This document shows positions 1 to 64,000 of a stretch of 64,000 bases of DNA, piece by piece (position 1 is the stretch's first letter; each line of letters opens with the position of its first letter). This DNA is from Macrostomum hystrix. Taxonomy: Eukaryota; Animalia; Platyhelminthes. Where the stretch lies: NCBI GenBank assembly GCA_950097015.1, contig CATNEN010000001.1, positions 7,688,001 to 7,752,000 of the forward strand. The letters are read 5' to 3'. The position numbers and the translations under genes were made by a program. The notes below the pieces were generated by a model that saw nothing but the letters and a program-made list of their open reading frames with translations, was not told where the DNA came from and did no database searches.

Positions 1-1708
1 TTGTGTGCTTTAATTCTAAGTTATTAGCAGTATTTTTACTGAACTATTGAGTCTTGCCTATTTTACTTGGTTTCAAATTGGTAACGCCCGCCATTTTTTA
101 TTTTAGATTTGCTATGCTTTTTAAGTGCGATACCAGATGTTACGTATTTAAGTCGCTTCTTCTACAGTTTTTTGTAGTTTAAGCAAAGAGTTGTAATATT
201 ACGTTTACAACTCTTAACTGACGGCTTCAATCATAGAATATTTTCATGAATTTTTCTAAAATTTCGAATGCATTGTCTGTTGTGAAACATACCTAATCAT
301 TTTATCTTACCTAATTTTTGCCTAATCAATAATAGTTCAGTTATTTAGCACCGTGGATGGCTTGACAGTGAGAAAAATTAAGTTGCTTCTAATTTGCTTG
401 AGCTGCATAATGCAAAAACACTTATTGAAAAGCATAAAAGCATGGCTGCTATGACTTTTAATACTTCGCGCCAAAGGAATTTAATAAAAATACCTTTGAA
501 ACTGAGCTAGCTAGTTCAGTCAAAATAACAGTGTATTCATGGGTATACTTCATTGTCTAGCTGTAATGGGCTGATATTTTTTACTAAATTTATTTATGAT
601 TACTTCAATAATTTTTTTAGACTAAATTTTACTAGATATTTAGAAGTTGTTCTATTTTAGTCTCTTGGTGAGCTGATGATTACTATATTCATTTTTTCTC
701 TTGATGTGCAAGACATTACCTGGCATTTGGACACTAAGTGTTACTAAATATGTCATTTGTTAGGTTTCAGCTGGCATTTAAACAAAAAATATAAGTTTTG
801 GTTTCAAATGATCTAGAGACTGGAGTCAAGATATTGTAAAAACAAAAAAATAGCAAAACAGTTTTTATGCTAGCTTTTTGTTAATGTTGATGATGCTAGC
901 TAATTGTGAATGGTAAGTTATGCAATAGAAATGCTTGTTTTACATATATTTGTTACCATTCTGAAATAAATATCATGTTTCTATATACTAAGTATAAGAT
1001 ATATTGTGAATACTTGTGAATAAATTCAAGTTAGAAAGTTTCGGTAAATTTAGCTTATAGCTAGGAGCTATACAGTTTTACTATATTATGTGCTAATTTT
1101 TGCAGGTCACATTCAGGATAATGACCTTTTAAACTTACATGTGTTCTATAAACTTTTTTTAAAATTACTTTGAGTTTTTGCTAACTTAGTTATATTTCTG
1201 CCATTGTGTGAATAAGGTTTACTCATACTGATATGTATTATTACAATTTTTTGGTTATATAAACATATTGACTTTATTTGATTTCTATTTATGGTGTTTT
1301 ACATACACATTATTTACAAAACTGAAGAACTCTGAAGTGGTTTAACTTTTACCCAAATTCACCAACATAAAATATTCATATCATATTGCTATTAAACAGA
1401 TTTATGATTTATGCATGCTTTTAATCAGAAGAAACATTATTTTGAAACTTGTTCCGATGTATTGCTAATTAGTCAGAAGTCCTGTTTCCATTACCCACTT
1501 TGTTGCATCAAAAGTATGAGTGTTAAAAAGCAAGTATCCTGAGACAATGATGTGCAAAGTCATTCATCAGTATCTAAAAATAACTTGGTCCTATTGTATT
1601 TGCGCTTCTATTCAATGAGAAGAGCGCATTAAAATGCTGGCTATGTGGTATGTAGACAGGGCTGCTCGATAGAATGAAAAGCTGCTTCTTAACTTTTGCT
1701 ATCAACTA

Positions 1709-2019
1709 GGTTGTAGCCTAGTGGTTAGGGCGTCGGACTCACGACTTGAAGGTCGGGGGTTCGATTCCCGACTCCACTGGAACAATTTGCGTCCTTTAGC
1801 AAGACACTTATCTCTGCATTGCTTCAGTTCACCCAGTTGTTAAATGGGTACCAGCATCAGCTGGGATAATTGAAGGTGGGTGTGGCGTCCCCCCAGTCTG
1901 TGGACTGAACAGCTGTACGCAGCCTTCAGATGCGCCGCGCATTAGCTGCGGCTGTGCTGTCGGCTGCACATCTGACCCAATTGGGGCAGGTGTAATCAAT
2001 TATTATTAATTATTATTAT
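1709..2019 (+). mobile_element. tRNA-derived SINE, family A (CORE-like central domain), full length
   Basis: 5' tRNA-like head with A box (tagcctagtgg) and B box (ggttcgattcc). Central segment gcaagacacttatctc...cttcagttcacccagttgttaaatggg resembles the CORE domain. (ATT)n tail. Flanks tatcaacta/tatcaatta look like a target-site duplication (TSD). Near-identical copy at 41655-41958. Confidence 0.88.
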
Positions 2020-2060
2020 CAATTAATTTTTTCAGCCTACAGGCTATCTAATCTATTCAG

Positions 2061-2084
2061 ATGCCTCCACCGCCACCGCCTCCT

Positions 2085-2120
<36 letters not shown>

Positions 2121-4196
2121 CCACCTCCTTCCGCGCCAAAAGCTCCTAGTGGCGGTGGTGGCGGTGGTAACGACAGAAACGCCCTACTCGGAGCAATTCA
2201 ACAAGGTGCCAGATTGCGTAAAGTGCCGGAAAGCGAGAAAAATGATCGCAGCAATGCGCTGGCTGCAGCTGAGAAACCAAAAAGTTAGTAGAATTTAATG
2301 ATTTTTTATTGGGCCCGCTAGTGGTTAAAACGTCTTCAATACGACATCAAGATCGGGGGTTCGACTCCCGACTCTACGATTCTTTTTAACTCAAGCAAGA
2401 CACTCCGCGTTGCTTCAGTTCACCCAGCAGTTAAATGGGTACCAGCATCAGCTAGGGTAATTGGGTGTGGCGTCCCCCCAGTCCATGGACCAAACACCTG
2501 TACGCAGCCTTCAGATGCGCTGCGCAATAACTGCGGCTGTGTTGCGGTGAGTGCTGAAGTGAGTAGCTGAGCGGTTAGCGTTTTTCCACAGATTCCTGAG
2601 CTCGAATCCACAGTCAGGACATATTTACTCGTAATTGTGCACTAAATGTCGTGCACTTTACTCCAGTAAGGGTCAATCGTCAAGGCACATTGGCAGTTTA
2701 CACTGCCTGACAATTAGAAGGCCAGGGCAGATTTACACCTGTGTTAGTGTGTGCTCAGGAGTCAGCAGAATGGGCCGAATTGTCTCCTCGCTGGCTGCAG
2801 GTCTAGTGTCACCAAACGATGTGCCAGTGCCAACCTCCTGTTTGTCTGCTAATTTAGAAAATCTTTTGCTGACATTGACTTCATATCGAGCTGTGTTAAC
2901 ATTTCTAATAGCCCAGATTAAAAGCATGCTTAGCAGGCGCAACTGATAATGAATGTAAAATTCTTAGCAAAGTTTTTTATAACCTTCAAGGCCAACTAAA
3001 TAGCGATAGCAAGTTTGGTAGCAGTAAAAAGCAGATTTTCGTTTACTACGTATATGTGGGGCTACATGTTTTTATTCTTTTTATTTAATGCATAAAACAT
3101 AATTGCTTGTCGCCTAGGCAACGGACCTTCATCTGCTAGAGCTCCAAGTAGGGGAGGCGACGGCAGTTCACCTGCCCCAAAACCGGCCCTTCCAATTGGC
3201 GGCTCGATCCAAGACGAACTGGCCGCTCGAATGGCTCGCCGACAACAGGCAGGCGGCGGAGGCGCAAGTGGTGGATCTAGCCGACCCGCCGGAGCTCCTC
3301 AGCCTTTTCGTCTTGCCGGCCCCAACACGTCGCCAAGCTTGAAGACACCGGTTCCAGCGCCTCCTTCGCCAAATGCAAAGCCGACTTTTAATGACATCGC
3401 TGCGAATGCTTCAGAGCCGCCGCCGCCGCCGCCACAGAATCAGAAGCCTCTGCCGACACCTCCCGTCGTTCAACCACCACCAGCCCCTCCGCCGCCGCCG
3501 CCGCAGAATCAGAAGCCTCTGCCAACACCTCCCGTCGTTCAACCACCACCAGCCCCTCCGCCGCCGCCGCCGCAGAATCAGAAGCCTCTGCCGACACCTC
3601 CCGTCGTTCAACCACCACCAGCCCCTCCGCCGCCGCCGCCACAGAATCAGAAGCCTCTACCGACATCTCCCGTCGTTCAACCGCAACCAGCCCCGCCGCC
3701 GCCGCCGCCACAGAATCAGAAGCCTCTGCCGACACCTCCCGTCGTGCAGCAATCACCAGCACCTCCGCAAACACCGCCACCGATTAAGAGGTCGTCACAG
3801 CCACCCGCGGTGCAGCCTGTGTCTGTCGGAATATCGGCATCTGCCGCTATCTCCAAGGCTTCGGCTGGATTGAAGGCGGCGATGATTCCGATGCTGCCAA
3901 CACAGCCGGTTGATCAGCAGCAGCAGCAGTCGCCAGTAACAGTTGTCGCAGGCGGTCGGGCTCCACCTCCTCCACCGCCGCCGCGTGGCGCACCAAGTAC
4001 ATTCGCATCTGTGTCTCAGCCACAGTCGCAGCCGCCACCGCCACCGCCGCAGCCGCCAGTTGGGAATCCTATGCTCCAGCAGCGAGGGCAACAATCTATA
4101 AAATTTGCCAATCGGTTCAGCTTTAAGCCTGTGACGTCGTTTCCTAGAGTTCAAGCATTCATGGGGGTTCCCAAGTCTGGAGGTAGCCGACCGTAG
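2061..4196 (+). CDS. WIPF: WASP-interacting protein (WIP/verprolin family); exons 2061-2283, 3118-4196
   Basis: N-terminal polyproline, WH2 motif RNALLGAIQQGARLRKV, long proline-rich body and C-terminal WASP-binding-like segment FANRFSFKPVTSFP. The phase-1 GT-AG intron joins both ORFs in frame. Confidence 0.88.
2312..2547 (+). mobile_element. SINE family A, degenerate and 3'-truncated (WIP intron)
   Basis: Colinear similarity to 1709-2019, including ggttcgactcc and cagttcacccagcagttaaatgggtacc. Confidence 0.8.
2546..2840 (+). mobile_element. tRNA-derived SINE, family B, degenerate
   Basis: Shares head gtgagt(a/g)gc(t/a)gagcggtta and tail ctggctgcaggtctagtgtcaccaaa with the copies at 9951 and 52971. 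Confidence 0.72.
3416..3770 (+). repeat. Coding 72-bp tandem repeat (~5 copies) in WIP exon 2
   Basis: Unit encodes PPPPPPQNQKPLPTPPVVQPPPAP. Confidence 0.9.
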
Positions 4197-6071
4197 GCCA
4201 GCAACAACCAACAAAAACGTTTAAAACAAAATATGTGCGTACACTTTTAATAATTTTGCAATTTATGTCATCATTTAGGCGACATGCTGCTCACACAAGC
4301 GGATCGCAACTTTCTTAAGCAGGTTTTCATGAAAAAAAGTTTGCCTATGTGTGATAAAATTTAAGTCGGTTCTAAGCAAGTTAGTGTGGTCCTATATCAT
4401 CAGTAAGTGAATTTTCTTGGTTTTTTAGTTCAATGCTAGGCGTTGATAAGCATCAGTTTAGTTAAATTCACTGGCTTTAGATGCAGACTATTTTAAGCAC
4501 GGAGTGTGTCTTACAGAAATTCTTAACTTTTATTGAGTGTAAATCATGTACAGCCAGACAGTTGTGCTACAAGACCCACTGCAAGATATTTTAATTAATT
4601 GCTCTCTACTGCTTTCGATTATTTTAACTTTCGAGCCCTTCCCCCGCTGCCCAGACCAAATGTACATTCAATTGACCGCCACCCTACCCATTGAATGTAC
4701 ATTTATTTCTTCTACCCTCTCGTGCACTGGGGTGGGGATTGAATAGTGTTTTTGTTCGCCTGAACTTTAACCGCTAACACAGTTTTAGCGCCGGAAATTG
4801 AAAACATTTTAAACATTCGTAAAATTATTGACAGTGTCAATTATTTAAAGGCGAGCTATAAAAGAAATTATTGTAATTAGTTAATTGTCGTTCATTATAA
4901 CTTATTAACTTAAAAATTGTAGCGGGTTGGAAATATAACGAAATAATGTCAACTCAAATGATTATCTTTTAAGCCTGATTTGTCATGTCTGCATTAAAAA
5001 TACTATTTAACGTTTTTATCTTACGTTTAATTATGTTTTAACTCTTTTTTTTCACTGAAAAGTAACTTCCCTGCTTTAAAACTCTTCTTTTTGAGATAGC
5101 TAAGCCTAGGGTAAAGAAATTCTGGTGTCCGTTAGTTGCTTTTTATTACCATGAATACCTATTTGGTGCTAATTAAAGTTTTTTTATTTTTTAATGGCTG
5201 TTTCGCTGCTGCTGCATTGTGCTGCATATTCTAGGCGAAACTGTATTTTAACTATTTGTACTCAGATTCAACTTGAATTCTTTGAAATATGGTTTGTACT
5301 TTTTGCATCGATTTTTCAGTTCGCGACGTTTTTCATTAGAAGGTTCTCGTTTATGGATTTTGAGCATGTTTTTTAATATATCAACGACTTTTGATTTATT
5401 TTGGTGCCTATTTTATACTTGTGCCACACTGCCTTACATTAACATTATCGCTGTGATTTATCATTCACTTATCGATCGTATAGTGCTACAAAATCTGTTA
5501 CTTTAAGGTGATTATTAAAAGATTTCAAAGGTTGTTTTGCGTTGTTGCTATCATTTTTTTTCATTTTTATTCAGTGTTACTTTTTTACCCCAATTTTTTT
5601 CTCCTTAGAGTAATTAGTATTATAACTCGATTCGATTTATGATAACAAAAACTCTTTCAGATATGCCACTGTGTCATTTCCATTCATAATGCTTAACTAA
5701 AACGTATTTAATAATGAAGGAAAATATTAACCATGTTGCGTTGCGATGACACATTTATTGTTCCTTATTTAATTTTAAACCGTTTTAAGTTTAGCTGCGG
5801 TTAAGCAAAGCACAGTCGCTGATAAATATTCATATTAAATTTGAATTTTACTTTCACAAATAGCCTACTGAAAGTAGAAAAAGAAGAAAAATACGAAAAA
5901 AGGTACCAGGGTTTAAAAAAAATTGGTAAAATTAGCATGCTCTGCACAGTTATCCCGCTTATAAAGCTTTAATAAAACACTATTCGAATTGTGCAATATT
6001 CTGAATTCCAGAAAAATGAACCAAGCAGATTTGCTATCCAGCTATTTTTAGAAAAGTGACTCACAACGTGT

Positions 6072-6085
6072 GTTGCCATGGAAAC
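6072..6085. promoter_or_regulatory. RFX X-box motif overlapping the centlein ATG
   Basis: GTTGCCATGGAAAC matches the palindromic X-box GTTNCCATGGNAAC typical of ciliary genes. Confidence 0.6.
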
Positions 6086-9000
6086 CGCCGATCCCGCATC
6101 CGATGTTTTGCGTCGCGAGAACGAAGATCTGAGAGATCAACTGGCTAAACTGAAAGCCGATAAAGAATTTGTTTGGGCGCTTTGGAAAAAACTGCAGGTG
6201 GCTACGCCTGATGTTAGCCAAGCTGTCAGCTTAGTAGCTCAGAGGTGAGTCTACTTGAGACTTATTTTCTTTGGGTCATTAATCCCCAAATCCCTGTTAT
6301 TTTCGACGGTATCAGAATCCCCAAATCCCAGTAATTTTCGATGGGATCAGAATCCCCAAATCCCAGTAATTTTCGATGGGATCAGAATCCCCAAATCCCT
6401 GTCATTTTCGACGGTATCAGAATCCCCAAATCCCAGTAATTTTCGATGGGATCAGAATCCTCAAATCCCTGTAATTTTAAATGGGATCAGAATCCGCAAA
6501 TCCCTGTAATTTTCGATGGGATCGGAATCCTCAAATCCCAGTCATTTTCAATGGGATCAAAATCCCTAAATCCCAGTCATATTCGATGGGATCAGAATCC
6601 TCAAATCACAGTCATTTTAAATTGGATCAGAATCCCCAAATCCCATTAATATTCGATAGGATCAAAAGCCCTAAATCCCAGTCATTTTCAATGGGATCAA
6701 AATCCCTAAATCCCAGTCATATTCGATGGGATCGGAATCCTCAAATCCCAGTCATTTTCAATGGGATCAAAATCCCTAAATCCCAGTCATATTCGATGGG
6801 ATCAGAATCCTCAAATCACAGTCATTTTAAATTGGATCAGAATCCCCAAATCCCATTAATATTCGATAGGATCAAAAGCCCTAAATCCCAGTCATTTTCA
6901 ATGGGATCAAAATCCCTAAATCCCAGTCATATTCGATGGGATCAGAATCCTCAAATCACATTCATATTCGATGGGATCAGAATCCTCAAATCCCAGTCAT
7001 TTTCGATGGGATCAGAATCCTCAAATCTCAGTCATTTTAAATGGGATCGGAATCCTCAAATCCCTAGTCATATTCGACGGTATCAGAATCCCCAAATCCC
7101 AGTCATATTGGGGGATTCAGAATCCCCAAATCCCAGTAATTTTCGACGGTATCAGAATCCCCAAATCCCAGTCATATTGGGAGATTCAGAATCCCAAATC
7201 CCAGTCATATTCGATGGGATCAGAATCCTAAAATCCCAGTCGAATGAAATTTCTGAACCTTTTCCACCTGTCAGAGAACGCGAAAGATCAGAAGCGAAGG
7301 ACCAGAAGGTGTTGCAGATTTTGCAAGCAAAGGACGCTCGCCTAGAAGAACTGGAGTCACAAAATGTGCGACTATCATCTGAGATGTCTGGCCTAATGAA
7401 GCAGTGAGTTGCATCTAGTTAATTTTAGGCAATTTTTATGTGTTCATGTTAAGTACTGAACGCAACCTCTACGGAAACGTAAAAACGGCCCAATTAGGGG
7501 CCACCACAGTAAAACACACTGGCAAAATAGTAAAAGAACGGTAATTGTCAGTAGTTTGTTAAAAAATGCTTTATTTCTTTTTACAGGAAAGCCGATCTCT
7601 TAGAGCGTGTAGAACGACTTGACGCGGAAATTGTCAACCTGCACGACAAGAATCGGCACTTGCAGGGTCAGGTGAGTATTGACCATCCGTGCAATATTGG
7701 GTGATCCGTTTTTAAGGAATAATTATTTTGGGAATCATTGCTTACACTCTGATGCTGAATAGCTAGATGACACGCTAGCCTGCTGGAGGATTGCTCGGAG
7801 GATAAAATAAGCATGAGATAAGATTTAGTCTATAGTCTCTAATAGGTACTGTAGTGGAATTGTAGGTGAATTAAATCAATATTGGTTTGATTATCTTAAG
7901 TGCTGATATTCGAACCCCCGACCTCTCTAAATAACTCATAATTGGAAATCAAAAACGTCTCCTCGCCCGCTATTCCAGTTGAAGAGCGTCGAACGCGGCG
8001 CCCAGAGTCATGACAGCGCCACTCGGGACAGCCTGGCACGCAGCGAAGCCGAGGCCAGCCGGCTCCGGGCTCAGGTCGGGGCGCTCCAGGCGGAAGCTGC
8101 CGAACTGCGCGATCAGGCGGCCAGCGCGCGCCTGACTGCGCGTCAGGCTCTCGACGAAGCCAGAGCTGCCCGAGCTGCTGCAGCAGTCGATAAAGAACGA
8201 CGCGACCAATTGGAGGGCCAGGCTGCTCTGCTGCAGCAGGTGCAATCGCTTCAAGAGGGAACTCAGGTGACTGAAACATTTCAAGCAACGAGCGCGCGAA
8301 GTCAGATTTCTGTCCTAAAAAGGGCCGTTTTTATGCTCTTACAGCGCAGGATAATAATAATCGCAGGAGGGCTGCGGTAATGGTACATCATTTGGCGACA
8401 CTAGACCCGCACCCAGCGAGGAGGCAATTCTGCCCATTTCAGTTACTCCTGACTCAGGAGTCCTGAGCACACACGAACTCATATACCGTACGCAGGCACC
8501 CACCGTACTCACTTAGGCCATAATAATCTGCCCATAATAAATTGTTAACCGCTCTAACACTCAACAGGCCATGCTAGAGACTCAATCGGACGAGCTCGCC
8601 TGCCTGCGCGCCGAGGTGCAACGCTGGCGCGACAGATGCGCCGAGCTAGAAGCTCGCCTGGACACGAAAAGCGATGCAAAGAGTGCCGCAGCCCCCGTGC
8701 CTGACTATCCGTACAAGGTGGCCCAATTGGAGGCTCAGATTTCTAGTCTGAAGTCGCGCCTTCGCGGTATCAACTCGACTCCAGTTCCGCAGGCCATGGT
8801 GGAGTTGCAGAGTCGGGTAAATGCGTCCACTAAGCGAGCCGCCGCGGCCGAGGCAGAGCTGCGGCTGCGGGACGCCGAGACGGCTCGCCTAAGCGCCGAG
8901 TTGCGCAAGAAAACCGCCCGGGTCAAAGCGCTCAAAGTGACCCTGCAGCAGGCTAGAGCAGATGGAGAGCAGCGACTCGAGGCTGAGCAGCTGCTGGGAG

Positions 9001-12000
9001 AGAAGTGAGTTTGTTGTGTTTAGTCTCAAATTTAGTGGCGTAAATAAAAAACCTGGTGTGTAGACTGTCGGCTAGTTCAAAGGAAAGTGTGAAAATCAAT
9101 TAAAATAGCTGATACTGTAGATTGTCGGCTTGTTCAAAGGAAAATGTGAAGGTCAATTAAATAGCTGATACTGTACATTGTCGGCTAGTTCAAAGGAAAA
9201 TGTGAAGGTCAATTAAATAGCTGATACTGTAGATTGTCGGCTTGATCAAAGGAAAGTGTGAAGGTCAATTAAAATAGCTGATACTGTAGATTGTCGGCTA
9301 GTTCAAAGGAAAGTGTGAAGGTCGATTAAATAGCTGATACTGTAGATTGTCGGCTAGTTCAAAGGAAAGTGTGTAAGTCAAATCAACTACCTAACAATCT
9401 AGATTAGAGGCTAGTTCATATGGGACATTGAGTGCGATTATAAAGTTCAAATTAGCTTTTTATATTTTTAGCCTTCAAGAACGTAGATTACACATCAAAT
9501 AAGCGCCAGCTCAGCAACTGTGCTGGTATCTGCAGTAAAAATGACCCCTGATTTCTTCTGGCCTTCAGCGCGCGCCTACAAAACGAGCTGGCTCTAGCTC
9601 AGGTGCAGCTAGTTGAGCACACGGCCACCTCGCAGCAGCTGCGCAAATCCTTAGAATTCGAACGTCGCGCCTGCGCCGAGCTTAGAGAGGCCGTCGAGTC
9701 GGCCGCCGCGTCGGCCACTGCTCGACCAGAGGAATTGAGAATTCTCAATGAGGAATTGGAGAGCGCCAGGCGCAAGGTGCTGCAGCTGCGCGATCTGATC
9801 GGGCGCCAGACTCGCGAGCTGGAGGCCCACTCTCGTGCCAGGCGCGAAGCTGACGATCGCGCCGACGCGGCGCGCGCTGAACTAGCGCGTAAAAATCAGG
9901 TATTGTATAGCTACTCACATTTGCAAATTAAGCCAAAGAATCAGGGCTAGGGGTGAGTGGCAGAGCGGTTAACGCGTTTGCCTCTCGCACCAAGGTCCCT
10001 GAGTTCGATTCCGCTGCGACGCCACATTCATTTGGGGCGCAACCGCTCAGAGAAGGCTTCGAGCTTGTCATGCAACCCCCGAGGCACTCAGGAGTTGCTC
10101 AAGGGTCAGCGGAACGGGTGGAATTGCCTCCCTGCTGGCTGCGGGTCTAGTGTCACCAAATGACGTGCCATTGCCTGCGGCCCTCCTGCAATTTATATTT
10201 TTATTTGGTTAAAGAACCTTTATATAAAAAACTTTTTTCCTTGCATTTCTACTCACAGTAGTGCAGTTCGCAACCCTTACTCGCATTTTGTCAGGTACTA
10301 ATCGAAATGAAGCGCTACCTGCGCCATCTGGGCCGGCGAGTCAGCGGTTTGAGAACAATGAGCAGTCTTGGCGGCGGCAGTGCCAGAGTTGCTCGGCCGA
10401 ATTTCCGATCCAGAGCACAGCCGCATGATTCCAATGGCGACGATGACTTCGGTTGGGAAGACCTGCCAACTGACGACGACTTCGTCGGAGTCGCATTCGA
10501 CCATGACCCGGATGCTGGCAGCGGCTTGGATGACGCAACAGCTGATTTGGAGAGGCGACAACCCGACAGCGGCTGCAGTCTCGGTAGGGCCATTGCGGCG
10601 AAAGCTTCTGCAGCCGATGAGCCAAGCCGGCCGATGTCTATGGCCAGACTTCAGGCTCGAGCTGGCGCCCTCCAGCAGCAGCTATTGCAGTGCCGCCGGT
10701 CCAGACAGAAGACCGTCGCCGAACGCGATCGTCTCTCGGCTGAACTTAATAGGCAGCGAAGTGAGCTGGCACAGTGCCAGGCCAGGTGCCGACGACTCAA
10801 GGAGGCTTGCGACAAAGCGGTGAGTTGATAATAATAATAATTGCAGGAGGGCTGCGGGCAGTGGCACATCATTTGGTGACACTAGACCCTCAGCCAGCGA
10901 GGAGGCAATTCTGACCATTTCGCTGATTCCTGAGCACACACGCACAGGTGTGTACATCTGCCCTAACTTTCTCATCGTCAGGCTGTGTAGGCACTCTGAA
11001 CTGTGCCTAGGCGGTTGGCCCTCAAGGGCGTAAATTGCGCGACAAGCCGCCAAATGAATGTGGCCTCCCCGCGGAGTCGAACTCAGGGACCTTAGTTATA
11101 GAATTATAATCTGGCTGAATTGATAGACTAAGAAAGAACCACCGCTCTAACCACTGGGTAACATCTCCTTAAGACCGTAAAGACTGTCTCTTACTGCGAA
11201 GACCCATTCTTCAAACACCCATTACATCAGCAGCAACAGCTGCAGCAGACGCAGTCGACTAAAGACCCCGGTTATCACTCTGAGGGCCCGACTGCCGACG
11301 ATAACTATCTAGGAGGCGAAGAGAATCGCGCGGGCTTGTCTTTGAGCAGTTCGGCAGCGGCAGCGGCAGCAGAAGCGGCCGCCTCTCTAGCCAGCTGTCG
11401 TCAGGCGAAGGCGCGTATTGAACGAGAACTTCGGTCGGCTCGAGACACAATTGAAGAATTGCGTAGGCGGGTCAGATCGGCGGAGGAGTCGGCGGCGGCT
11501 GATCGAACGGCGGCGGAGAGAGCCAAGTCGAAGGTCAACGCCTTGAAGGAGAACGTCAGGTGTGTGACGGAAAAAAGGGGAAAGTTGTCTGTTGTCTGTG
11601 GTCGGAATATAGATAGGATAGGAAAGATTGTAGGAATGGGGAAGACTCTAGGGATGGGGAAGACACTAGGGATGGGGAAGATTCTAGGGATGGGGAAGCG
11701 AGTGCGGATTGTCAACGAGCCCCCGCGAATGTCTGGCACCGCAGGCGCTCGCAGTCGCAGCTGGAGGCGTCGAGAACAGCCGCCACATCCGCTGGTGAAC
11801 AGCGTCGCCGCTTTGAACAGCTGTGGCAGGAGGCCCGCGCTGAGCTAGACCAGGCTCGAGCTCGGGCTCGCTCGCTTGCCGCCGATTCTGAACGACGTCG
11901 TCGATTAGCCGACGAAGCTTCGGCTCGTTCTACCGCCGCCGAGGCGGCTGCGCGCGACGAACTGTCAGCCTGTCAGGCCAAACTGGGCGTTGCCGATCGG

Positions 12001-12904
12001 TTGCTAGGCCAGATCGCCCGACTAGCCGAATCGAAAGCGGACACTGCGCGACTACTTTTAGGTGCCTACTGCGACCGACTGCAGGCGGCGCCTCCGATAC
12101 TGCCGTCGGTTTCGACGCAATCGACGACAACTGAGCACCAGATGAGAGCCAGGCAGCGAGCGGCCGGTATTTTGCATTTGACCGACTGCGAGCTCGACTC
12201 GCTACTCAATGCCAATCAGGCGACCGCTGAGCCCGCTAGTTCGGCTTGTCGAATCGGCCAGCTGCGTTTGGCTATGGGCAGCCGAGAGACTGACAAACAG
12301 TGGGCCAATCAGTGCCTGAGACTCGCGCAGGCTATCAGGGTTTGTTTTAAGATTTTGTTGATTTTGCTGTTTTAGTCTATGGTAAAAATGCGCAGTTTTA
12401 GTCTATGGTGAAAGCTACATCGCTTTAGTTTATGGTTAATGCTACATCGTTCTAGTCTATGGTGAAAGCTACGTCGTTTTAGAAGCTACATAGTTTTAGT
12501 CTATGCTTAAAGCTACGTCACGTCGTTATAGTCTATGGTTATAAAGCTACGTCGTTCTAGTCTATGGTGAAAGCTACGTCGTTTTAGAAGCTACATAGTT
12601 TTAGTCTATGGTTAAAGCTAGAATGTTTTAGCCTATGGTTAAAACTAGAATATTTTAGTCAATGATTAAAGCATTGACAGTTTTTGTCTTAGGTTACAGC
12701 TACACAGTTTTAGTCTATGGTTGAAACTACATAGCTTTAGTCTAATGAAAAGTTTGCACTGTCACTAGCTATAACTTGCTCTTACATTTGCAGAACTGCT
12801 CCTTATCTGGTAGTTGTTCGAACAGCGAAGCCGATCAACTATTGGACAAATTCTCCGAGAAATTCGACGAGTTCGTGAACGCAGTTCGTCTATTGGCTGT
12901 GTGA
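6078..12904 (+). CDS. CNTLN: Centlein (centriolar coiled-coil protein); exons 6078-6244, 7275-7403, 7587-7671, 7979-8266, 8568-9004, 9569-9899, 10295-10819, 11231-11559, 11745-12339, 12794-12904
   Basis: N-terminal ADKEFVWALWKKLQVATPDVSQAVSLVAQRERERSEAKDQKVLQILQAKD matches the conserved centlein N-terminus. Long coiled coil. All junctions are GT-AG with compatible phases. AATAAA near 13046. Confidence 0.85.
6280..7240. repeat. 35-bp minisatellite in centlein intron 1
   Basis: Unit tttcgatgggatcagaatccccaaatcccagtaat, with higher-order blocks. Confidence 0.93.
8352..8563 (-). mobile_element. SINE family B, internally deleted (centlein intron 4)
   Basis: Reverse complement of the family B tail plus a head fragment (ttaaccgctctaacactca). 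Confidence 0.7.
9055..9380. repeat. ~56-bp minisatellite (~6 copies) in centlein intron 5
   Basis: Unit aaggaaagtgtgaaggtcaattaaatagctgatactgtagattgtcggctagttca. Confidence 0.9.
9951..10205 (+). mobile_element. SINE family B (centlein intron 6)
   Basis: A box tggcagagcgg, B box agttcgattcc, family tail ggtctagtgtcaccaaatga...cctcctgcaattt. Confidence 0.82.
10829..11157 (-). mobile_element. SINE family B (centlein intron 7)
   Basis: Reverse-complement match to the 52971-53338 copy, with a (TAA)n tail at 10829. Confidence 0.8.
11175..11203 (+). other. Spliced-leader exon-like fragment
   Basis: ccgtaaagactgtctcttactgcgaagac matches 28/29 nt of the 5' part of the Macrostomum SL as I recall it (CCGTAAAGACGGTCTCTTACTGCGAAGACTCAATTTATTGCATG). 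It lacks the 3' AUG, donor and Sm site, so it is not an SL RNA gene. Confidence 0.7.
12372..12745. repeat. Degenerate ~28-bp minisatellite in the last centlein intron
   Basis: Repeated gttttagtctatggttaaagctac. Confidence 0.85.
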
Positions 12905-13672
12905 GCGCTTCAAGCGACTGTAGTACCAAATTTATAGAAAGCACTGATTAACTTACTCGAATCGTATTGCTAACCAGAATCTCAGTTTTGCTTTTGAAAA
13001 AAAACTCAGCTCTTTGTTATCGAAAATGTATTAATAATGTTCTCAATAAAAGTGCTCAACGCTAATGTAAAAGCTTATTCTATTTTGAGTTAGTCATTTT
13101 TATCTTGTTAATCCGTCTTTTTTCAATGCCTCAATCTAGGATATCAAATTTTTCCCAGATCCTCAGGCTAGGATCTGTCATTTTGTTAACCTAAAAAATG
13201 AACAAAAGAGATTTCATAAAAGCTTGTAAATAACCATATCTAATTTTAATTTTAGTCACGTGCTGCGCACTTACACGAGAGCTGTGAAACATTCCTGTCA
13301 AAAGTACATTTCTCTTTGATAATAAATAAACTGTGTAGGCTTTTTTCAATTAGATTTCTATGAAATTTCTCCAGTAAATAAAAACTTAGATCACTTTTTT
13401 ACTTTTTGGTGGTTTGCTTCATTGGTCGCATTGTCTAAGGCCGAGATAGAAATTGTAAACAATGACCGGTTATTGTCCGAATGCTATTGCTATGAAGTCA
13501 TAGACCATAGACATGAACAGCATCCAGCATGATAACATAATAATTATGATTTGGGCATTGTGGCAGTCGACCCGCAGCCAGTTCATCTGGTGTGTACATC
13601 TGCCCTTGACACACTCATCGTCAGGATGTGTCCACTCTCCATCCACTGTCATTTGCTGTTCGTGTTTTTGAG

Positions 13673-13892
13673 GGGGTTGTAGCCTAATTGTTAGCCTAAT
13701 TGTTACAACTTGAAGGTAGGGGGTTCGAATCCCGACGCCACTTAGATCATTTGTGTCCTCTAGCGAGACACCTAATTCCAAATTTGTTCAGTTCACCCAG
13801 CTGCTTAGATTGGCACCAGCATCCATTTGGGTGTCCATGGACTGAACAGCCGCACGCAGCCTTCAGATGTGCCGCGCAATAGCTGGGGCTGA
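13673..13892 (+). mobile_element. SINE family A, degenerate
   Basis: ggttgtagcc head, ggttcgaatcc B box, and cagttcacccagc...gccttcagatgtgccgcgc body. Confidence 0.75.
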
Positions 13893-14363
13893 AAAAAAAT
13901 AACAATTATTGCGAAGAAACAAAAACAAGAACTTAACATATTTTCGCAAATAAAATCACAGTTAAAAATATATAGTTTCTAGAATATATTTATAATTTAT
14001 GGTTTGATACTGATAAGATCCTACAGTCAGGATTAACGAAATCTTGATTGTAACACTTTTTGCGTCAAAACAATATAAATAATCAATAAATAAACCTCGG
14101 ATAACAATATTATTCTTTATGTGTGCCTAAACTTTGGAATACCAGAGACTTGCTGCTAGGTTAAAAAATTATTCACTTTTGCTTTTTTAACAAACAAAAG
14201 TTTCGTCTTCACATCATAAACTTGACTAATCAGTTTGCGTTGTAAAATTTAACATTTTGTCACAAAAATGTCTTCCAAAATCTTTGACAGATGGTTAAAG
14301 TTATAGGAATAGCCAAATACTAGTTTAATAAAAATCGATAAACAGTCAAATTAAAAAAAGCTG

Positions 14364-17300
14364 TCACACTTGCTGCGACACCAAAAACAGCTGCTGTCCC
14401 AGGGCGACTAACTCGGTGTGAAACTCGAGAGCCTGCAACGGAAACAGGAGAGAATTAGCGCTAAAGAATAGAATGGATTGCTAGTCTAGCCTCCAATGGG
14501 TGAAGGAATAGAATGGATTGCTAGTCTAGCCTCCAATGGGTGAAGGAATAGAATGGATTGCTAGACTAGCCTCCAATGGGTGAAGGAACAGAATGGATTG
14601 CTAGTCTAGCCTCCAATGGATGAAGGAATAGAATGGATTGCTAGTCTAGCCTCCAATGGATGAAGGAACAGAATGGATTGCTAGTCTAGCCTCCAATGGG
14701 TGAAGGAATAGAATGGATTGCTAGTCTAGCCTCCAATGGATGAAGGAATAGAATGGATTGCTAGTCTAGCCTCCAATGGATGAAGGAATAGAATGGATTG
14801 CTAGTCTAGCCTCCAATGGGTGAAGGAATACAATGGATTGCTAGTCTAGCCTCCAATGGATGAAGGAACAGAATGGATTGCTAGTCTAGCCTCCAATGGA
14901 TGAAGGAATAGAATGGATTGCTAGTCTAGCCTCCAATGGATGAAGGAATACAATGGATTGCTAGTCTAGCCTCCAATGGGTGAAGGAATAGAATGGATTG
15001 CTAGTCTAGCCTCCAATGGATGAAGGAATAGAATGGATTGCTAGTCTAGCCTCCAATGGATGAAGGAATAGAATGGATTGCTAGTCTAGCCTCCAATGGG
15101 TGAAGGAATAGAATGGATTGCTAGTCTAGCCTCCAATGGATGAAGGAACAGAATGGATTGCTAGTCTAGCCTCCAATGGATGAAGGAACAGAATGGATTG
15201 CTAGTCTAGCCTCCAATGGATGAAGGAACAGAATGGATTGCTAGTCTAGCCTCCAACGGATGAAGGAATAGAATGGATTGCTAGTCTAGCCTCCAATGGA
15301 TGAAGGAATAGAATGGATTGCTAGTCTAGCCTCCAATGGATGAAGGAACAGAATGGATTGCTAGTCTAGCCTCCAACGGATGAAGGAATAGAATGGATTG
15401 CTAGTCTAGCCTCCAATGGATGAAGGAATAGAATGGATTGCTAGTCTAGCCTCCAATGGGTGAAGGAATAGAATGGATTGCTAGTCTAGCCTCCAACGGA
15501 TGAAGGAATAGAATGGATTGCTAGTCTAGCCTCCAATGGGTGAAGGAATAGAATGGATTGCTAGTCTAGCCTCCAATGGATGAAGGAACAGAATGGATTG
15601 CTAGTCTAGCCTCCAACGGATGAAGGAATAGAATGGATTGCTAGTCTAGCCTCCAATGGATGAAGGAATAGAATGGATTGCTAGTCTAGCCTCCAATGGA
15701 TGAAGGAATAGAATGGATTGCTAGTCTAGCCTCCAATGGATGAAGGAATAGAATGGATTGCTAGTCTAGCCTCCAATGGGTGAAGGAATAGAATGGATTG
15801 CTAGTCTAGCCTCCAACGGATGAAGGAATAGAATGGATTGCTAGTCTAGCCTCCAATGGGTGAAGGAATAGAATGGATTGCTAGTCTAGCCTCCAACGGA
15901 TGAAGGAATAGAATGGATTGCTAGTCTAGCCTCCAATGGGTGAAGGAATATAATGGATTGCTAGTCTAGCCTCCAACGGATGAAGGAATAGAATGGATGA
16001 ATTAGAAGGAGTCACGCAAATCTAACCTGATGATGGCCTTCTGGCACGCCGTCCAGCCCTCCGTTGAGCAGTCCGTAAATGCAGCAGGCGATGGCCCCAG
16101 TCGAGTCATTGTCACCGCCGTGAAGTACCGCAGATTCGCACAGCCTCAGCCAAGTTGAAGAGCCGTCAGATGCATCGTCAGGTTTGGCATCTTGGCTGCC
16201 GCTGAAGGCGTACAACAATCCATCGTAGGCGATCATCGGCGCGTCGTGCCCGGAGGCGCCGCCCCAGCCGCTGAAGGACACGGACTTGTAGAATGCGTCT
16301 CTCTCGGCCGGTCCGTAGGGTGATTTGAATTTCGCGGGTCCACGACCGTCAAGGAGGCCGCGAACCTTCAAATAGTCGGCCCAGGCGGTGGAGAAGTAAG
16401 GCCAGTGGCGCTTGTTCTCGGCAACGTCGCGGCCTTCAAATAGCAAGTTAGGTGTAACTTAAGAGTATAACTTGTAAACCCTATGAAGGGCTAAAATGCA
16501 ATGTCTGGGACGCACCGGTCTCCTCAATGTACTTCCAAGCGGCTGGCAGGGCGGTGTGAATCAGCTCGAAGCCCCAACGTTCCAACGGCTGGCCTTGGAG
16601 AGCCAGTGCGGCGAAGTAAGCGGAGGCCAAGCTGCCCAGGTAGCCAGTCGGATGGTTGTGCGTCATTCGGCCGGCTTCAACCGCAGCGGCTACTAGACGG
16701 GGCAGCTGGTGTGGCTGCCAGAACACCATGCCGATGCACATTGAGCGCATCGCGCCGCCGCAGCCACCTCCTCTGGGAATGGCGAAACATGTTACTTTAT
16801 TGTGCCACTCTGATTAAAAATTACCGATTTAAATTGCTACAAAAATACATAATATAAAACTAAAACACAAAAATTGCGGGAAAATGCTAGAACCACCATC
16901 CCGCGTCCCGACTTCCGACAGAGCCGAGAAACGGGGTCGTTTCACAAACCCTAATTTTCACAACGTCGCAAGACACACACTTTCATAAGCCCTAAATTCA
17001 TTAAGCCCTAAATTTCACAACGTCGAAAACAAAAGTTGCTTCCGACTTCACAAGCCCTAAATTTCACAAGCCCTAAATTTCACAAGCCATAATTTTCACA
17101 AGACCTAATTTTCATTTTCATGCACATTCTGTGCATGGCTTTTCGACGTTGTGAAAATTCGGTCTTGTGAAAATTATGGCTTGTCAAATTTAGGGCTTAT
17201 GAAATTTAGAGCTTATGAAAATCTGTGCATGCCTTTTAGGCGTTGTGAAATTTAGGGCTTGTGAAATTTAGGTGTTGTGAAATTTAGGGTTTGTGAAATT

Positions 17301-18232
17301 TAGGGCTTATGAAAGGATCTGGTTTAGACGTTGTGAAAATTAGGGCTTGTGAAAGCGACTCCGAGAAACGAGCTAAAAACGCAGCACGTGCTCGGCACGT
17401 GATAGTGACCCACAAGGCTAAAAATAGAATAGTAGACCTGCTGGCGATGACAAAGTTCAGTCACGCAGCAGACGCGTGCCACTTGATAGTGACCCACAGG
17501 GCTAAAAATAGAATAGTAGACCTGCTGGCGATGGTAAAGCCCAGTCACGCAGCACGTGCGTGATCTGAAGTGACACAAATCTTTAAAAACATTATCCTAA
17601 TCTTAATTATCTTAAAAGACAATTAATTCATGAGCTCACCGATCATTGAACGCGATTTTGTACCCACCAGTCTCTTCCAGCTCGCTACAGCTGAATCTGG
17701 TGCAGTCGCCTGTCAATATTTGTTTTATGTTTTAAAAAATTATATAGTAACCTCGGAATAGCTATTATTAAATTAGTAGTCAGATAAATTTTATACCAGG
17801 AGCACGTCCAGCCATCTGCAGCATGCAGGCGCTATACTCCTTGGCCAGACGCAGAAACAGCTGCTCAGGATCCGATTCAGCAGCCTTGGCAACCAGAGCT
17901 GGAATTATGTCAAAACTATTTAGAAGTAATTATTACTTATATTCTTTTAGGACGCTCGATTAGCAATATATTGTATTATTTCACCCATTGGAGTACAGCT
18001 CACCCTTAGCTGTAGCAATATGCATGACAGTGTCGTCGCTGACTCTAAACTTGGGCAAAGCGACTTTTAAACTCGGCAGGCCGCCCATACGCAGCACAGC
18101 CGCGTGCAGCTGCACGCCATCGTAGCAGAATTCCCATTCTCCGTTCTTGTAGCCCATGGCGTCGCCGCAGGCGCTGAGCAGCATGGCCGCTGAGAAGGCC
18201 TGAGCTGTACGCCGAGACCCAATACTCGCCAT
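14364..18232 (-). CDS. ADPRH: ADP-ribosylarginine hydrolase (ARH1); exons 18232 (acceptor 18268)-18004, 17898-17797, 17709-17640, 16772-16516, 16433-16027, 14432-14364
   Basis: Motifs [64 protein letters not shown] and HGGDNDSTG are characteristic of ARH1. Splice phases are consistent. Confidence 0.93.
14465..15998. repeat. 40-bp minisatellite (~38 copies) filling the last ADPRH intron
   Basis: Unit tgaaggaatagaatggattgctagtctagcctccaatgg(a/g). Confidence 0.97.
16934..17361. mobile_element. Foldback/MULE-like MITE
   Basis: Long inverted arms built from tttcacaagccctaaa units. Ends g(g/a)gtcg. 9-bp TSD cgagaaacg at 16925-16933 and 17362-17370. Confidence 0.8.
17385..17560. repeat. ~84-bp direct duplication
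   Basis: Two copies of gatagtgacccaca..gctaaaaatagaatagtagacctgctggcgatg..cagtcacgcagca. Confidence 0.8.
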
Positions 18233-18329
18233 CGGCTGGCGAGGCGAAGCGTCGGTCGTTGAGTCGGCCTTAAAGATGTCACGAGATTTTCTTGGTATTA
18301 AATTGACAGGCCACACTTTTTTTGCACCT

Positions 18330-18830
18330 GGCTCCTATTTGTTAACACCTGACTATTCTCTCTACATAACTAGCTCTAATCTGTCAAAACTTGTCTTTTA
18401 TCTCCTCATATCTGGCTCTTATCTGTCAACGCCCGTCTCATGTTTCTTAACACCTGACTCTTGTCACTCAACACCTGGCTTTTATCTATCAACGCCTTAC
18501 TATTATTTAGCACCACTAAATATTGTCTCTCACAACCTGGCATCTTTCTCTCAACACCTGGGCATTATCACTGAACACCTGGTTCTTTTATCTCTAATAC
18601 CTGGCTCTTATATCTCTAACACCTGGCTCTTATCACTCAACACCTGGCTCTTATCACTCAACACCTGGGTCTTCTCAGTCAACACCTGGGTCTTATCTAT
18701 AGACACCTGGCTCTTATCTATAGACACCTGGCTCTTATCTATAGACACCTCGCTCTTATCTATAGACACCTCGCTCTTATCTATAGACACCTCGCTCTTA
18801 TCTATAGACACCTGGCTCTTATCATATCTA
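18330..18830. repeat. 21-bp minisatellite between LSM11 and ADPRH
   Basis: Unit acacctggctcttatctatag. Homogeneous at 18600-18820 and degenerate toward 18330. Confidence 0.85.
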
Positions 18831-19215
18831 TGAACACGTGACTTTCTAATACTAAAAAAAATAAACGAAATTAGTTTTATTTTAATCGTAAAAAGTATAG
18901 TTTTGAGTTTTGAGATCGGATTTAAGATTAAAAATGCGTAGTTAGCAAACCAGAAAATTCATATAAATCAATTATAAAAAATGACACGGTGAAAAAAGCC
19001 AGCACCAATGCTTCAGTTGTGGCGGATGAAAAAAAGCCAAACAAAATCTCTCGCAATTGCACTCGGAAGGGACAAACGAATAGAGTAGTCTAGAGTAGCT
19101 CTAGACATGGAGCTCTGAATCTAGTAAATTCTGATGCGCGACTATTTTTCTCCAAGTAGTAAATCTGAATTTCCTATCCTTGTCTCTCCAGTTTCTAGAT
19201 TCAGAGCTCCATACT

Positions 19216-20235
19216 CTAGACATCGGACAGACGAACTAGCACAATACAAGATCCGCGTAGAAGAACCTGACCAAGGTGATTGTGCTGCACTTTTGTCCGA
19301 CAATTCGAACCGCAGTCCTTGCCGCCGCTAGAAGCTTCGGCAACATCAACTGGACGAGAAGGCTGCGCCGGCGGTTTGTTGGGTCGATTAGCAGTGCCTC
19401 TGCCAACAGTCTTTGCCTCCAATCTAGCGGCTGCTCGTCTAGCATTTCTACGCTGTTTTCGTAGGAGTTCAGCAACGCAGACAGCGTCTAGATTCACTAG
19501 GCGAGTCTCGTCGGCGTCTTCTAGAACGAGATTCACGTGCTTATCAAAGCTAACTATTCGGCCACGGATGATGGAGTCAATCTGGTTCATCGAGCGAGTG
19601 TAAACCGCCACGCGAGGCTGGACGACCGTCCCCGGATTCGAGCTATCGAAGCCGCAGCATCGCCACAGGAAATGCAGAGGACCGGATTCTGGCGAGCTGT
19701 AGCGATGCTCCAGCTGCCAGGCTAGATGATGCTTCAATCGGCGCTGCTGCTTTCGACGCTGTCGCTCTAGCTGCTTCCGTAGCTGCTCTTCGCAATGCGC
19801 CGCTAGTGCAGCGTCATTAGCAACCGGGTTACTAGGCGCCGAATTCGCAGTAACAGAAGTAGACGGTAAAGTTTTATCGGTGGATGATTTCAAAACCAAA
19901 GTAGGATACTTTTCAGCGGCTTCGGCTGATGATGAAAAAGCGTCTTTAGTAACCGCGTTGCTAAGCAACAAACTCCCAGCAACAGTTGGTGCCACAGATG
20001 ATAAATTCAACGTCAACGGATGATCAATTTTAGTTTTCAACACCAAAGTCGGATACTTATTAGCGGCTTCTGCAACTAATAAAGCGTCCTTAGCAACCAC
20101 GTTACTAGGCGACGAAGTTTTAGTAGTGGATGTAGCCACAGACACTGGCGTAGATGACAAATTATGATCAGTGTTAGTTTTTAACACTAAAGTCGGATAT
20201 TTATTAGCAGCTTCCGCGGCCGCTTCCGCTGATTC
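19216..20235 (-). CDS. LSM11: U7 snRNP Sm-like protein Lsm11; single coding exon starting at an AG acceptor, no genomic in-frame ATG
   Basis: GPLHFL, split Sm1 (VAVYTRSMNQIDSIIRGRIVSFDKHVNLVLEDADE) and Sm2 (HLGQVLLRGSCIVLV) with a long insert, which is the Lsm11 architecture. The frame extends to tttcag|GAA at 20235. Confidence 0.85.
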   Translation of the reverse strand, partial: ESAEAAAEAANKYPTLVLKTNTDHNLSSTPVSVATSTTKTSSPSNVVAKDALLVAEAANKYPTLVLKTKIDHPLTLNLSSVAPTVAGSLLLSNAVTKDAFSSSAEAAEKYPTLVLKSSTDKTLPSTSVTANSAPSNPVANDAALAAHCEEQLRKQLERQRRKQQRRLKHHLAWQLEHRYSSPESGPLHFLWRCCGFDSSNPGTVVQPRVAVYTRSMNQIDSIIRGRIVSFDKHVNLVLEDADETRLVNLDAVCVAELLRKQRRNARRAAARLEAKTVGRGTANRPNKPPAQPSRPVDVAEASSGGKDCGSNCRTKVQHNHLGQVLLRGSCIVLVRLSDV

Positions 20236-21557
20236 CTGAAAGTAACGAATGAGCTCAAAGTGTTAAGTGTACTTTGATTGATTTTGCCTACTATAGAATA
20301 ATATTACGGGATTCGAACCTACGAATTTCAAGACACTATGCTGCAATAGCTGTAATAACCTTAGATAATAAATAAAGTAGAATGTCTCATGCTTGCTACT
20401 AATAGTGCTACATTTCTGAAGGCCACATTTTACGACGAAAAAAAAATAAACTGGAAACAAAATAATTAAAGACTAAGATAGTAAAACACCAAAAAATCTG
20501 CAAAGAAAAGAACTGATACTATTAACTCCAGAATTTATTCGCGCTAAAAAGTTAAAGATAATGTTTGACACAGTTCAATTGGCAATTTCGCTAAAAAGCG
20601 GTTTAAAAAGTACTTTATCAAAGCTATCCTTCTGTTAAAGAATTTTTACAATCGTTTTAAACAATTTGAAATAACAAAATTAAACTGGAATAAATTTATT
20701 TTCACAATCATAAAAGCAAAGGCAAGTCTAAGAAAATTGATTACTAGCAAAATAAATAACATACCCTCTAGTAACATTAAATAATGAAAAAGTAAAGTAA
20801 AAAATTGTCAATAAAGACTATAAAAAATGAGCAAAAGTGAAAATAATAACAGGCTTACCTGGAAAGCAGTAAAAATTGGTTTCACACAGTTTTTTCAATA
20901 CATATAGGCATCGTCTAGTTACTGAAAATTGCCATATTTTCTATACATATCGGCAAATATTTAAGCTACAGGTCCCAAACTAATGACCAAATGTAGATTT
21001 TATTATGGTGAAAGGAATTAATTATGAAGAAAAAACATGTTAACTAGCGTATTTAGAAAGCTGGTTAGGCAAAAACACGGCACATCAATAAAAATATATC
21101 AGTAAAAGTAGAGTAAAAGAGTTACTCCAACCAAAAATTTCGATAGCAAGGCACTTTTTCTGCTGCGATAAAAAAACTAGCGAGTTTTTATATATCACTA
21201 CTAACGTTCGTTAAAAAAAGTAGTATTATAAGCAAGTTGCTAAGAAAAAAATACAAAAAACTCAAAGTAAAAAAAAATACGGAATACAAAAGCTATAATT
21301 AGTACATGTCCTCGAATTCCTATCGAATAATTAAGCTAATGATACAGCTTGAAGTTTTGAATTGTCAAAGTAAAAGCTACGACTAATTGTACAAATAAAC
21401 TATAAACGAATAAACTCTAATTTTATAAATTTACCCCACTGCTAAAAAAGTAAAAAAGGACTTAAACATTCCCATTTTAAAGGACTGTTTAATAGAGTCT
21501 AGATTAAAGCAGTGAAATATTTACAATTTACAAAGACACCCTTACCGTTAACAATAA

Positions 21558-22192
21558 AACTTTCACGATTCACAATGAAATCTATCACGATTCACAATGA
21601 AATCTGTCACGATTCACAATGAAATCTTTCACGATTCACAATGAAATCTGTCACGATTCACAATGAAATCTGTCACGATTCACAATGAAATCTTTCACGA
21701 TTCACAATGAAATCTTTCACGATTCACAATGAAATCTTTCACGATTCACAAATAAATCTATCACGATTCACAAATAAATCTATCACGGTTCACAATGAAA
21801 TCTTTCACCATTCACAATGAAATCTTTCACGATTCACAATGAAATCTGTCACGATTCACAATGAAATCTTTCACGATTCACAATAAAATCTTTCACGATT
21901 CACAATGAAATCTATCACGATTCACAATGAAATCTATCACGATTCACAATGAAATCTATCACGATTCACAATGAAATCTATCACGATTCACAATGAAATC
22001 TTTCACGATTCACAATAAAATCTTTCACGATTCACAATGAAATCTTTCACGATTCACAAATAAATCTTTCACGATTCACAATGAAATCTTTCACGATTCA
22101 CAAATAAATCTTTCACGATTCACAATGAAATCTTTCACGATTCACAAATAAATCTTTCACGATTCACAATGAAATCTTTCCCGATTCACAAT
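21558..22192. repeat. 21-bp minisatellite (~30 copies)
   Basis: Unit tcacgattcacaatgaaatct(t/a/g). Confidence 0.95.
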
Positions 22193-22274
22193 TGCTACAG
22201 TCTATATAAGTGTTGCTCCTTGAACAGCTCAAACTAACGATCCCAATGCAAAAAAACAGGCGTGAGCGATTGAA

Positions 22275-25200
22275 TCACAGCCTTATAGCAGATCCGAATG
22301 CTTGCGCAATGGCCAGGCCGGCTCGCAGGCGATCGTGAGGATGGCACAGGTACAGCTCGGCCAGGTGGTCAGTGAGGTGAAACACGGACATATCCATGAA
22401 GCTGGCAAGCTGTTCAGCTAGTCTGGAGTCGACACCGGCGACAACGGCGACGCCGTCAAGCGAGTGCTGAGCTAGAACTGCCTCCACAGCTGATCTAATT
22501 TTGGCTTTATTACCTGACTGCGAGGCGGACAGCAGGTTGCCGAAATCGATGTCGCGAATCAGCGCCACCTGGTCAGACACGGTCGAGAGCAGGGTGACAA
22601 CGCTGTCGTCGCCTGGCGGCTTCCGACCGTCGGCCTGCGATCGACGCTGGTGAACAAATAGAAATCCGACACGAAGCCGCGGCGGCGCGGGTGTCGACGA
22701 TGTCGGAGACGACGGCGGCGTGAGCAGGTGGTCACGCATGCCAGGCGTGACGGCGGAGGCGGCCAACGATGGCAGGCGAGCCTGGCTGGCCAGGATGGCT
22801 AGGAATCTGCCCGCCGGTTGGTCGCGCTGCAGCAGGGTGGCGCACACCGGCTTGCTGGCGATGGAACGAAGCACTTCGCCGAGGCGCGCAATGGGGTACT
22901 GGCCAACGAAGAACAATGCGCCGTGGTTTAGCAGCAGACCGCTCACCTGGACGACAAAAAGAAAACAAATAGCTGCATTTGGATAAATCAACATTTACAG
23001 CTTTCCTTGAGTAGATAGAAAATATTAAAACTAGATAGGGAATTCAAGCCTTTTACCAAGACTAGATAGGAAATTCCAGAATTCATCCAGACTAGTTAGG
23101 GAATTCCTGGATTCCGCAGACTAGATAGGGAATTCTAATATTCACCTAGACTAGATAGGGAATTCCTATATTCACCTAGACTAGATAGGGAATTCCTATA
23201 TTCACCTAGACTAGATAGGGAATTCCTATATTCACCTAGACTAGATAGGGAATTCCTATATTCACCTAGACTAGATAGGGAATTCCTATATTCACCTAGA
23301 CTAGATAGGGAATTCCTATATTCACCTAGACTAGATAGGGAATTCCTATATTCACCTAGACTAGATAGGGAATTCTAATATTCACCTAGACTAGATAGGG
23401 AATTCTAATATTCACCTAGACTAGATAGGGAATTCCTATATTCACCTAGACTAGATAGGGAATTCTAATATTCACCTAGACTAGATAGGGAATTCCTATA
23501 TTCACCTAGACTAGATAGGGAATTCCTATATTCACCTAGACTAGATAGGGAATTCCTATATTCACCTAGACTAGATAGGGAATTCCTATATTCACCTAGA
23601 CTAGATAGGGAATTCTAATATTCACCTAGACTAGATAGGGAATTCCTATATTCACCTAGACTAGATAGGGAATTCCTATATTCACCTAGACTAGATAGGG
23701 AATTCTAATATTCACCTAGACTAGATAGGGAATTCTAATATTCACCTAGACTAGATAGGGAATTCTAATATTCACCTAGACTAGATAGGGAATTCCTATA
23801 TTCACCTAGACTAGATAGGGAATTCCTATATTCACCTAGACTAGATAGGGAATTCCTATATTCACCTAGACTAGATAGGGAATTCTAATATTCACCTAGA
23901 CTAGATAGGGAATTCTAATATTCACCTAGACTAGATAGGGAATTCCTATATTCACCTAGACTAGATAGGGAATTCCTATATTCACCTAGACTAGATAGGG
24001 AATTCTAATATTCACCTAGACTAGATAGGGAATTCTAATATTCACCTAGACTAGATAGGGAATTATAATATTCACCTAGACTAGATAGGGAATTCCTATA
24101 TTCACCTAGACTAGATAGGGAGTTCCTATGTTCACCTAGACTAGATAGGGAATTCTAATATTCACCTAGACTAGATAGGGAATTCTAATATTCACCTAGA
24201 CTAGATAGGGAATTCTAATATTCACCTAGACTAGATAGGGAATTCTAATATTCACCTAGACTAGATAGGGAATTCTAATATTCACCTAGACTAGATAGGG
24301 AATTCCTATATTCACCTAGACTAGATAGGGAGTTCCTATGTTCACCTAGACTAGATAGGGAATTCTAATATTCACCTACACTAGATAGGGAATTCTAATA
24401 TTCACCTAGACTAGATAGGGAATTCTAATATTCACCTAGACTAGATAGGGAATTCTAATATTCACCTAGACTAGATAGGGAATTCTAATATTCACCTAGA
24501 CTAGATAGGGAATTCTAATATTCACCTAGACTAGATAGGGAATTCTAATATTCACCTAGACTAGATAGGGAATTCTAATATTCTCCTAGACTAGATAGGG
24601 AATTCCTATATTCACATAGACTAGATAGGGAATTCCTATGTTCACCTAGACTAGATAGGGAATTCTAGGATTCACTCAGACTACACAGGATATCCCTGGA
24701 TTCTCCCAAACTAGATGGGGAATTCCCGGATTCAATCAGACTAGATACCCTAAATTACCCGAACTTAAACAACAGAAATTCCTGAATCTTACCTGTGTAA
24801 GATCCTTATCAACTAGAGCAATATCGATGGATCCTTCGGCCCTAAGAGCCAACACAACCGGGTGATCCTTCTGGCACACGTCGCCATCTTCGTCGCGATC
24901 TTCGAATGCCACCAGAGCTCCGTTGTAATAGAATGCGGCTGCTGGCATCAAGAAATCCTTGGCGCGACCCTCCAGCAACAGGGCTTTGACGTCAGCATCG
25001 TAAACTACCTCCTTGATCTTTGAAGCCTTTGCCTTCTGGTCTAGTAGCAGTGTGCGGGCCTGTACAAAATGAAATTAACAGATAAGAACTCCACGAATCT
25101 GCAGATAAGAACTCCACGAATCTGTAGATAATAACTCCACGAATCTGCAGATAAGAACTCCACAAATCTACAGATAAGAACTCCACGAATCTGCAGACAA

Positions 25201-26787
25201 GAACTCCACGAATCTACAGATAAGAACTCCACGAATCTGCAGATAAGAACTCCACGAATCTGCAGATAAGAACTCACGAATCTACAGATAAGAACTCCAC
25301 GAATCTGTAGATAAGAACTCACGAATCTGCAGATAAGAACTCCACGAATCTACAGATAAGAACTCCACGAATCTGTAGATAAGAACTCCACGAATCTACA
25401 GATAAGAACTCCACGAATCTACAGATAAGAACTCCACGAATCTGTAGATAAGAACTCACGAATCTGCAGATAAGAACTCCACGAATCTGCAGATAAGAAC
25501 TCCACGAATCTACAGATAAGAACTCCACGAATCTGCAGATAAGAACTCCACAATTCTACAGATAAGAACTCACGAATCTACAGATAAGAACTCCACAATT
25601 CTACAGATAAGAACTCACGAATCTACAGATAAGAACTCCACGAATCTGCAGATAAGAACTCACGAATCTACAGATAAGAACTCACGAATCTACAGATAAG
25701 AACTCCACGAATCTACAGATAAGAACTCACGAATCTACAGATAAGAACTCCTCAATTCTACAGATAAGAACTCACGAATCTACAGATAAGAACTCACGAA
25801 TCTACAGATAAGAACTCACGAATCTACAGATAAGAACTCACGAATCTACAGATAAGAACTCACGAATCTACAGATAAGAACTCACGAATCTACAGATAAG
25901 AACTCACGAATCTACAGATAAGAACTCACGAATCTACAGATAAGAACTCACGAATCTACAGATAAGAACTCACGAATCTACAGATAAGAACTCCACAATT
26001 CTACAGATAAGAACTCACGAATCTACAGATAAGAACTCACGAATCTACAGATAAGAACTCCACGAATCTACAGATAAGAACTCACGAATCTACAGATAAG
26101 AACTCCTCAATTCTACAGATAAGAACTCACGAATCTACAGATAAGAACTCACGAATCTACAGATAAGAACTCACGAATCTACAGATAAGAACTCCTCAAT
26201 TCTACAGATAAGAACTCCTCAATTCTACAGATAAGAACTCCACGAATCTACAGATAAGAACTCCACGAATCTGTAGATAAGAACTCACGAATCTACAGAT
26301 AAGAACTACACAACAACAGACAAGGGAATTTAAATCTATAGACAAATAAATAAGAGTGCAATCAAGAGAATATTCTTTCTAGAGATAAAATATCTAAAAC
26401 AAATAATTCTGAACTCACCTGAAATGCTTCAAGAACATCGACCGGGGCCAACTGGCCAGAAAGCATCTTCTGCTTCAGCACATCGTACTCTTCAAGGCAG
26501 ATGGTTTTACAATTGTTTATTGGAGTACCAATACTGCTCAATTTATTCCAGAGCCGCGCTTTCTTCTCTAATAGTTCGCGTTTAGTTTTACGCTTTGATC
26601 GATAAGTAGAAATCAGACGCCAGGCAAGCTTCCCTAGCAACAGAATGGACACAGTTAGTAGGCTAGTTAGGAGCAGCTTAACACCCCAAGCCGATCCGGC
26701 ATCGTAGATGCGGCTAGCAACTAGCCAGGCGAATGGGAGAGCTACGGCTCCCGATAGCAGCAGTGCGGACAGAGAAGGAGCCTGCAT
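22275..26787 (-). CDS. FAAH-like (amidase-signature family) membrane protein, predicted catalytically dead; exons 26787-26419, 25059-24793, 22946-22275
   Basis: N-terminal hydrophobic anchors. LKQKMLSGQLAPVDVLEAFQ, YNGALVAFED and QKDHPVVLALRAEG align by eye with the FAAH N-terminal half. Phase-0 introns give an intact ORF of ~435 aa. Confidence 0.68.
23030..24740. repeat. 30-bp minisatellite (>50 copies) in FAAH-like intron 2
   Basis: Unit aattc(ct/ta)atattcacctagactagataggg. Confidence 0.97.
25079..26310. repeat. 22/23-bp minisatellite in FAAH-like intron 1
   Basis: Unit agataagaactc(c)acgaatctac. Confidence 0.96.
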
Positions 26788-27214
26788 TGGATTTCGCGAC
26801 GCAGAGTTGTCTGTCTGGGCTAATGATCTTTCTTTTGGCTAGCTTATAACTCCTAACTCTACTGGATATATAAGCTATTGTGAGAAAGATCTATAGGGAT
26901 AGACCCGCGGTGAGGGGGTGACAGAGAGAGCCAGTAAGATCACCAACTGTACTCAAACTTCTGCTAACTATAGTTGAGTTGTGAGTGCTATATTGTCATA
27001 GATTCATATATAGTAAAGAAGCCCGATACAATAGACAAGATATATTTAGACAGAACGAAACTGACTAGTAGCACAATTCTTAACAATACGATTGCTCTAA
27101 AGAACTGTAGAACTGTGTGAGGTACCTGAAACTACTCACGACGCTTAAAACTGAGCTGGCTGCTTAAACTCCTAATCTGAAACTTCTCAAAACTATTAAA
27201 GAACTGCTTAAACT

Positions 27215-27688
27215 AATTTAACTAGATTTAACTGCTCAAACATGATTTAACTACTCAAACACGGTTTAACTACTCAAACATGATTTAACTACTCAAAAAT
27301 GATTAAAACTACTCAAATATGATTAAAACTACTCAAACATGATTAAAACTACTCAAAAATGATTAAAACTACTCAAATATGATTAAAACTACTCAAACAT
27401 GATTAAAACTACTCAAACATTATTTAACTACTCAAACATGATTTAACTACTCAAACATGATTAAAACTACTCAAACATGATTTAACTACTCAAACATGAT
27501 TTAACTACTCAAACATGATTAAAACTACTCAAAAATGATTAAAACTACTCAAAATGATTTAACTACTCAAACATGATTAAAACTACTCAAAATGATTTAA
27601 CTACTCAAACATGATTAAAACTACTCAAACATGATTTAACTACTCAAACATGATTAAAACTACTCAAACATGTTTTAACTGCTCAACC
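27215..27688. repeat. 19/20-bp minisatellite between GBA2 and the FAAH-like gene
   Basis: Unit aactactcaaacatgatt(t/aa). Confidence 0.93.
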
Positions 27689-28704
27689 CTTATTATACAG
27701 CTTAACCATAATAACCATAAGCAAGACCCACCTAAATCTCTATCCCAGCAGATGCTTATAAAACGATAGCACTACTATTTAAGATGATAAAATTGAAATT
27801 AAAAGAACAAAAATCGAAAATATGTTCGTAATTTGTATTTTTGCTAACAACTTTATTTTTGTTCGGATACATCGAGACTTATAAAAATGTATTAATACGT
27901 TACAAAATATAAACAATGTCATACTCAATTGAGTACTTTGTTCTTAATAAGTTTCCAGGTGCCTCAGATCTCCATTTTTATGCGTCCTATATGTATCGAA
28001 AAAAGCATTTTAAATATCTTGAATTAAGCTCAGTCGTGTACAAAGACAAGCATTTTAACCAATCAGCTGTGCAGAACTCTGTTTAATTCGCTACATTCTC
28101 TATTAAAAACAAGACACTAGTATCCGCGATTCCAAAAAACAACAATAAAGACAAATATTAAGTTAACTCAATACTTTAGTTTGTTGATTGATTCAACGCA
28201 ATAAATATCGCAATATAAGTCAATCAGAAAATAACGTGTACATATGACAATGATGAAAGCAATTTAGATAATAAAAATAAATACAGACTAAAAAAACACT
28301 CAACCTAGAAAAAGTATTACAACAAAGTAGGATCATATCTTCTAGTAGAAGAAATTGTCAAATTAATAGTACACAAAAGAAGAAAGTGAAAAATCTGTTA
28401 ATCAGCAAAAAATCTGCAAACGTGTTTCTAGACCATTTACTATCTCCATCGTATGTAATAAAGTAAAAACCATTAATTGACTCTAAACAGCAGGAAAAAA
28501 TATGAACTGTAGAAACAAAAATATGGATTGCTCAAAAAGGCTGCCAGATGAAATCTATAAAAAAAATTGACAAAAGAAGTACAAAACATAAAAACACCAA
28601 AAAGCATGAAATGTTAAACAAAAATAGCTTACTGAACACTTTAAATTAGTTTTCGCAAAAAATCTCGTGCTAAACTTTTCGCGAACCTTTTCACTGAATC
28701 TCTT

Positions 28705-29045
28705 TTCAGAATCCTTTTCGGAAATCGCTTGTGAGAATCCCATTTGACAATCCCTTGCGGGAATCCCTTTGCAGGAATCCTTTCGGGGATCTCTTGCGGG
28801 AATCCCTTTGGGGAATCCCTTTCGGGAATCCCTTTCGGGAATCCCTTTCGGGAATCCCTTTCGGGAATCCCTGATGGGAATCCCTTTCGGGAATCATTTC
28901 GGGAATCCATTTGGGAATCCATTGTGGAAATCCCTTTCAGGAATCCCTTTTTGGAAAACCCCTTCAGGAATCCCATTAAGAAATCCCTTTCGGAGAATCC
29001 CTTTCGGAAATCCCATTAAGGGATTCCTTGGAAGAATCCTTCTGA
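28705..29045. repeat. 13-bp gggaatccctttc array downstream of the GBA2 stop
   Basis: Direct inspection. The same unit recurs at 31850-32150. Confidence 0.88.
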
Positions 29046-29181
29046 GAAAACAGTTATATTTTCAACAAAAGTTTTTTTAGTTCAATATTCTAGCGAATTA
29101 GAAATACTTTGTTCACAAAATTTTAAACATGGAATTATAATAGATTATCAGATCAATTAGATGAGTGTAATCAGATTCATT

Positions 29182-32100
29182 TCACTTTGAAGCCGCAGCC
29201 TTCCTAGCCGCCCGCAGCAGAGCCCAGATGCACAATGGTCGCATGTAGCCCAGGGAACGAAAGCGTCCGTCGGAGAAAATCGCCTCCGGTGTCTGATAGG
29301 CCAGGCCGAAATTGTCCCAGACTGTGCGATAAGTGCCGCCAGCGCAGGTCCAAGCCTCATTGGTCAGGCCGGCTTCCAGCATCAGCGCTGCGACACCGTA
29401 GGAGACGCCAATCCAGGATTCTTCGGCTTGAATGGATCGCAGTTCCGGTCCAGGCGGCTTAATTAGCCGACCGCCATTAAATAGGCCCATTTGGCCGTTA
29501 AAACTCTGCAAATTTTGCGTTAAACAATCTTGTGAGATAGGATCAAAATATCAAATATTAAAACCTGATACGAGGAGTCTTCGTTTTGGGAATTCCCTGC
29601 GCATAATATAAAACAGGGTTTTCTCGATAAGGTATAATACGGCGTGGGTTTTCCCAATCAGGAATCCCCAGCGTGTGAACTGGAATAGAGTTTTCCAAAT
29701 TGGAAACCCTAAGTCCATAATGTAACATAGGGAATCCCCATAGTATAATCTGACATGGGGTTTTCCCGATTGGGAATGCCGTGTATATGTATAGCATGGG
29801 TTTTCCTTATTGGAAATCAGGCACGTAGCTTTTCCCACTAGGAATCCCCAGTTAGTATTAAGCACGGGTTTTCCCAGTTGGGAATCTCCATTGTATAATC
29901 TGGCATTGGGTTTTTCCTGATTGGGATTCCCCAGCGTTAAATTTGAAATGGTGTTTTTCTAATTATAAATCCTACTCTATTATGTAACATAGGGTATTTC
30001 CAATAGGGAATCCCATGTTTAAATTAGAACAAGGTTTTCCTAATTTGGAATCCCAATGTATTTAATCTGGAATGGGTTTTTTTTAATTGGGAATACCTGT
30101 GCATATTGTGACATTCTCTTTTGGGAATCCCTGACGCAAAATCTAGACGGGGTTTTCCCGATTGGGAATCCGCAGTGTTGAATGAGGAATGGGGTTTTCC
30201 CAATTAGGAACCCCTATTGACATATGAAAGTATGTCATATTTTCGATCTGAAATCTGCTTTCGTTTAACTACCTGGGCTAAACAGTTGCATTTAAAAACT
30301 GTTTCCATAGTAACGCGAACCGCTTCGTCGGGTAGCAACGGTTCCTCGTCTGGGGTGGAAGTTTTCTCAGCGTTCACAGGTTGAGACGCTTTCAGCATCC
30401 AATAGCCGAACAGCTGATCGGACATGACCGTGTCAGAGAATCGGCCGCCAGTGTCGAATCGAAATTGTTCCCCAGTCCATAGTTTGGCCAGGTAGCTGGC
30501 TCTGGCGCGATCGGCCAATCGGCGCCATTCAGCAGCGTCCGAGTCCGATCGGTCGGTCGTAGCGGCGGACATTTCGGCGGTGGCTCGCAGAGCGGCTAGC
30601 CACAGGCCGGCGCAGTAGGCTGACACTCCGGTCATGGGCCAGGCGTCGTAGGTTTGATCGGCGTAGCCTGCAGTGTTGTTAATTTTAGCTGCGTTTAAAA
30701 ATAGCCTAGGGAAAGGATTTCCCGGGAATTCCGATAAAGGAAAATGTTCTTTCGGGAAGACCCTATAATGGATTTTCACGGGACTTTCGACACATAATCA
30801 GGCAAGGGATTGATTCCCTGGGAAATCCAATCTTGGACACCCCAAAATAGATTTTCACGGGATTTTCGACAGAGCATCCGAAAAAGGATTCACTCGGAAA
30901 TCAAACCTAGGACACCCAGAACGGACTTTCTTGGGATTTCCGACACAGAAAGGAATTCCCTGGGAAATCCAATCTTGAACATCCTAGAATGGATATTCAC
31001 AGGATTTCCGAAATAGAATCCGGAATGGAATTCCGCGGGAAATCCAAACTTGGATACCACAGAAGTTATTTTCGTGAATTTTGACACAGAATCCAAATAG
31101 GGATTCCCTCGAAAATCCAACCTCGGACACCCCATAATGGATTTTTTGGGTTTTCCGACACATAATCAGGCAAGGGATTTCCTAGGAAATCCAATATTGG
31201 AGACTCCATAAACTTTTCTCGTGGATTTCGACCTAAAACCATTAAAAAATTATGAAGCCAGCGACTAAGTGTTTACGCACCGGTATTCTCCACTAGTCCA
31301 TCGTTGTCAGTGTCCCATTGTAGACAGTGTCGCATTAAGCCTTCAACGGCGGGCATCATGTCGGCCAGGTATTCGGCATTGTACTCCGGCAATAATTTCC
31401 AATCTCGATAGACGCAGAGTACAAACTTAGGATTTAAATCGCGCCAATCGTCGCTGCACATCATTATGTAACTGTTGACGCGAATAAATGGCTCGTCCTC
31501 TGTATGATGAAACAGAAAGGGTTTAAAAAACTATTTACTACTGAAAGTAGTCCGAAATAAGAAAGCAACTTTTTATCAAACCTGGATCGCCCAGATCGTG
31601 AGGCAGAGCCATGCGCTGATTGCGTGCAGTCCTGGTGTTAGTAACCACCCAATAGACTTTGGTCTGATCTTCATCAAGGGCAGCTTTGGCTGGAAGTAAT
31701 GACAAAAAATTGTTTAGAGCGAGAAACAGGTGCGCTGTGATTTGGATTTCATTAGAGTGGTAAGTACAGTTGGAATTAAGAGGTGTAGTAATCTATGACC
31801 AGGAGTTCCTCGGCGCCAGGTCAAGGAAATTTCGAAAGTTTATTTCGGGAATCTATTTTGGAAATTCTCTTTCAGGGGTTTCTTTGAGAATCCTTAGGGT
31901 ATTCCTTTCGGGAATTCCTATGGGGGAATCCATTTCGGGAAATGCTTTCGGGAATCCCTTTCGGGAATCAATTTCGGGAATCTCTTTTGGGAATCCCTTC
32001 CGGGAATCCCTTCCGGGAATCCCTTCCAGGAATCCCTTCCAGGAATCCCTTCCGGGAATCCCCTTCGGGATTCCCTTTCACGAATACCTTTCGGGAATCC

Positions 32101-35100
32101 ATTTCGGGGATCCCGTACACGAATCTTATTACGAACTTTCCGGAAATTTTCGGTCATTATTTTATTGGAAATTTCTCTTAGGTAGCGCCTTTGGAATCCA
32201 ATGGTTGAAATCATAAGTACTCTTCGTACCACAAATGTGGTTGTGACGACACAGCCAACTAAAACTTACCAAAATCGTACTGAATAGCCATCTGTAATTT
32301 TGGGAAATTTTCCAAAAATGCCCACGAGGCGTAAGTGTGCACATCGTACGTTGAGTACATGCGGTACTCGTGACCCTCTAGGTAGGCGAATAAGCCCATG
32401 TCGGCCTTCACCGGACAGGCCCAACGGCCTGGTTCAGAGTGAATAGCGTTGACGTCGCCTCCGTCTAGCCAGACGCTGCCCGAATCGCTCAGATAGTAGC
32501 TCTCGTTGAAGACGGCTGACTTGAACCAGTCGGGCAATCCGGCATCGTTTAAAACGCCACTGTGCCACTTCCGGATGGCGTCTAGCCAATCAGGAAGGCG
32601 ACGAAACGCGTGACGAATCAGAGCGATGGTGGCCTCTGATTGGCTGCCGTTGAACCAGCGAACGTGGCGTCTGAAATGGTTTGCAAAATGGCGAGTAAGA
32701 GTCGTTGCTTTGATAGCGAGATGTGTGAAAACTCAGGCTAGTAAGAGTCGCAGTTTCGATAGCGGGAGGTGTGAAAATTCAGGCTAGTAAGAGTCGCAGT
32801 TTCGATAGCGTGGTGTGAAAACTCAGGCTAGTAAGAGTCGCAGTTTCGATAGCGGGAGGTGTGAAAATTCAGGCTAGTAAGAGTCGCAGTTTCGATAGCG
32901 TGGTGTGAAAAATCAGGCTAGTAAGAGTCGCAGTTTCGATAGCGGGAGGTGTGAAAATTCAGGCTAGTAAGAGTCGCAGTTTCGATAGCGGGAGGTGTGA
33001 AAATTCTGTCTAGTAAGAGTCGCAGTTTCGATAGCGGGAGGTGTGAAAATTCAGGCTAGTAAGAGTCGCAGTTTCGATAGCGTGGTGTGAAAACTCAGGC
33101 TAGTAAGAGTCACAGTTTCGATAGCGGGAGGTGTGAAAATTCAGGCTAGTAAGAGTCGCAGTTTCGATAGCGGGAGGTGTGAAAATTCTGTCTAGTAAGA
33201 GTCGCAGTTTCGATAGCGGGAGGTGTGAAAATTCAGGCTAGTAAGAGTCGCAGTTTCGATAGCGTGGTGTGAAAACTCAGGCTAGTAAGAGTCACAGTTT
33301 CGATAGCGGGAGGTGTGAAAATTCAGGCTAGTAAGAGTCGCAGTTTCGATAGCGTGGTGTGAAAACTCAGGCTAGTAAGAGTCACAGTTTCGATAGCGGG
33401 AGGTGTGAAAGTTCAGGCTAGTAAGAGTCGCAGTTTCGATAGCGGGAGGTGTGAAAATTCAGGCTAGTAAGAGTCGCAGTTTCGATAGCGTGGTGTGAAA
33501 AATCTGACTACACGAGTCGCTTCTTAAATGAGCGCTCACCTCGTGTAGGACTGCTGGCCGGCATGAAATTTCACGCTAGGCATGTGCCAAGCAAGACAGA
33601 ATTTGGCAGATTCCACGGACTGACGAGCTGGTACTCTGCTAGTGACACAGACAGCGGTGGCAATCTCTTCTCCGGTTTTAGTCGCCAGATTGTCATTTTC
33701 AGCAGCAAATTTACTATCTGAATCAGACTGTGGCCAACTGATTAGACGACCCGTGTTTAACAGTGAGTACCATAGTCGATTAGCCATAGTTGGATCCTTA
33801 GCTGGATCGAAACGCGGCCAAATTGTCACGGAGGACTGTAAATTGTTGTCGGTACAAAACACTAATTAATAAAGGCTTCATAAGTAATTGAATAAGTAAA
33901 TCTTCGTTATGGGGCACGGATTGCTAGTCCACATGCCAATATTGGGCAGCAAAATTATATTTCTGTAATCATGACTTCGGCTCGCATTTTTTGCTGCTTT
34001 TGTAAGTATCGAATCATTTTTTAGATTAAAATGAAAAAAATTAGGCCTTATGAACGGCTGATGAACTGTTTTCTTCATGGCATGACACACCACTATGAAC
34101 AGAAAAGTAATTGCACTTAAACTTTTCGTTAAACTCACATTATCAGCGGGCATTGCTGCCACACCATAGGTGCAAGGCAAACCGGCCATCTGCTGATGAA
34201 TTAGCGCGCCAATCGGGCCAGTTTGTTGACCAGTCTGGTTATCGTTAAACGGCTCAACGGTGACCCCGCCTGCTCTATCGGCCGAGGTGCCGTCGCCATT
34301 TTTAAAGCAGAATGTCAGGCTAACTTCCAGATCTTCGCCTAAAGAATTCTCTACGCGCCATTCGAATAAAGCGACGGGTAGGCAGGAGTCCTGTGCAGGG
34401 AAAATTGATTTGGAATTCGCAGTTAGTAAATAGTAAATAGGCACACGTAAAATAGCAACTCGACAATATGTAAGGGATAAATACGCAGCCAGCTAGAGGC
34501 ATTTCTGCTGACTCCTGAATATACACGCACACATACTGTACGCAGGCAGGTACACTCAAAAGTTATGTACATCTCTATTTCAATTGACTTTCTCATCGTC
34601 AAAAAAGGCACACTAATAGTCGTAAGCAACACAAACACGCAAGTATTCTCTACTCGGCTGCGCCCCAGTGTGAAATTAGGCGGGAGTTGCGAAAACTCAG
34701 GCTATTAAGATACGCTCTTTCGATAGCAGGAGGTGTGAAAATTCAGGCTAGTAAGAGTCGCAGTTTCGATAACGGGAGGTGTGAAAATTCAGGCTAGTAA
34801 GAGTCGCAGTTTCGATAGCGGGAGGTGTGAAAATTCAGGCTAGTAAGAGTCGCAGTTTCGATAACGGGAGGTGTGAAAACTCAGGCTAGTAAGAGTCGCA
34901 GTTTCGATATCGGGAGGTGTGAAAATTCAGGCTAGTAAGAGTCGCAGTTTGGATAACGGGAGGTGTGAAAACTCAGGCTAGTAAGAGTCGCAGTTTCGAT
35001 ATCGGGAGGTGTGAAAACTCAGGCTAGTACGAGTCGCAGTTTCGATAGCGGGAGGTGTGAAAATTCAGGCTAGTAAGAGTCGCAGTTTCAATAGCGGGAG

Positions 35101-35960
35101 GTGTGAAAATTCTGGCTAGTGAGAGTCTTTGTTTCGATAGCGGGAGGTGTGAAAACTCAGGCTAGTAGTTTTGATAGCCGGTTATTTTATATTATATTTT
35201 CAAATGACTTTGACGATTAGAAAATTAAAATTAGCAGGACAATCTCTATTCGATAGAGGACCAGACGGTGTCCAATAAAAATTACCGTATAATCGTGTGG
35301 CACAACCGGACTAGTCTGTCGACAGAGCAGCCTAACGCCACGATAGGGTAGCTTATAGACAGTCCAGGACTGCGGATAGAGGCCATGATAGGCACAGGAC
35401 TCTTCGGGCATGCCGCTGGCCCAGCCAGCCATCGCTGGCCGGCGAAAATTTTTAAACACTAGGGCTCGTTGAAACACAGTGCCGCCTCGTTTGCGCAGCG
35501 TCACAATGAAACAATCGGCCTCAGGCTGTTCATACTCGTACAATCCAGGCACCAACTGGAAGCGACGAAATTCGCCGCGAAAACCTCGACCAATACTGCC
35601 GCAGCCGAGTCCGCCAAGTGGCACACCGTACACTGGCTCGTACGGCACGTGTACTAAGCCGTCGATGAACGGTCGACGCTTCTCTATGAAACGTTTTCTC
35701 AAATAGAATTTAAACAGATAGCGCAAAGACGGCAGAAGCAGTTCCAATAGTTGATGCCAACGCGGTCGATGAAACGGTTGGCAACTAGCGAATTCGCGGC
35801 TAAATGTGGCCAGCCAGCCGTGAGACGGCGGGCGCCAATCGTCCGGACAGTTGAGCTCGGCGAAAAGAGCCTCCGCGGCGGCTTGATCTTTGCTCCAAGC
35901 CTGCTGCTGCTGCTGCGCAGCACCATTCTGTTCGTGTGTCATTCCGTTCAAGTTGTCCAC
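29182..35960 (-). CDS. GBA2: Non-lysosomal glucosylceramidase (GH116); exons 35960 (ATG 35942)-35286, 34390-34139, 33835-33540, 32670-32270, 31689-31582, 31499-31281, 30667-30273, 29505-29182
   Basis: GVPLGGLGCGSIGRGFRGEF, YLEGHEYRMYSTYDVH (nucleophile region), PHDLGDP, WRDLNPKF, DQTYDAW (acid/base) and YQTPEA...FRSLGYMRPL. Splice phases are consistent. Confidence 0.96.
29580..31210. repeat. Degenerate GGGAATCCC-containing repeats in GBA2 introns 7 (29580-30210) and 6 (30710-31210)
   Basis: Recurrent ttttcccxattgggaatccc and gggaaatccaa units. The span also includes exon 7. Confidence 0.65.
31850..32150. repeat. 13-bp gggaatcccttt/c array in GBA2 intron 4
   Basis: Same unit as 28705-29045. 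Confidence 0.85.
32693..33520. repeat. 44/46-bp minisatellite in GBA2 intron 3
   Basis: Unit aggctagtaagagtcgcagtttcgatagcgggaggtgtgaaaattc. Confidence 0.95.
34440..34600 (-). mobile_element. SINE family B fragment
   Basis: gcagccagc..gaggcatttctgctgactcctga and actttctcatcgtca match the family B 3' half. Confidence 0.55.
34680..35168. repeat. 46-bp minisatellite in GBA2 intron 1
   Basis: Same unit as 32693-33520. Confidence 0.95.
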
Positions 35961-37553
35961 CTGTTGTTTTTTATGCTGTAATTTAGAGTTTTTGGTAGTT
36001 TATCATAACAAGTAGCACAATTTTATACTTTTTAAACAAAATGCCGCTTGAAAACTAACGCTATTTAGTTATCTAACACAGAACAATAATTAGGTAACTT
36101 GGCCTGATATAAAAGACATACGTTGGCACTTCAGAAACATTTTGCACTTTTGATAGTCGCGACTAGGTTTTTTTAGTGGAATGATTTTCACAGTACCCGT
36201 ATAATACTTCAAAAGATGTCTTGCCGGGTGAAGATAGTCTTTAAGAGCAAAGCTACTTCGAAAGAAACAGACAAGTGTTAACAAAACGGGAAAATTATTT
36301 CTAACTCGAAAATCTACATTTCAACTTGCGTTAAAAAAATTCTAACTATTTTAAAGTTTACAAGAAAGAAAATCTGATCCAGATATATTCAATTAGAGAC
36401 AGTTATTAGAAAATTAGGATAATATTCTAAAATGTTTTCTTAAATCAGTGGATGGTTAGTAATTAGAAGATATTTTTTATTAGCCGCGCATGAGAAGATG
36501 CTTAAAAAACTAAAAAAACCACCGAATGGATTTAGCAATCATGGACAAGAATTCATGTTTGATTCTGCGAATGAATATTCTTAGAATAATATACTAGTCA
36601 GCGCGGAGTTTTTTTGTTAAGGCGAACACATATAAAAGTAGTCTAAGTATTGTGATAAAGAAAGACTACACATCCTTATCAGGGAGGGAGCAGGGAGCAG
36701 GGAGGAAGGGAGGCGGCGCAGGAGCGCCCGACCCATCCCCAACGTTACTAGTCATCGTTTCAGCAGCAGGAAGTGATTTTGAGAGTCTTTTGGCAACAGC
36801 ACCAAGCCATGACCATCCTCAACCTCCGCTTTGAAGTCTTCTTTTTTACAACTCCTAACACTCACCCAGCTTGCCGCAAATGTGTTGTGCTCTAACAGAA
36901 TCTTGCGCCCAGTAGGTCTTTCTGACGACACAATAGCAGCAGCTGGAGTATTAAAACCCCTTGGCTTCTGCCTCTCACATCAAATCTTATCCAATAAAAT
37001 TAGCTCTGCTACAAAGAAGCACTATCAGCCTTTTCTGTTTGTCCGATTCAGGGCGCCAAGCAGCATTGCTGTAATTTTTTCTCCACCCAAACTCCTTCCG
37101 CGGTTTCCAAGGCGAACCTGTTTAAGGGGGTGGAGCAGACAGGGGACGCTGGAGACAGGGCAAAAAAAGAATAATAAAAAGACAACATCGCTAATGCGTC
37201 AGAACAGACGAGGAAGATACTATTTCTATAGCTCCTGTCAACACATTCTGAGCGCTGAATCGCGAATACAAGTTGAGAACTACTTGAAGAAAGGTAAGCC
37301 TAACTACAATCATACAAGGTGTTGCTCTTTACGAGTTAACTAGCAAACCGATGTAGATACTGCAAAGAACTGTCACTTTCATAACCGATATCTACATTTA
37401 CTTGTTTGTAGAGAAATCTCTGAAGGCCAAAAATATGTTTATACGTTAAATTTCATTCACTATTTAAAAACTTGGCGATAGGCCCACTACTTTGAAGATT
37501 CGAATCTTTAAGTCTTATCCGATACATTCCAGCAGCAACCCATCATAAAAATC

Positions 37554-39975
37554 ATGAAGTCTGCGGCAGTCGCAGCTGCTGCATCTAAAGCTTCCCTAGC
37601 AAGCAACACTGACAACGGCGGAGAGAATAGCAATGCTGGTCGAGCTAGGTTGCTAAGCCACTTAATCAGCGACGAATCTAGCCGACATCAGCAACAATCT
37701 CAGAATCGACTGGATTTGCCAAGACCGTTGACGGCTAAACGCCGACTATCAGGGGCGCATCAAGAGACAGCCGCAGCCGCAGCCGCAGCAGCGCAAGTGC
37801 CAGTGGGTGTTGAAAAGCCGACAATAGCTAGCCGACTGCGCAGCAGTGTTGGAGGCATAAACGTTGGATCCAATAGCACCAGCGGACTACTAGGAATTGT
37901 CGGAGACACTGGGCCTAGACGAAGATCGCAAAGGATCGCTCCTCTTTTGCCGTTTCGATTGAGAAGTCAGCAAGTAAGTTTTCTACTAAATTTGGTTTCG
38001 TTTTCTTTTAATTTAAAAAACATTGACAGTACTTCCTTCGTATTTTTCAATTTTTTAGATTGCATCTAATGATGTTGGCAACGGAACAGGAAATAGCGAA
38101 ACTGGAGGTGTTCGATTCGGTCGCCTTAGCAACCCACGGCAATTATCTGGAGTAGCCAGGGGCGGCGGCGGTGCTGGCAGAGCCACTAACCTGTGCTACT
38201 ACAGCGGCGGTGCAGGGGCGTTTGGACGAAACGGAGTGGGCATCGGTGCGCCCTACCTGCCTAAGAGTGCCGCTCTGCAGGCGCGACGCGGCAGCAACGC
38301 TGGCTCACGACGAGCCTCAAACAGCAGCGGAGTCGGCATCCTTTTAAATGGCAACGGCGGTGGCAACAGTACTCCCGGCAGTAGGCGAAGCTCCCAGGCG
38401 AGCATTCGCAGTCAAGGCTCAAACGCCGGTGGAGGCGGTGCAGAAAGCGGACGCAAGAAAGCCAGTAAAGCACCAGTTCCAACTATGCTAATCGACGTGC
38501 AAATCCAGCTGCCGCAGTCGCGACACTGGCCAAAATGGCAGCGGGATCGCATCGCTAATAGCTTGTTTGGTAATCGACCCGGAGAAGAACAGTGGATTAC
38601 CCTGGACCAATTGGACGAGAAAATGCGCCAACTGCTACTGCTTAGACCGCAATCAGCTGGAAAAGAAGCTACACCCGCAGTTGGTATTGAGGCATCGGAC
38701 GAGGACTCTGAATCAGCATCGACGTCCAGACGTCGTCAGCGCAATCAGCACAGGCGGGCATCTTTGCGCTCGCGATCACCATCACCGAATGGCAGTAAAG
38801 GAAGTGAAGGCTATCAACAACAGGCGCTGCAGCCGCAGCAGCAACAGCTATTGCTGCGAATAAAGGCTAGACAACCAGCGACTGAGCGACAGTTAACACG
38901 CAGAAGGCCGTCATTTTCACTCGCAGCAACAGCAACCGAGGTGGCCAGTGCGGTTTCAGCAAAGCAGCACTATCATCAGCAGACATCAGCAACTACAGCT
39001 CAACTGGCTTCAGGTGTAGCACGTCGCAGAGGGAGTCATGCTAACCTAGTATTCCCTCACAGATGGCCAAGCGCTCGACCTACATCGTCTGCAACGCAAA
39101 ATACAACGACGGTATCTACAGCAACGGCAGCAGGGGCGACAACAACGCAGTACGAGCAGCGAGTCCCAGCCAGACAGGATCTAAACATTCAGGCGGCCGC
39201 AACTGTTACATCAACAAGCCAGACTAAAGTTGGCGAATCAGTGGCACATGCAGACAACGATAAGACAACCAGGCAGCAACATCCGGCGAGACGATTTCAC
39301 AAGGTCGGATTAGGCAGGGCAAGAGCAGGACGACTGTTAAAGACAGTCTCGGAGCAGAGGTTTAGTTTTCTGGGTGCAGCTGCGGGAGGCGGAAGACGCG
39401 GCTCGACTGTCACCGCTATTGCTGCCGCAGCGTCTGCCGGTACAGGAAGTTCAACGAAGGCTGGAAGTACAGGAAATGAGACTAAAAATGTCAATAGAGC
39501 TGGCAATGGCATAAAATTAGCAGCAAATCATGGAGGCGGCGGTCGCATCTGTGGTGACGATCCCTACACGAGCCAACTACGCAATAGTGTGCACAATACC
39601 TACTACAATCCAGGACCTGTGGATGCGGCTGAAGCTGCAGCAAACAATTCACAAAGCATGACAGTATCAAAAACTACCGGTGGCAATACTTCTTCAACGA
39701 AAGGATCAGCAACAGCAACAGCAGCAGCAGCAGGATTAGGAACGGCAACAACTGGCAAAGGAGTTGCCAGTTTAACTCACAGCATTAGCACACCAAGCAT
39801 TGTGATCGACGTTGCAGGAAGCGACGACATTGGGAGTGGCATTGCGGTTGCATCATCAGGTGCATCAACTGACACAGTTAGTGTTTTTGGCCAATCAACA
39901 CTGACAGCAGCATCAGCACTGCGTGGTCGAAAAGCGCCAGTGCAGAGCTTGCTTCAAGTGCCAGGATTTTACTGA
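37554..39975 (+). CDS. Uncharacterised disordered protein (~780 aa) with many RRxS motifs; exons 37554-37973, 38059-39975
   Basis: Two long ORFs joined in frame by an 85-nt GT-AG intron. G/S/A/T/Q-rich, with one ordered-looking island (MLIDVQIQLP...WITLDQLDEKMRQLL). An upstream exon ending at a donor near 37292 is possible. Confidence 0.78.
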
Positions 39976-40352
39976 CCAATATATCTAATGCAACAATTGA
40001 AGTTTAAAGCTTTTTTCCGAGTAAAAACTTCAACACAGTCACTTGCACCAATTAGCTGAATGTTGCCACTTGCAAACTCAGCTCTGTTTAGGCCTACAAA
40101 GCAGAAATAGTTTTCTCAGCTACAAAGTCACTACTTTAAGTAGCAATAAGGCTTTTGTATTAAAATTTGAAACAAAATGGTTGAAATTTTGAAATTAAAT
40201 TAGAAAAATCTAGACTACTATACTTGTTCTATGATATAAATTTCAATGGATAAACAAGCAGATTAGTGCAAATTTATGTAGAAAACAAGAAAAAATGTTT
40301 GGCTTTCAATATGCTTTTTTAATGTAAGCTGGATCTCACAAAATAGTTAGAT

Positions 40353-40708
40353 CAGGGGTAGGCAAACTTATTTGCTGGCGGGCCAAAGATAGAACCTAAA
40401 AGATGACAGCAGGCCGCATTGACTGTATAAATATGAGGTAGGGGAGAGATGAGACATGAGAGAGATGAGACAGGGAAGAGATTAGACATGGGAGAGATTT
40501 GACACGGGAGAGATTAGACACAGAAGAGATTGAGACATGGGAGAAATTAGACACTGGAGAGATTAGATACGAGAGCGATGAGACACGGGAGAGATTAGAC
40601 ATGAGAGAGATGAAACAATACACTTTAGATGTCAGAAGGGGCAATGGGCCGGATTTGGGAGCTTCAAGGGCAGCATCTGGCCCACGGGCCAGAGTTTGCC
40701 TACCCCTG
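40353..40708. mobile_element. hAT (Charlie-like) MITE
   Basis: 16-bp perfect terminal inverted repeat (TIR) caggggtaggcaaact. 8-bp TSD agttagat on both sides. Confidence 0.92.
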
Positions 40709-41654
40709 AGTTAGATGGTCAACAAGATGGTCAAAATGTGATTGTTTTATTATAAAATTGTATTCATTTTTCATACAATTTTAGATTTACAATGCAGATT
40801 GAGCTATACATTTCCATAGATGAGTTTTTTACTTTGATTCTGCAATCTAATTTGATGCACAGAAGCACAAATATAATTATAGATATTATTTTTAAAGCCT
40901 TTGAATTGGTTAAATTATCACTGCTTTAAACTTTCATCAATTGTCTAAAAATAAAATAATATATCTACTATATAGAATAATTATTACAAGCCATGAAATT
41001 TCTATAATTAGCTTTATAAACTTAGTTCCAAGTTTATAATAAATTATAATAAATTATAAGTTATAATAAATTGATCACAAAATGACACAGCCCTAGCTAG
41101 CTATACTCTGCAACATAATTTAAAAGCAACTGATATATATATATATACTTCAAAGATTCAAAGAATACTTCAAAGAATAGAAGCTGCAAAGTATTTGTTT
41201 CAATGGCAAAATTATTTTTAAAAAACAATGCTAGACATATACTAGGTAGTTTTACATATATTAAAATAAATGTAGAACTTGCATTTAATTACTTCAGAGA
41301 AGTTACAAATTTTAAACATTACTATTAATAAAACTTTATATGTGCCCTATTAAAATTTGTACTCCAACTGATAGCAAGCTTGAAAATATCTAAGCTTAGC
41401 TTTTTGTAACTAGGTAAGGAGTTGAATGATAAAGTTACAATCATATACAAGTATTATAATTTTAGTATGCTTCTGAAAGTTAGCCAGCAGTGCATTGTGA
41501 GATAAATAGAACTAGGCTATTATAACTGAAATTTGCGGCATAGACATATGATTAAACCCTAAATTAACTTACAGAATCTACTTTGCTTTCTAGCCTTAGC
41601 CCCACAGTTCAGATTATCACAATCAAAGATGATTAGGATATTTGTTGCATTAAT

Positions 41655-41958
41655 TTAATAATAATAATTGATTACACCTGCCCCAATTGGGTCAGATGTG
41701 CAGCCGACAGCACAGCCGCAGCTAATGCGCGGCACATCTGAAGGCTGTGTACAGCTATTCAGTCCACGGACTGGGGGGACGCCACACACACCTTCAATTA
41801 TCCCAGCTGATGCTGGTACCCATTTAACAGCTTGGTGAACTGAAGCAATACAGAGTTAAGTGTCTTGCTAAAGGACGTAAATTGTTCCAGTGGAGTCGGG
41901 AATCGAACACCCGACCTTCAAGTCGTGAGTCCGACGCCCTAACCACTAGGCTACAACC
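41655..41958 (-). mobile_element. SINE family A, full length
   Basis: Reverse complement of 1709-2019 with few substitutions. TSD-like tttgttgca on both flanks. Confidence 0.9.
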
Positions 41959-43019
41959 TTTTTGTTGCAAAAAAAGTAAAAATTAAGAAGATCCAAAGAA
42001 GTTGAGTCGCTAAGTGACTCAAGTTGAAGTCGAGGAACAAACGGCTTAAACTTCGAGTAATTGAAAACCCAAAGCAAAGCACTTCAAAGGGTTTTATAAA
42101 TGTACTAAATAAACTACATACACAGTCAGTAGTAGTCAGGGGTAGTCAGGACTCATACATAGTCAGGAGTTGCATTATTACAGGAATATATGTACTGATT
42201 GCGGTCAACATTCTTTCTTTATTAACAGTACAAAGCAGCAAATAAGTAAGTGAACATATCATAAGTATTGTAATATAAATAAACAAAATTAGAAATTAGA
42301 AATTAAATAAAACTCTGAGTGCCAGAAACAGTTCCTTGATTTTCACTTCTACTGTTTGATAATATAAAATATGAGTTAAATATGCTTCATACACGAGCAG
42401 CAAGGATTTTGTTTAGTAAGTGGCGATTCACAGTTCTGGTTTTGTTAAAAAGCACATTATTCAAAAAAGTTATCGCGTCTGTCTAAATGTAACCATATAT
42501 CATGCCAGAAATGTCTTTGAAACAATTCAATTGATTATGAATAATCAGTGAGCTACTACAGTGCTTATTTTTTATGCAACTAAAGACTCCGCAGATGGAG
42601 AAGTAGAACGATACGTGGTGGGTGATGGCCATGGGTGGTTATCTAGCTAATAACAGGCATAAACTCCTAACTAAAGCCGTAAAACTCGCGTCGTAACACC
42701 AAGATCAGGATCGTTGAGGTTGTAGCTAGCACAATGGGTTTGAGCTTCCGGTTTCTTGATTGCTACAATAATTTAAGTTTTTCTATTCGCTAAAGTAAGA
42801 TGTACAAAAAAGATTTTCCCGAAATGCGTTTTTCTCATGCAGGTTGATCTAACAATAAAGTTGCATGCATGATAACGGCATAGTCATAATTAATCGAGAG
42901 TATTTTTACTTGCGGATTAGATTTTTGAAGGCTTAAATCCAGATTATATTACGTTTACTAGAGATTAAACCTATACTCGAACAATTCAAAACACCTTGAC
43001 AAAAGATCGATTGACGCAA

Positions 43020-44138
43020 CCCACTGGAAAATGTACTAGGGGACCCTTAGGGGAACTGAAGGGGCATCGGGGTTTGGTTGGGGCGAGGTTGAAAGGCAAA
43101 GATTGTTTATTTTTTGCATAAAAGTAAATTCCTTGAGGCATATTTCAACTTTTCTACTTTTTAAAGTGTTTAAGCATATTTGGGTCAGAGGGGGTTTTGA
43201 TGGGGTTTTCCCCTATGAACTCAGCTTTTGGGGCTGTCCCCTAAAAGCCCCTTAGCCTTTAATCGTTATAACAAAGTTTGAAAGTTTTTTTGAGTTTGAA
43301 TATTTCAAGCGAGTTGCCTAACAAATGCTTGTTTATTTTACTTTTTATTGTTTCAAAAACGAATAATTTGTATAGTGCAAGATTTTTATTTTAAATGTAG
43401 TTAACCCTGCACTTAGCGTCTAGATGCACAAAACACGAAAGTTATCTTTTTATCGCAGAACTTTTAATTTAATGATATGTAGCTATCTGTCTGTATGATA
43501 TCGATTCTTGTACGAGAGACAGAGTCAGGGCACTCTGAAATAAAAAAGGATGTGTAAAGCCCAGAGATAGGCTAGCCTAAATATAAGTTTATTAATCAGG
43601 TATTGCCATTTAGACTGGCTAACAAGCATTCATTCGATCATATATAGGCCCTATATTGGGTCAATTATAGTAGACCTAGTCCTGAACAATGCTCTTCAAT
43701 ATAACTGAGGCAGTAATTGTTTGATTACATTTTTTGTTATATGCCTGTGCCTAGGTAGGCCTACTTTACCTATTATTTTCTATAGTAGTTAGCATGGCTA
43801 GGCACTTCGGAAAAGGAATAATATAAATGCAATGAAGTCTCGAAATGTGCAGCTTTGACTTTGACTGCTTCATTTGACTGCTGATTAGAAATCATTCTCT
43901 AACTTCTAATTTCTAAAATCTTCCGCTGATACAGAGTACAAATATATTGCAAAAATCTGCTAGGGGTTAGCCCCTATAAGCTACATTTTACTAGGGTCTG
44001 AGAAGGGGATTACCCTTAACCAATTCCCCTAGTTGCCCCTAGGGGTCCCCTGCCGAACCTGCTCTCATTCCCCTAGTCATCCCCTATCGTTCCCCGAGGT
44101 GTAACCCCGAGGGGTCCCCTAGTGTTTTTGCCAGTGGG
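43020..44138. mobile_element. Non-autonomous DNA transposon, CMC/EnSpm-like
   Basis: Imperfect TIRs cccactgg..aa...actaggggaccc. G-run and C-run subterminal repeats. 2-bp aa flanks. No ORF. Confidence 0.72.
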
Positions 44139-45249
44139 AATACGCATGAATAGAATTGAAGAAATAAAATAAAAGTAGTACAAGTAAGATAAGCGAGAAA
44201 AGGTACGAACAATGGGAAAAAAATAAGTTCACTTTAACTGGCCTAACCCACGCAATGCTCTGCGGAGGAGGCCCAGCTGTATCCGCTTTCGGCTCCGACA
44301 GATCCTATCTAGCACTGCTTCTGCCAGACGGCGGGGTCTCGGAAGAGCACTCTGACTTTGACAACAGGCGCCTATATTTAGACCACTCTTGACCAGCGGA
44401 GCACTTTCAATACGCGGAACGCCGAGAGCTGCCTAACTGACAAGCTGCAGCCTGTGGTCGATAACGGGTGGAACGAATCAAAAGCTTGGGCAATCTCTGA
44501 TTAGAGCGCGCAGCGCGCTCTCAGAGGGTCTAAGCGAAAAACACGCTGTCTATATAGATCGATCTGACCCCTAATTATGGCGGTTCGCGGGGTGGCTGTC
44601 AGGCTGGCATGCAGCTTGAGCCTGATTGGTGGAATCGCAATAGACTTGCGGCCACTGTCTCTAGTCCTGGGGGTGTTCTTCTCGCCGGGGTAGAAAATCA
44701 GCGAGGCCGGATTGCAATCTGATTGGCCGGGGCTCCAGCCCAGGGGTATAGATTTGACGGGTTGGTTGTTGGCCCGGATCGCGGCTAGGCGTAAACTTGG
44801 GCTGTTCTAAAAGTAGACTGGACACTCGCTATACTGTCCTACGTGCGAACAAGCTAGGACATAAAAATAACAAAATATGCTCACTCTAGATAAACCTTCT
44901 ACGATCTCACTCGTTCAGGCTGCATCTATGTGCAGTGCAGTGCATTCGAATTGTCCATTGTTAATTTCAGTACGCAGGCTGTGTATATGATAAATGCATT
45001 GAGGCAATTATATTGTGCTATTATCTTAGCTTGCACAGAATTTATGTTAATTGTGCAATTACTTAAGCGAAAACTCCTAAACAAGAACATCCGCATCAGT
45101 CTGCTGAGAGTAAACTCAAGTATTAAGATGCTTGAGGTTATATATATAAAGAGTAAACTGAGTCACTAAAAGCGCCAACTTAAATAACATGCAAAGCTGA
45201 TATAGCACTGAAATTTAATATCGAACTTTACAAACCTGTGATTAAAGTC

Positions 45250-46782
45250 ATGAATTTTCGTCAAGGCACCTGGATGCACAGCCTGGTAATCTTATTCATC
45301 ATGCGAGTGTGCATGTCGTTCAACTTCAATTCTTCCCGCGACATTCGCATCACAGACTTTGTCTGGGACGCCAACGTTGGACACTGTAAATTTGTTGGCG
45401 GCAGCGACGGAAATCCCTACACATACGAAATTGTTAATTACCTGATACAATTCTTCCTACCTGTTCTAGGCGGCCTCATAGCCGACAGGTGGTTTCGAGA
45501 GATTTATCTCCTACGCGCTGCCGGGGCCCTCCTGTTAGTGTCTGCGATCTACATAACTGCCGTCGACTTGGCCGGTATCGTCTGCCTGCCAGCAGTGTAT
45601 CTGGCGGGTCTAGTACCGAGCTGCTTGGCCAACGGAATCTGCGTCGCCCCAATGTTGGCAACACCAATGAAGGTGTCTCAAGGTCAGTTCGGCAGTCCAA
45701 CTCCTGGATTGATTTTGTTCTACGCTTCGGCCTCACTCGGTGAAATGATGGGCCTGGTACCCAGGCTGTTTCGATCTAGCTTCAACCTTACCTGGATTAT
45801 CTGCATCTCGTCACTTGTGTATGTGGCGACGTCGTGGGTACTGGAGCTTAAATGGGCTACGTATCCACATCGTGATGCAATCTACGCCATTCCTGCCAAC
45901 TTTCAATTTCCAACCAAAGCACGACTTTTGCGCTATTTTCTGCTTCTTGTGCCACTAGTTTTGCTGGTGGTCCTCATTGCAACTGTGCGCGGTGCGACAT
46001 ACTGTTTGGAGATACATTACTATCTTAACTATTCGACTGTCAACTCTACAGACACCTGTGCAGGGGTATTCGTTAGTTACAACTTAGCAACTATATGCAT
46101 GCTGTTGATCTTGGCTGGATTCTATCAATTAGGCTGGCTGAGCATAGAGGGTCAAATCAATATACGCTTCTGCTCTGGCGCGGTTTTGCTGCTACTGTGT
46201 CGGGCCGCCATGATTCCCTGGCACACCTGGGCTTCCAAAATGGCCAGTGAAACTTGGACTAATCCGAATTCGCGACTGGTTAACATCGTCTACGCATTGG
46301 CGTCAACTGTTGACGGTGTCGCAAATGCTCTGGCTCTGGCTGCTGGATACGAGCTCATGTACCTGGTGGCACCAGCCGGTTATAAAAACCTGGTCGTGGG
46401 CTTCCTGTACTCTGTCTGGGCCATCGGCGCGTGCATTACCGGCGGCATGGTGATTCTAATGCTGAAGTATCCAAGTGGACAGCCAATTCTAGGCCCGGTG
46501 TTTGGCAAATGGAACAGCCTTAATACCGTTTACATAGTAATGCTGATTCAAGCAATAGCGCTTCTACTCTACTATATTTGCGTCAATATGAAGATTTCCC
46601 GGAATATGATCGAGTTGGAGGCCACCGATTGTGACGCCACCGAATCGAGCAATGCAGAACAAGAGGCCGGTAGCATTGACGGCGGCTATGATTTGAGTAT
46701 TCTAGGCGGCTCTTTGAGAACGCCTCTACTGGCTGAGGAAAATAGGTTAATTGGTCACCGATATGCTAGCATTCATTCCTGA
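45250..46782 (+). CDS. Intronless MFS transporter, SLC15/POT (peptide transporter)-like
   Basis: Many hydrophobic helices. LPVLGGLIADRWF and GYELMYLVAPAGYKNLVVG resemble POT-family motifs. First ATG is at 45250. Confidence 0.75.
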   Translation: MNFRQGTWMHSLVILFIMRVCMSFNFNSSRDIRITDFVWDANVGHCKFVGGSDGNPYTYEIVNYLIQFFLPVLGGLIADRWFREIYLLRAAGALLLVSAIYITAVDLAGIVCLPAVYLAGLVPSCLANGICVAPMLATPMKVSQGQFGSPTPGLILFYASASLGEMMGLVPRLFRSSFNLTWIICISSLVYVATSWVLELKWATYPHRDAIYAIPANFQFPTKARLLRYFLLLVPLVLLVVLIATVRGATYCLEIHYYLNYSTVNSTDTCAGVFVSYNLATICMLLILAGFYQLGWLSIEGQINIRFCSGAVLLLLCRAAMIPWHTWASKMASETWTNPNSRLVNIVYALASTVDGVANALALAAGYELMYLVAPAGYKNLVVGFLYSVWAIGACITGGMVILMLKYPSGQPILGPVFGKWNSLNTVYIVMLIQAIALLLYYICVNMKISRNMIELEATDCDATESSNAEQEAGSIDGGYDLSILGGSLRTPLLAEENRLIGHRYASIHS

Positions 46783-47735
46783 ATAAGCAGACTGCGAATC
46801 TAACCTCATTCTAATACCTGAAAACTTAATTAGGCCACTTCATACTAGCTCACAAATGCGGCTAGGCATCCTAAATACTTGTGTTATTCGTATTTGCTAC
46901 GTAGAAAATGCTTATTGTCGATTTTTCTAATTAACGTTGTTTTCTGAAATTCTTAAAAAGAAGAAATTTTATTTTTGTGCTCTTTTTCTTTTAAATGCGT
47001 AGTTGAGTGACAACTTTTTTCTTTTTGCAGTTCGACGGAGAGATGCTTGCTCTTTTTTCAGCAAATCAGCAAATCAGCCAATGTGTGTGAAAATGTGAAA
47101 ATTTACAAATGCTCTAAACAACTGTATTAATCCATACCGCACTTACCAACTATTTAATGACTCATTCACTGCCTTTAAACTTCGCCGGGCCAGTTCAATA
47201 CATCTCCACGGGTCCGGCTCTATTTGGCTAAGACCCAGTGAACTCTGATTGGCTGGCTGGCAGCCCTACGACTATCCGCCTCGTCTCTCTCACTGTTCTG
47301 CGAGCTATCCCTGTCAGTCCAGCTTGGTTTAGTCCACCCCTTCTAACGCCGCCCTGATTGGCTGGGGTAGCCGTCGCCCCTAACCACGCTTTTCTGCCCC
47401 CAGCTAGCCCCACCCAATGCCTTTTTTTATTATTTTTAAAGCTGGGCCTTCTCCAACTCCAATCTCGCTTGTTTTCAACGTTACACCCACCCACCCTGTG
47501 ATATAGCATGATAAACAAAATTTAGAAGCCAACGATAAATATAGCAATCTGACGACAACGAGATTTTATACTCGCTTTATTAATGTCTTAGAGTGAAGCA
47601 GCTACCAGACAAGTCCAGTACTCGAACCTATGAACGCCGTCTAAATCAAAACACGTAATGCTATGGAACTCGATCTTTCATAGGAGATTAAAAAAGTGAA
47701 TTCTTCAAGTACAATCTCAACCCAGTTTTCCATGT

Positions 47736-50700
47736 TCATAGTTGGTCGCACGCTTCAGCGAACGGAGCGAGCAGCTGCACTACTACACTGCCCTGGTCGC
47801 TATTCTCGTTGCCGCCTGTAACAGCTCTGCAGCCGGTGCCTGAACAGTAGGAGCCGCCTCCGCCGCCCGCCTGGTAGCCCCTGAGTCCAGCACCGCCTCC
47901 GCTGAAACCGCCGCCGCCGCCAGCGGCACCCCAATAATAGGCTCGTCCACCGCCGCCACCGCCGCCGAAGCCACCAGCGCCTCCGTTTCCAGAGCCGACT
48001 CCGCCAATCCAACCGTCGGCTAGGCTACCGCCACGCTCGCCATCGTCGGAGCTTCGTCTAGAATGTACGGCCTTCCCAAGCCAGCCGGCTCCGCAGCCAC
48101 CGTGGTTGCTCTCGTTGGTTGGCGTTGCGTTAGGAAAATTATAGCCTGGATTGCCGTTCGCGCCTCCGATACCGGCATAGATGACGCTTTTACCAATTGA
48201 GTCGCTGCCATTAACGCCGGATCTACCGGGACGACCTGAAATTTGCGCGCAAGTTGTTGGATTGAAAACGCGTGAGACTGGCAGAAAATTAATAAAGGTT
48301 TGACTCGCGGCTTTTTAGGTTGCGCCACAGACGTTAAAAAATTCGAAAAATGAATCAGACAAAATTTCGGTTGTCTCAGGATGGCTTCATAATTTGTATA
48401 TAACCAGTCTATGGCCCGACTTGGCCCAAAATTTTTAATGCTATCACAGACGATTGGAGCGTGAAACAATATTAGTATTGCTTTTGTTGCGCTATGTGGA
48501 ACGTACAGTGGACATGCAAAACGGAACGGCCCATTGAATTCTATGGCCGAGCGTTTGAATTCACATGAGAAAGTAAGCCATAGACAACTCAAATTGTCAT
48601 GCTATGTGGAACGATGAGCCAGAATAGAAGGAACGATTTTAGCTTTTATTTGCAGAAAGAATAAAGGCAAGCAGAAGCAGAATTGCATTCAAGTGAATCT
48701 TATCATAAGTCTGAAATTGAAGCATCAGTTACAAAATTTGAACCCCTAAAACAGATGTCGCTGCAAACACAATCGAAACAATCGATTGCAGCGCAGCTCC
48801 CTGCCAGCGCACTTGTCAGCAGTGACTGCTTGACCAACAGCTTCAAGTATAGCATGAATCTCCACTGCTCAAGTGTCAATCCTTCTGGTGGAACTTGCTC
48901 ATCCTCAACCATGCCGGCTTCCGCCAAACGGTTCTTGAGATTTGACTTCAACGCAGAGTTAGCAAATTCGGTCGGGTTTAGAAATGGTGAATAGGGGGTA
49001 GGATTCGTGTCGTAATTATGTTCCGATGGTTCTCTCGGATCTCCACATTACGATGAAAATTTGGGCCGTCCATAAAAATTATCCAGTTTCCAGTAGGGTC
49101 CAGTTGATGGCAGCGGTCTGCTAGGTGGTTTAAAAATTCTTGAAACCTCTCTGGATGACAGAATGCACCAACCCGAACTCCGACTAAATTGCCATTCAAA
49201 CCGTATCGTTAGGACCCCTTTGGGTTGTCACCGTGCGCTTCACTGGGTGTCCGACCTGTCCTGCGACCTCCGGGTCCACAAGTTAAAACCGGTCTCATCT
49301 AAGTAGACAGTGCGAACTCCTGGAGCTTAGTGGAGCATGAAGTTAGCGTATTCGCTTCTGGCGTCCAGGCTTTCAACTCGGTTGGTGTTTAGGCGAATAT
49401 CCGTCCCCTTGGTAGCTAGTTTAACCGTAAAGAGCAAACCATCCATTGTTCGATCAATTGTTTTAAGGCTCACCTGCGGCTTGTCAGGAAAGCGTCCAAT
49501 CAGCTTCTCAGCCATTGACTTTAGGTTTAGAAAGGGATTTCGCTGCACCTCATGTTATAAAAAATCTCGCACCTCTGCGTCCATTTTGCAGCTTGCTTCC
49601 TTGCGTCCTCCACGAGGCAAAGCTTCCAACCTGCCAGCTTGTTCGAATGTTGACCGAATACGGTAAACAGAAGTTTTGGATACTCCTAACAAGACTGACA
49701 CGTCCCTCATCGACAGTCCACCTTGCAAGGGGGCGACGATGCGCTGTCGATCACGTACAGAAATTTGAGACGTCATTATTGCTTAACTGATCAAACGAAA
49801 GAAAATGAAAGCGTGTTGTTGTCACTGTGAAAAACTAAAATCGTTCCTTCTATTCTGACTCATCGTTCCACATAGCATGACAATTTGAGTTGTCTATGGC
49901 TTACTTTCTCATGTGAATTCAAACGCTTGGTCATAGAATTCCATGGGCCGTTCCGTTTTGCATGTCCACTGTTCCACATAGCGCGACAAAGGCAATAGTC
50001 TGAGCGTGCAGCAGTACATCATTTATTCACTTTTCAAATGTCTATGGCCTCAAGGTTTATTGGCAGTTTCGCAAGACAGATAGCAAGTTGTGGCCATAGA
50101 CGATCAGTGGGCTTAATTGATAGACGGCTAAATTGATACAATGTTGATTATTTCCTGTCGCAGTTTATATATACACTCTTAGATAAAATCCTACCGTCAT
50201 TGTCATACGAAGCGCCGCCGCCGCCAGCAGCAGCCATTAGTAGGCCGTCCGGATGCGAAGCCAACTGTCTGTAAACAAAACTGCCGCCTCCGCCGCCGGC
50301 TCCGGCATTGCGACTGCGAGACGAGACTCCGGTCTGGCCGACAACAATCGACAGCTTGTCGCCAGATTCTAGACGGAAAATTCCCGACCCAAATGCGCCT
50401 CGTCCAGCTGTGTGATTAGCGAGACTGTTGTTGCCGCCGCTGGCTCCAGTGACGATAATCCGATAGCAGCCAGTCAGATTCACCACAGCTTGCTGAATGA
50501 TGCCATTAGCTCCAACGCCTGTAGCTGCATATTGAAATGATATTACAATGCGCAGTGTCAGGCAGTGTGCAAATGTTATTATGCCATGTGGGTTGTGGCC
50601 CTTCCTAGGTGGGAGGTGGAATATTGTTGCGAGAATCGAACCAATGACTACTTCAAAGAGCCATAATCATACATCAAATACAGAGAATAGTATAGAAGTA

Positions 50701-51766
50701 CTTTATTTTACTTTCACTTTAGTATAGTCCTTGGCGCGAACGCATGAACCGTTCTGCCATCATATCCTAATGCGTCCTGACACATGTGGGTGAGTGGCAG
50801 AGCGTTTTCCTCTCGCACCGAGGTCACTGTGAGCTCGATTACACGGCGAGGCCACATTCATTTGGAGCGCAGCCGTAGAGAGAAGGCAATTGTCGTGCAA
50901 TTTACGCCCTCGAGGGCCAACCTCGAAGGCACAGTGAGAAAGTGTGAGGACAGATGTGCAAACCTGTGTGCGTGTACGGTACGGTAACTGTGTTGGAGCG
51001 TAATAATTAAATGTTCGATCTTACTATTTACCATTAAAAATCTGAGCGATGGGCTGAGCAATTGTGTAATTAAACTGTCTCTGACGAACTAGATTTTCGA
51101 ATTCGTCATATTTCCACACCCGATCGCCAGGCTTTGATTCCAAAACTCGGCGCACATATTTGTCCATCGATCCGAGGGTCTCAGACACGTCGTTAATGAT
51201 TAATAGCTGACAGGTGGCGTTTAGCTTGACAAACACAGCGGCAGCGCAGATTACAGTCTGGCAGGCTGATAGGCAGTGATATTTCGACTTGGAATTGGTC
51301 AAGTTGATAATGTCACTATTCGACGAGGAGTTTAGCGTCAAAACTCCGGTGGTCTCGACATAACGACGCGATGTCGATCGACTCACTATATTTGAATGCG
51401 TGAGATAAGGTTCAATAATAAAAATAATTAGATTAAACCTGCCCTAAGCCAGGCCAGATGTGCAGCCGACAGCACAGCCGCAGCTAATGCTGTTCAGTCC
51501 ATAGACTGGGGGGACGCCACACCCATTCTCGGTGAATTGAAACTGTGTACTCGAGAATCGAACCCTAGACCTTCAAGTCGTGAGTCGGACACACTAACCT
51601 CTGATGGCTACAACAGTTTATACAATTGATACCAATTTCAAATAAATGTGCCAACAAGCAATACAAGGTATTTACCTTCTGTCAGAGCTGTAGTTGTCAG
51701 TACATTAGTAGACAATAGAACAAGGCAAATTAAATACAAACAAGCAAGTCCAACTATGGAATGCAT
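47736..51766 (-). CDS. Secreted protein: signal peptide + PAN/apple-like domain + ALK/LTK-type glycine-rich domain; exons 51766-51676, 51385-51032, 50524-50195, 48235-47736
   Basis: Signal peptide MHSIVGLACLYLICLVLL, CLSACQTVICAAAVF..TCQL, GCYRIIVTGASGG..LSIVVGQTG..GGGGGSFV..AAAGGGGA. The last exon (absent from the ORF track) reads GGFGGGGGGG..GGGGGFSGG..GGGGGSY..GSVVV*. All three introns are phase 1. Confidence 0.82.
48476..49997 (-). mobile_element. Tc1/IS630-like DNA transposon with inactivated transposase (coding remnant ~49776-48703)
   Basis: ~165-bp TIRs bounded by TA. HTH N-terminus, YLDETGF, IIFMDGPNFH and LPP(Y)SPFLNPTE motifs, interrupted by stops and frameshifts. Confidence 0.92.
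50787..51007 (+). mobile_element. SINE family B, partial
   Basis: gggtgagtggcagagcg head and gccacattcatttgg body. Confidence 0.75.
51421..51614 (-). mobile_element. SINE family A, internally deleted
   Basis: cagatgtgcagccgacagcacagccgcagctaatgc tail and gaccttcaagtcgtgagtc head. Confidence 0.75.
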
Positions 51767-52942
51767 TGTCTGTACTTTTACGAGTAATATATTTTATTTG
51801 TATTATAGCACTATTAGCTATGTAATTGTTGAAGCTTCTGAATCTGAACTGTCGTACGAACTTCTCGGATCTTTTATAATGAAATTTATCTCTATACCTT
51901 GTCGTTCGCCTATTGGATGAAATTCTGTAACAAGACAATAATCAGGACTATTGGTTGTCCATCATTCACTAATTTGTTATTGAAGTTTAGTTTAACTTAT
52001 TAAAAATAGAAGCCATGCACAAAGCTCTATTTAATTTAAGAAGTAACCTGCATTTTTGTAATGAATAACCAGAACTATTTTAAATCGTTTTGATATTTTT
52101 TGCTGCCATGAAAGCAAATATTAACGCGGCACAGAAAGAACAGATTTAGTCAGTATTGGATTTCAGCCTTTTTGTCGTTGTTTGATTAACTCTGCGAGCA
52201 TGTGTGTAGTTTATATAGTTTTCAATTTCAAGAACACAGGAGACAAATAAGGATGTAAGATGTAGCTGCACTAACTGAACTGAAGCATGCGAAAGAAATG
52301 CATAGCTTTACATGGTGCTGCATGAATTTGAAATCGCAGTTGAAAGACGTGTCAAGTAAAATGTAGAACTTCACTGAAATTGTAAAGTTACAAATATTTG
52401 CTGTTGCACTCAAATTCAATATATTTGAATAGATTTTATTTATGCTTGTTAGCTACTTTGAGAAGAAAGTATACTTACGTATGTAGTTTAATATGAATCC
52501 AAACAGACATAGCATTGTTTCGAGTTAAGCTTCATCAAACAAGCAGCAGGCAAGGTGCATCACCCAGTCTTAAGTGACAGACCAAGTACAGAGTCCAAAA
52601 ATTTATTGATTTCGTTCTTTGTCACGGCGACACAATTAATTGTATAGCAATTCTAGCTTCTAAAAGTCTATACATATAGGACCTCTTGAGACAGCTTTAT
52701 GAGAATTAATGAGCTTTGTTGTCAAGGCGAAATTTGAACAGAGAAATTCAATAGGACAAAGCATTCAAACTGTACTGTTGAGCACTTGTTTAAGTTAGTT
52801 ACAAGAGTATATAACCCGCTAGACACTGGGTATAACTGTTAGACTTCAACTTAACCTGTTAGACAGCAGTGAGACAGTTAAAAAGTGAGTGTCATATGTA
52901 AGACAGAGGTTACCTGTTAGACCGATGGGTTACCTGTTACCG

Positions 52943-53676
52943 TCAGCACAGCCGCAGCAATTGCGCAGCGCGGGGGTCGGTGGCAGAGCGGTTAACGTGT
53001 CCTCTCGCACCACGGTCCCCAAGTTCGATTCCACGGCGAGGCCACATTTATTTGGGGCGCAGCCGCGGAAAGAAGGCTTTGGGGGCTTGTCGTGCAGTTT
53101 ACGCCCCTGAGGGCCAACCTCCAAGGCACAGTGAAGTGTATACACTGCCTGACAATGAGAAAGTCAGGGCAGATGTACACACATGCGTCAGCGTATGCCC
53201 GCGTGCAGTATCTGTGTGCGTGTGTGCTCAGGTGTCAGCGAAATGGGTAGAATCGCTTTTTTGCTGGCTGCAGGTCTAGTGTTACCAACACTAGTGTGCC
53301 ATTGCTCGCAGCCCTTCTGCAAATATTTTTATTATTATTGCACGGCGCATCTGAAGGCTGCGTACAGCTGTTCAGTCCATGGACTGGGGGGGACGCCACA
53401 CCCACCCTCAATAACTCCAGCTGTACCTATTTAACAGCTGGGTGAACTGAGTTAAGTGTTTTGCTAAAGGACACAATTTTTTTCATCGGAGTCGGGAAAC
53501 GAACCACCGACCACAAGTCGTGAGTCCGAAGCTCTTACCACAAAGATACCAGCTCCCATGTTTTAGCATCAGTTAAGTGTCTTTCTAAAATGCACAAATT
53601 ATTACTGTGGAGTCGCGAATCGAACCCTCGACCCTTTATAAGTCATGAGACCGACGCTCTAGCCAATAGGCTACAA
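52943..53676 (-). mobile_element. SINE family A, interrupted by a family B copy, with a duplicated 5' head
   Basis: The 3' piece (cagcacagccgcagc) is at 52943-52970, the body resumes at ~53339, and there are two successive head segments. Confidence 0.75.
52971..53338 (+). mobile_element. SINE family B, near full length
   Basis: A box tggcagagcgg, B box agttcgattcc, (ATT)n tail. Confidence 0.85.
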
Positions 53677-54779
53677 TCCACCTAGCGGTTTGTAACCCAG
53701 CAGGTAAGCCAAGCCAATGAATGGTGTCACCAGTTACGCAATCATTTTTTTCAGAAACGAAATTTAAGACTAAACTAGTTTAGCAGTTCTTATTGACATG
53801 TTCACCAATTTATCAGCGCAAATCTAGTCATTTTTCTTCTTCTCCGGTTAAAAGCGAATTTCTGTTCAGTTTTTCAGAGAAAGTGTAAACCTTAACGTCA
53901 ATGCTTCTAAAAAAATGAAATTCACATATTAACTTTTCATTATTACATTTATACAAAAGGTTTTTATAAAAAAAACAAACGGACAACCACCAAATTGAAT
54001 TAAATAACGGTTACAAAGCACCAAAAATAGAATACTCAATGACTAATAAGCTGCAGCTGGTCATTCTTTTAATACACAGAAAGTTTGCGCATCAGATTAC
54101 ACACGCATAATAATTAAGCTACTATTGCGAAACAGAATTTAATTAGAGCATCCATGCCAATAAAATTAAATAGGAAGTGTGTGAATTTGTGCCGGCATAT
54201 AAAATTAAAAATTCAATCATTACGGAAACAAACTAAATACGATTAATTTGAACAGTTTAAAACGCGACAATCACTTAGTTTTCTAGATGTTTTAATTGAT
54301 ATTAAAAAACGAAATACAAATATTACGGAAGACGGGAAAATTATTTAACAAAAAAATACATTCTCCTGCTCAATCAACAACGAGCTGCAGCAAAAGCGAC
54401 ACAAAATATAAGATGGAGAAAGCTAATACGGAAACTTTGAGATCCAGTCGTTAAACAGCGGTCTACAGAAAAAAACAAATTATCGTTGCACAAACACATA
54501 AGAAATGCTGATATAAACTAGTGTTGATGAGTCAAGGCAACCCAATGTAAATTTCAAAACGATTATCAGGCTTTAAAATATATAGATCTGATTCCAATAC
54601 ACAAGCATGGCCATAATCAAATATTGTACACATTAATTTTACTGCATCTTTAAAAGCTTTTTATTGGTTTTTTCACCACTCTTCTTCCTGACCAATCGCA
54701 GAGATTGGAGAATGGGACATTTTTTCTCCTGACCAATCGAAAAGTAACAGTTTATAATCAGCAACTCCTGCGTTTATTA

Positions 54780-55216
54780 ACTCTTCTGCACAATTCTGAG
54801 ACCGACAAGCTTTTATCATTCATCACCAGAGAGTGGCATGCTTTTATGATTCTTCCTGACCAATCAGAGAGTGACAAGATTCTATCATTCATCACCAGAG
54901 AGTGGCATGCTTTTATGACTCTTCCTGACCAATCAGAGAGTGACAAGATTCTATCATTCATCACCAGAGAGTGGCATGCTTTTATGACTCTTCCTGACCA
55001 ATCAGAGAGTGACAAGATTCTATCATTCATCACCAGAGAGTGGCATGCTTTTATGATTCTTCCTGACCAATCAGAGAGTGACAAGATTCTATCATTCATC
55101 ACCAGAGAGTGGCATGCTTTTATGACTCTTCCTGACCAATCAGAGAGTGATAAGATTCTATCATTCATCATCAGAGTGGCATGCTTTTATGACTCTTCCT
55201 GACCAATCAGAGAGTG
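54780..55216. repeat. 69-bp minisatellite (~6 copies)
   Basis: Unit contains cttcctgaccaatcagagagtgacaag...gagtggcatgc. Confidence 0.93.
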
Positions 55217-55857
55217 CTTACAAGCTTTTACAATTATTACTGGCCAATCAGAAAATGATGCACCGTAACGTTTTTTCCTTCTAAGCAGAGATATTTTTTG
55301 ACAATTTTCCTGACCAATGAGAGAGCCACACGTTGATAACCTGCGTACCCGCGTGACCAATCAAGGAACAACTAATCTACCAAAGAACAAGATGAGTCGG
55401 AAAACAGACCTATATATACCTATATTTATGCTGCTGAAAAAATAAGTGTATGTACGTTTTTATATAAATTCGAAGATGTGGAACCTTCTACGATCAATAA
55501 ATTAAACTAGTGAAAACCACAACTCAAAGCAAAATATAGAAATGAGCGCGAACAAAATGAGGAAGCAGACAACTCTTTAAAGGAAGAGAAAAATAAAGCA
55601 GAAAATCGTGTAGAGAAATCCGACTGACATTAAGTGAAAGATAATAAAAGACAAGATGGCAAACCAAACTACCAAAACGAGACGGCTGTGCACTTATTCT
55701 CCGGCATAAACAATACAAACTAGTTTGAGAAATCAAAATTTTAGAGGTCTTTCAATATCATAACTATCCTACTTTTACTAGGCCATGCAGAAAGTAGTAA
55801 AATACGTGAATTGAAGATGGCCAAAAGCGCAAGCAGACTAGAAGACACGTTGTTGGA

Positions 55858-58800
55858 TCACATTCCGTAGGGCAGACCGGAGGGCGCCGGTTGGCTGGTA
55901 TTATAGAAACTGATGCACAATTTGCGATCCCTCAGATCTCCCCAGCCGCCATTAGGTTTGAGGTTGCGAGCTCGTATCTTTAACTTGGTATTGAATGTTA
56001 GCTGATCTGGATATAGTCTGGCTATGTTATCAGCTAGCATTTTGTCTAATTTGCTAGTTAATAAGACCGGATTGCAAACTTTATTTCTGTGATGAACTCC
56101 GCATTCGCCGATATGAAATACTCGAGGACTGACACGCACAACCATGGTTTGAAATGGTCGCTTAGTGCATTTGGACAGAATGTGGTTCAGTGACCAGTCC
56201 CAGTTGTAGTCGTCGAAGGTGCAGAAGGCCTGAATAGAAAAATAATTGACTTCATCAGATATGGACTAACTTATTTTATCCCAAAAATATCCTAGCTAGC
56301 GCTCAGCTAACGACAAATAAAAAAGTAACTTTCGTCACGACCAATCAGTGACCAAAAAGTCAATTTCGTCACGACCAATCAGAGACCAACAAGTCACTTT
56401 CGTCACGACCAATCAGTGACCAAAAAGTCACTTTCGTCACGACCAATCTGAGATCAACAAGTCACTTTCGTCACGACCAATCAGTGACCAAAAAGTCACT
56501 TTCGTCACGACCAATCAGAGATCAACAAGTCACTTTCGTCACGACCAATCAGTGACCAAAAAGTCACTTTCGTCACGACAAATCAGAGACCAACAAGTCA
56601 CTTTCGTCACGACCAATCAGAGATCAACAAGTCAATTTCGTCACGACCAATCAGAGACCAACAAGTCACTTTCGTCACGACCAATCAGTGACCAAAAAGT
56701 CACTTTCGTCACGACCAATCTGAGATCAACAAGTCACTTTCGTCACGACCAATCGGTGACCAAAAAGTCACTTTCGTCACGACCAATCAGAGATCAACAA
56801 GCCACTTTCGTCACGACCAATCAGTGACCAAAAAGTCACTTTCGTCACGACCAATCAGAGATCAACAAGCCACTTTCGTCACGACAAATCAGAGACCAAC
56901 AAGTCACTTCGTCACGACCAATCAGAGATCAACAAGTCAATTTCGTCACGACCAATCAGAGATCAACAAGTCAATTTCGTCACGACCAATCAGAGACCAA
57001 CAAGTCACTTTCGTCACGACCAATCAGATACCAACAAGTCACTTTCGTCACGACCAATCAGATACCAACAAGTCACTTTCGTCACGACCAGTCAGAGACA
57101 CCAACAGGTCACTTGCTTCACGACCAATCAGAGACTAACAAGTAAATTTCGCCGCGACCAAGTAGAGAGCCACAAGTCACTTTCGCGGCGACCAACAAGT
57201 CACTTTTTTCATGACTAACCAGAGGTTAGAAATTTATTCCTGCCACAACCTAAAATAGATTAGTACGTCCTTATAGTCACAAAAATTATAAGATAAAGTC
57301 AGTTTTTTTCAAGGCAAACGAGTTGGTTTATTGGATCATTAAAAATCTTTTAAGGCACCATTCAAAGATCAACAAGTCAATTTTGTAATGACGAATTAGA
57401 AATCACTTGCCGAAAAAGCAGCAGACAAAAACATACGATGTTTATGGTCTTTCTTGTAAAAATTTACTTAAACGCTTTAACCAAACTATTTTCAGTATAT
57501 TTCAGTATATTATACTGTGTTTTTCAGTATAAATTATATATACCGATTATTTAAAAAAATTAGAAATTGCAAAGCAAGTAAAAATATTCTTATCGAAAAA
57601 AGCTAACGCGAAGTGAATTTGCAAGCAAATTCTTACCTCCAAACATGGCTTTATTTGATTCCAAATGGCGCGAGAAAACGACATGCCCATGTTATGAAAG
57701 CTAGATATCCATTTGTCCACAACAACCTGAATAGTAGAAATTAAATTGAATTAAATTAAATTAAATTAAGAGAATCCATACGGGAGAGAATCCCTACGGG
57801 AGAGAATCCCTACGGGAGAGAATCCCTACGGGAGAGAATCCCTACGGGAGAGAATCCCTACGGGAGAGAATCCCTACGGGAGAGAATCCCTACGGGAGAG
57901 AATCCCTACGGGAGAGAATCCCTACGGGAGAGAATCCCTACGGGAGAGAATCCCTACGGGAGAGAATCCCTACGGGAGAGAATCCCTACGGGAGAGAATC
58001 CCTACGGGAGAGAATCCCTACGGGAGAGAATCCCTACGGGAGAGAATCCCTACGGGAGAGAATCCTTACGGGAGAGAATCCCTACGGGAGAGAATCCCTA
58101 CGGGAGAGAATCCCTACGGGAGAGAATCCCTACGGGAGAGAATCCCTACGGGAGAGAATCCCTACGGGAGAGAATCCCTACGGGAGAGAATCCCTACGGG
58201 AGAGAATCCCTACGGGAGAGAATCCCTACGGGAGAGAATCCCTACGGGAGAGAATCCCTACGGGAGAGAATCCCTACGGGAGAGAATCCCTACGGGAGAG
58301 AATCCCTACGGGAGAGAATCCCTACGGGAGAGAATCCCTACGGGAGAGAATCCCTACGGGAGAGAATCCCTACGGGAGAGAATCCCTACGGGAGAGAATC
58401 CCTACGGGAGAGAATCCCTACGGGAGAGAATCCCTACGGGAGAGAATCCCTACGGGAGAGAATCCCTACGGGAGAGAATCCCTACGGGAGAGAATCCCTA
58501 CGGGAGAGAATCCCTACGGGAGAGAATCCCTACGGGAGAGAATCCCTACGGGAGAGAATCCCTACGGGAGAGAATCCCTACGGGAGAGAATCCCTACGGG
58601 AGAGAATCCCTACGGGAGAGAATCCCTACGGGAGAGAATCCCTACGGGAGAGAATCCCTACGGGAGAGAATCCCTACGGGAGAGAATCCCTACGGGAGAG
58701 AATCCCTACGGGAGAGAATCCCTACGGGAGAGAATCCCTACGGGAGAGAATCCCTACGGGAGAGAATCCCTACGGGAGAGAATCCCTACGGGAGAGAATC

Positions 58801-61800
58801 CCTACGGGAGAGAATCCCTACGGGAGAGAATCCCTACGGGAGAGAATCCCTACGGGAGAGAATCCCTACGGGAGAGAATCCCTACGGGAGAGAATCCCTA
58901 CGATAGGCAGACAAACCTGTCCAGTGTTTTTCGTAAAGTCAGGCTTCTTCTCGTAGGTTGCGAGGGTTAAAATTTCCACATCCTGGTTCAAGCTGCAAAA
59001 GGAAAGATGGTTGCATTTTTGTCTCACGGAAGCAGCAGAACAGAAACACAAGTGAACAAGTAAAATTCACTTTTTCTTAGCTGATAACATTAATCGGAGC
59101 ATGTGCAGTAGGTCTTCAACAACATAGTGATCCTCTTCAAGAAAGATCATCTGACCAGTGAAATTGGCCAATACGGGGCTGCGTTCAAACAACCGATGCA
59201 TCTTGTACAACCAGTGATGCTTAGTCTGGGTGTACTTTGACTCTCGATAATGGCCGTAACTATCAGGCCATTCGGCATTGTTGCATTTAAGCTGGCGCGC
59301 CCTGTAAATTCCGGCGTCTCTAGGACAATCGCGCGGATCGTTGCCGGGGAAACAATCAAAGTAGATCTGCTTCGTGTAGGGATAGAAAATCTAAAAATAG
59401 AATGTTCATAAGACGCTTTCTAAGAAATACGGTAAGTACTTTTCAACAAAAACTATTGAATTATAAGTACACAGCTGTTGTGCGGCGCATCCAAAGGCTG
59501 TTCAGTCCATGGACTACGGAGACGCCACACCCACCCTCAACTAACCCAGCTAATTTTGTTACCTATTTAACAGCTGGGTGAACTGAAGCAACGCACAGTT
59601 AATTGTCATCGTTAACTGACACAGTTTGTTAAAAGCCGGGAAACGAACCCCTGACCTTCTAAATCGTGAGTCACGCGCTTTAACTTGTAGAGTCTCAAAT
59701 TAACCCTTTTTAAGGATTAAGTAACGATTTGTTGATTTAACGCTACTGTCATCATTACACGTTAAATAAAAAAAACAATAATAAAACGTATTTAGACAGA
59801 TAACTCTGAAACAAACCTGCAAAACTTTGGCGTATCGAATCGATCGAACTAACGAATTGATTGCCGAACTATAAACATCGTGCGAAAACACCAATAGACA
59901 GTCTTCGATGTCTTTAACGCGTCTAAGCGAATCAATTAATAGATAGAGATAGTTAATTCGGTCGTGCACCTGTACAACGATAACTTCCGTGATTGGGCCT
60001 GGGTACAGTTGAGCATTTAGTACCTCGTGTTCAGCATTGATTGCCAACATTGCTTCTAACAGGGCTGTGCTATTAGTGCCGTCTAATGTGTACATCAAAG
60101 ATAGCGACTCTATAAGTGACGAATAGTTTAATGGCGTTCGTGTCAGTAGAAGAGGCCTCTGTAGATCCTGCTGATCGGCATTTTTTAGAGGGATAAATGA
60201 AAAGTGGCGATCAAATTTATATGCATGAGAATCTAGATTTAAATGATGGCGCGATTGGGAGACATTCTTATTTTAGATGAGAAAGAGACTGGTGAGAATG
60301 AGAGAGATAGAGACTGATGAGAATGAAATTAGAGAGACTGATGAGAATGAAATTAGAGATACTGATGAGAATGAGATAAGAGAGACTGATGAGAATGAAA
60401 TTAGAGATACTGATGAGAATGAAATTAGAGAGACTGATGAGAATGAAATTAGAGATACTGATGAGAATGAAATTAGAGAGACTGATGAGAATGAGATAAG
60501 AGAGACTGATGAGAATGAGATAAGAGAGACTGATGAGAATGAAATTAGAGAGACTGATGAGAATGAAATTAGAGAGACTGATGAGAATGAGATAAGAGAG
60601 ACTGATGAGAATGAAATTAGAGATACTGATGAGAATGAAATTAGAGAGACTGATGAGAATGAGATAAGAGAGACTGATGAGAATGAGATAAGAGAGACTG
60701 ATGAGAATGAAATTAGAGAGACTGATGAGAATGAGATAAGAGAGACTGATGAGAATGAGATAAGAGAGACAGATGAGAATGAGATAAGAGAGACTGATGA
60801 GAATGAAATTAGAGAGACTGATGAGAATGAAATTAGTGAGACTGATGAGAATGAGAGAGATAGAGACTGATGAGAATGAGAGAGATAGAGACTGATGAGA
60901 ATGAAATTAGAGAGACTGATGAGAATGAGATAAGAGAGACTGATGAGAATGAGATAAGAGAGACTGATGAGAATGAAATTAGAGAGACTGATGAGAATGA
61001 AATTAGTGAGACTGATGAGAATGAGAGAGATAGAGACTGATGAGAATGAGAGAGATAGAGACTGATGAGAATGAAATTAGAGAGACTGATGAGATTGAGA
61101 GAGATAGAGACTGATGAGAATGAAATTAGAGAGACTGATGAGAATGAGAGAGATAGAGACTGATGAGAATGAAATTAGAGAGACTGATGAGAATGAGAGA
61201 GATAGAGACTGATTAGAATGAAATTAGAGAGACTGATGAGAATGAAATTAGAGAGACTGATGAGAATTAGAGAGAGATAGAGACTGATGAAAATGAGAGA
61301 GATAGAGACTGATGAGAATGAAATTAGAGAGACTGATGAGAATGAGAGAGATAGAGACTGATGAGAATGAAATTAGAGAGACTGATGAGAATGAAATTAG
61401 AGAGACTGATGAGAATGAAATTAGAGAGACTGATGAGAATGAAATTAGAGAGACTGATGAGAATGAAATTAGAGAGACTGATGAGAATGAAATTAGAGAG
61501 ACTGATGAGAATAAGATTAGAGAGACTGATGAGAATGAAATTAGAGAGACTGATGAGAATGAAATTAGAGAGACTGATGAGAATGAAATTAGAGAGACTG
61601 ATGAGAATGAGAGAGATAGAGACTGATGAAAATGAGAGAGATAGAGACTGATGAGAATGAAATTAGAGAGACTGATGAGAATGAGAGAGATAGAGACTGA
61701 TGAGAATGAAATTAGAGAGACTGATGAGAATGAAATTAGAGAGACTGATGAGAATGAAATTAGAGAGACTGATGAGAATGAAATTAGAGAGACTGATGAG

Positions 61801-62587
61801 AATGAAATTAGAGAGACTGATGAGAATGAAATTAGAGAGACAGATGAGAATGAAATTAGAGAGACTGATGAGAATGAAATTAGAGAGACTGATGAGAATG
61901 AAATTAGAGAGACTGATTAGAATGAAATTAGAGAGACTGATGAGAATGAAATTAGAGAGACTGATGAGAATGAAATTAGAGAGACTGATGAGAATGAAAT
62001 TAGAGAGACTGATGAGAATGAGATTAGAGAGACTGATAAGAATGAAATTAGAGAGACTGATTAGAATGAAATTAGAGAGACAGATGAGAATGAAATTAGA
62101 GAGACTGATTAGAATGAGTTATGAGAGACTGATGAGAATGAGGTTAGAGAAATACTGGTAAGAATGAGATAAGAGAGACAGCTGACGATTTAGATGAGGA
62201 TGAGATGATGGAGAATATGACTCACATGAGACTTACCACAGACGAATCGAAATTGCACCCAGGACACATGAGTTGCGCAGGCTGCTGATGCTGTTGATGT
62301 AAATTTAAAGGACTTTGTGGCACTGGCCTCGCGAATCTTTGCAACAACTCCGGCGCAATCGCTTTTATAGAGGCCATATGTCGCCTACCGGCTAATGTGG
62401 TCTCTTCATCAACAGGAATTTCAGCCTTTGTTAACGAAAATTCATAATTTTGACGAGCAATATTCAGAAGAGACTTGGCAGGAAAGCCGCTTTTATCATT
62501 AAACATGTAGACAATGTGACACATCATGAAAGCGGCTGCAGCATACAATGAGCCGCGAATCATGCGTTGCAAACTTAGCCGCGGCAT
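55858..62587 (-). CDS. MGAT2: Alpha-1,6-mannosyl-glycoprotein 2-beta-N-acetylglucosaminyltransferase (GnT-II, GT16); exons 62587-62237, 60167-59817, 59390-59071, 58992-58917, 57726-57637, 56229-55858
   Basis: Type II anchor. IVVQVHDR, VFSHD, FPGNDPRDCPRD, GHYRE, QTKHHW, LEEDHY, HNMGM, FCTFDDYNWDWSL, PRVFHIGECGVH and GGWGDLRD motifs. Confidence 0.96.
56322..57225. repeat. 31-bp minisatellite in the last MGAT2 intron
   Basis: Unit aagtcactttcgtcacgaccaatcagagaccaac. Confidence 0.95.
57769..58902. repeat. 16-bp near-perfect minisatellite (~70 copies) in MGAT2 intron 4
   Basis: Unit gggagagaatccctac, almost invariant. Confidence 0.98.
59471..59690 (-). mobile_element. SINE family A, degenerate (MGAT2 intron 2)
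   Basis: ttcagtccatggact, tttaacagctgggtgaactgaagcaa and cgaacccctgacctt. Confidence 0.75.
60275..62185. repeat. Purine-rich 21/19-bp minisatellite in MGAT2 intron 1
   Basis: Unit gagactgatgagaatgaaatta(ga). Confidence 0.97.
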
Positions 62588-62654
62588 GCTGAGCTGAAGT
62601 GTAAATAAGCAGCAATTCTGGCAGAAGAGTGGGACATGGGTCAGTCTTCTTATC

Positions 62655-63490
62655 TATGAGGGTTGTTCCGAAAGTCCGCAATCAAACATGCATATTTTCT
62701 TTTTAGTCACTGCTTTGAACTAATACTTAATACCATAGACAAGTATCACTAATTGGTTCAAAGCAAGAGTAGTCTTGTTTGAGCAAAGCATTTCCTTCTT
62801 ACAGTGTTTGTAGACGTACGAGTACTATGCTAATCAATCAAAAACCATAGCCAACAAGTGGATACAGCATTTTGAAGATGGCTGAGAGACAGTTGATGAA
62901 CCTCCAGAGGATCTGGCCTGTCAACAGCTCAAACATCAAGCTCTGGATGTTGACCGCCAAGCCAGAGTTGTCAACCACTATTGGCATCTCATCATTGGCT
63001 GTTCACTTAATCCTGACAGTTGAACTCGGAATGTCACGTGTTCTTGTTTATGATAATAGATCCCAAAACTTCTGATTGACCAGCAGCAGTGAGAGTGGGT
63101 CCAGGTATGCCAGCAGCTCCTCCAGACATATAGCAATGTATCCCAACTTTTTGGACAGGTTTTTGACTAGGGATGAATCTTGGTTATAGTGAGCTAGAGT
63201 CCAAGATGCAGAGCTTCTTCTGGGACCATCTTCTGGGATATCTGCTCATCAAATGTCTTCCTTGTGGTGCTACAATTACTAGTGAGTACTACATTCAAGT
63301 CCTGCAGAAGTTGCCTGATGCCATCAAGGCCCAGTGGTATGCCAAGCTGAGCCATGGCATGCTGCTTCAGCACCACAATGCCAGATAACAATGGCTGCTA
63401 GTTTGGACCTGGGCTGCCAAACCGGTCTTACACAATGAACATCATACCTAGAGACTACTGGCTATTTGGAAAGACGAAAAAACCTTTGAG
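62655..63490 (+). mobile_element. Degenerate mariner transposon remnant
   Basis: tatgaggg terminus. Fragments LTRDESW, FFWD, GATITSEYY, LLQHHNAR and PRDYWLFGKTK resemble mariner DD34D transposase, with many stops and frameshifts. Confidence 0.78.
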
Positions 63491-63539
63491 GTTGCCAGTA
63501 CAGCTCTTCATAGACCATAGCATTGGCCATTTCGAGAGT

Positions 63540-63948
63540 AGGGAATTTCGAGAGTGCGTGAACTTCGTCGACGACTGGGATTTTAGACAGCGCTTTAGAA
63601 TGTTGCCACCTACGTTCGAGCAGATGCTCGAATTCGCCCAACCTTGGAGTATGGTAGCGTTCGAAGTGGTCAATTGAGTGCCAGGGAGCAAGCGTTGATC
63701 TCGAATTGCATTTCTACGCCTGTAATGGCTGCTACCACGTACTTCGAGACGCGCACGGGCCTTCCGAGTCGTCTGTCACAAGCGTTGTGCGCCGCCTAAG
63801 GACTGCCATTAACTCTGAGCTTTTTCACCATACCGTTGCTTGGCCGGACATCAACAACGTTGTGCAGAAGTTCTTTAACATCGCAGGAATGCCTTCTGTC
63901 TGTGGACTCATCGATGGGACCGGCGTGGACATGGTTGTGCACTTTTAA
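63540..63948 (+). mobile_element. PIF/Harbinger transposase fragment (HARBI1-like)
   Basis: FRQRFRM..FEQML, LHFYA, SESSVTSVV and AGMPSVCGLIDGT (first catalytic Asp). Disrupted. Confidence 0.78.
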
Positions 63949-64000
63949 AATCTTTTCAGTTTTGACTTCTAAGCTAGCGAGACTAGAGCCTTACATACTA

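What the first reader, a model, noticed from the sequence alone, without database searches (positions are those of the whole stretch)
14364..35960. Candidate SL trans-spliced operon GBA2 > FAAH-like > LSM11 > ADPRH, with start codons supplied by the spliced leader
Seen: four unrelated genes lie head-to-tail on the minus strand with ~1-2.4 kb gaps, part of which is minisatellite. AATAAA signals lie between them. Three open at an AG placed exactly in frame: GBA2 caacag|GTG GAC (35960), LSM11 tttcag|GAA TCA (20235) and ADPRH ctttaag|GCC GAC (18268). Established: flatworm SL exons end in AUG, which can act as initiator, and Macrostomum has SL-resolved operons. Inference: this is a polycistronic unit whose protein N-termini are completed in trans. 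The acceptors were picked by eye, so frame agreement alone is not proof.
Basis: partly seen in the sequence, partly recalled or inferred. Interest (0 to 1): 0.8.

Follow-up and report, generated by a model that had tools for sequence, protein, structure and literature searches.

The report
Flatworm operon with leader-supplied start codons
In a Macrostomum flatworm, RNA contigs show the same short leader RNA spliced onto three of four neighbouring genes with its AUG in frame, so the cluster is likely one of this group's ordinary trans-spliced operons, and one gene (LSM11) likely cannot make its full protein without the leader's start codon.

Summary
RNA contigs carry the published Macrostomum spliced leader (SL) joined in frame at three sites: ADPRH 18268 (2 of 4 runs), LSM11 20235 (letters printed in 1 of 4 runs; 2 more end there with 22 unprinted letters) and GBA2 (3 of 4 runs).

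Three 5'-partial M. lignano orthologues begin right after ATG-CAG, which predicts an in-frame SL site at 26781. Its 'FAAH-like' label is unverified.

Only LSM11 clearly needs the SL AUG: its first genomic Met is residue 216, inside the Sm fold. GBA2 and ADPRH each have their own Met 11-12 codons downstream.

The LSM11>ADPRH gap fits the published Macrostomum operon rule (about 90-130 nt after repeat subtraction). The GBA2 link is unresolved, and no contig bridges any gap.

SL operons (15% of M. lignano genes) and SL-AUG initiation in flatworms are both published, so this is a new member of a known kind. The scan had not noted this cluster; it has related SL notes on other DNA.

The parts
35976..35977 (-). 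GBA2 SL acceptor AG (ttacag|CAT); first exonic base 35975
   Evidence: 21-letter SL loose end in X4, X5, X6; fits the [T/C]TNCAG motif
35961..35962 (-).
   Evidence: Contigs read through it to 35976 in 3 of 3 runs holding the exon
29182..35975 (-). GBA2 (GH116 non-lysosomal glucosylceramidase), 8 exons, about 895 aa; second in-frame ATG 33 nt after the SL site
   Evidence: Exon model, Pfam PF12215 and PF04685, ATG scan
27852..27857 (-). AATAAA, possible distal poly(A) signal of GBA2
   Evidence: Sequence; use not tested
27198..27686 (.). 20-nt minisatellite (with a short flanking repeat) in the GBA2 to second-gene gap; a degenerate 13-nt array lies at 28709-29014
26782..26787 (-). ATG CAG: genomic ATG followed by the predicted SL acceptor of the second gene (first exonic base 26781)
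22275..26781 (-). Second gene, 3 exons, about 434 aa, hydrophobic N-terminal helices; amidase/FAAH resemblance unverified
   Evidence: Exon model; M. lignano orthologue 72% identical over exon 3; family searches negative or weak
20501..21540 (-). Expressed non-coding stretch, likely the long 3' UTR of the second gene beyond a 22-nt minisatellite (21551-22192), with AATAAA at 21004, 20700, 20539
   Evidence: Contigs 20720-21277 (depth 28), 20501-20697 (5.7), 20914-21407 (10.7); link to the CDS inferred
20236..20237 (-). LSM11 SL acceptor AG (tttcag|GAA)
   Evidence: 21-letter SL loose end in X3; X4 and X5 contigs end at the same base with 22 unaligned letters
19216..20235 (-). LSM11, single exon, 339 codons after the acceptor; no genomic in-frame ATG before codon 216
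18876..18881 (-). AATAAA, likely LSM11 poly(A) signal
   Evidence: contigs end at 18897, 18907 and 18916
18269..18860 (-). LSM11 to ADPRH intercistronic region, 591 nt of which 499 is a degenerate 21-nt minisatellite
   Evidence: low-depth contigs at 18255-18472, 18524-18720 and 18700-18750
18269..18270 (-). ADPRH SL acceptor AG (tttaag|GCC)
   Evidence: 19-letter SL loose end in X4 and X5
14364..18268 (-). ADPRH/ARH1, 6 exons, about 390 aa; second in-frame ATG 36 nt after the SL site
   Evidence: introns 17710-17796 and 17899-18003 spliced out in contigs

Best explanation
The Macrostomum spliced leader is joined in frame to the GBA2, LSM11 and ADPRH mRNAs and is predicted to join the second gene too, and at least the last three genes are likely transcribed as one precursor that poly(A) cleavage and trans-splicing cut into single mRNAs. 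The leader ends in AUG, which becomes the first AUG of each message. For LSM11 it is likely the obligatory initiator, since no genomic ATG precedes the Sm fold. For GBA2 and ADPRH it likely initiates too, but a genomic Met 11-12 codons on could serve. GBA2 is the likely first cistron at about even odds, with an inferred promoter between it and the divergent gene above 37300. Minisatellite growth has stretched the gaps. Shown: SL junctions, frames, Met positions, distances. Inferred: shared precursor, promoter position, actual initiation, the second gene's SL site.
For: SL loose ends match the published 35-nt SL (PMC8629364) in 21 of 21 letters (GBA2, LSM11) and 19 of 19 (ADPRH), compared by eye; the leader's last G falls on the genomic AG. 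A 12-letter piece of the leader is absent from the window. The contigs are RNA: introns with CT..AC ends are skipped. LSM11's first 215 codons are stop-free (1 of 20000 shuffles) and Met-free (P about 0.005 at the local Met frequency of 41 in 1663). Met216 lies after the GPL motif and first strand that align with other LSM11s. Repeat-adjusted gaps from the likely 3' ends are 92-129 nt (LSM11>ADPRH) and 265-484 nt (second gene>LSM11), against a published mode near 100 nt and a 1-kb cut-off. Low-depth contigs lie inside the LSM11-ADPRH gap. Three M. lignano records of the second gene are 5'-partial right after MQ, in an annotation whose transcripts were cut at trimmed SL peaks (PMC5730564).
Against: No contig bridges any intergenic gap by the tool's 31-letter rule (the 18255-18472 piece has 14 exon letters). 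Contigs give no strand, start or level. About 60% of SL-spliced M. lignano genes are not in operons, so an SL alone does not prove polycistronic origin. GBA2 contigs end only about 53-99 nt after the stop (inferred from record lengths); if that is the true end, the adjusted gap is 1506-1552 nt and fails the 1-kb rule. The 20501-21540 contigs are not joined to the second gene's CDS. The genomic ATG before the second gene's acceptor is kept in both species, which would suit an own promoter. ADPRH's tttaag does not fit the enriched acceptor motif. Most support is from one study (X4-X6); a second study (X3) confirms LSM11 only.
Confidence: 0.72

Rival explanations
1. GBA2 is a separate SL-spliced gene. 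A promoter in the 27.7-28.7 kb or 26.8-27.2 kb stretch starts a three-gene operon (second gene > LSM11 > ADPRH), and unspliced messages of the second gene could use the genomic ATG at 26787. This is compatible with the best explanation for the last three genes.
For: GBA2 contigs end about 53-99 nt after the stop, giving an adjusted gap above 1.5 kb. ATG-CAG is conserved in M. lignano (MQPPS against MQAPS).
Against: If the AATAAA at 27857 is used, the adjusted gap is 564 nt. Contigs also break near repeats, and an array begins at 29014. Chimeric gene models with gaps of several kb are reported in parasitic flatworms (PMC12582326).
Confidence: 0.4
2. All four genes are monocistronic, each with its own promoter and an outron removed by SL splicing. 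Their order is gene density, not co-transcription.
For: Most SL-spliced genes in M. lignano are outside operons. The functions are unrelated. No bridging contig was seen.
Against: Only about 90-130 nt of non-repeat DNA separates the LSM11 3' end from the ADPRH acceptor, and 265-484 nt precede LSM11, which leaves little room for promoters and matches the published operon mode.
Confidence: 0.15
3. The leader AUG is in frame because an out-of-frame AUG would be harmful, but GBA2 and ADPRH are mostly started at their own downstream Met by leaky scanning. Only LSM11 (and the second gene) depend on the leader AUG.
For: Downstream in-frame ATGs lie 33 and 36 nt after the sites, and conserved sequence begins later (GBA2 at about residue 45; ARH1 at residue 22-24). 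The same caveat was noted for Echinococcus (PMC3510090). GBA2 has C, not G, at +4.
Against: The leader AUG is the first AUG on each message, and ADPRH has G at +4. The first-AUG scanning rule is recalled knowledge.
Confidence: 0.3
4. The leader junctions are assembly or template-switch artefacts, and the genes have cis-spliced upstream exons.
For: Only assembled contigs were laid, not raw reads, and they drop minor forms. GTRAG motifs lie within 600 nt upstream of ADPRH (18533, 18500) and of the second gene (27139).
Against: The junctions fall exactly on AG at three loci, repeat across runs (and for LSM11 across two studies), and match a published SL letter for letter. No joint to an upstream exon was listed.
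Confidence: 0.03

Closest known systems
[quoted passage not shown] 2017, PMC5730564)
   Same: Same leader sequence, AG acceptors (two of three seen fit [T/C]TNCAG), same-strand conserved housekeeping genes, repeat-inflated gaps that shrink to about 100 nt; a four-gene example is already figured in the paper.
   Different: Likely another Macrostomum species (closest M. lignano records are 72% and 87% identical). This cluster was not found named in the searches run. The main text read does not address frame or start-codon use.
Flatworm SL 3'-terminal AUG as initiator (Cheng et al. 2006, seen only as cited; Echinococcus survey PMC3510090)
   Same: Leader AUG in frame with the ORF; some genes need it, others have a nearby Met. 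In E. granulosus 143 of 187 SL clusters were full length using it.
   Different: The cited evidence is from parasitic flatworms. For Macrostomum I found only a figure-legend remark that the SL likely contains the start ATG (PMC10468722). Here the dependent gene is LSM11, with a 215-codon Met-free N-terminus.
Operons of parasitic flatworms (PMC5832876, PMC12582326) and C. elegans SL2-type operons (as summarised in PMC12582326)
   Same: Poly(A) site followed by a short intercistronic stretch and an SL acceptor.
   Different: One leader type on first and downstream genes here; raw gaps of 0.9-2.4 kb exceed the 200-300 nt cut-offs used for parasites.

Membership tests
Macrostomum SL trans-spliced genes | SL sequence joined to the mRNA 5' end at an AG (GBA2, LSM11, ADPRH) | tested here: met
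   Loose ends of 19-21 letters identical to the published SL
Macrostomum SL trans-spliced genes | SL joined to the second ('FAAH-like') gene | tested here: inconclusive
Macrostomum SL trans-spliced genes | Leader is not encoded in cis upstream | tested here: met
   12-letter leader piece absent from both strands of the window; no Rfam match in the window; whole genome not held
Macrostomum SL trans-spliced genes | Trimethylguanosine cap | not testable with these tools
   Needs cap immunoprecipitation
Macrostomum operon (PMC8629364 rule) | Adjacent same-strand genes with an SL-spliced downstream gene (LSM11, ADPRH) | tested here: met
Macrostomum operon (PMC8629364 rule) | Repeat-adjusted gap under 1 kb, LSM11 > ADPRH | tested here: met
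   92-129 nt from the likely 3' end, 448 nt even from the stop codon
Macrostomum operon (PMC8629364 rule) | Repeat-adjusted gap under 1 kb, second gene > LSM11 | tested here: inconclusive
   265-484 nt if the 20501-21540 contigs are its 3' UTR (inferred); about 1398 nt from the stop
Macrostomum operon (PMC8629364 rule) | Repeat-adjusted gap under 1 kb, GBA2 > second gene | tested here: inconclusive
   564 nt with the AATAAA at 27857; 1506-1552 nt from the contig ends
True polycistronic unit | One promoter and a precursor crossing the gaps | tested here: inconclusive
   Low-depth contigs inside the LSM11-ADPRH gap, none bridging; no strand or start data
SL-AUG-initiated ORFs | Leader AUG in frame with the main ORF | tested here: met
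   3 of 3 sites seen
SL-AUG-initiated ORFs | No genomic ATG before the conserved domain (LSM11) | tested here: met
   First in-frame Met is residue 216
SL-AUG-initiated ORFs | No genomic ATG before the conserved domain (GBA2, ADPRH) | tested here: not met
   In-frame ATG 33 and 36 nt downstream, ahead of homology; this removes the need for the leader AUG, not the possibility of its use
SL-AUG-initiated ORFs | Initiation shown in vivo | not testable with these tools
   Needs ribosome profiling or N-terminal proteomics
LSM11 (U7 snRNP) | Long N-terminal extension and Sm1/Sm2 split by a large loop; LSm11 as best match | tested here: met
   Pfam LSM in two stretches; profile's top four PDB hits are LSm11; features as in PMC7026596
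FAAH / amidase signature | Amidase domain PF01425 or amidase fold | tested here: inconclusive
   No Pfam or PDB sequence hit; Atlas model rows 1 and 3 are amidase clusters at TM 0.41 and 0.37, under the bar; own models too poor (pLDDT 46 and 38)

The most novel reading that the evidence does not exclude
All four genes form one operon in which every protein starts on the leader AUG. The histone-mRNA processing factor LSM11 is then strictly dependent on trans-splicing for its translation. The second gene keeps a conserved genomic ATG two codons before its acceptor, so it can be made from both spliced and unspliced messages: a built-in bypass that the other cistrons lack. In-frame leader starts may be the rule in Macrostomum, which would leave many annotated proteins truncated or flagged partial.
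Probability: 0.25. Interest if true: 0.45.

Novelty: new member of a known kind. Interest (0 to 1): 0.3.

Why it matters
It is a clean, RNA-supported case of a known mechanism. In practice it corrects gene models: N-termini must be built with the leader ATG, and LSM11 would otherwise be annotated as a 124-aa fragment. It also offers a good test locus, because Macrostomum is a flatworm group with transgenesis and LSM11 has no alternative start, so leader-AUG initiation and co-transcription can be tested directly in a free-living flatworm. It does not change what is known about operons or trans-splicing.

Tried and rejected
No whole genome was held, so the SL RNA gene and genome-wide frame statistics could not be checked.

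The run search listed 7 runs, none on record as RNA. 5 of the 7 were laid (X1, X3, X4, X5, X6); X2 and X7 were not. No contig lay at 35977-38079 or 20237-20500 among the pieces listed; this is not used as evidence.

A near-length homologue search with LSM11 found 0 of 7998 scored candidates. The full-library search found 2 distant proteins, so no Macrostomum LSM11 N-terminus was available for comparison. The only M. lignano GBA2 record (P0001) has a fused, mis-predicted N-terminus and says nothing on the start.

FAAH label: Pfam, PDB sequence and profile searches, two AlphaFold models and two fold searches gave nothing usable.

Supplements: none readable for PMC8629364 or PMC10468722; these may list this cluster or the species' SL. 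The three M. lignano gene ids were not found in the supplements of PMC5816591 or PMC7806878. Cheng et al. 2006 was not held.

A first exon model had off-by-one borders and was replaced. The GBA2 exon 7 donor remains 30273 or 30270.
Full report
Setting. The window is eukaryotic, intron-rich and full of minisatellites: 8513 of 21612 bases in the cluster. No genome was held. The closest named proteins are from Macrostomum lignano: a GBA2 fragment at 87% identity and an orthologue of the second gene at 72%. The window is therefore likely from a Macrostomum species other than M. lignano; an old paralogous copy in M. lignano is not excluded. The SL is reported to be highly conserved among three Macrostomum species (PMC10468722, passages).

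Gene models. Four minus-strand genes have open spliced frames: GBA2 (8 exons, stop at 29182), a three-exon gene with hydrophobic N-terminal helices (stop at 22275), single-exon LSM11 (20235-19216) and ADPRH (6 exons, stop at 14364). GBA2 and ADPRH are supported by Pfam and PDB. LSM11 has a split LSM domain, and a six-sequence profile returns four LSm11 chains first, E 3.7e-17 against 3.7e-9 for the next family. The FAAH label is not supported by sequence; the only hint is two amidase clusters among ten structure rows, both under the naming bar.

Trans-splicing, direct test. Seven runs were listed and five were laid. On 17570-21540 (four runs), contigs skip two ADPRH introns, so they are RNA. 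At 18269, X4 and X5 carry a 19-letter loose end; X1 and X3 had no contig at that end. At 20236, X3 carries a 21-letter loose end; X4 and X5 contigs stop at the same base with 22 unaligned letters that the cut table did not print; X1 had none. On 35170-38200 (four runs), X4, X5 and X6 carry the same 21-letter loose end at 35976; nothing from X3 was laid. Read in reverse complement, these ends equal positions 14-34 and 16-34 of the 35-nt SL in PMC8629364 (parts 1-3 of 4 read; compared by eye). The leader's final G falls on the G of the genomic AG, so each message reads leader-ATG then the exon. The first exonic bases are 18268, 20235 and 35975.

The second gene. Two UniRef records of the M. lignano orthologue begin MQPPS, while three NCBI records flagged 'partial' begin PPS. 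That annotation cut transcripts at trimmed SL peaks (PMC5730564, passages), so I infer an SL site at the CAG of MQ. The window has the same arrangement, ATG CAG|GCT at 26787-26781. If this holds, the genomic ATG is discarded and replaced by the leader's, and the next in-frame Met is 105 codons on, past the hydrophobic helices.

Who needs the leader AUG. LSM11 does. Its first in-frame genomic Met is residue 216, after two out-of-frame ATGs and after the GPL motif and first strand shared with other LSM11s. The 215 upstream codons are stop-free, which happened in 1 of 20000 shuffles. Human Lsm11 uses its N-terminal extension to bind FLASH (PMC7026596, passages). GBA2 and ADPRH do not need it: in-frame ATGs lie 33 and 36 nt downstream, ahead of detectable homology. 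Initiation itself was not measured.

Is it one transcript? By the published rule (downstream gene SL-spliced, repeat-adjusted gap under 1 kb), LSM11>ADPRH qualifies. Contigs end at 18897-18916, an AATAAA sits at 18881, and the adjusted gap is 92-129 nt. Contigs of depth 2.9-3.7, and one 51-nt repeat piece at 16, lie in this gap against 20-57 on the flanking mRNAs, but none bridges it by the 31-letter rule and strand is unknown. The second gene>LSM11 link qualifies (265-484 nt) if the contigs at 20501-21540 are its 3' UTR, which I infer but cannot join across the 22-nt array. GBA2>second gene is open: contig lengths place the GBA2 ends about 53-99 nt after the stop, giving 1506-1552 nt, whereas the AATAAA at 27857 would give 564 nt. 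GBA2 faces a divergent plus-strand gene; a mis-predicted M. lignano record fuses the antisense of that neighbour to GBA2, which suggests the head-to-head layout is conserved. About 60% of SL-spliced M. lignano genes are outside operons, so SL evidence alone is not enough.

Comparison with the literature. In M. lignano 30% of genes are SL-spliced and 15% are in operons of two to nine genes. Use of the leader AUG as initiator is established in parasitic flatworms (Cheng et al. 2006, not held; seen as cited in PMC12582326, PMC5832876 and PMC3510090, passages, and PMC9851317, part 1 of 4). In Echinococcus 143 of 187 SL clusters were full length with it, and nearby Mets were common. For Macrostomum a figure legend already notes that the SL likely contains the start ATG. 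I did not find this cluster in print: 'Lsm11' with 'trans-splic' and 'flatworm' gave 0 papers, and 'spliced leader' with 'AUG', 'Macrostomum' and 'N-terminal' gave only the Echinococcus paper. Unreadable supplements and genome-browser tracks may hold it.

Verdict. The feature is real and mostly correctly read, with one acceptor corrected and one added by inference. It is an ordinary member of the known Macrostomum SL/operon system. Its value is as a test locus, LSM11 above all.

Noticed in passing
window 19107-19212: 21-nt inverted repeat (95%, 64-nt spacer) right after the LSM11 stop. Other transcripts share pieces of it, and an X1 contig has 19027-19129 replaced by three letters. Possibly a small mobile element in the 3' UTR.
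   Followed up: partly
window 19900-20205 (-): LSM11's N-terminus has three copies of a KYPTL motif at residues 12, 60 and 109; function unknown, possibly repeated partner-binding sites.
   Followed up: no
window 32690-33501 and 34680-35167: The same 46-nt minisatellite fills two different GBA2 introns.
   Followed up: no
window 37311-39972 (+): Divergent neighbour of GBA2 with a 638-codon low-complexity exon and no Pfam hit; its antisense is fused to GBA2 in an M. lignano record.
   Followed up: partly
window 45184-46779 (+): Single 532-codon hydrophobic ORF, transporter-like by eye, no Pfam hit at E 0.01.
   Followed up: partly
window 47739-50666 (-): Glycine-rich gene with an ALK/LTK glycine-rich domain hit; a broken transposase-like stretch at 48700-49782 lies between its exons (Tc1/mariner-like by recalled features).
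   Followed up: partly
window 55861-60272 (-): MGAT2 N-acetylglucosaminyltransferase II gene with long minisatellites in an intron.
   Followed up: partly
window 2200-12900 (+): A proline-rich gene (about 2200-4200) and a long coiled-coil gene (about 6000-12900; centlein-like by recall) converge on the ADPRH 3' end; only weak coiled-coil Pfam hits.
   Followed up: no
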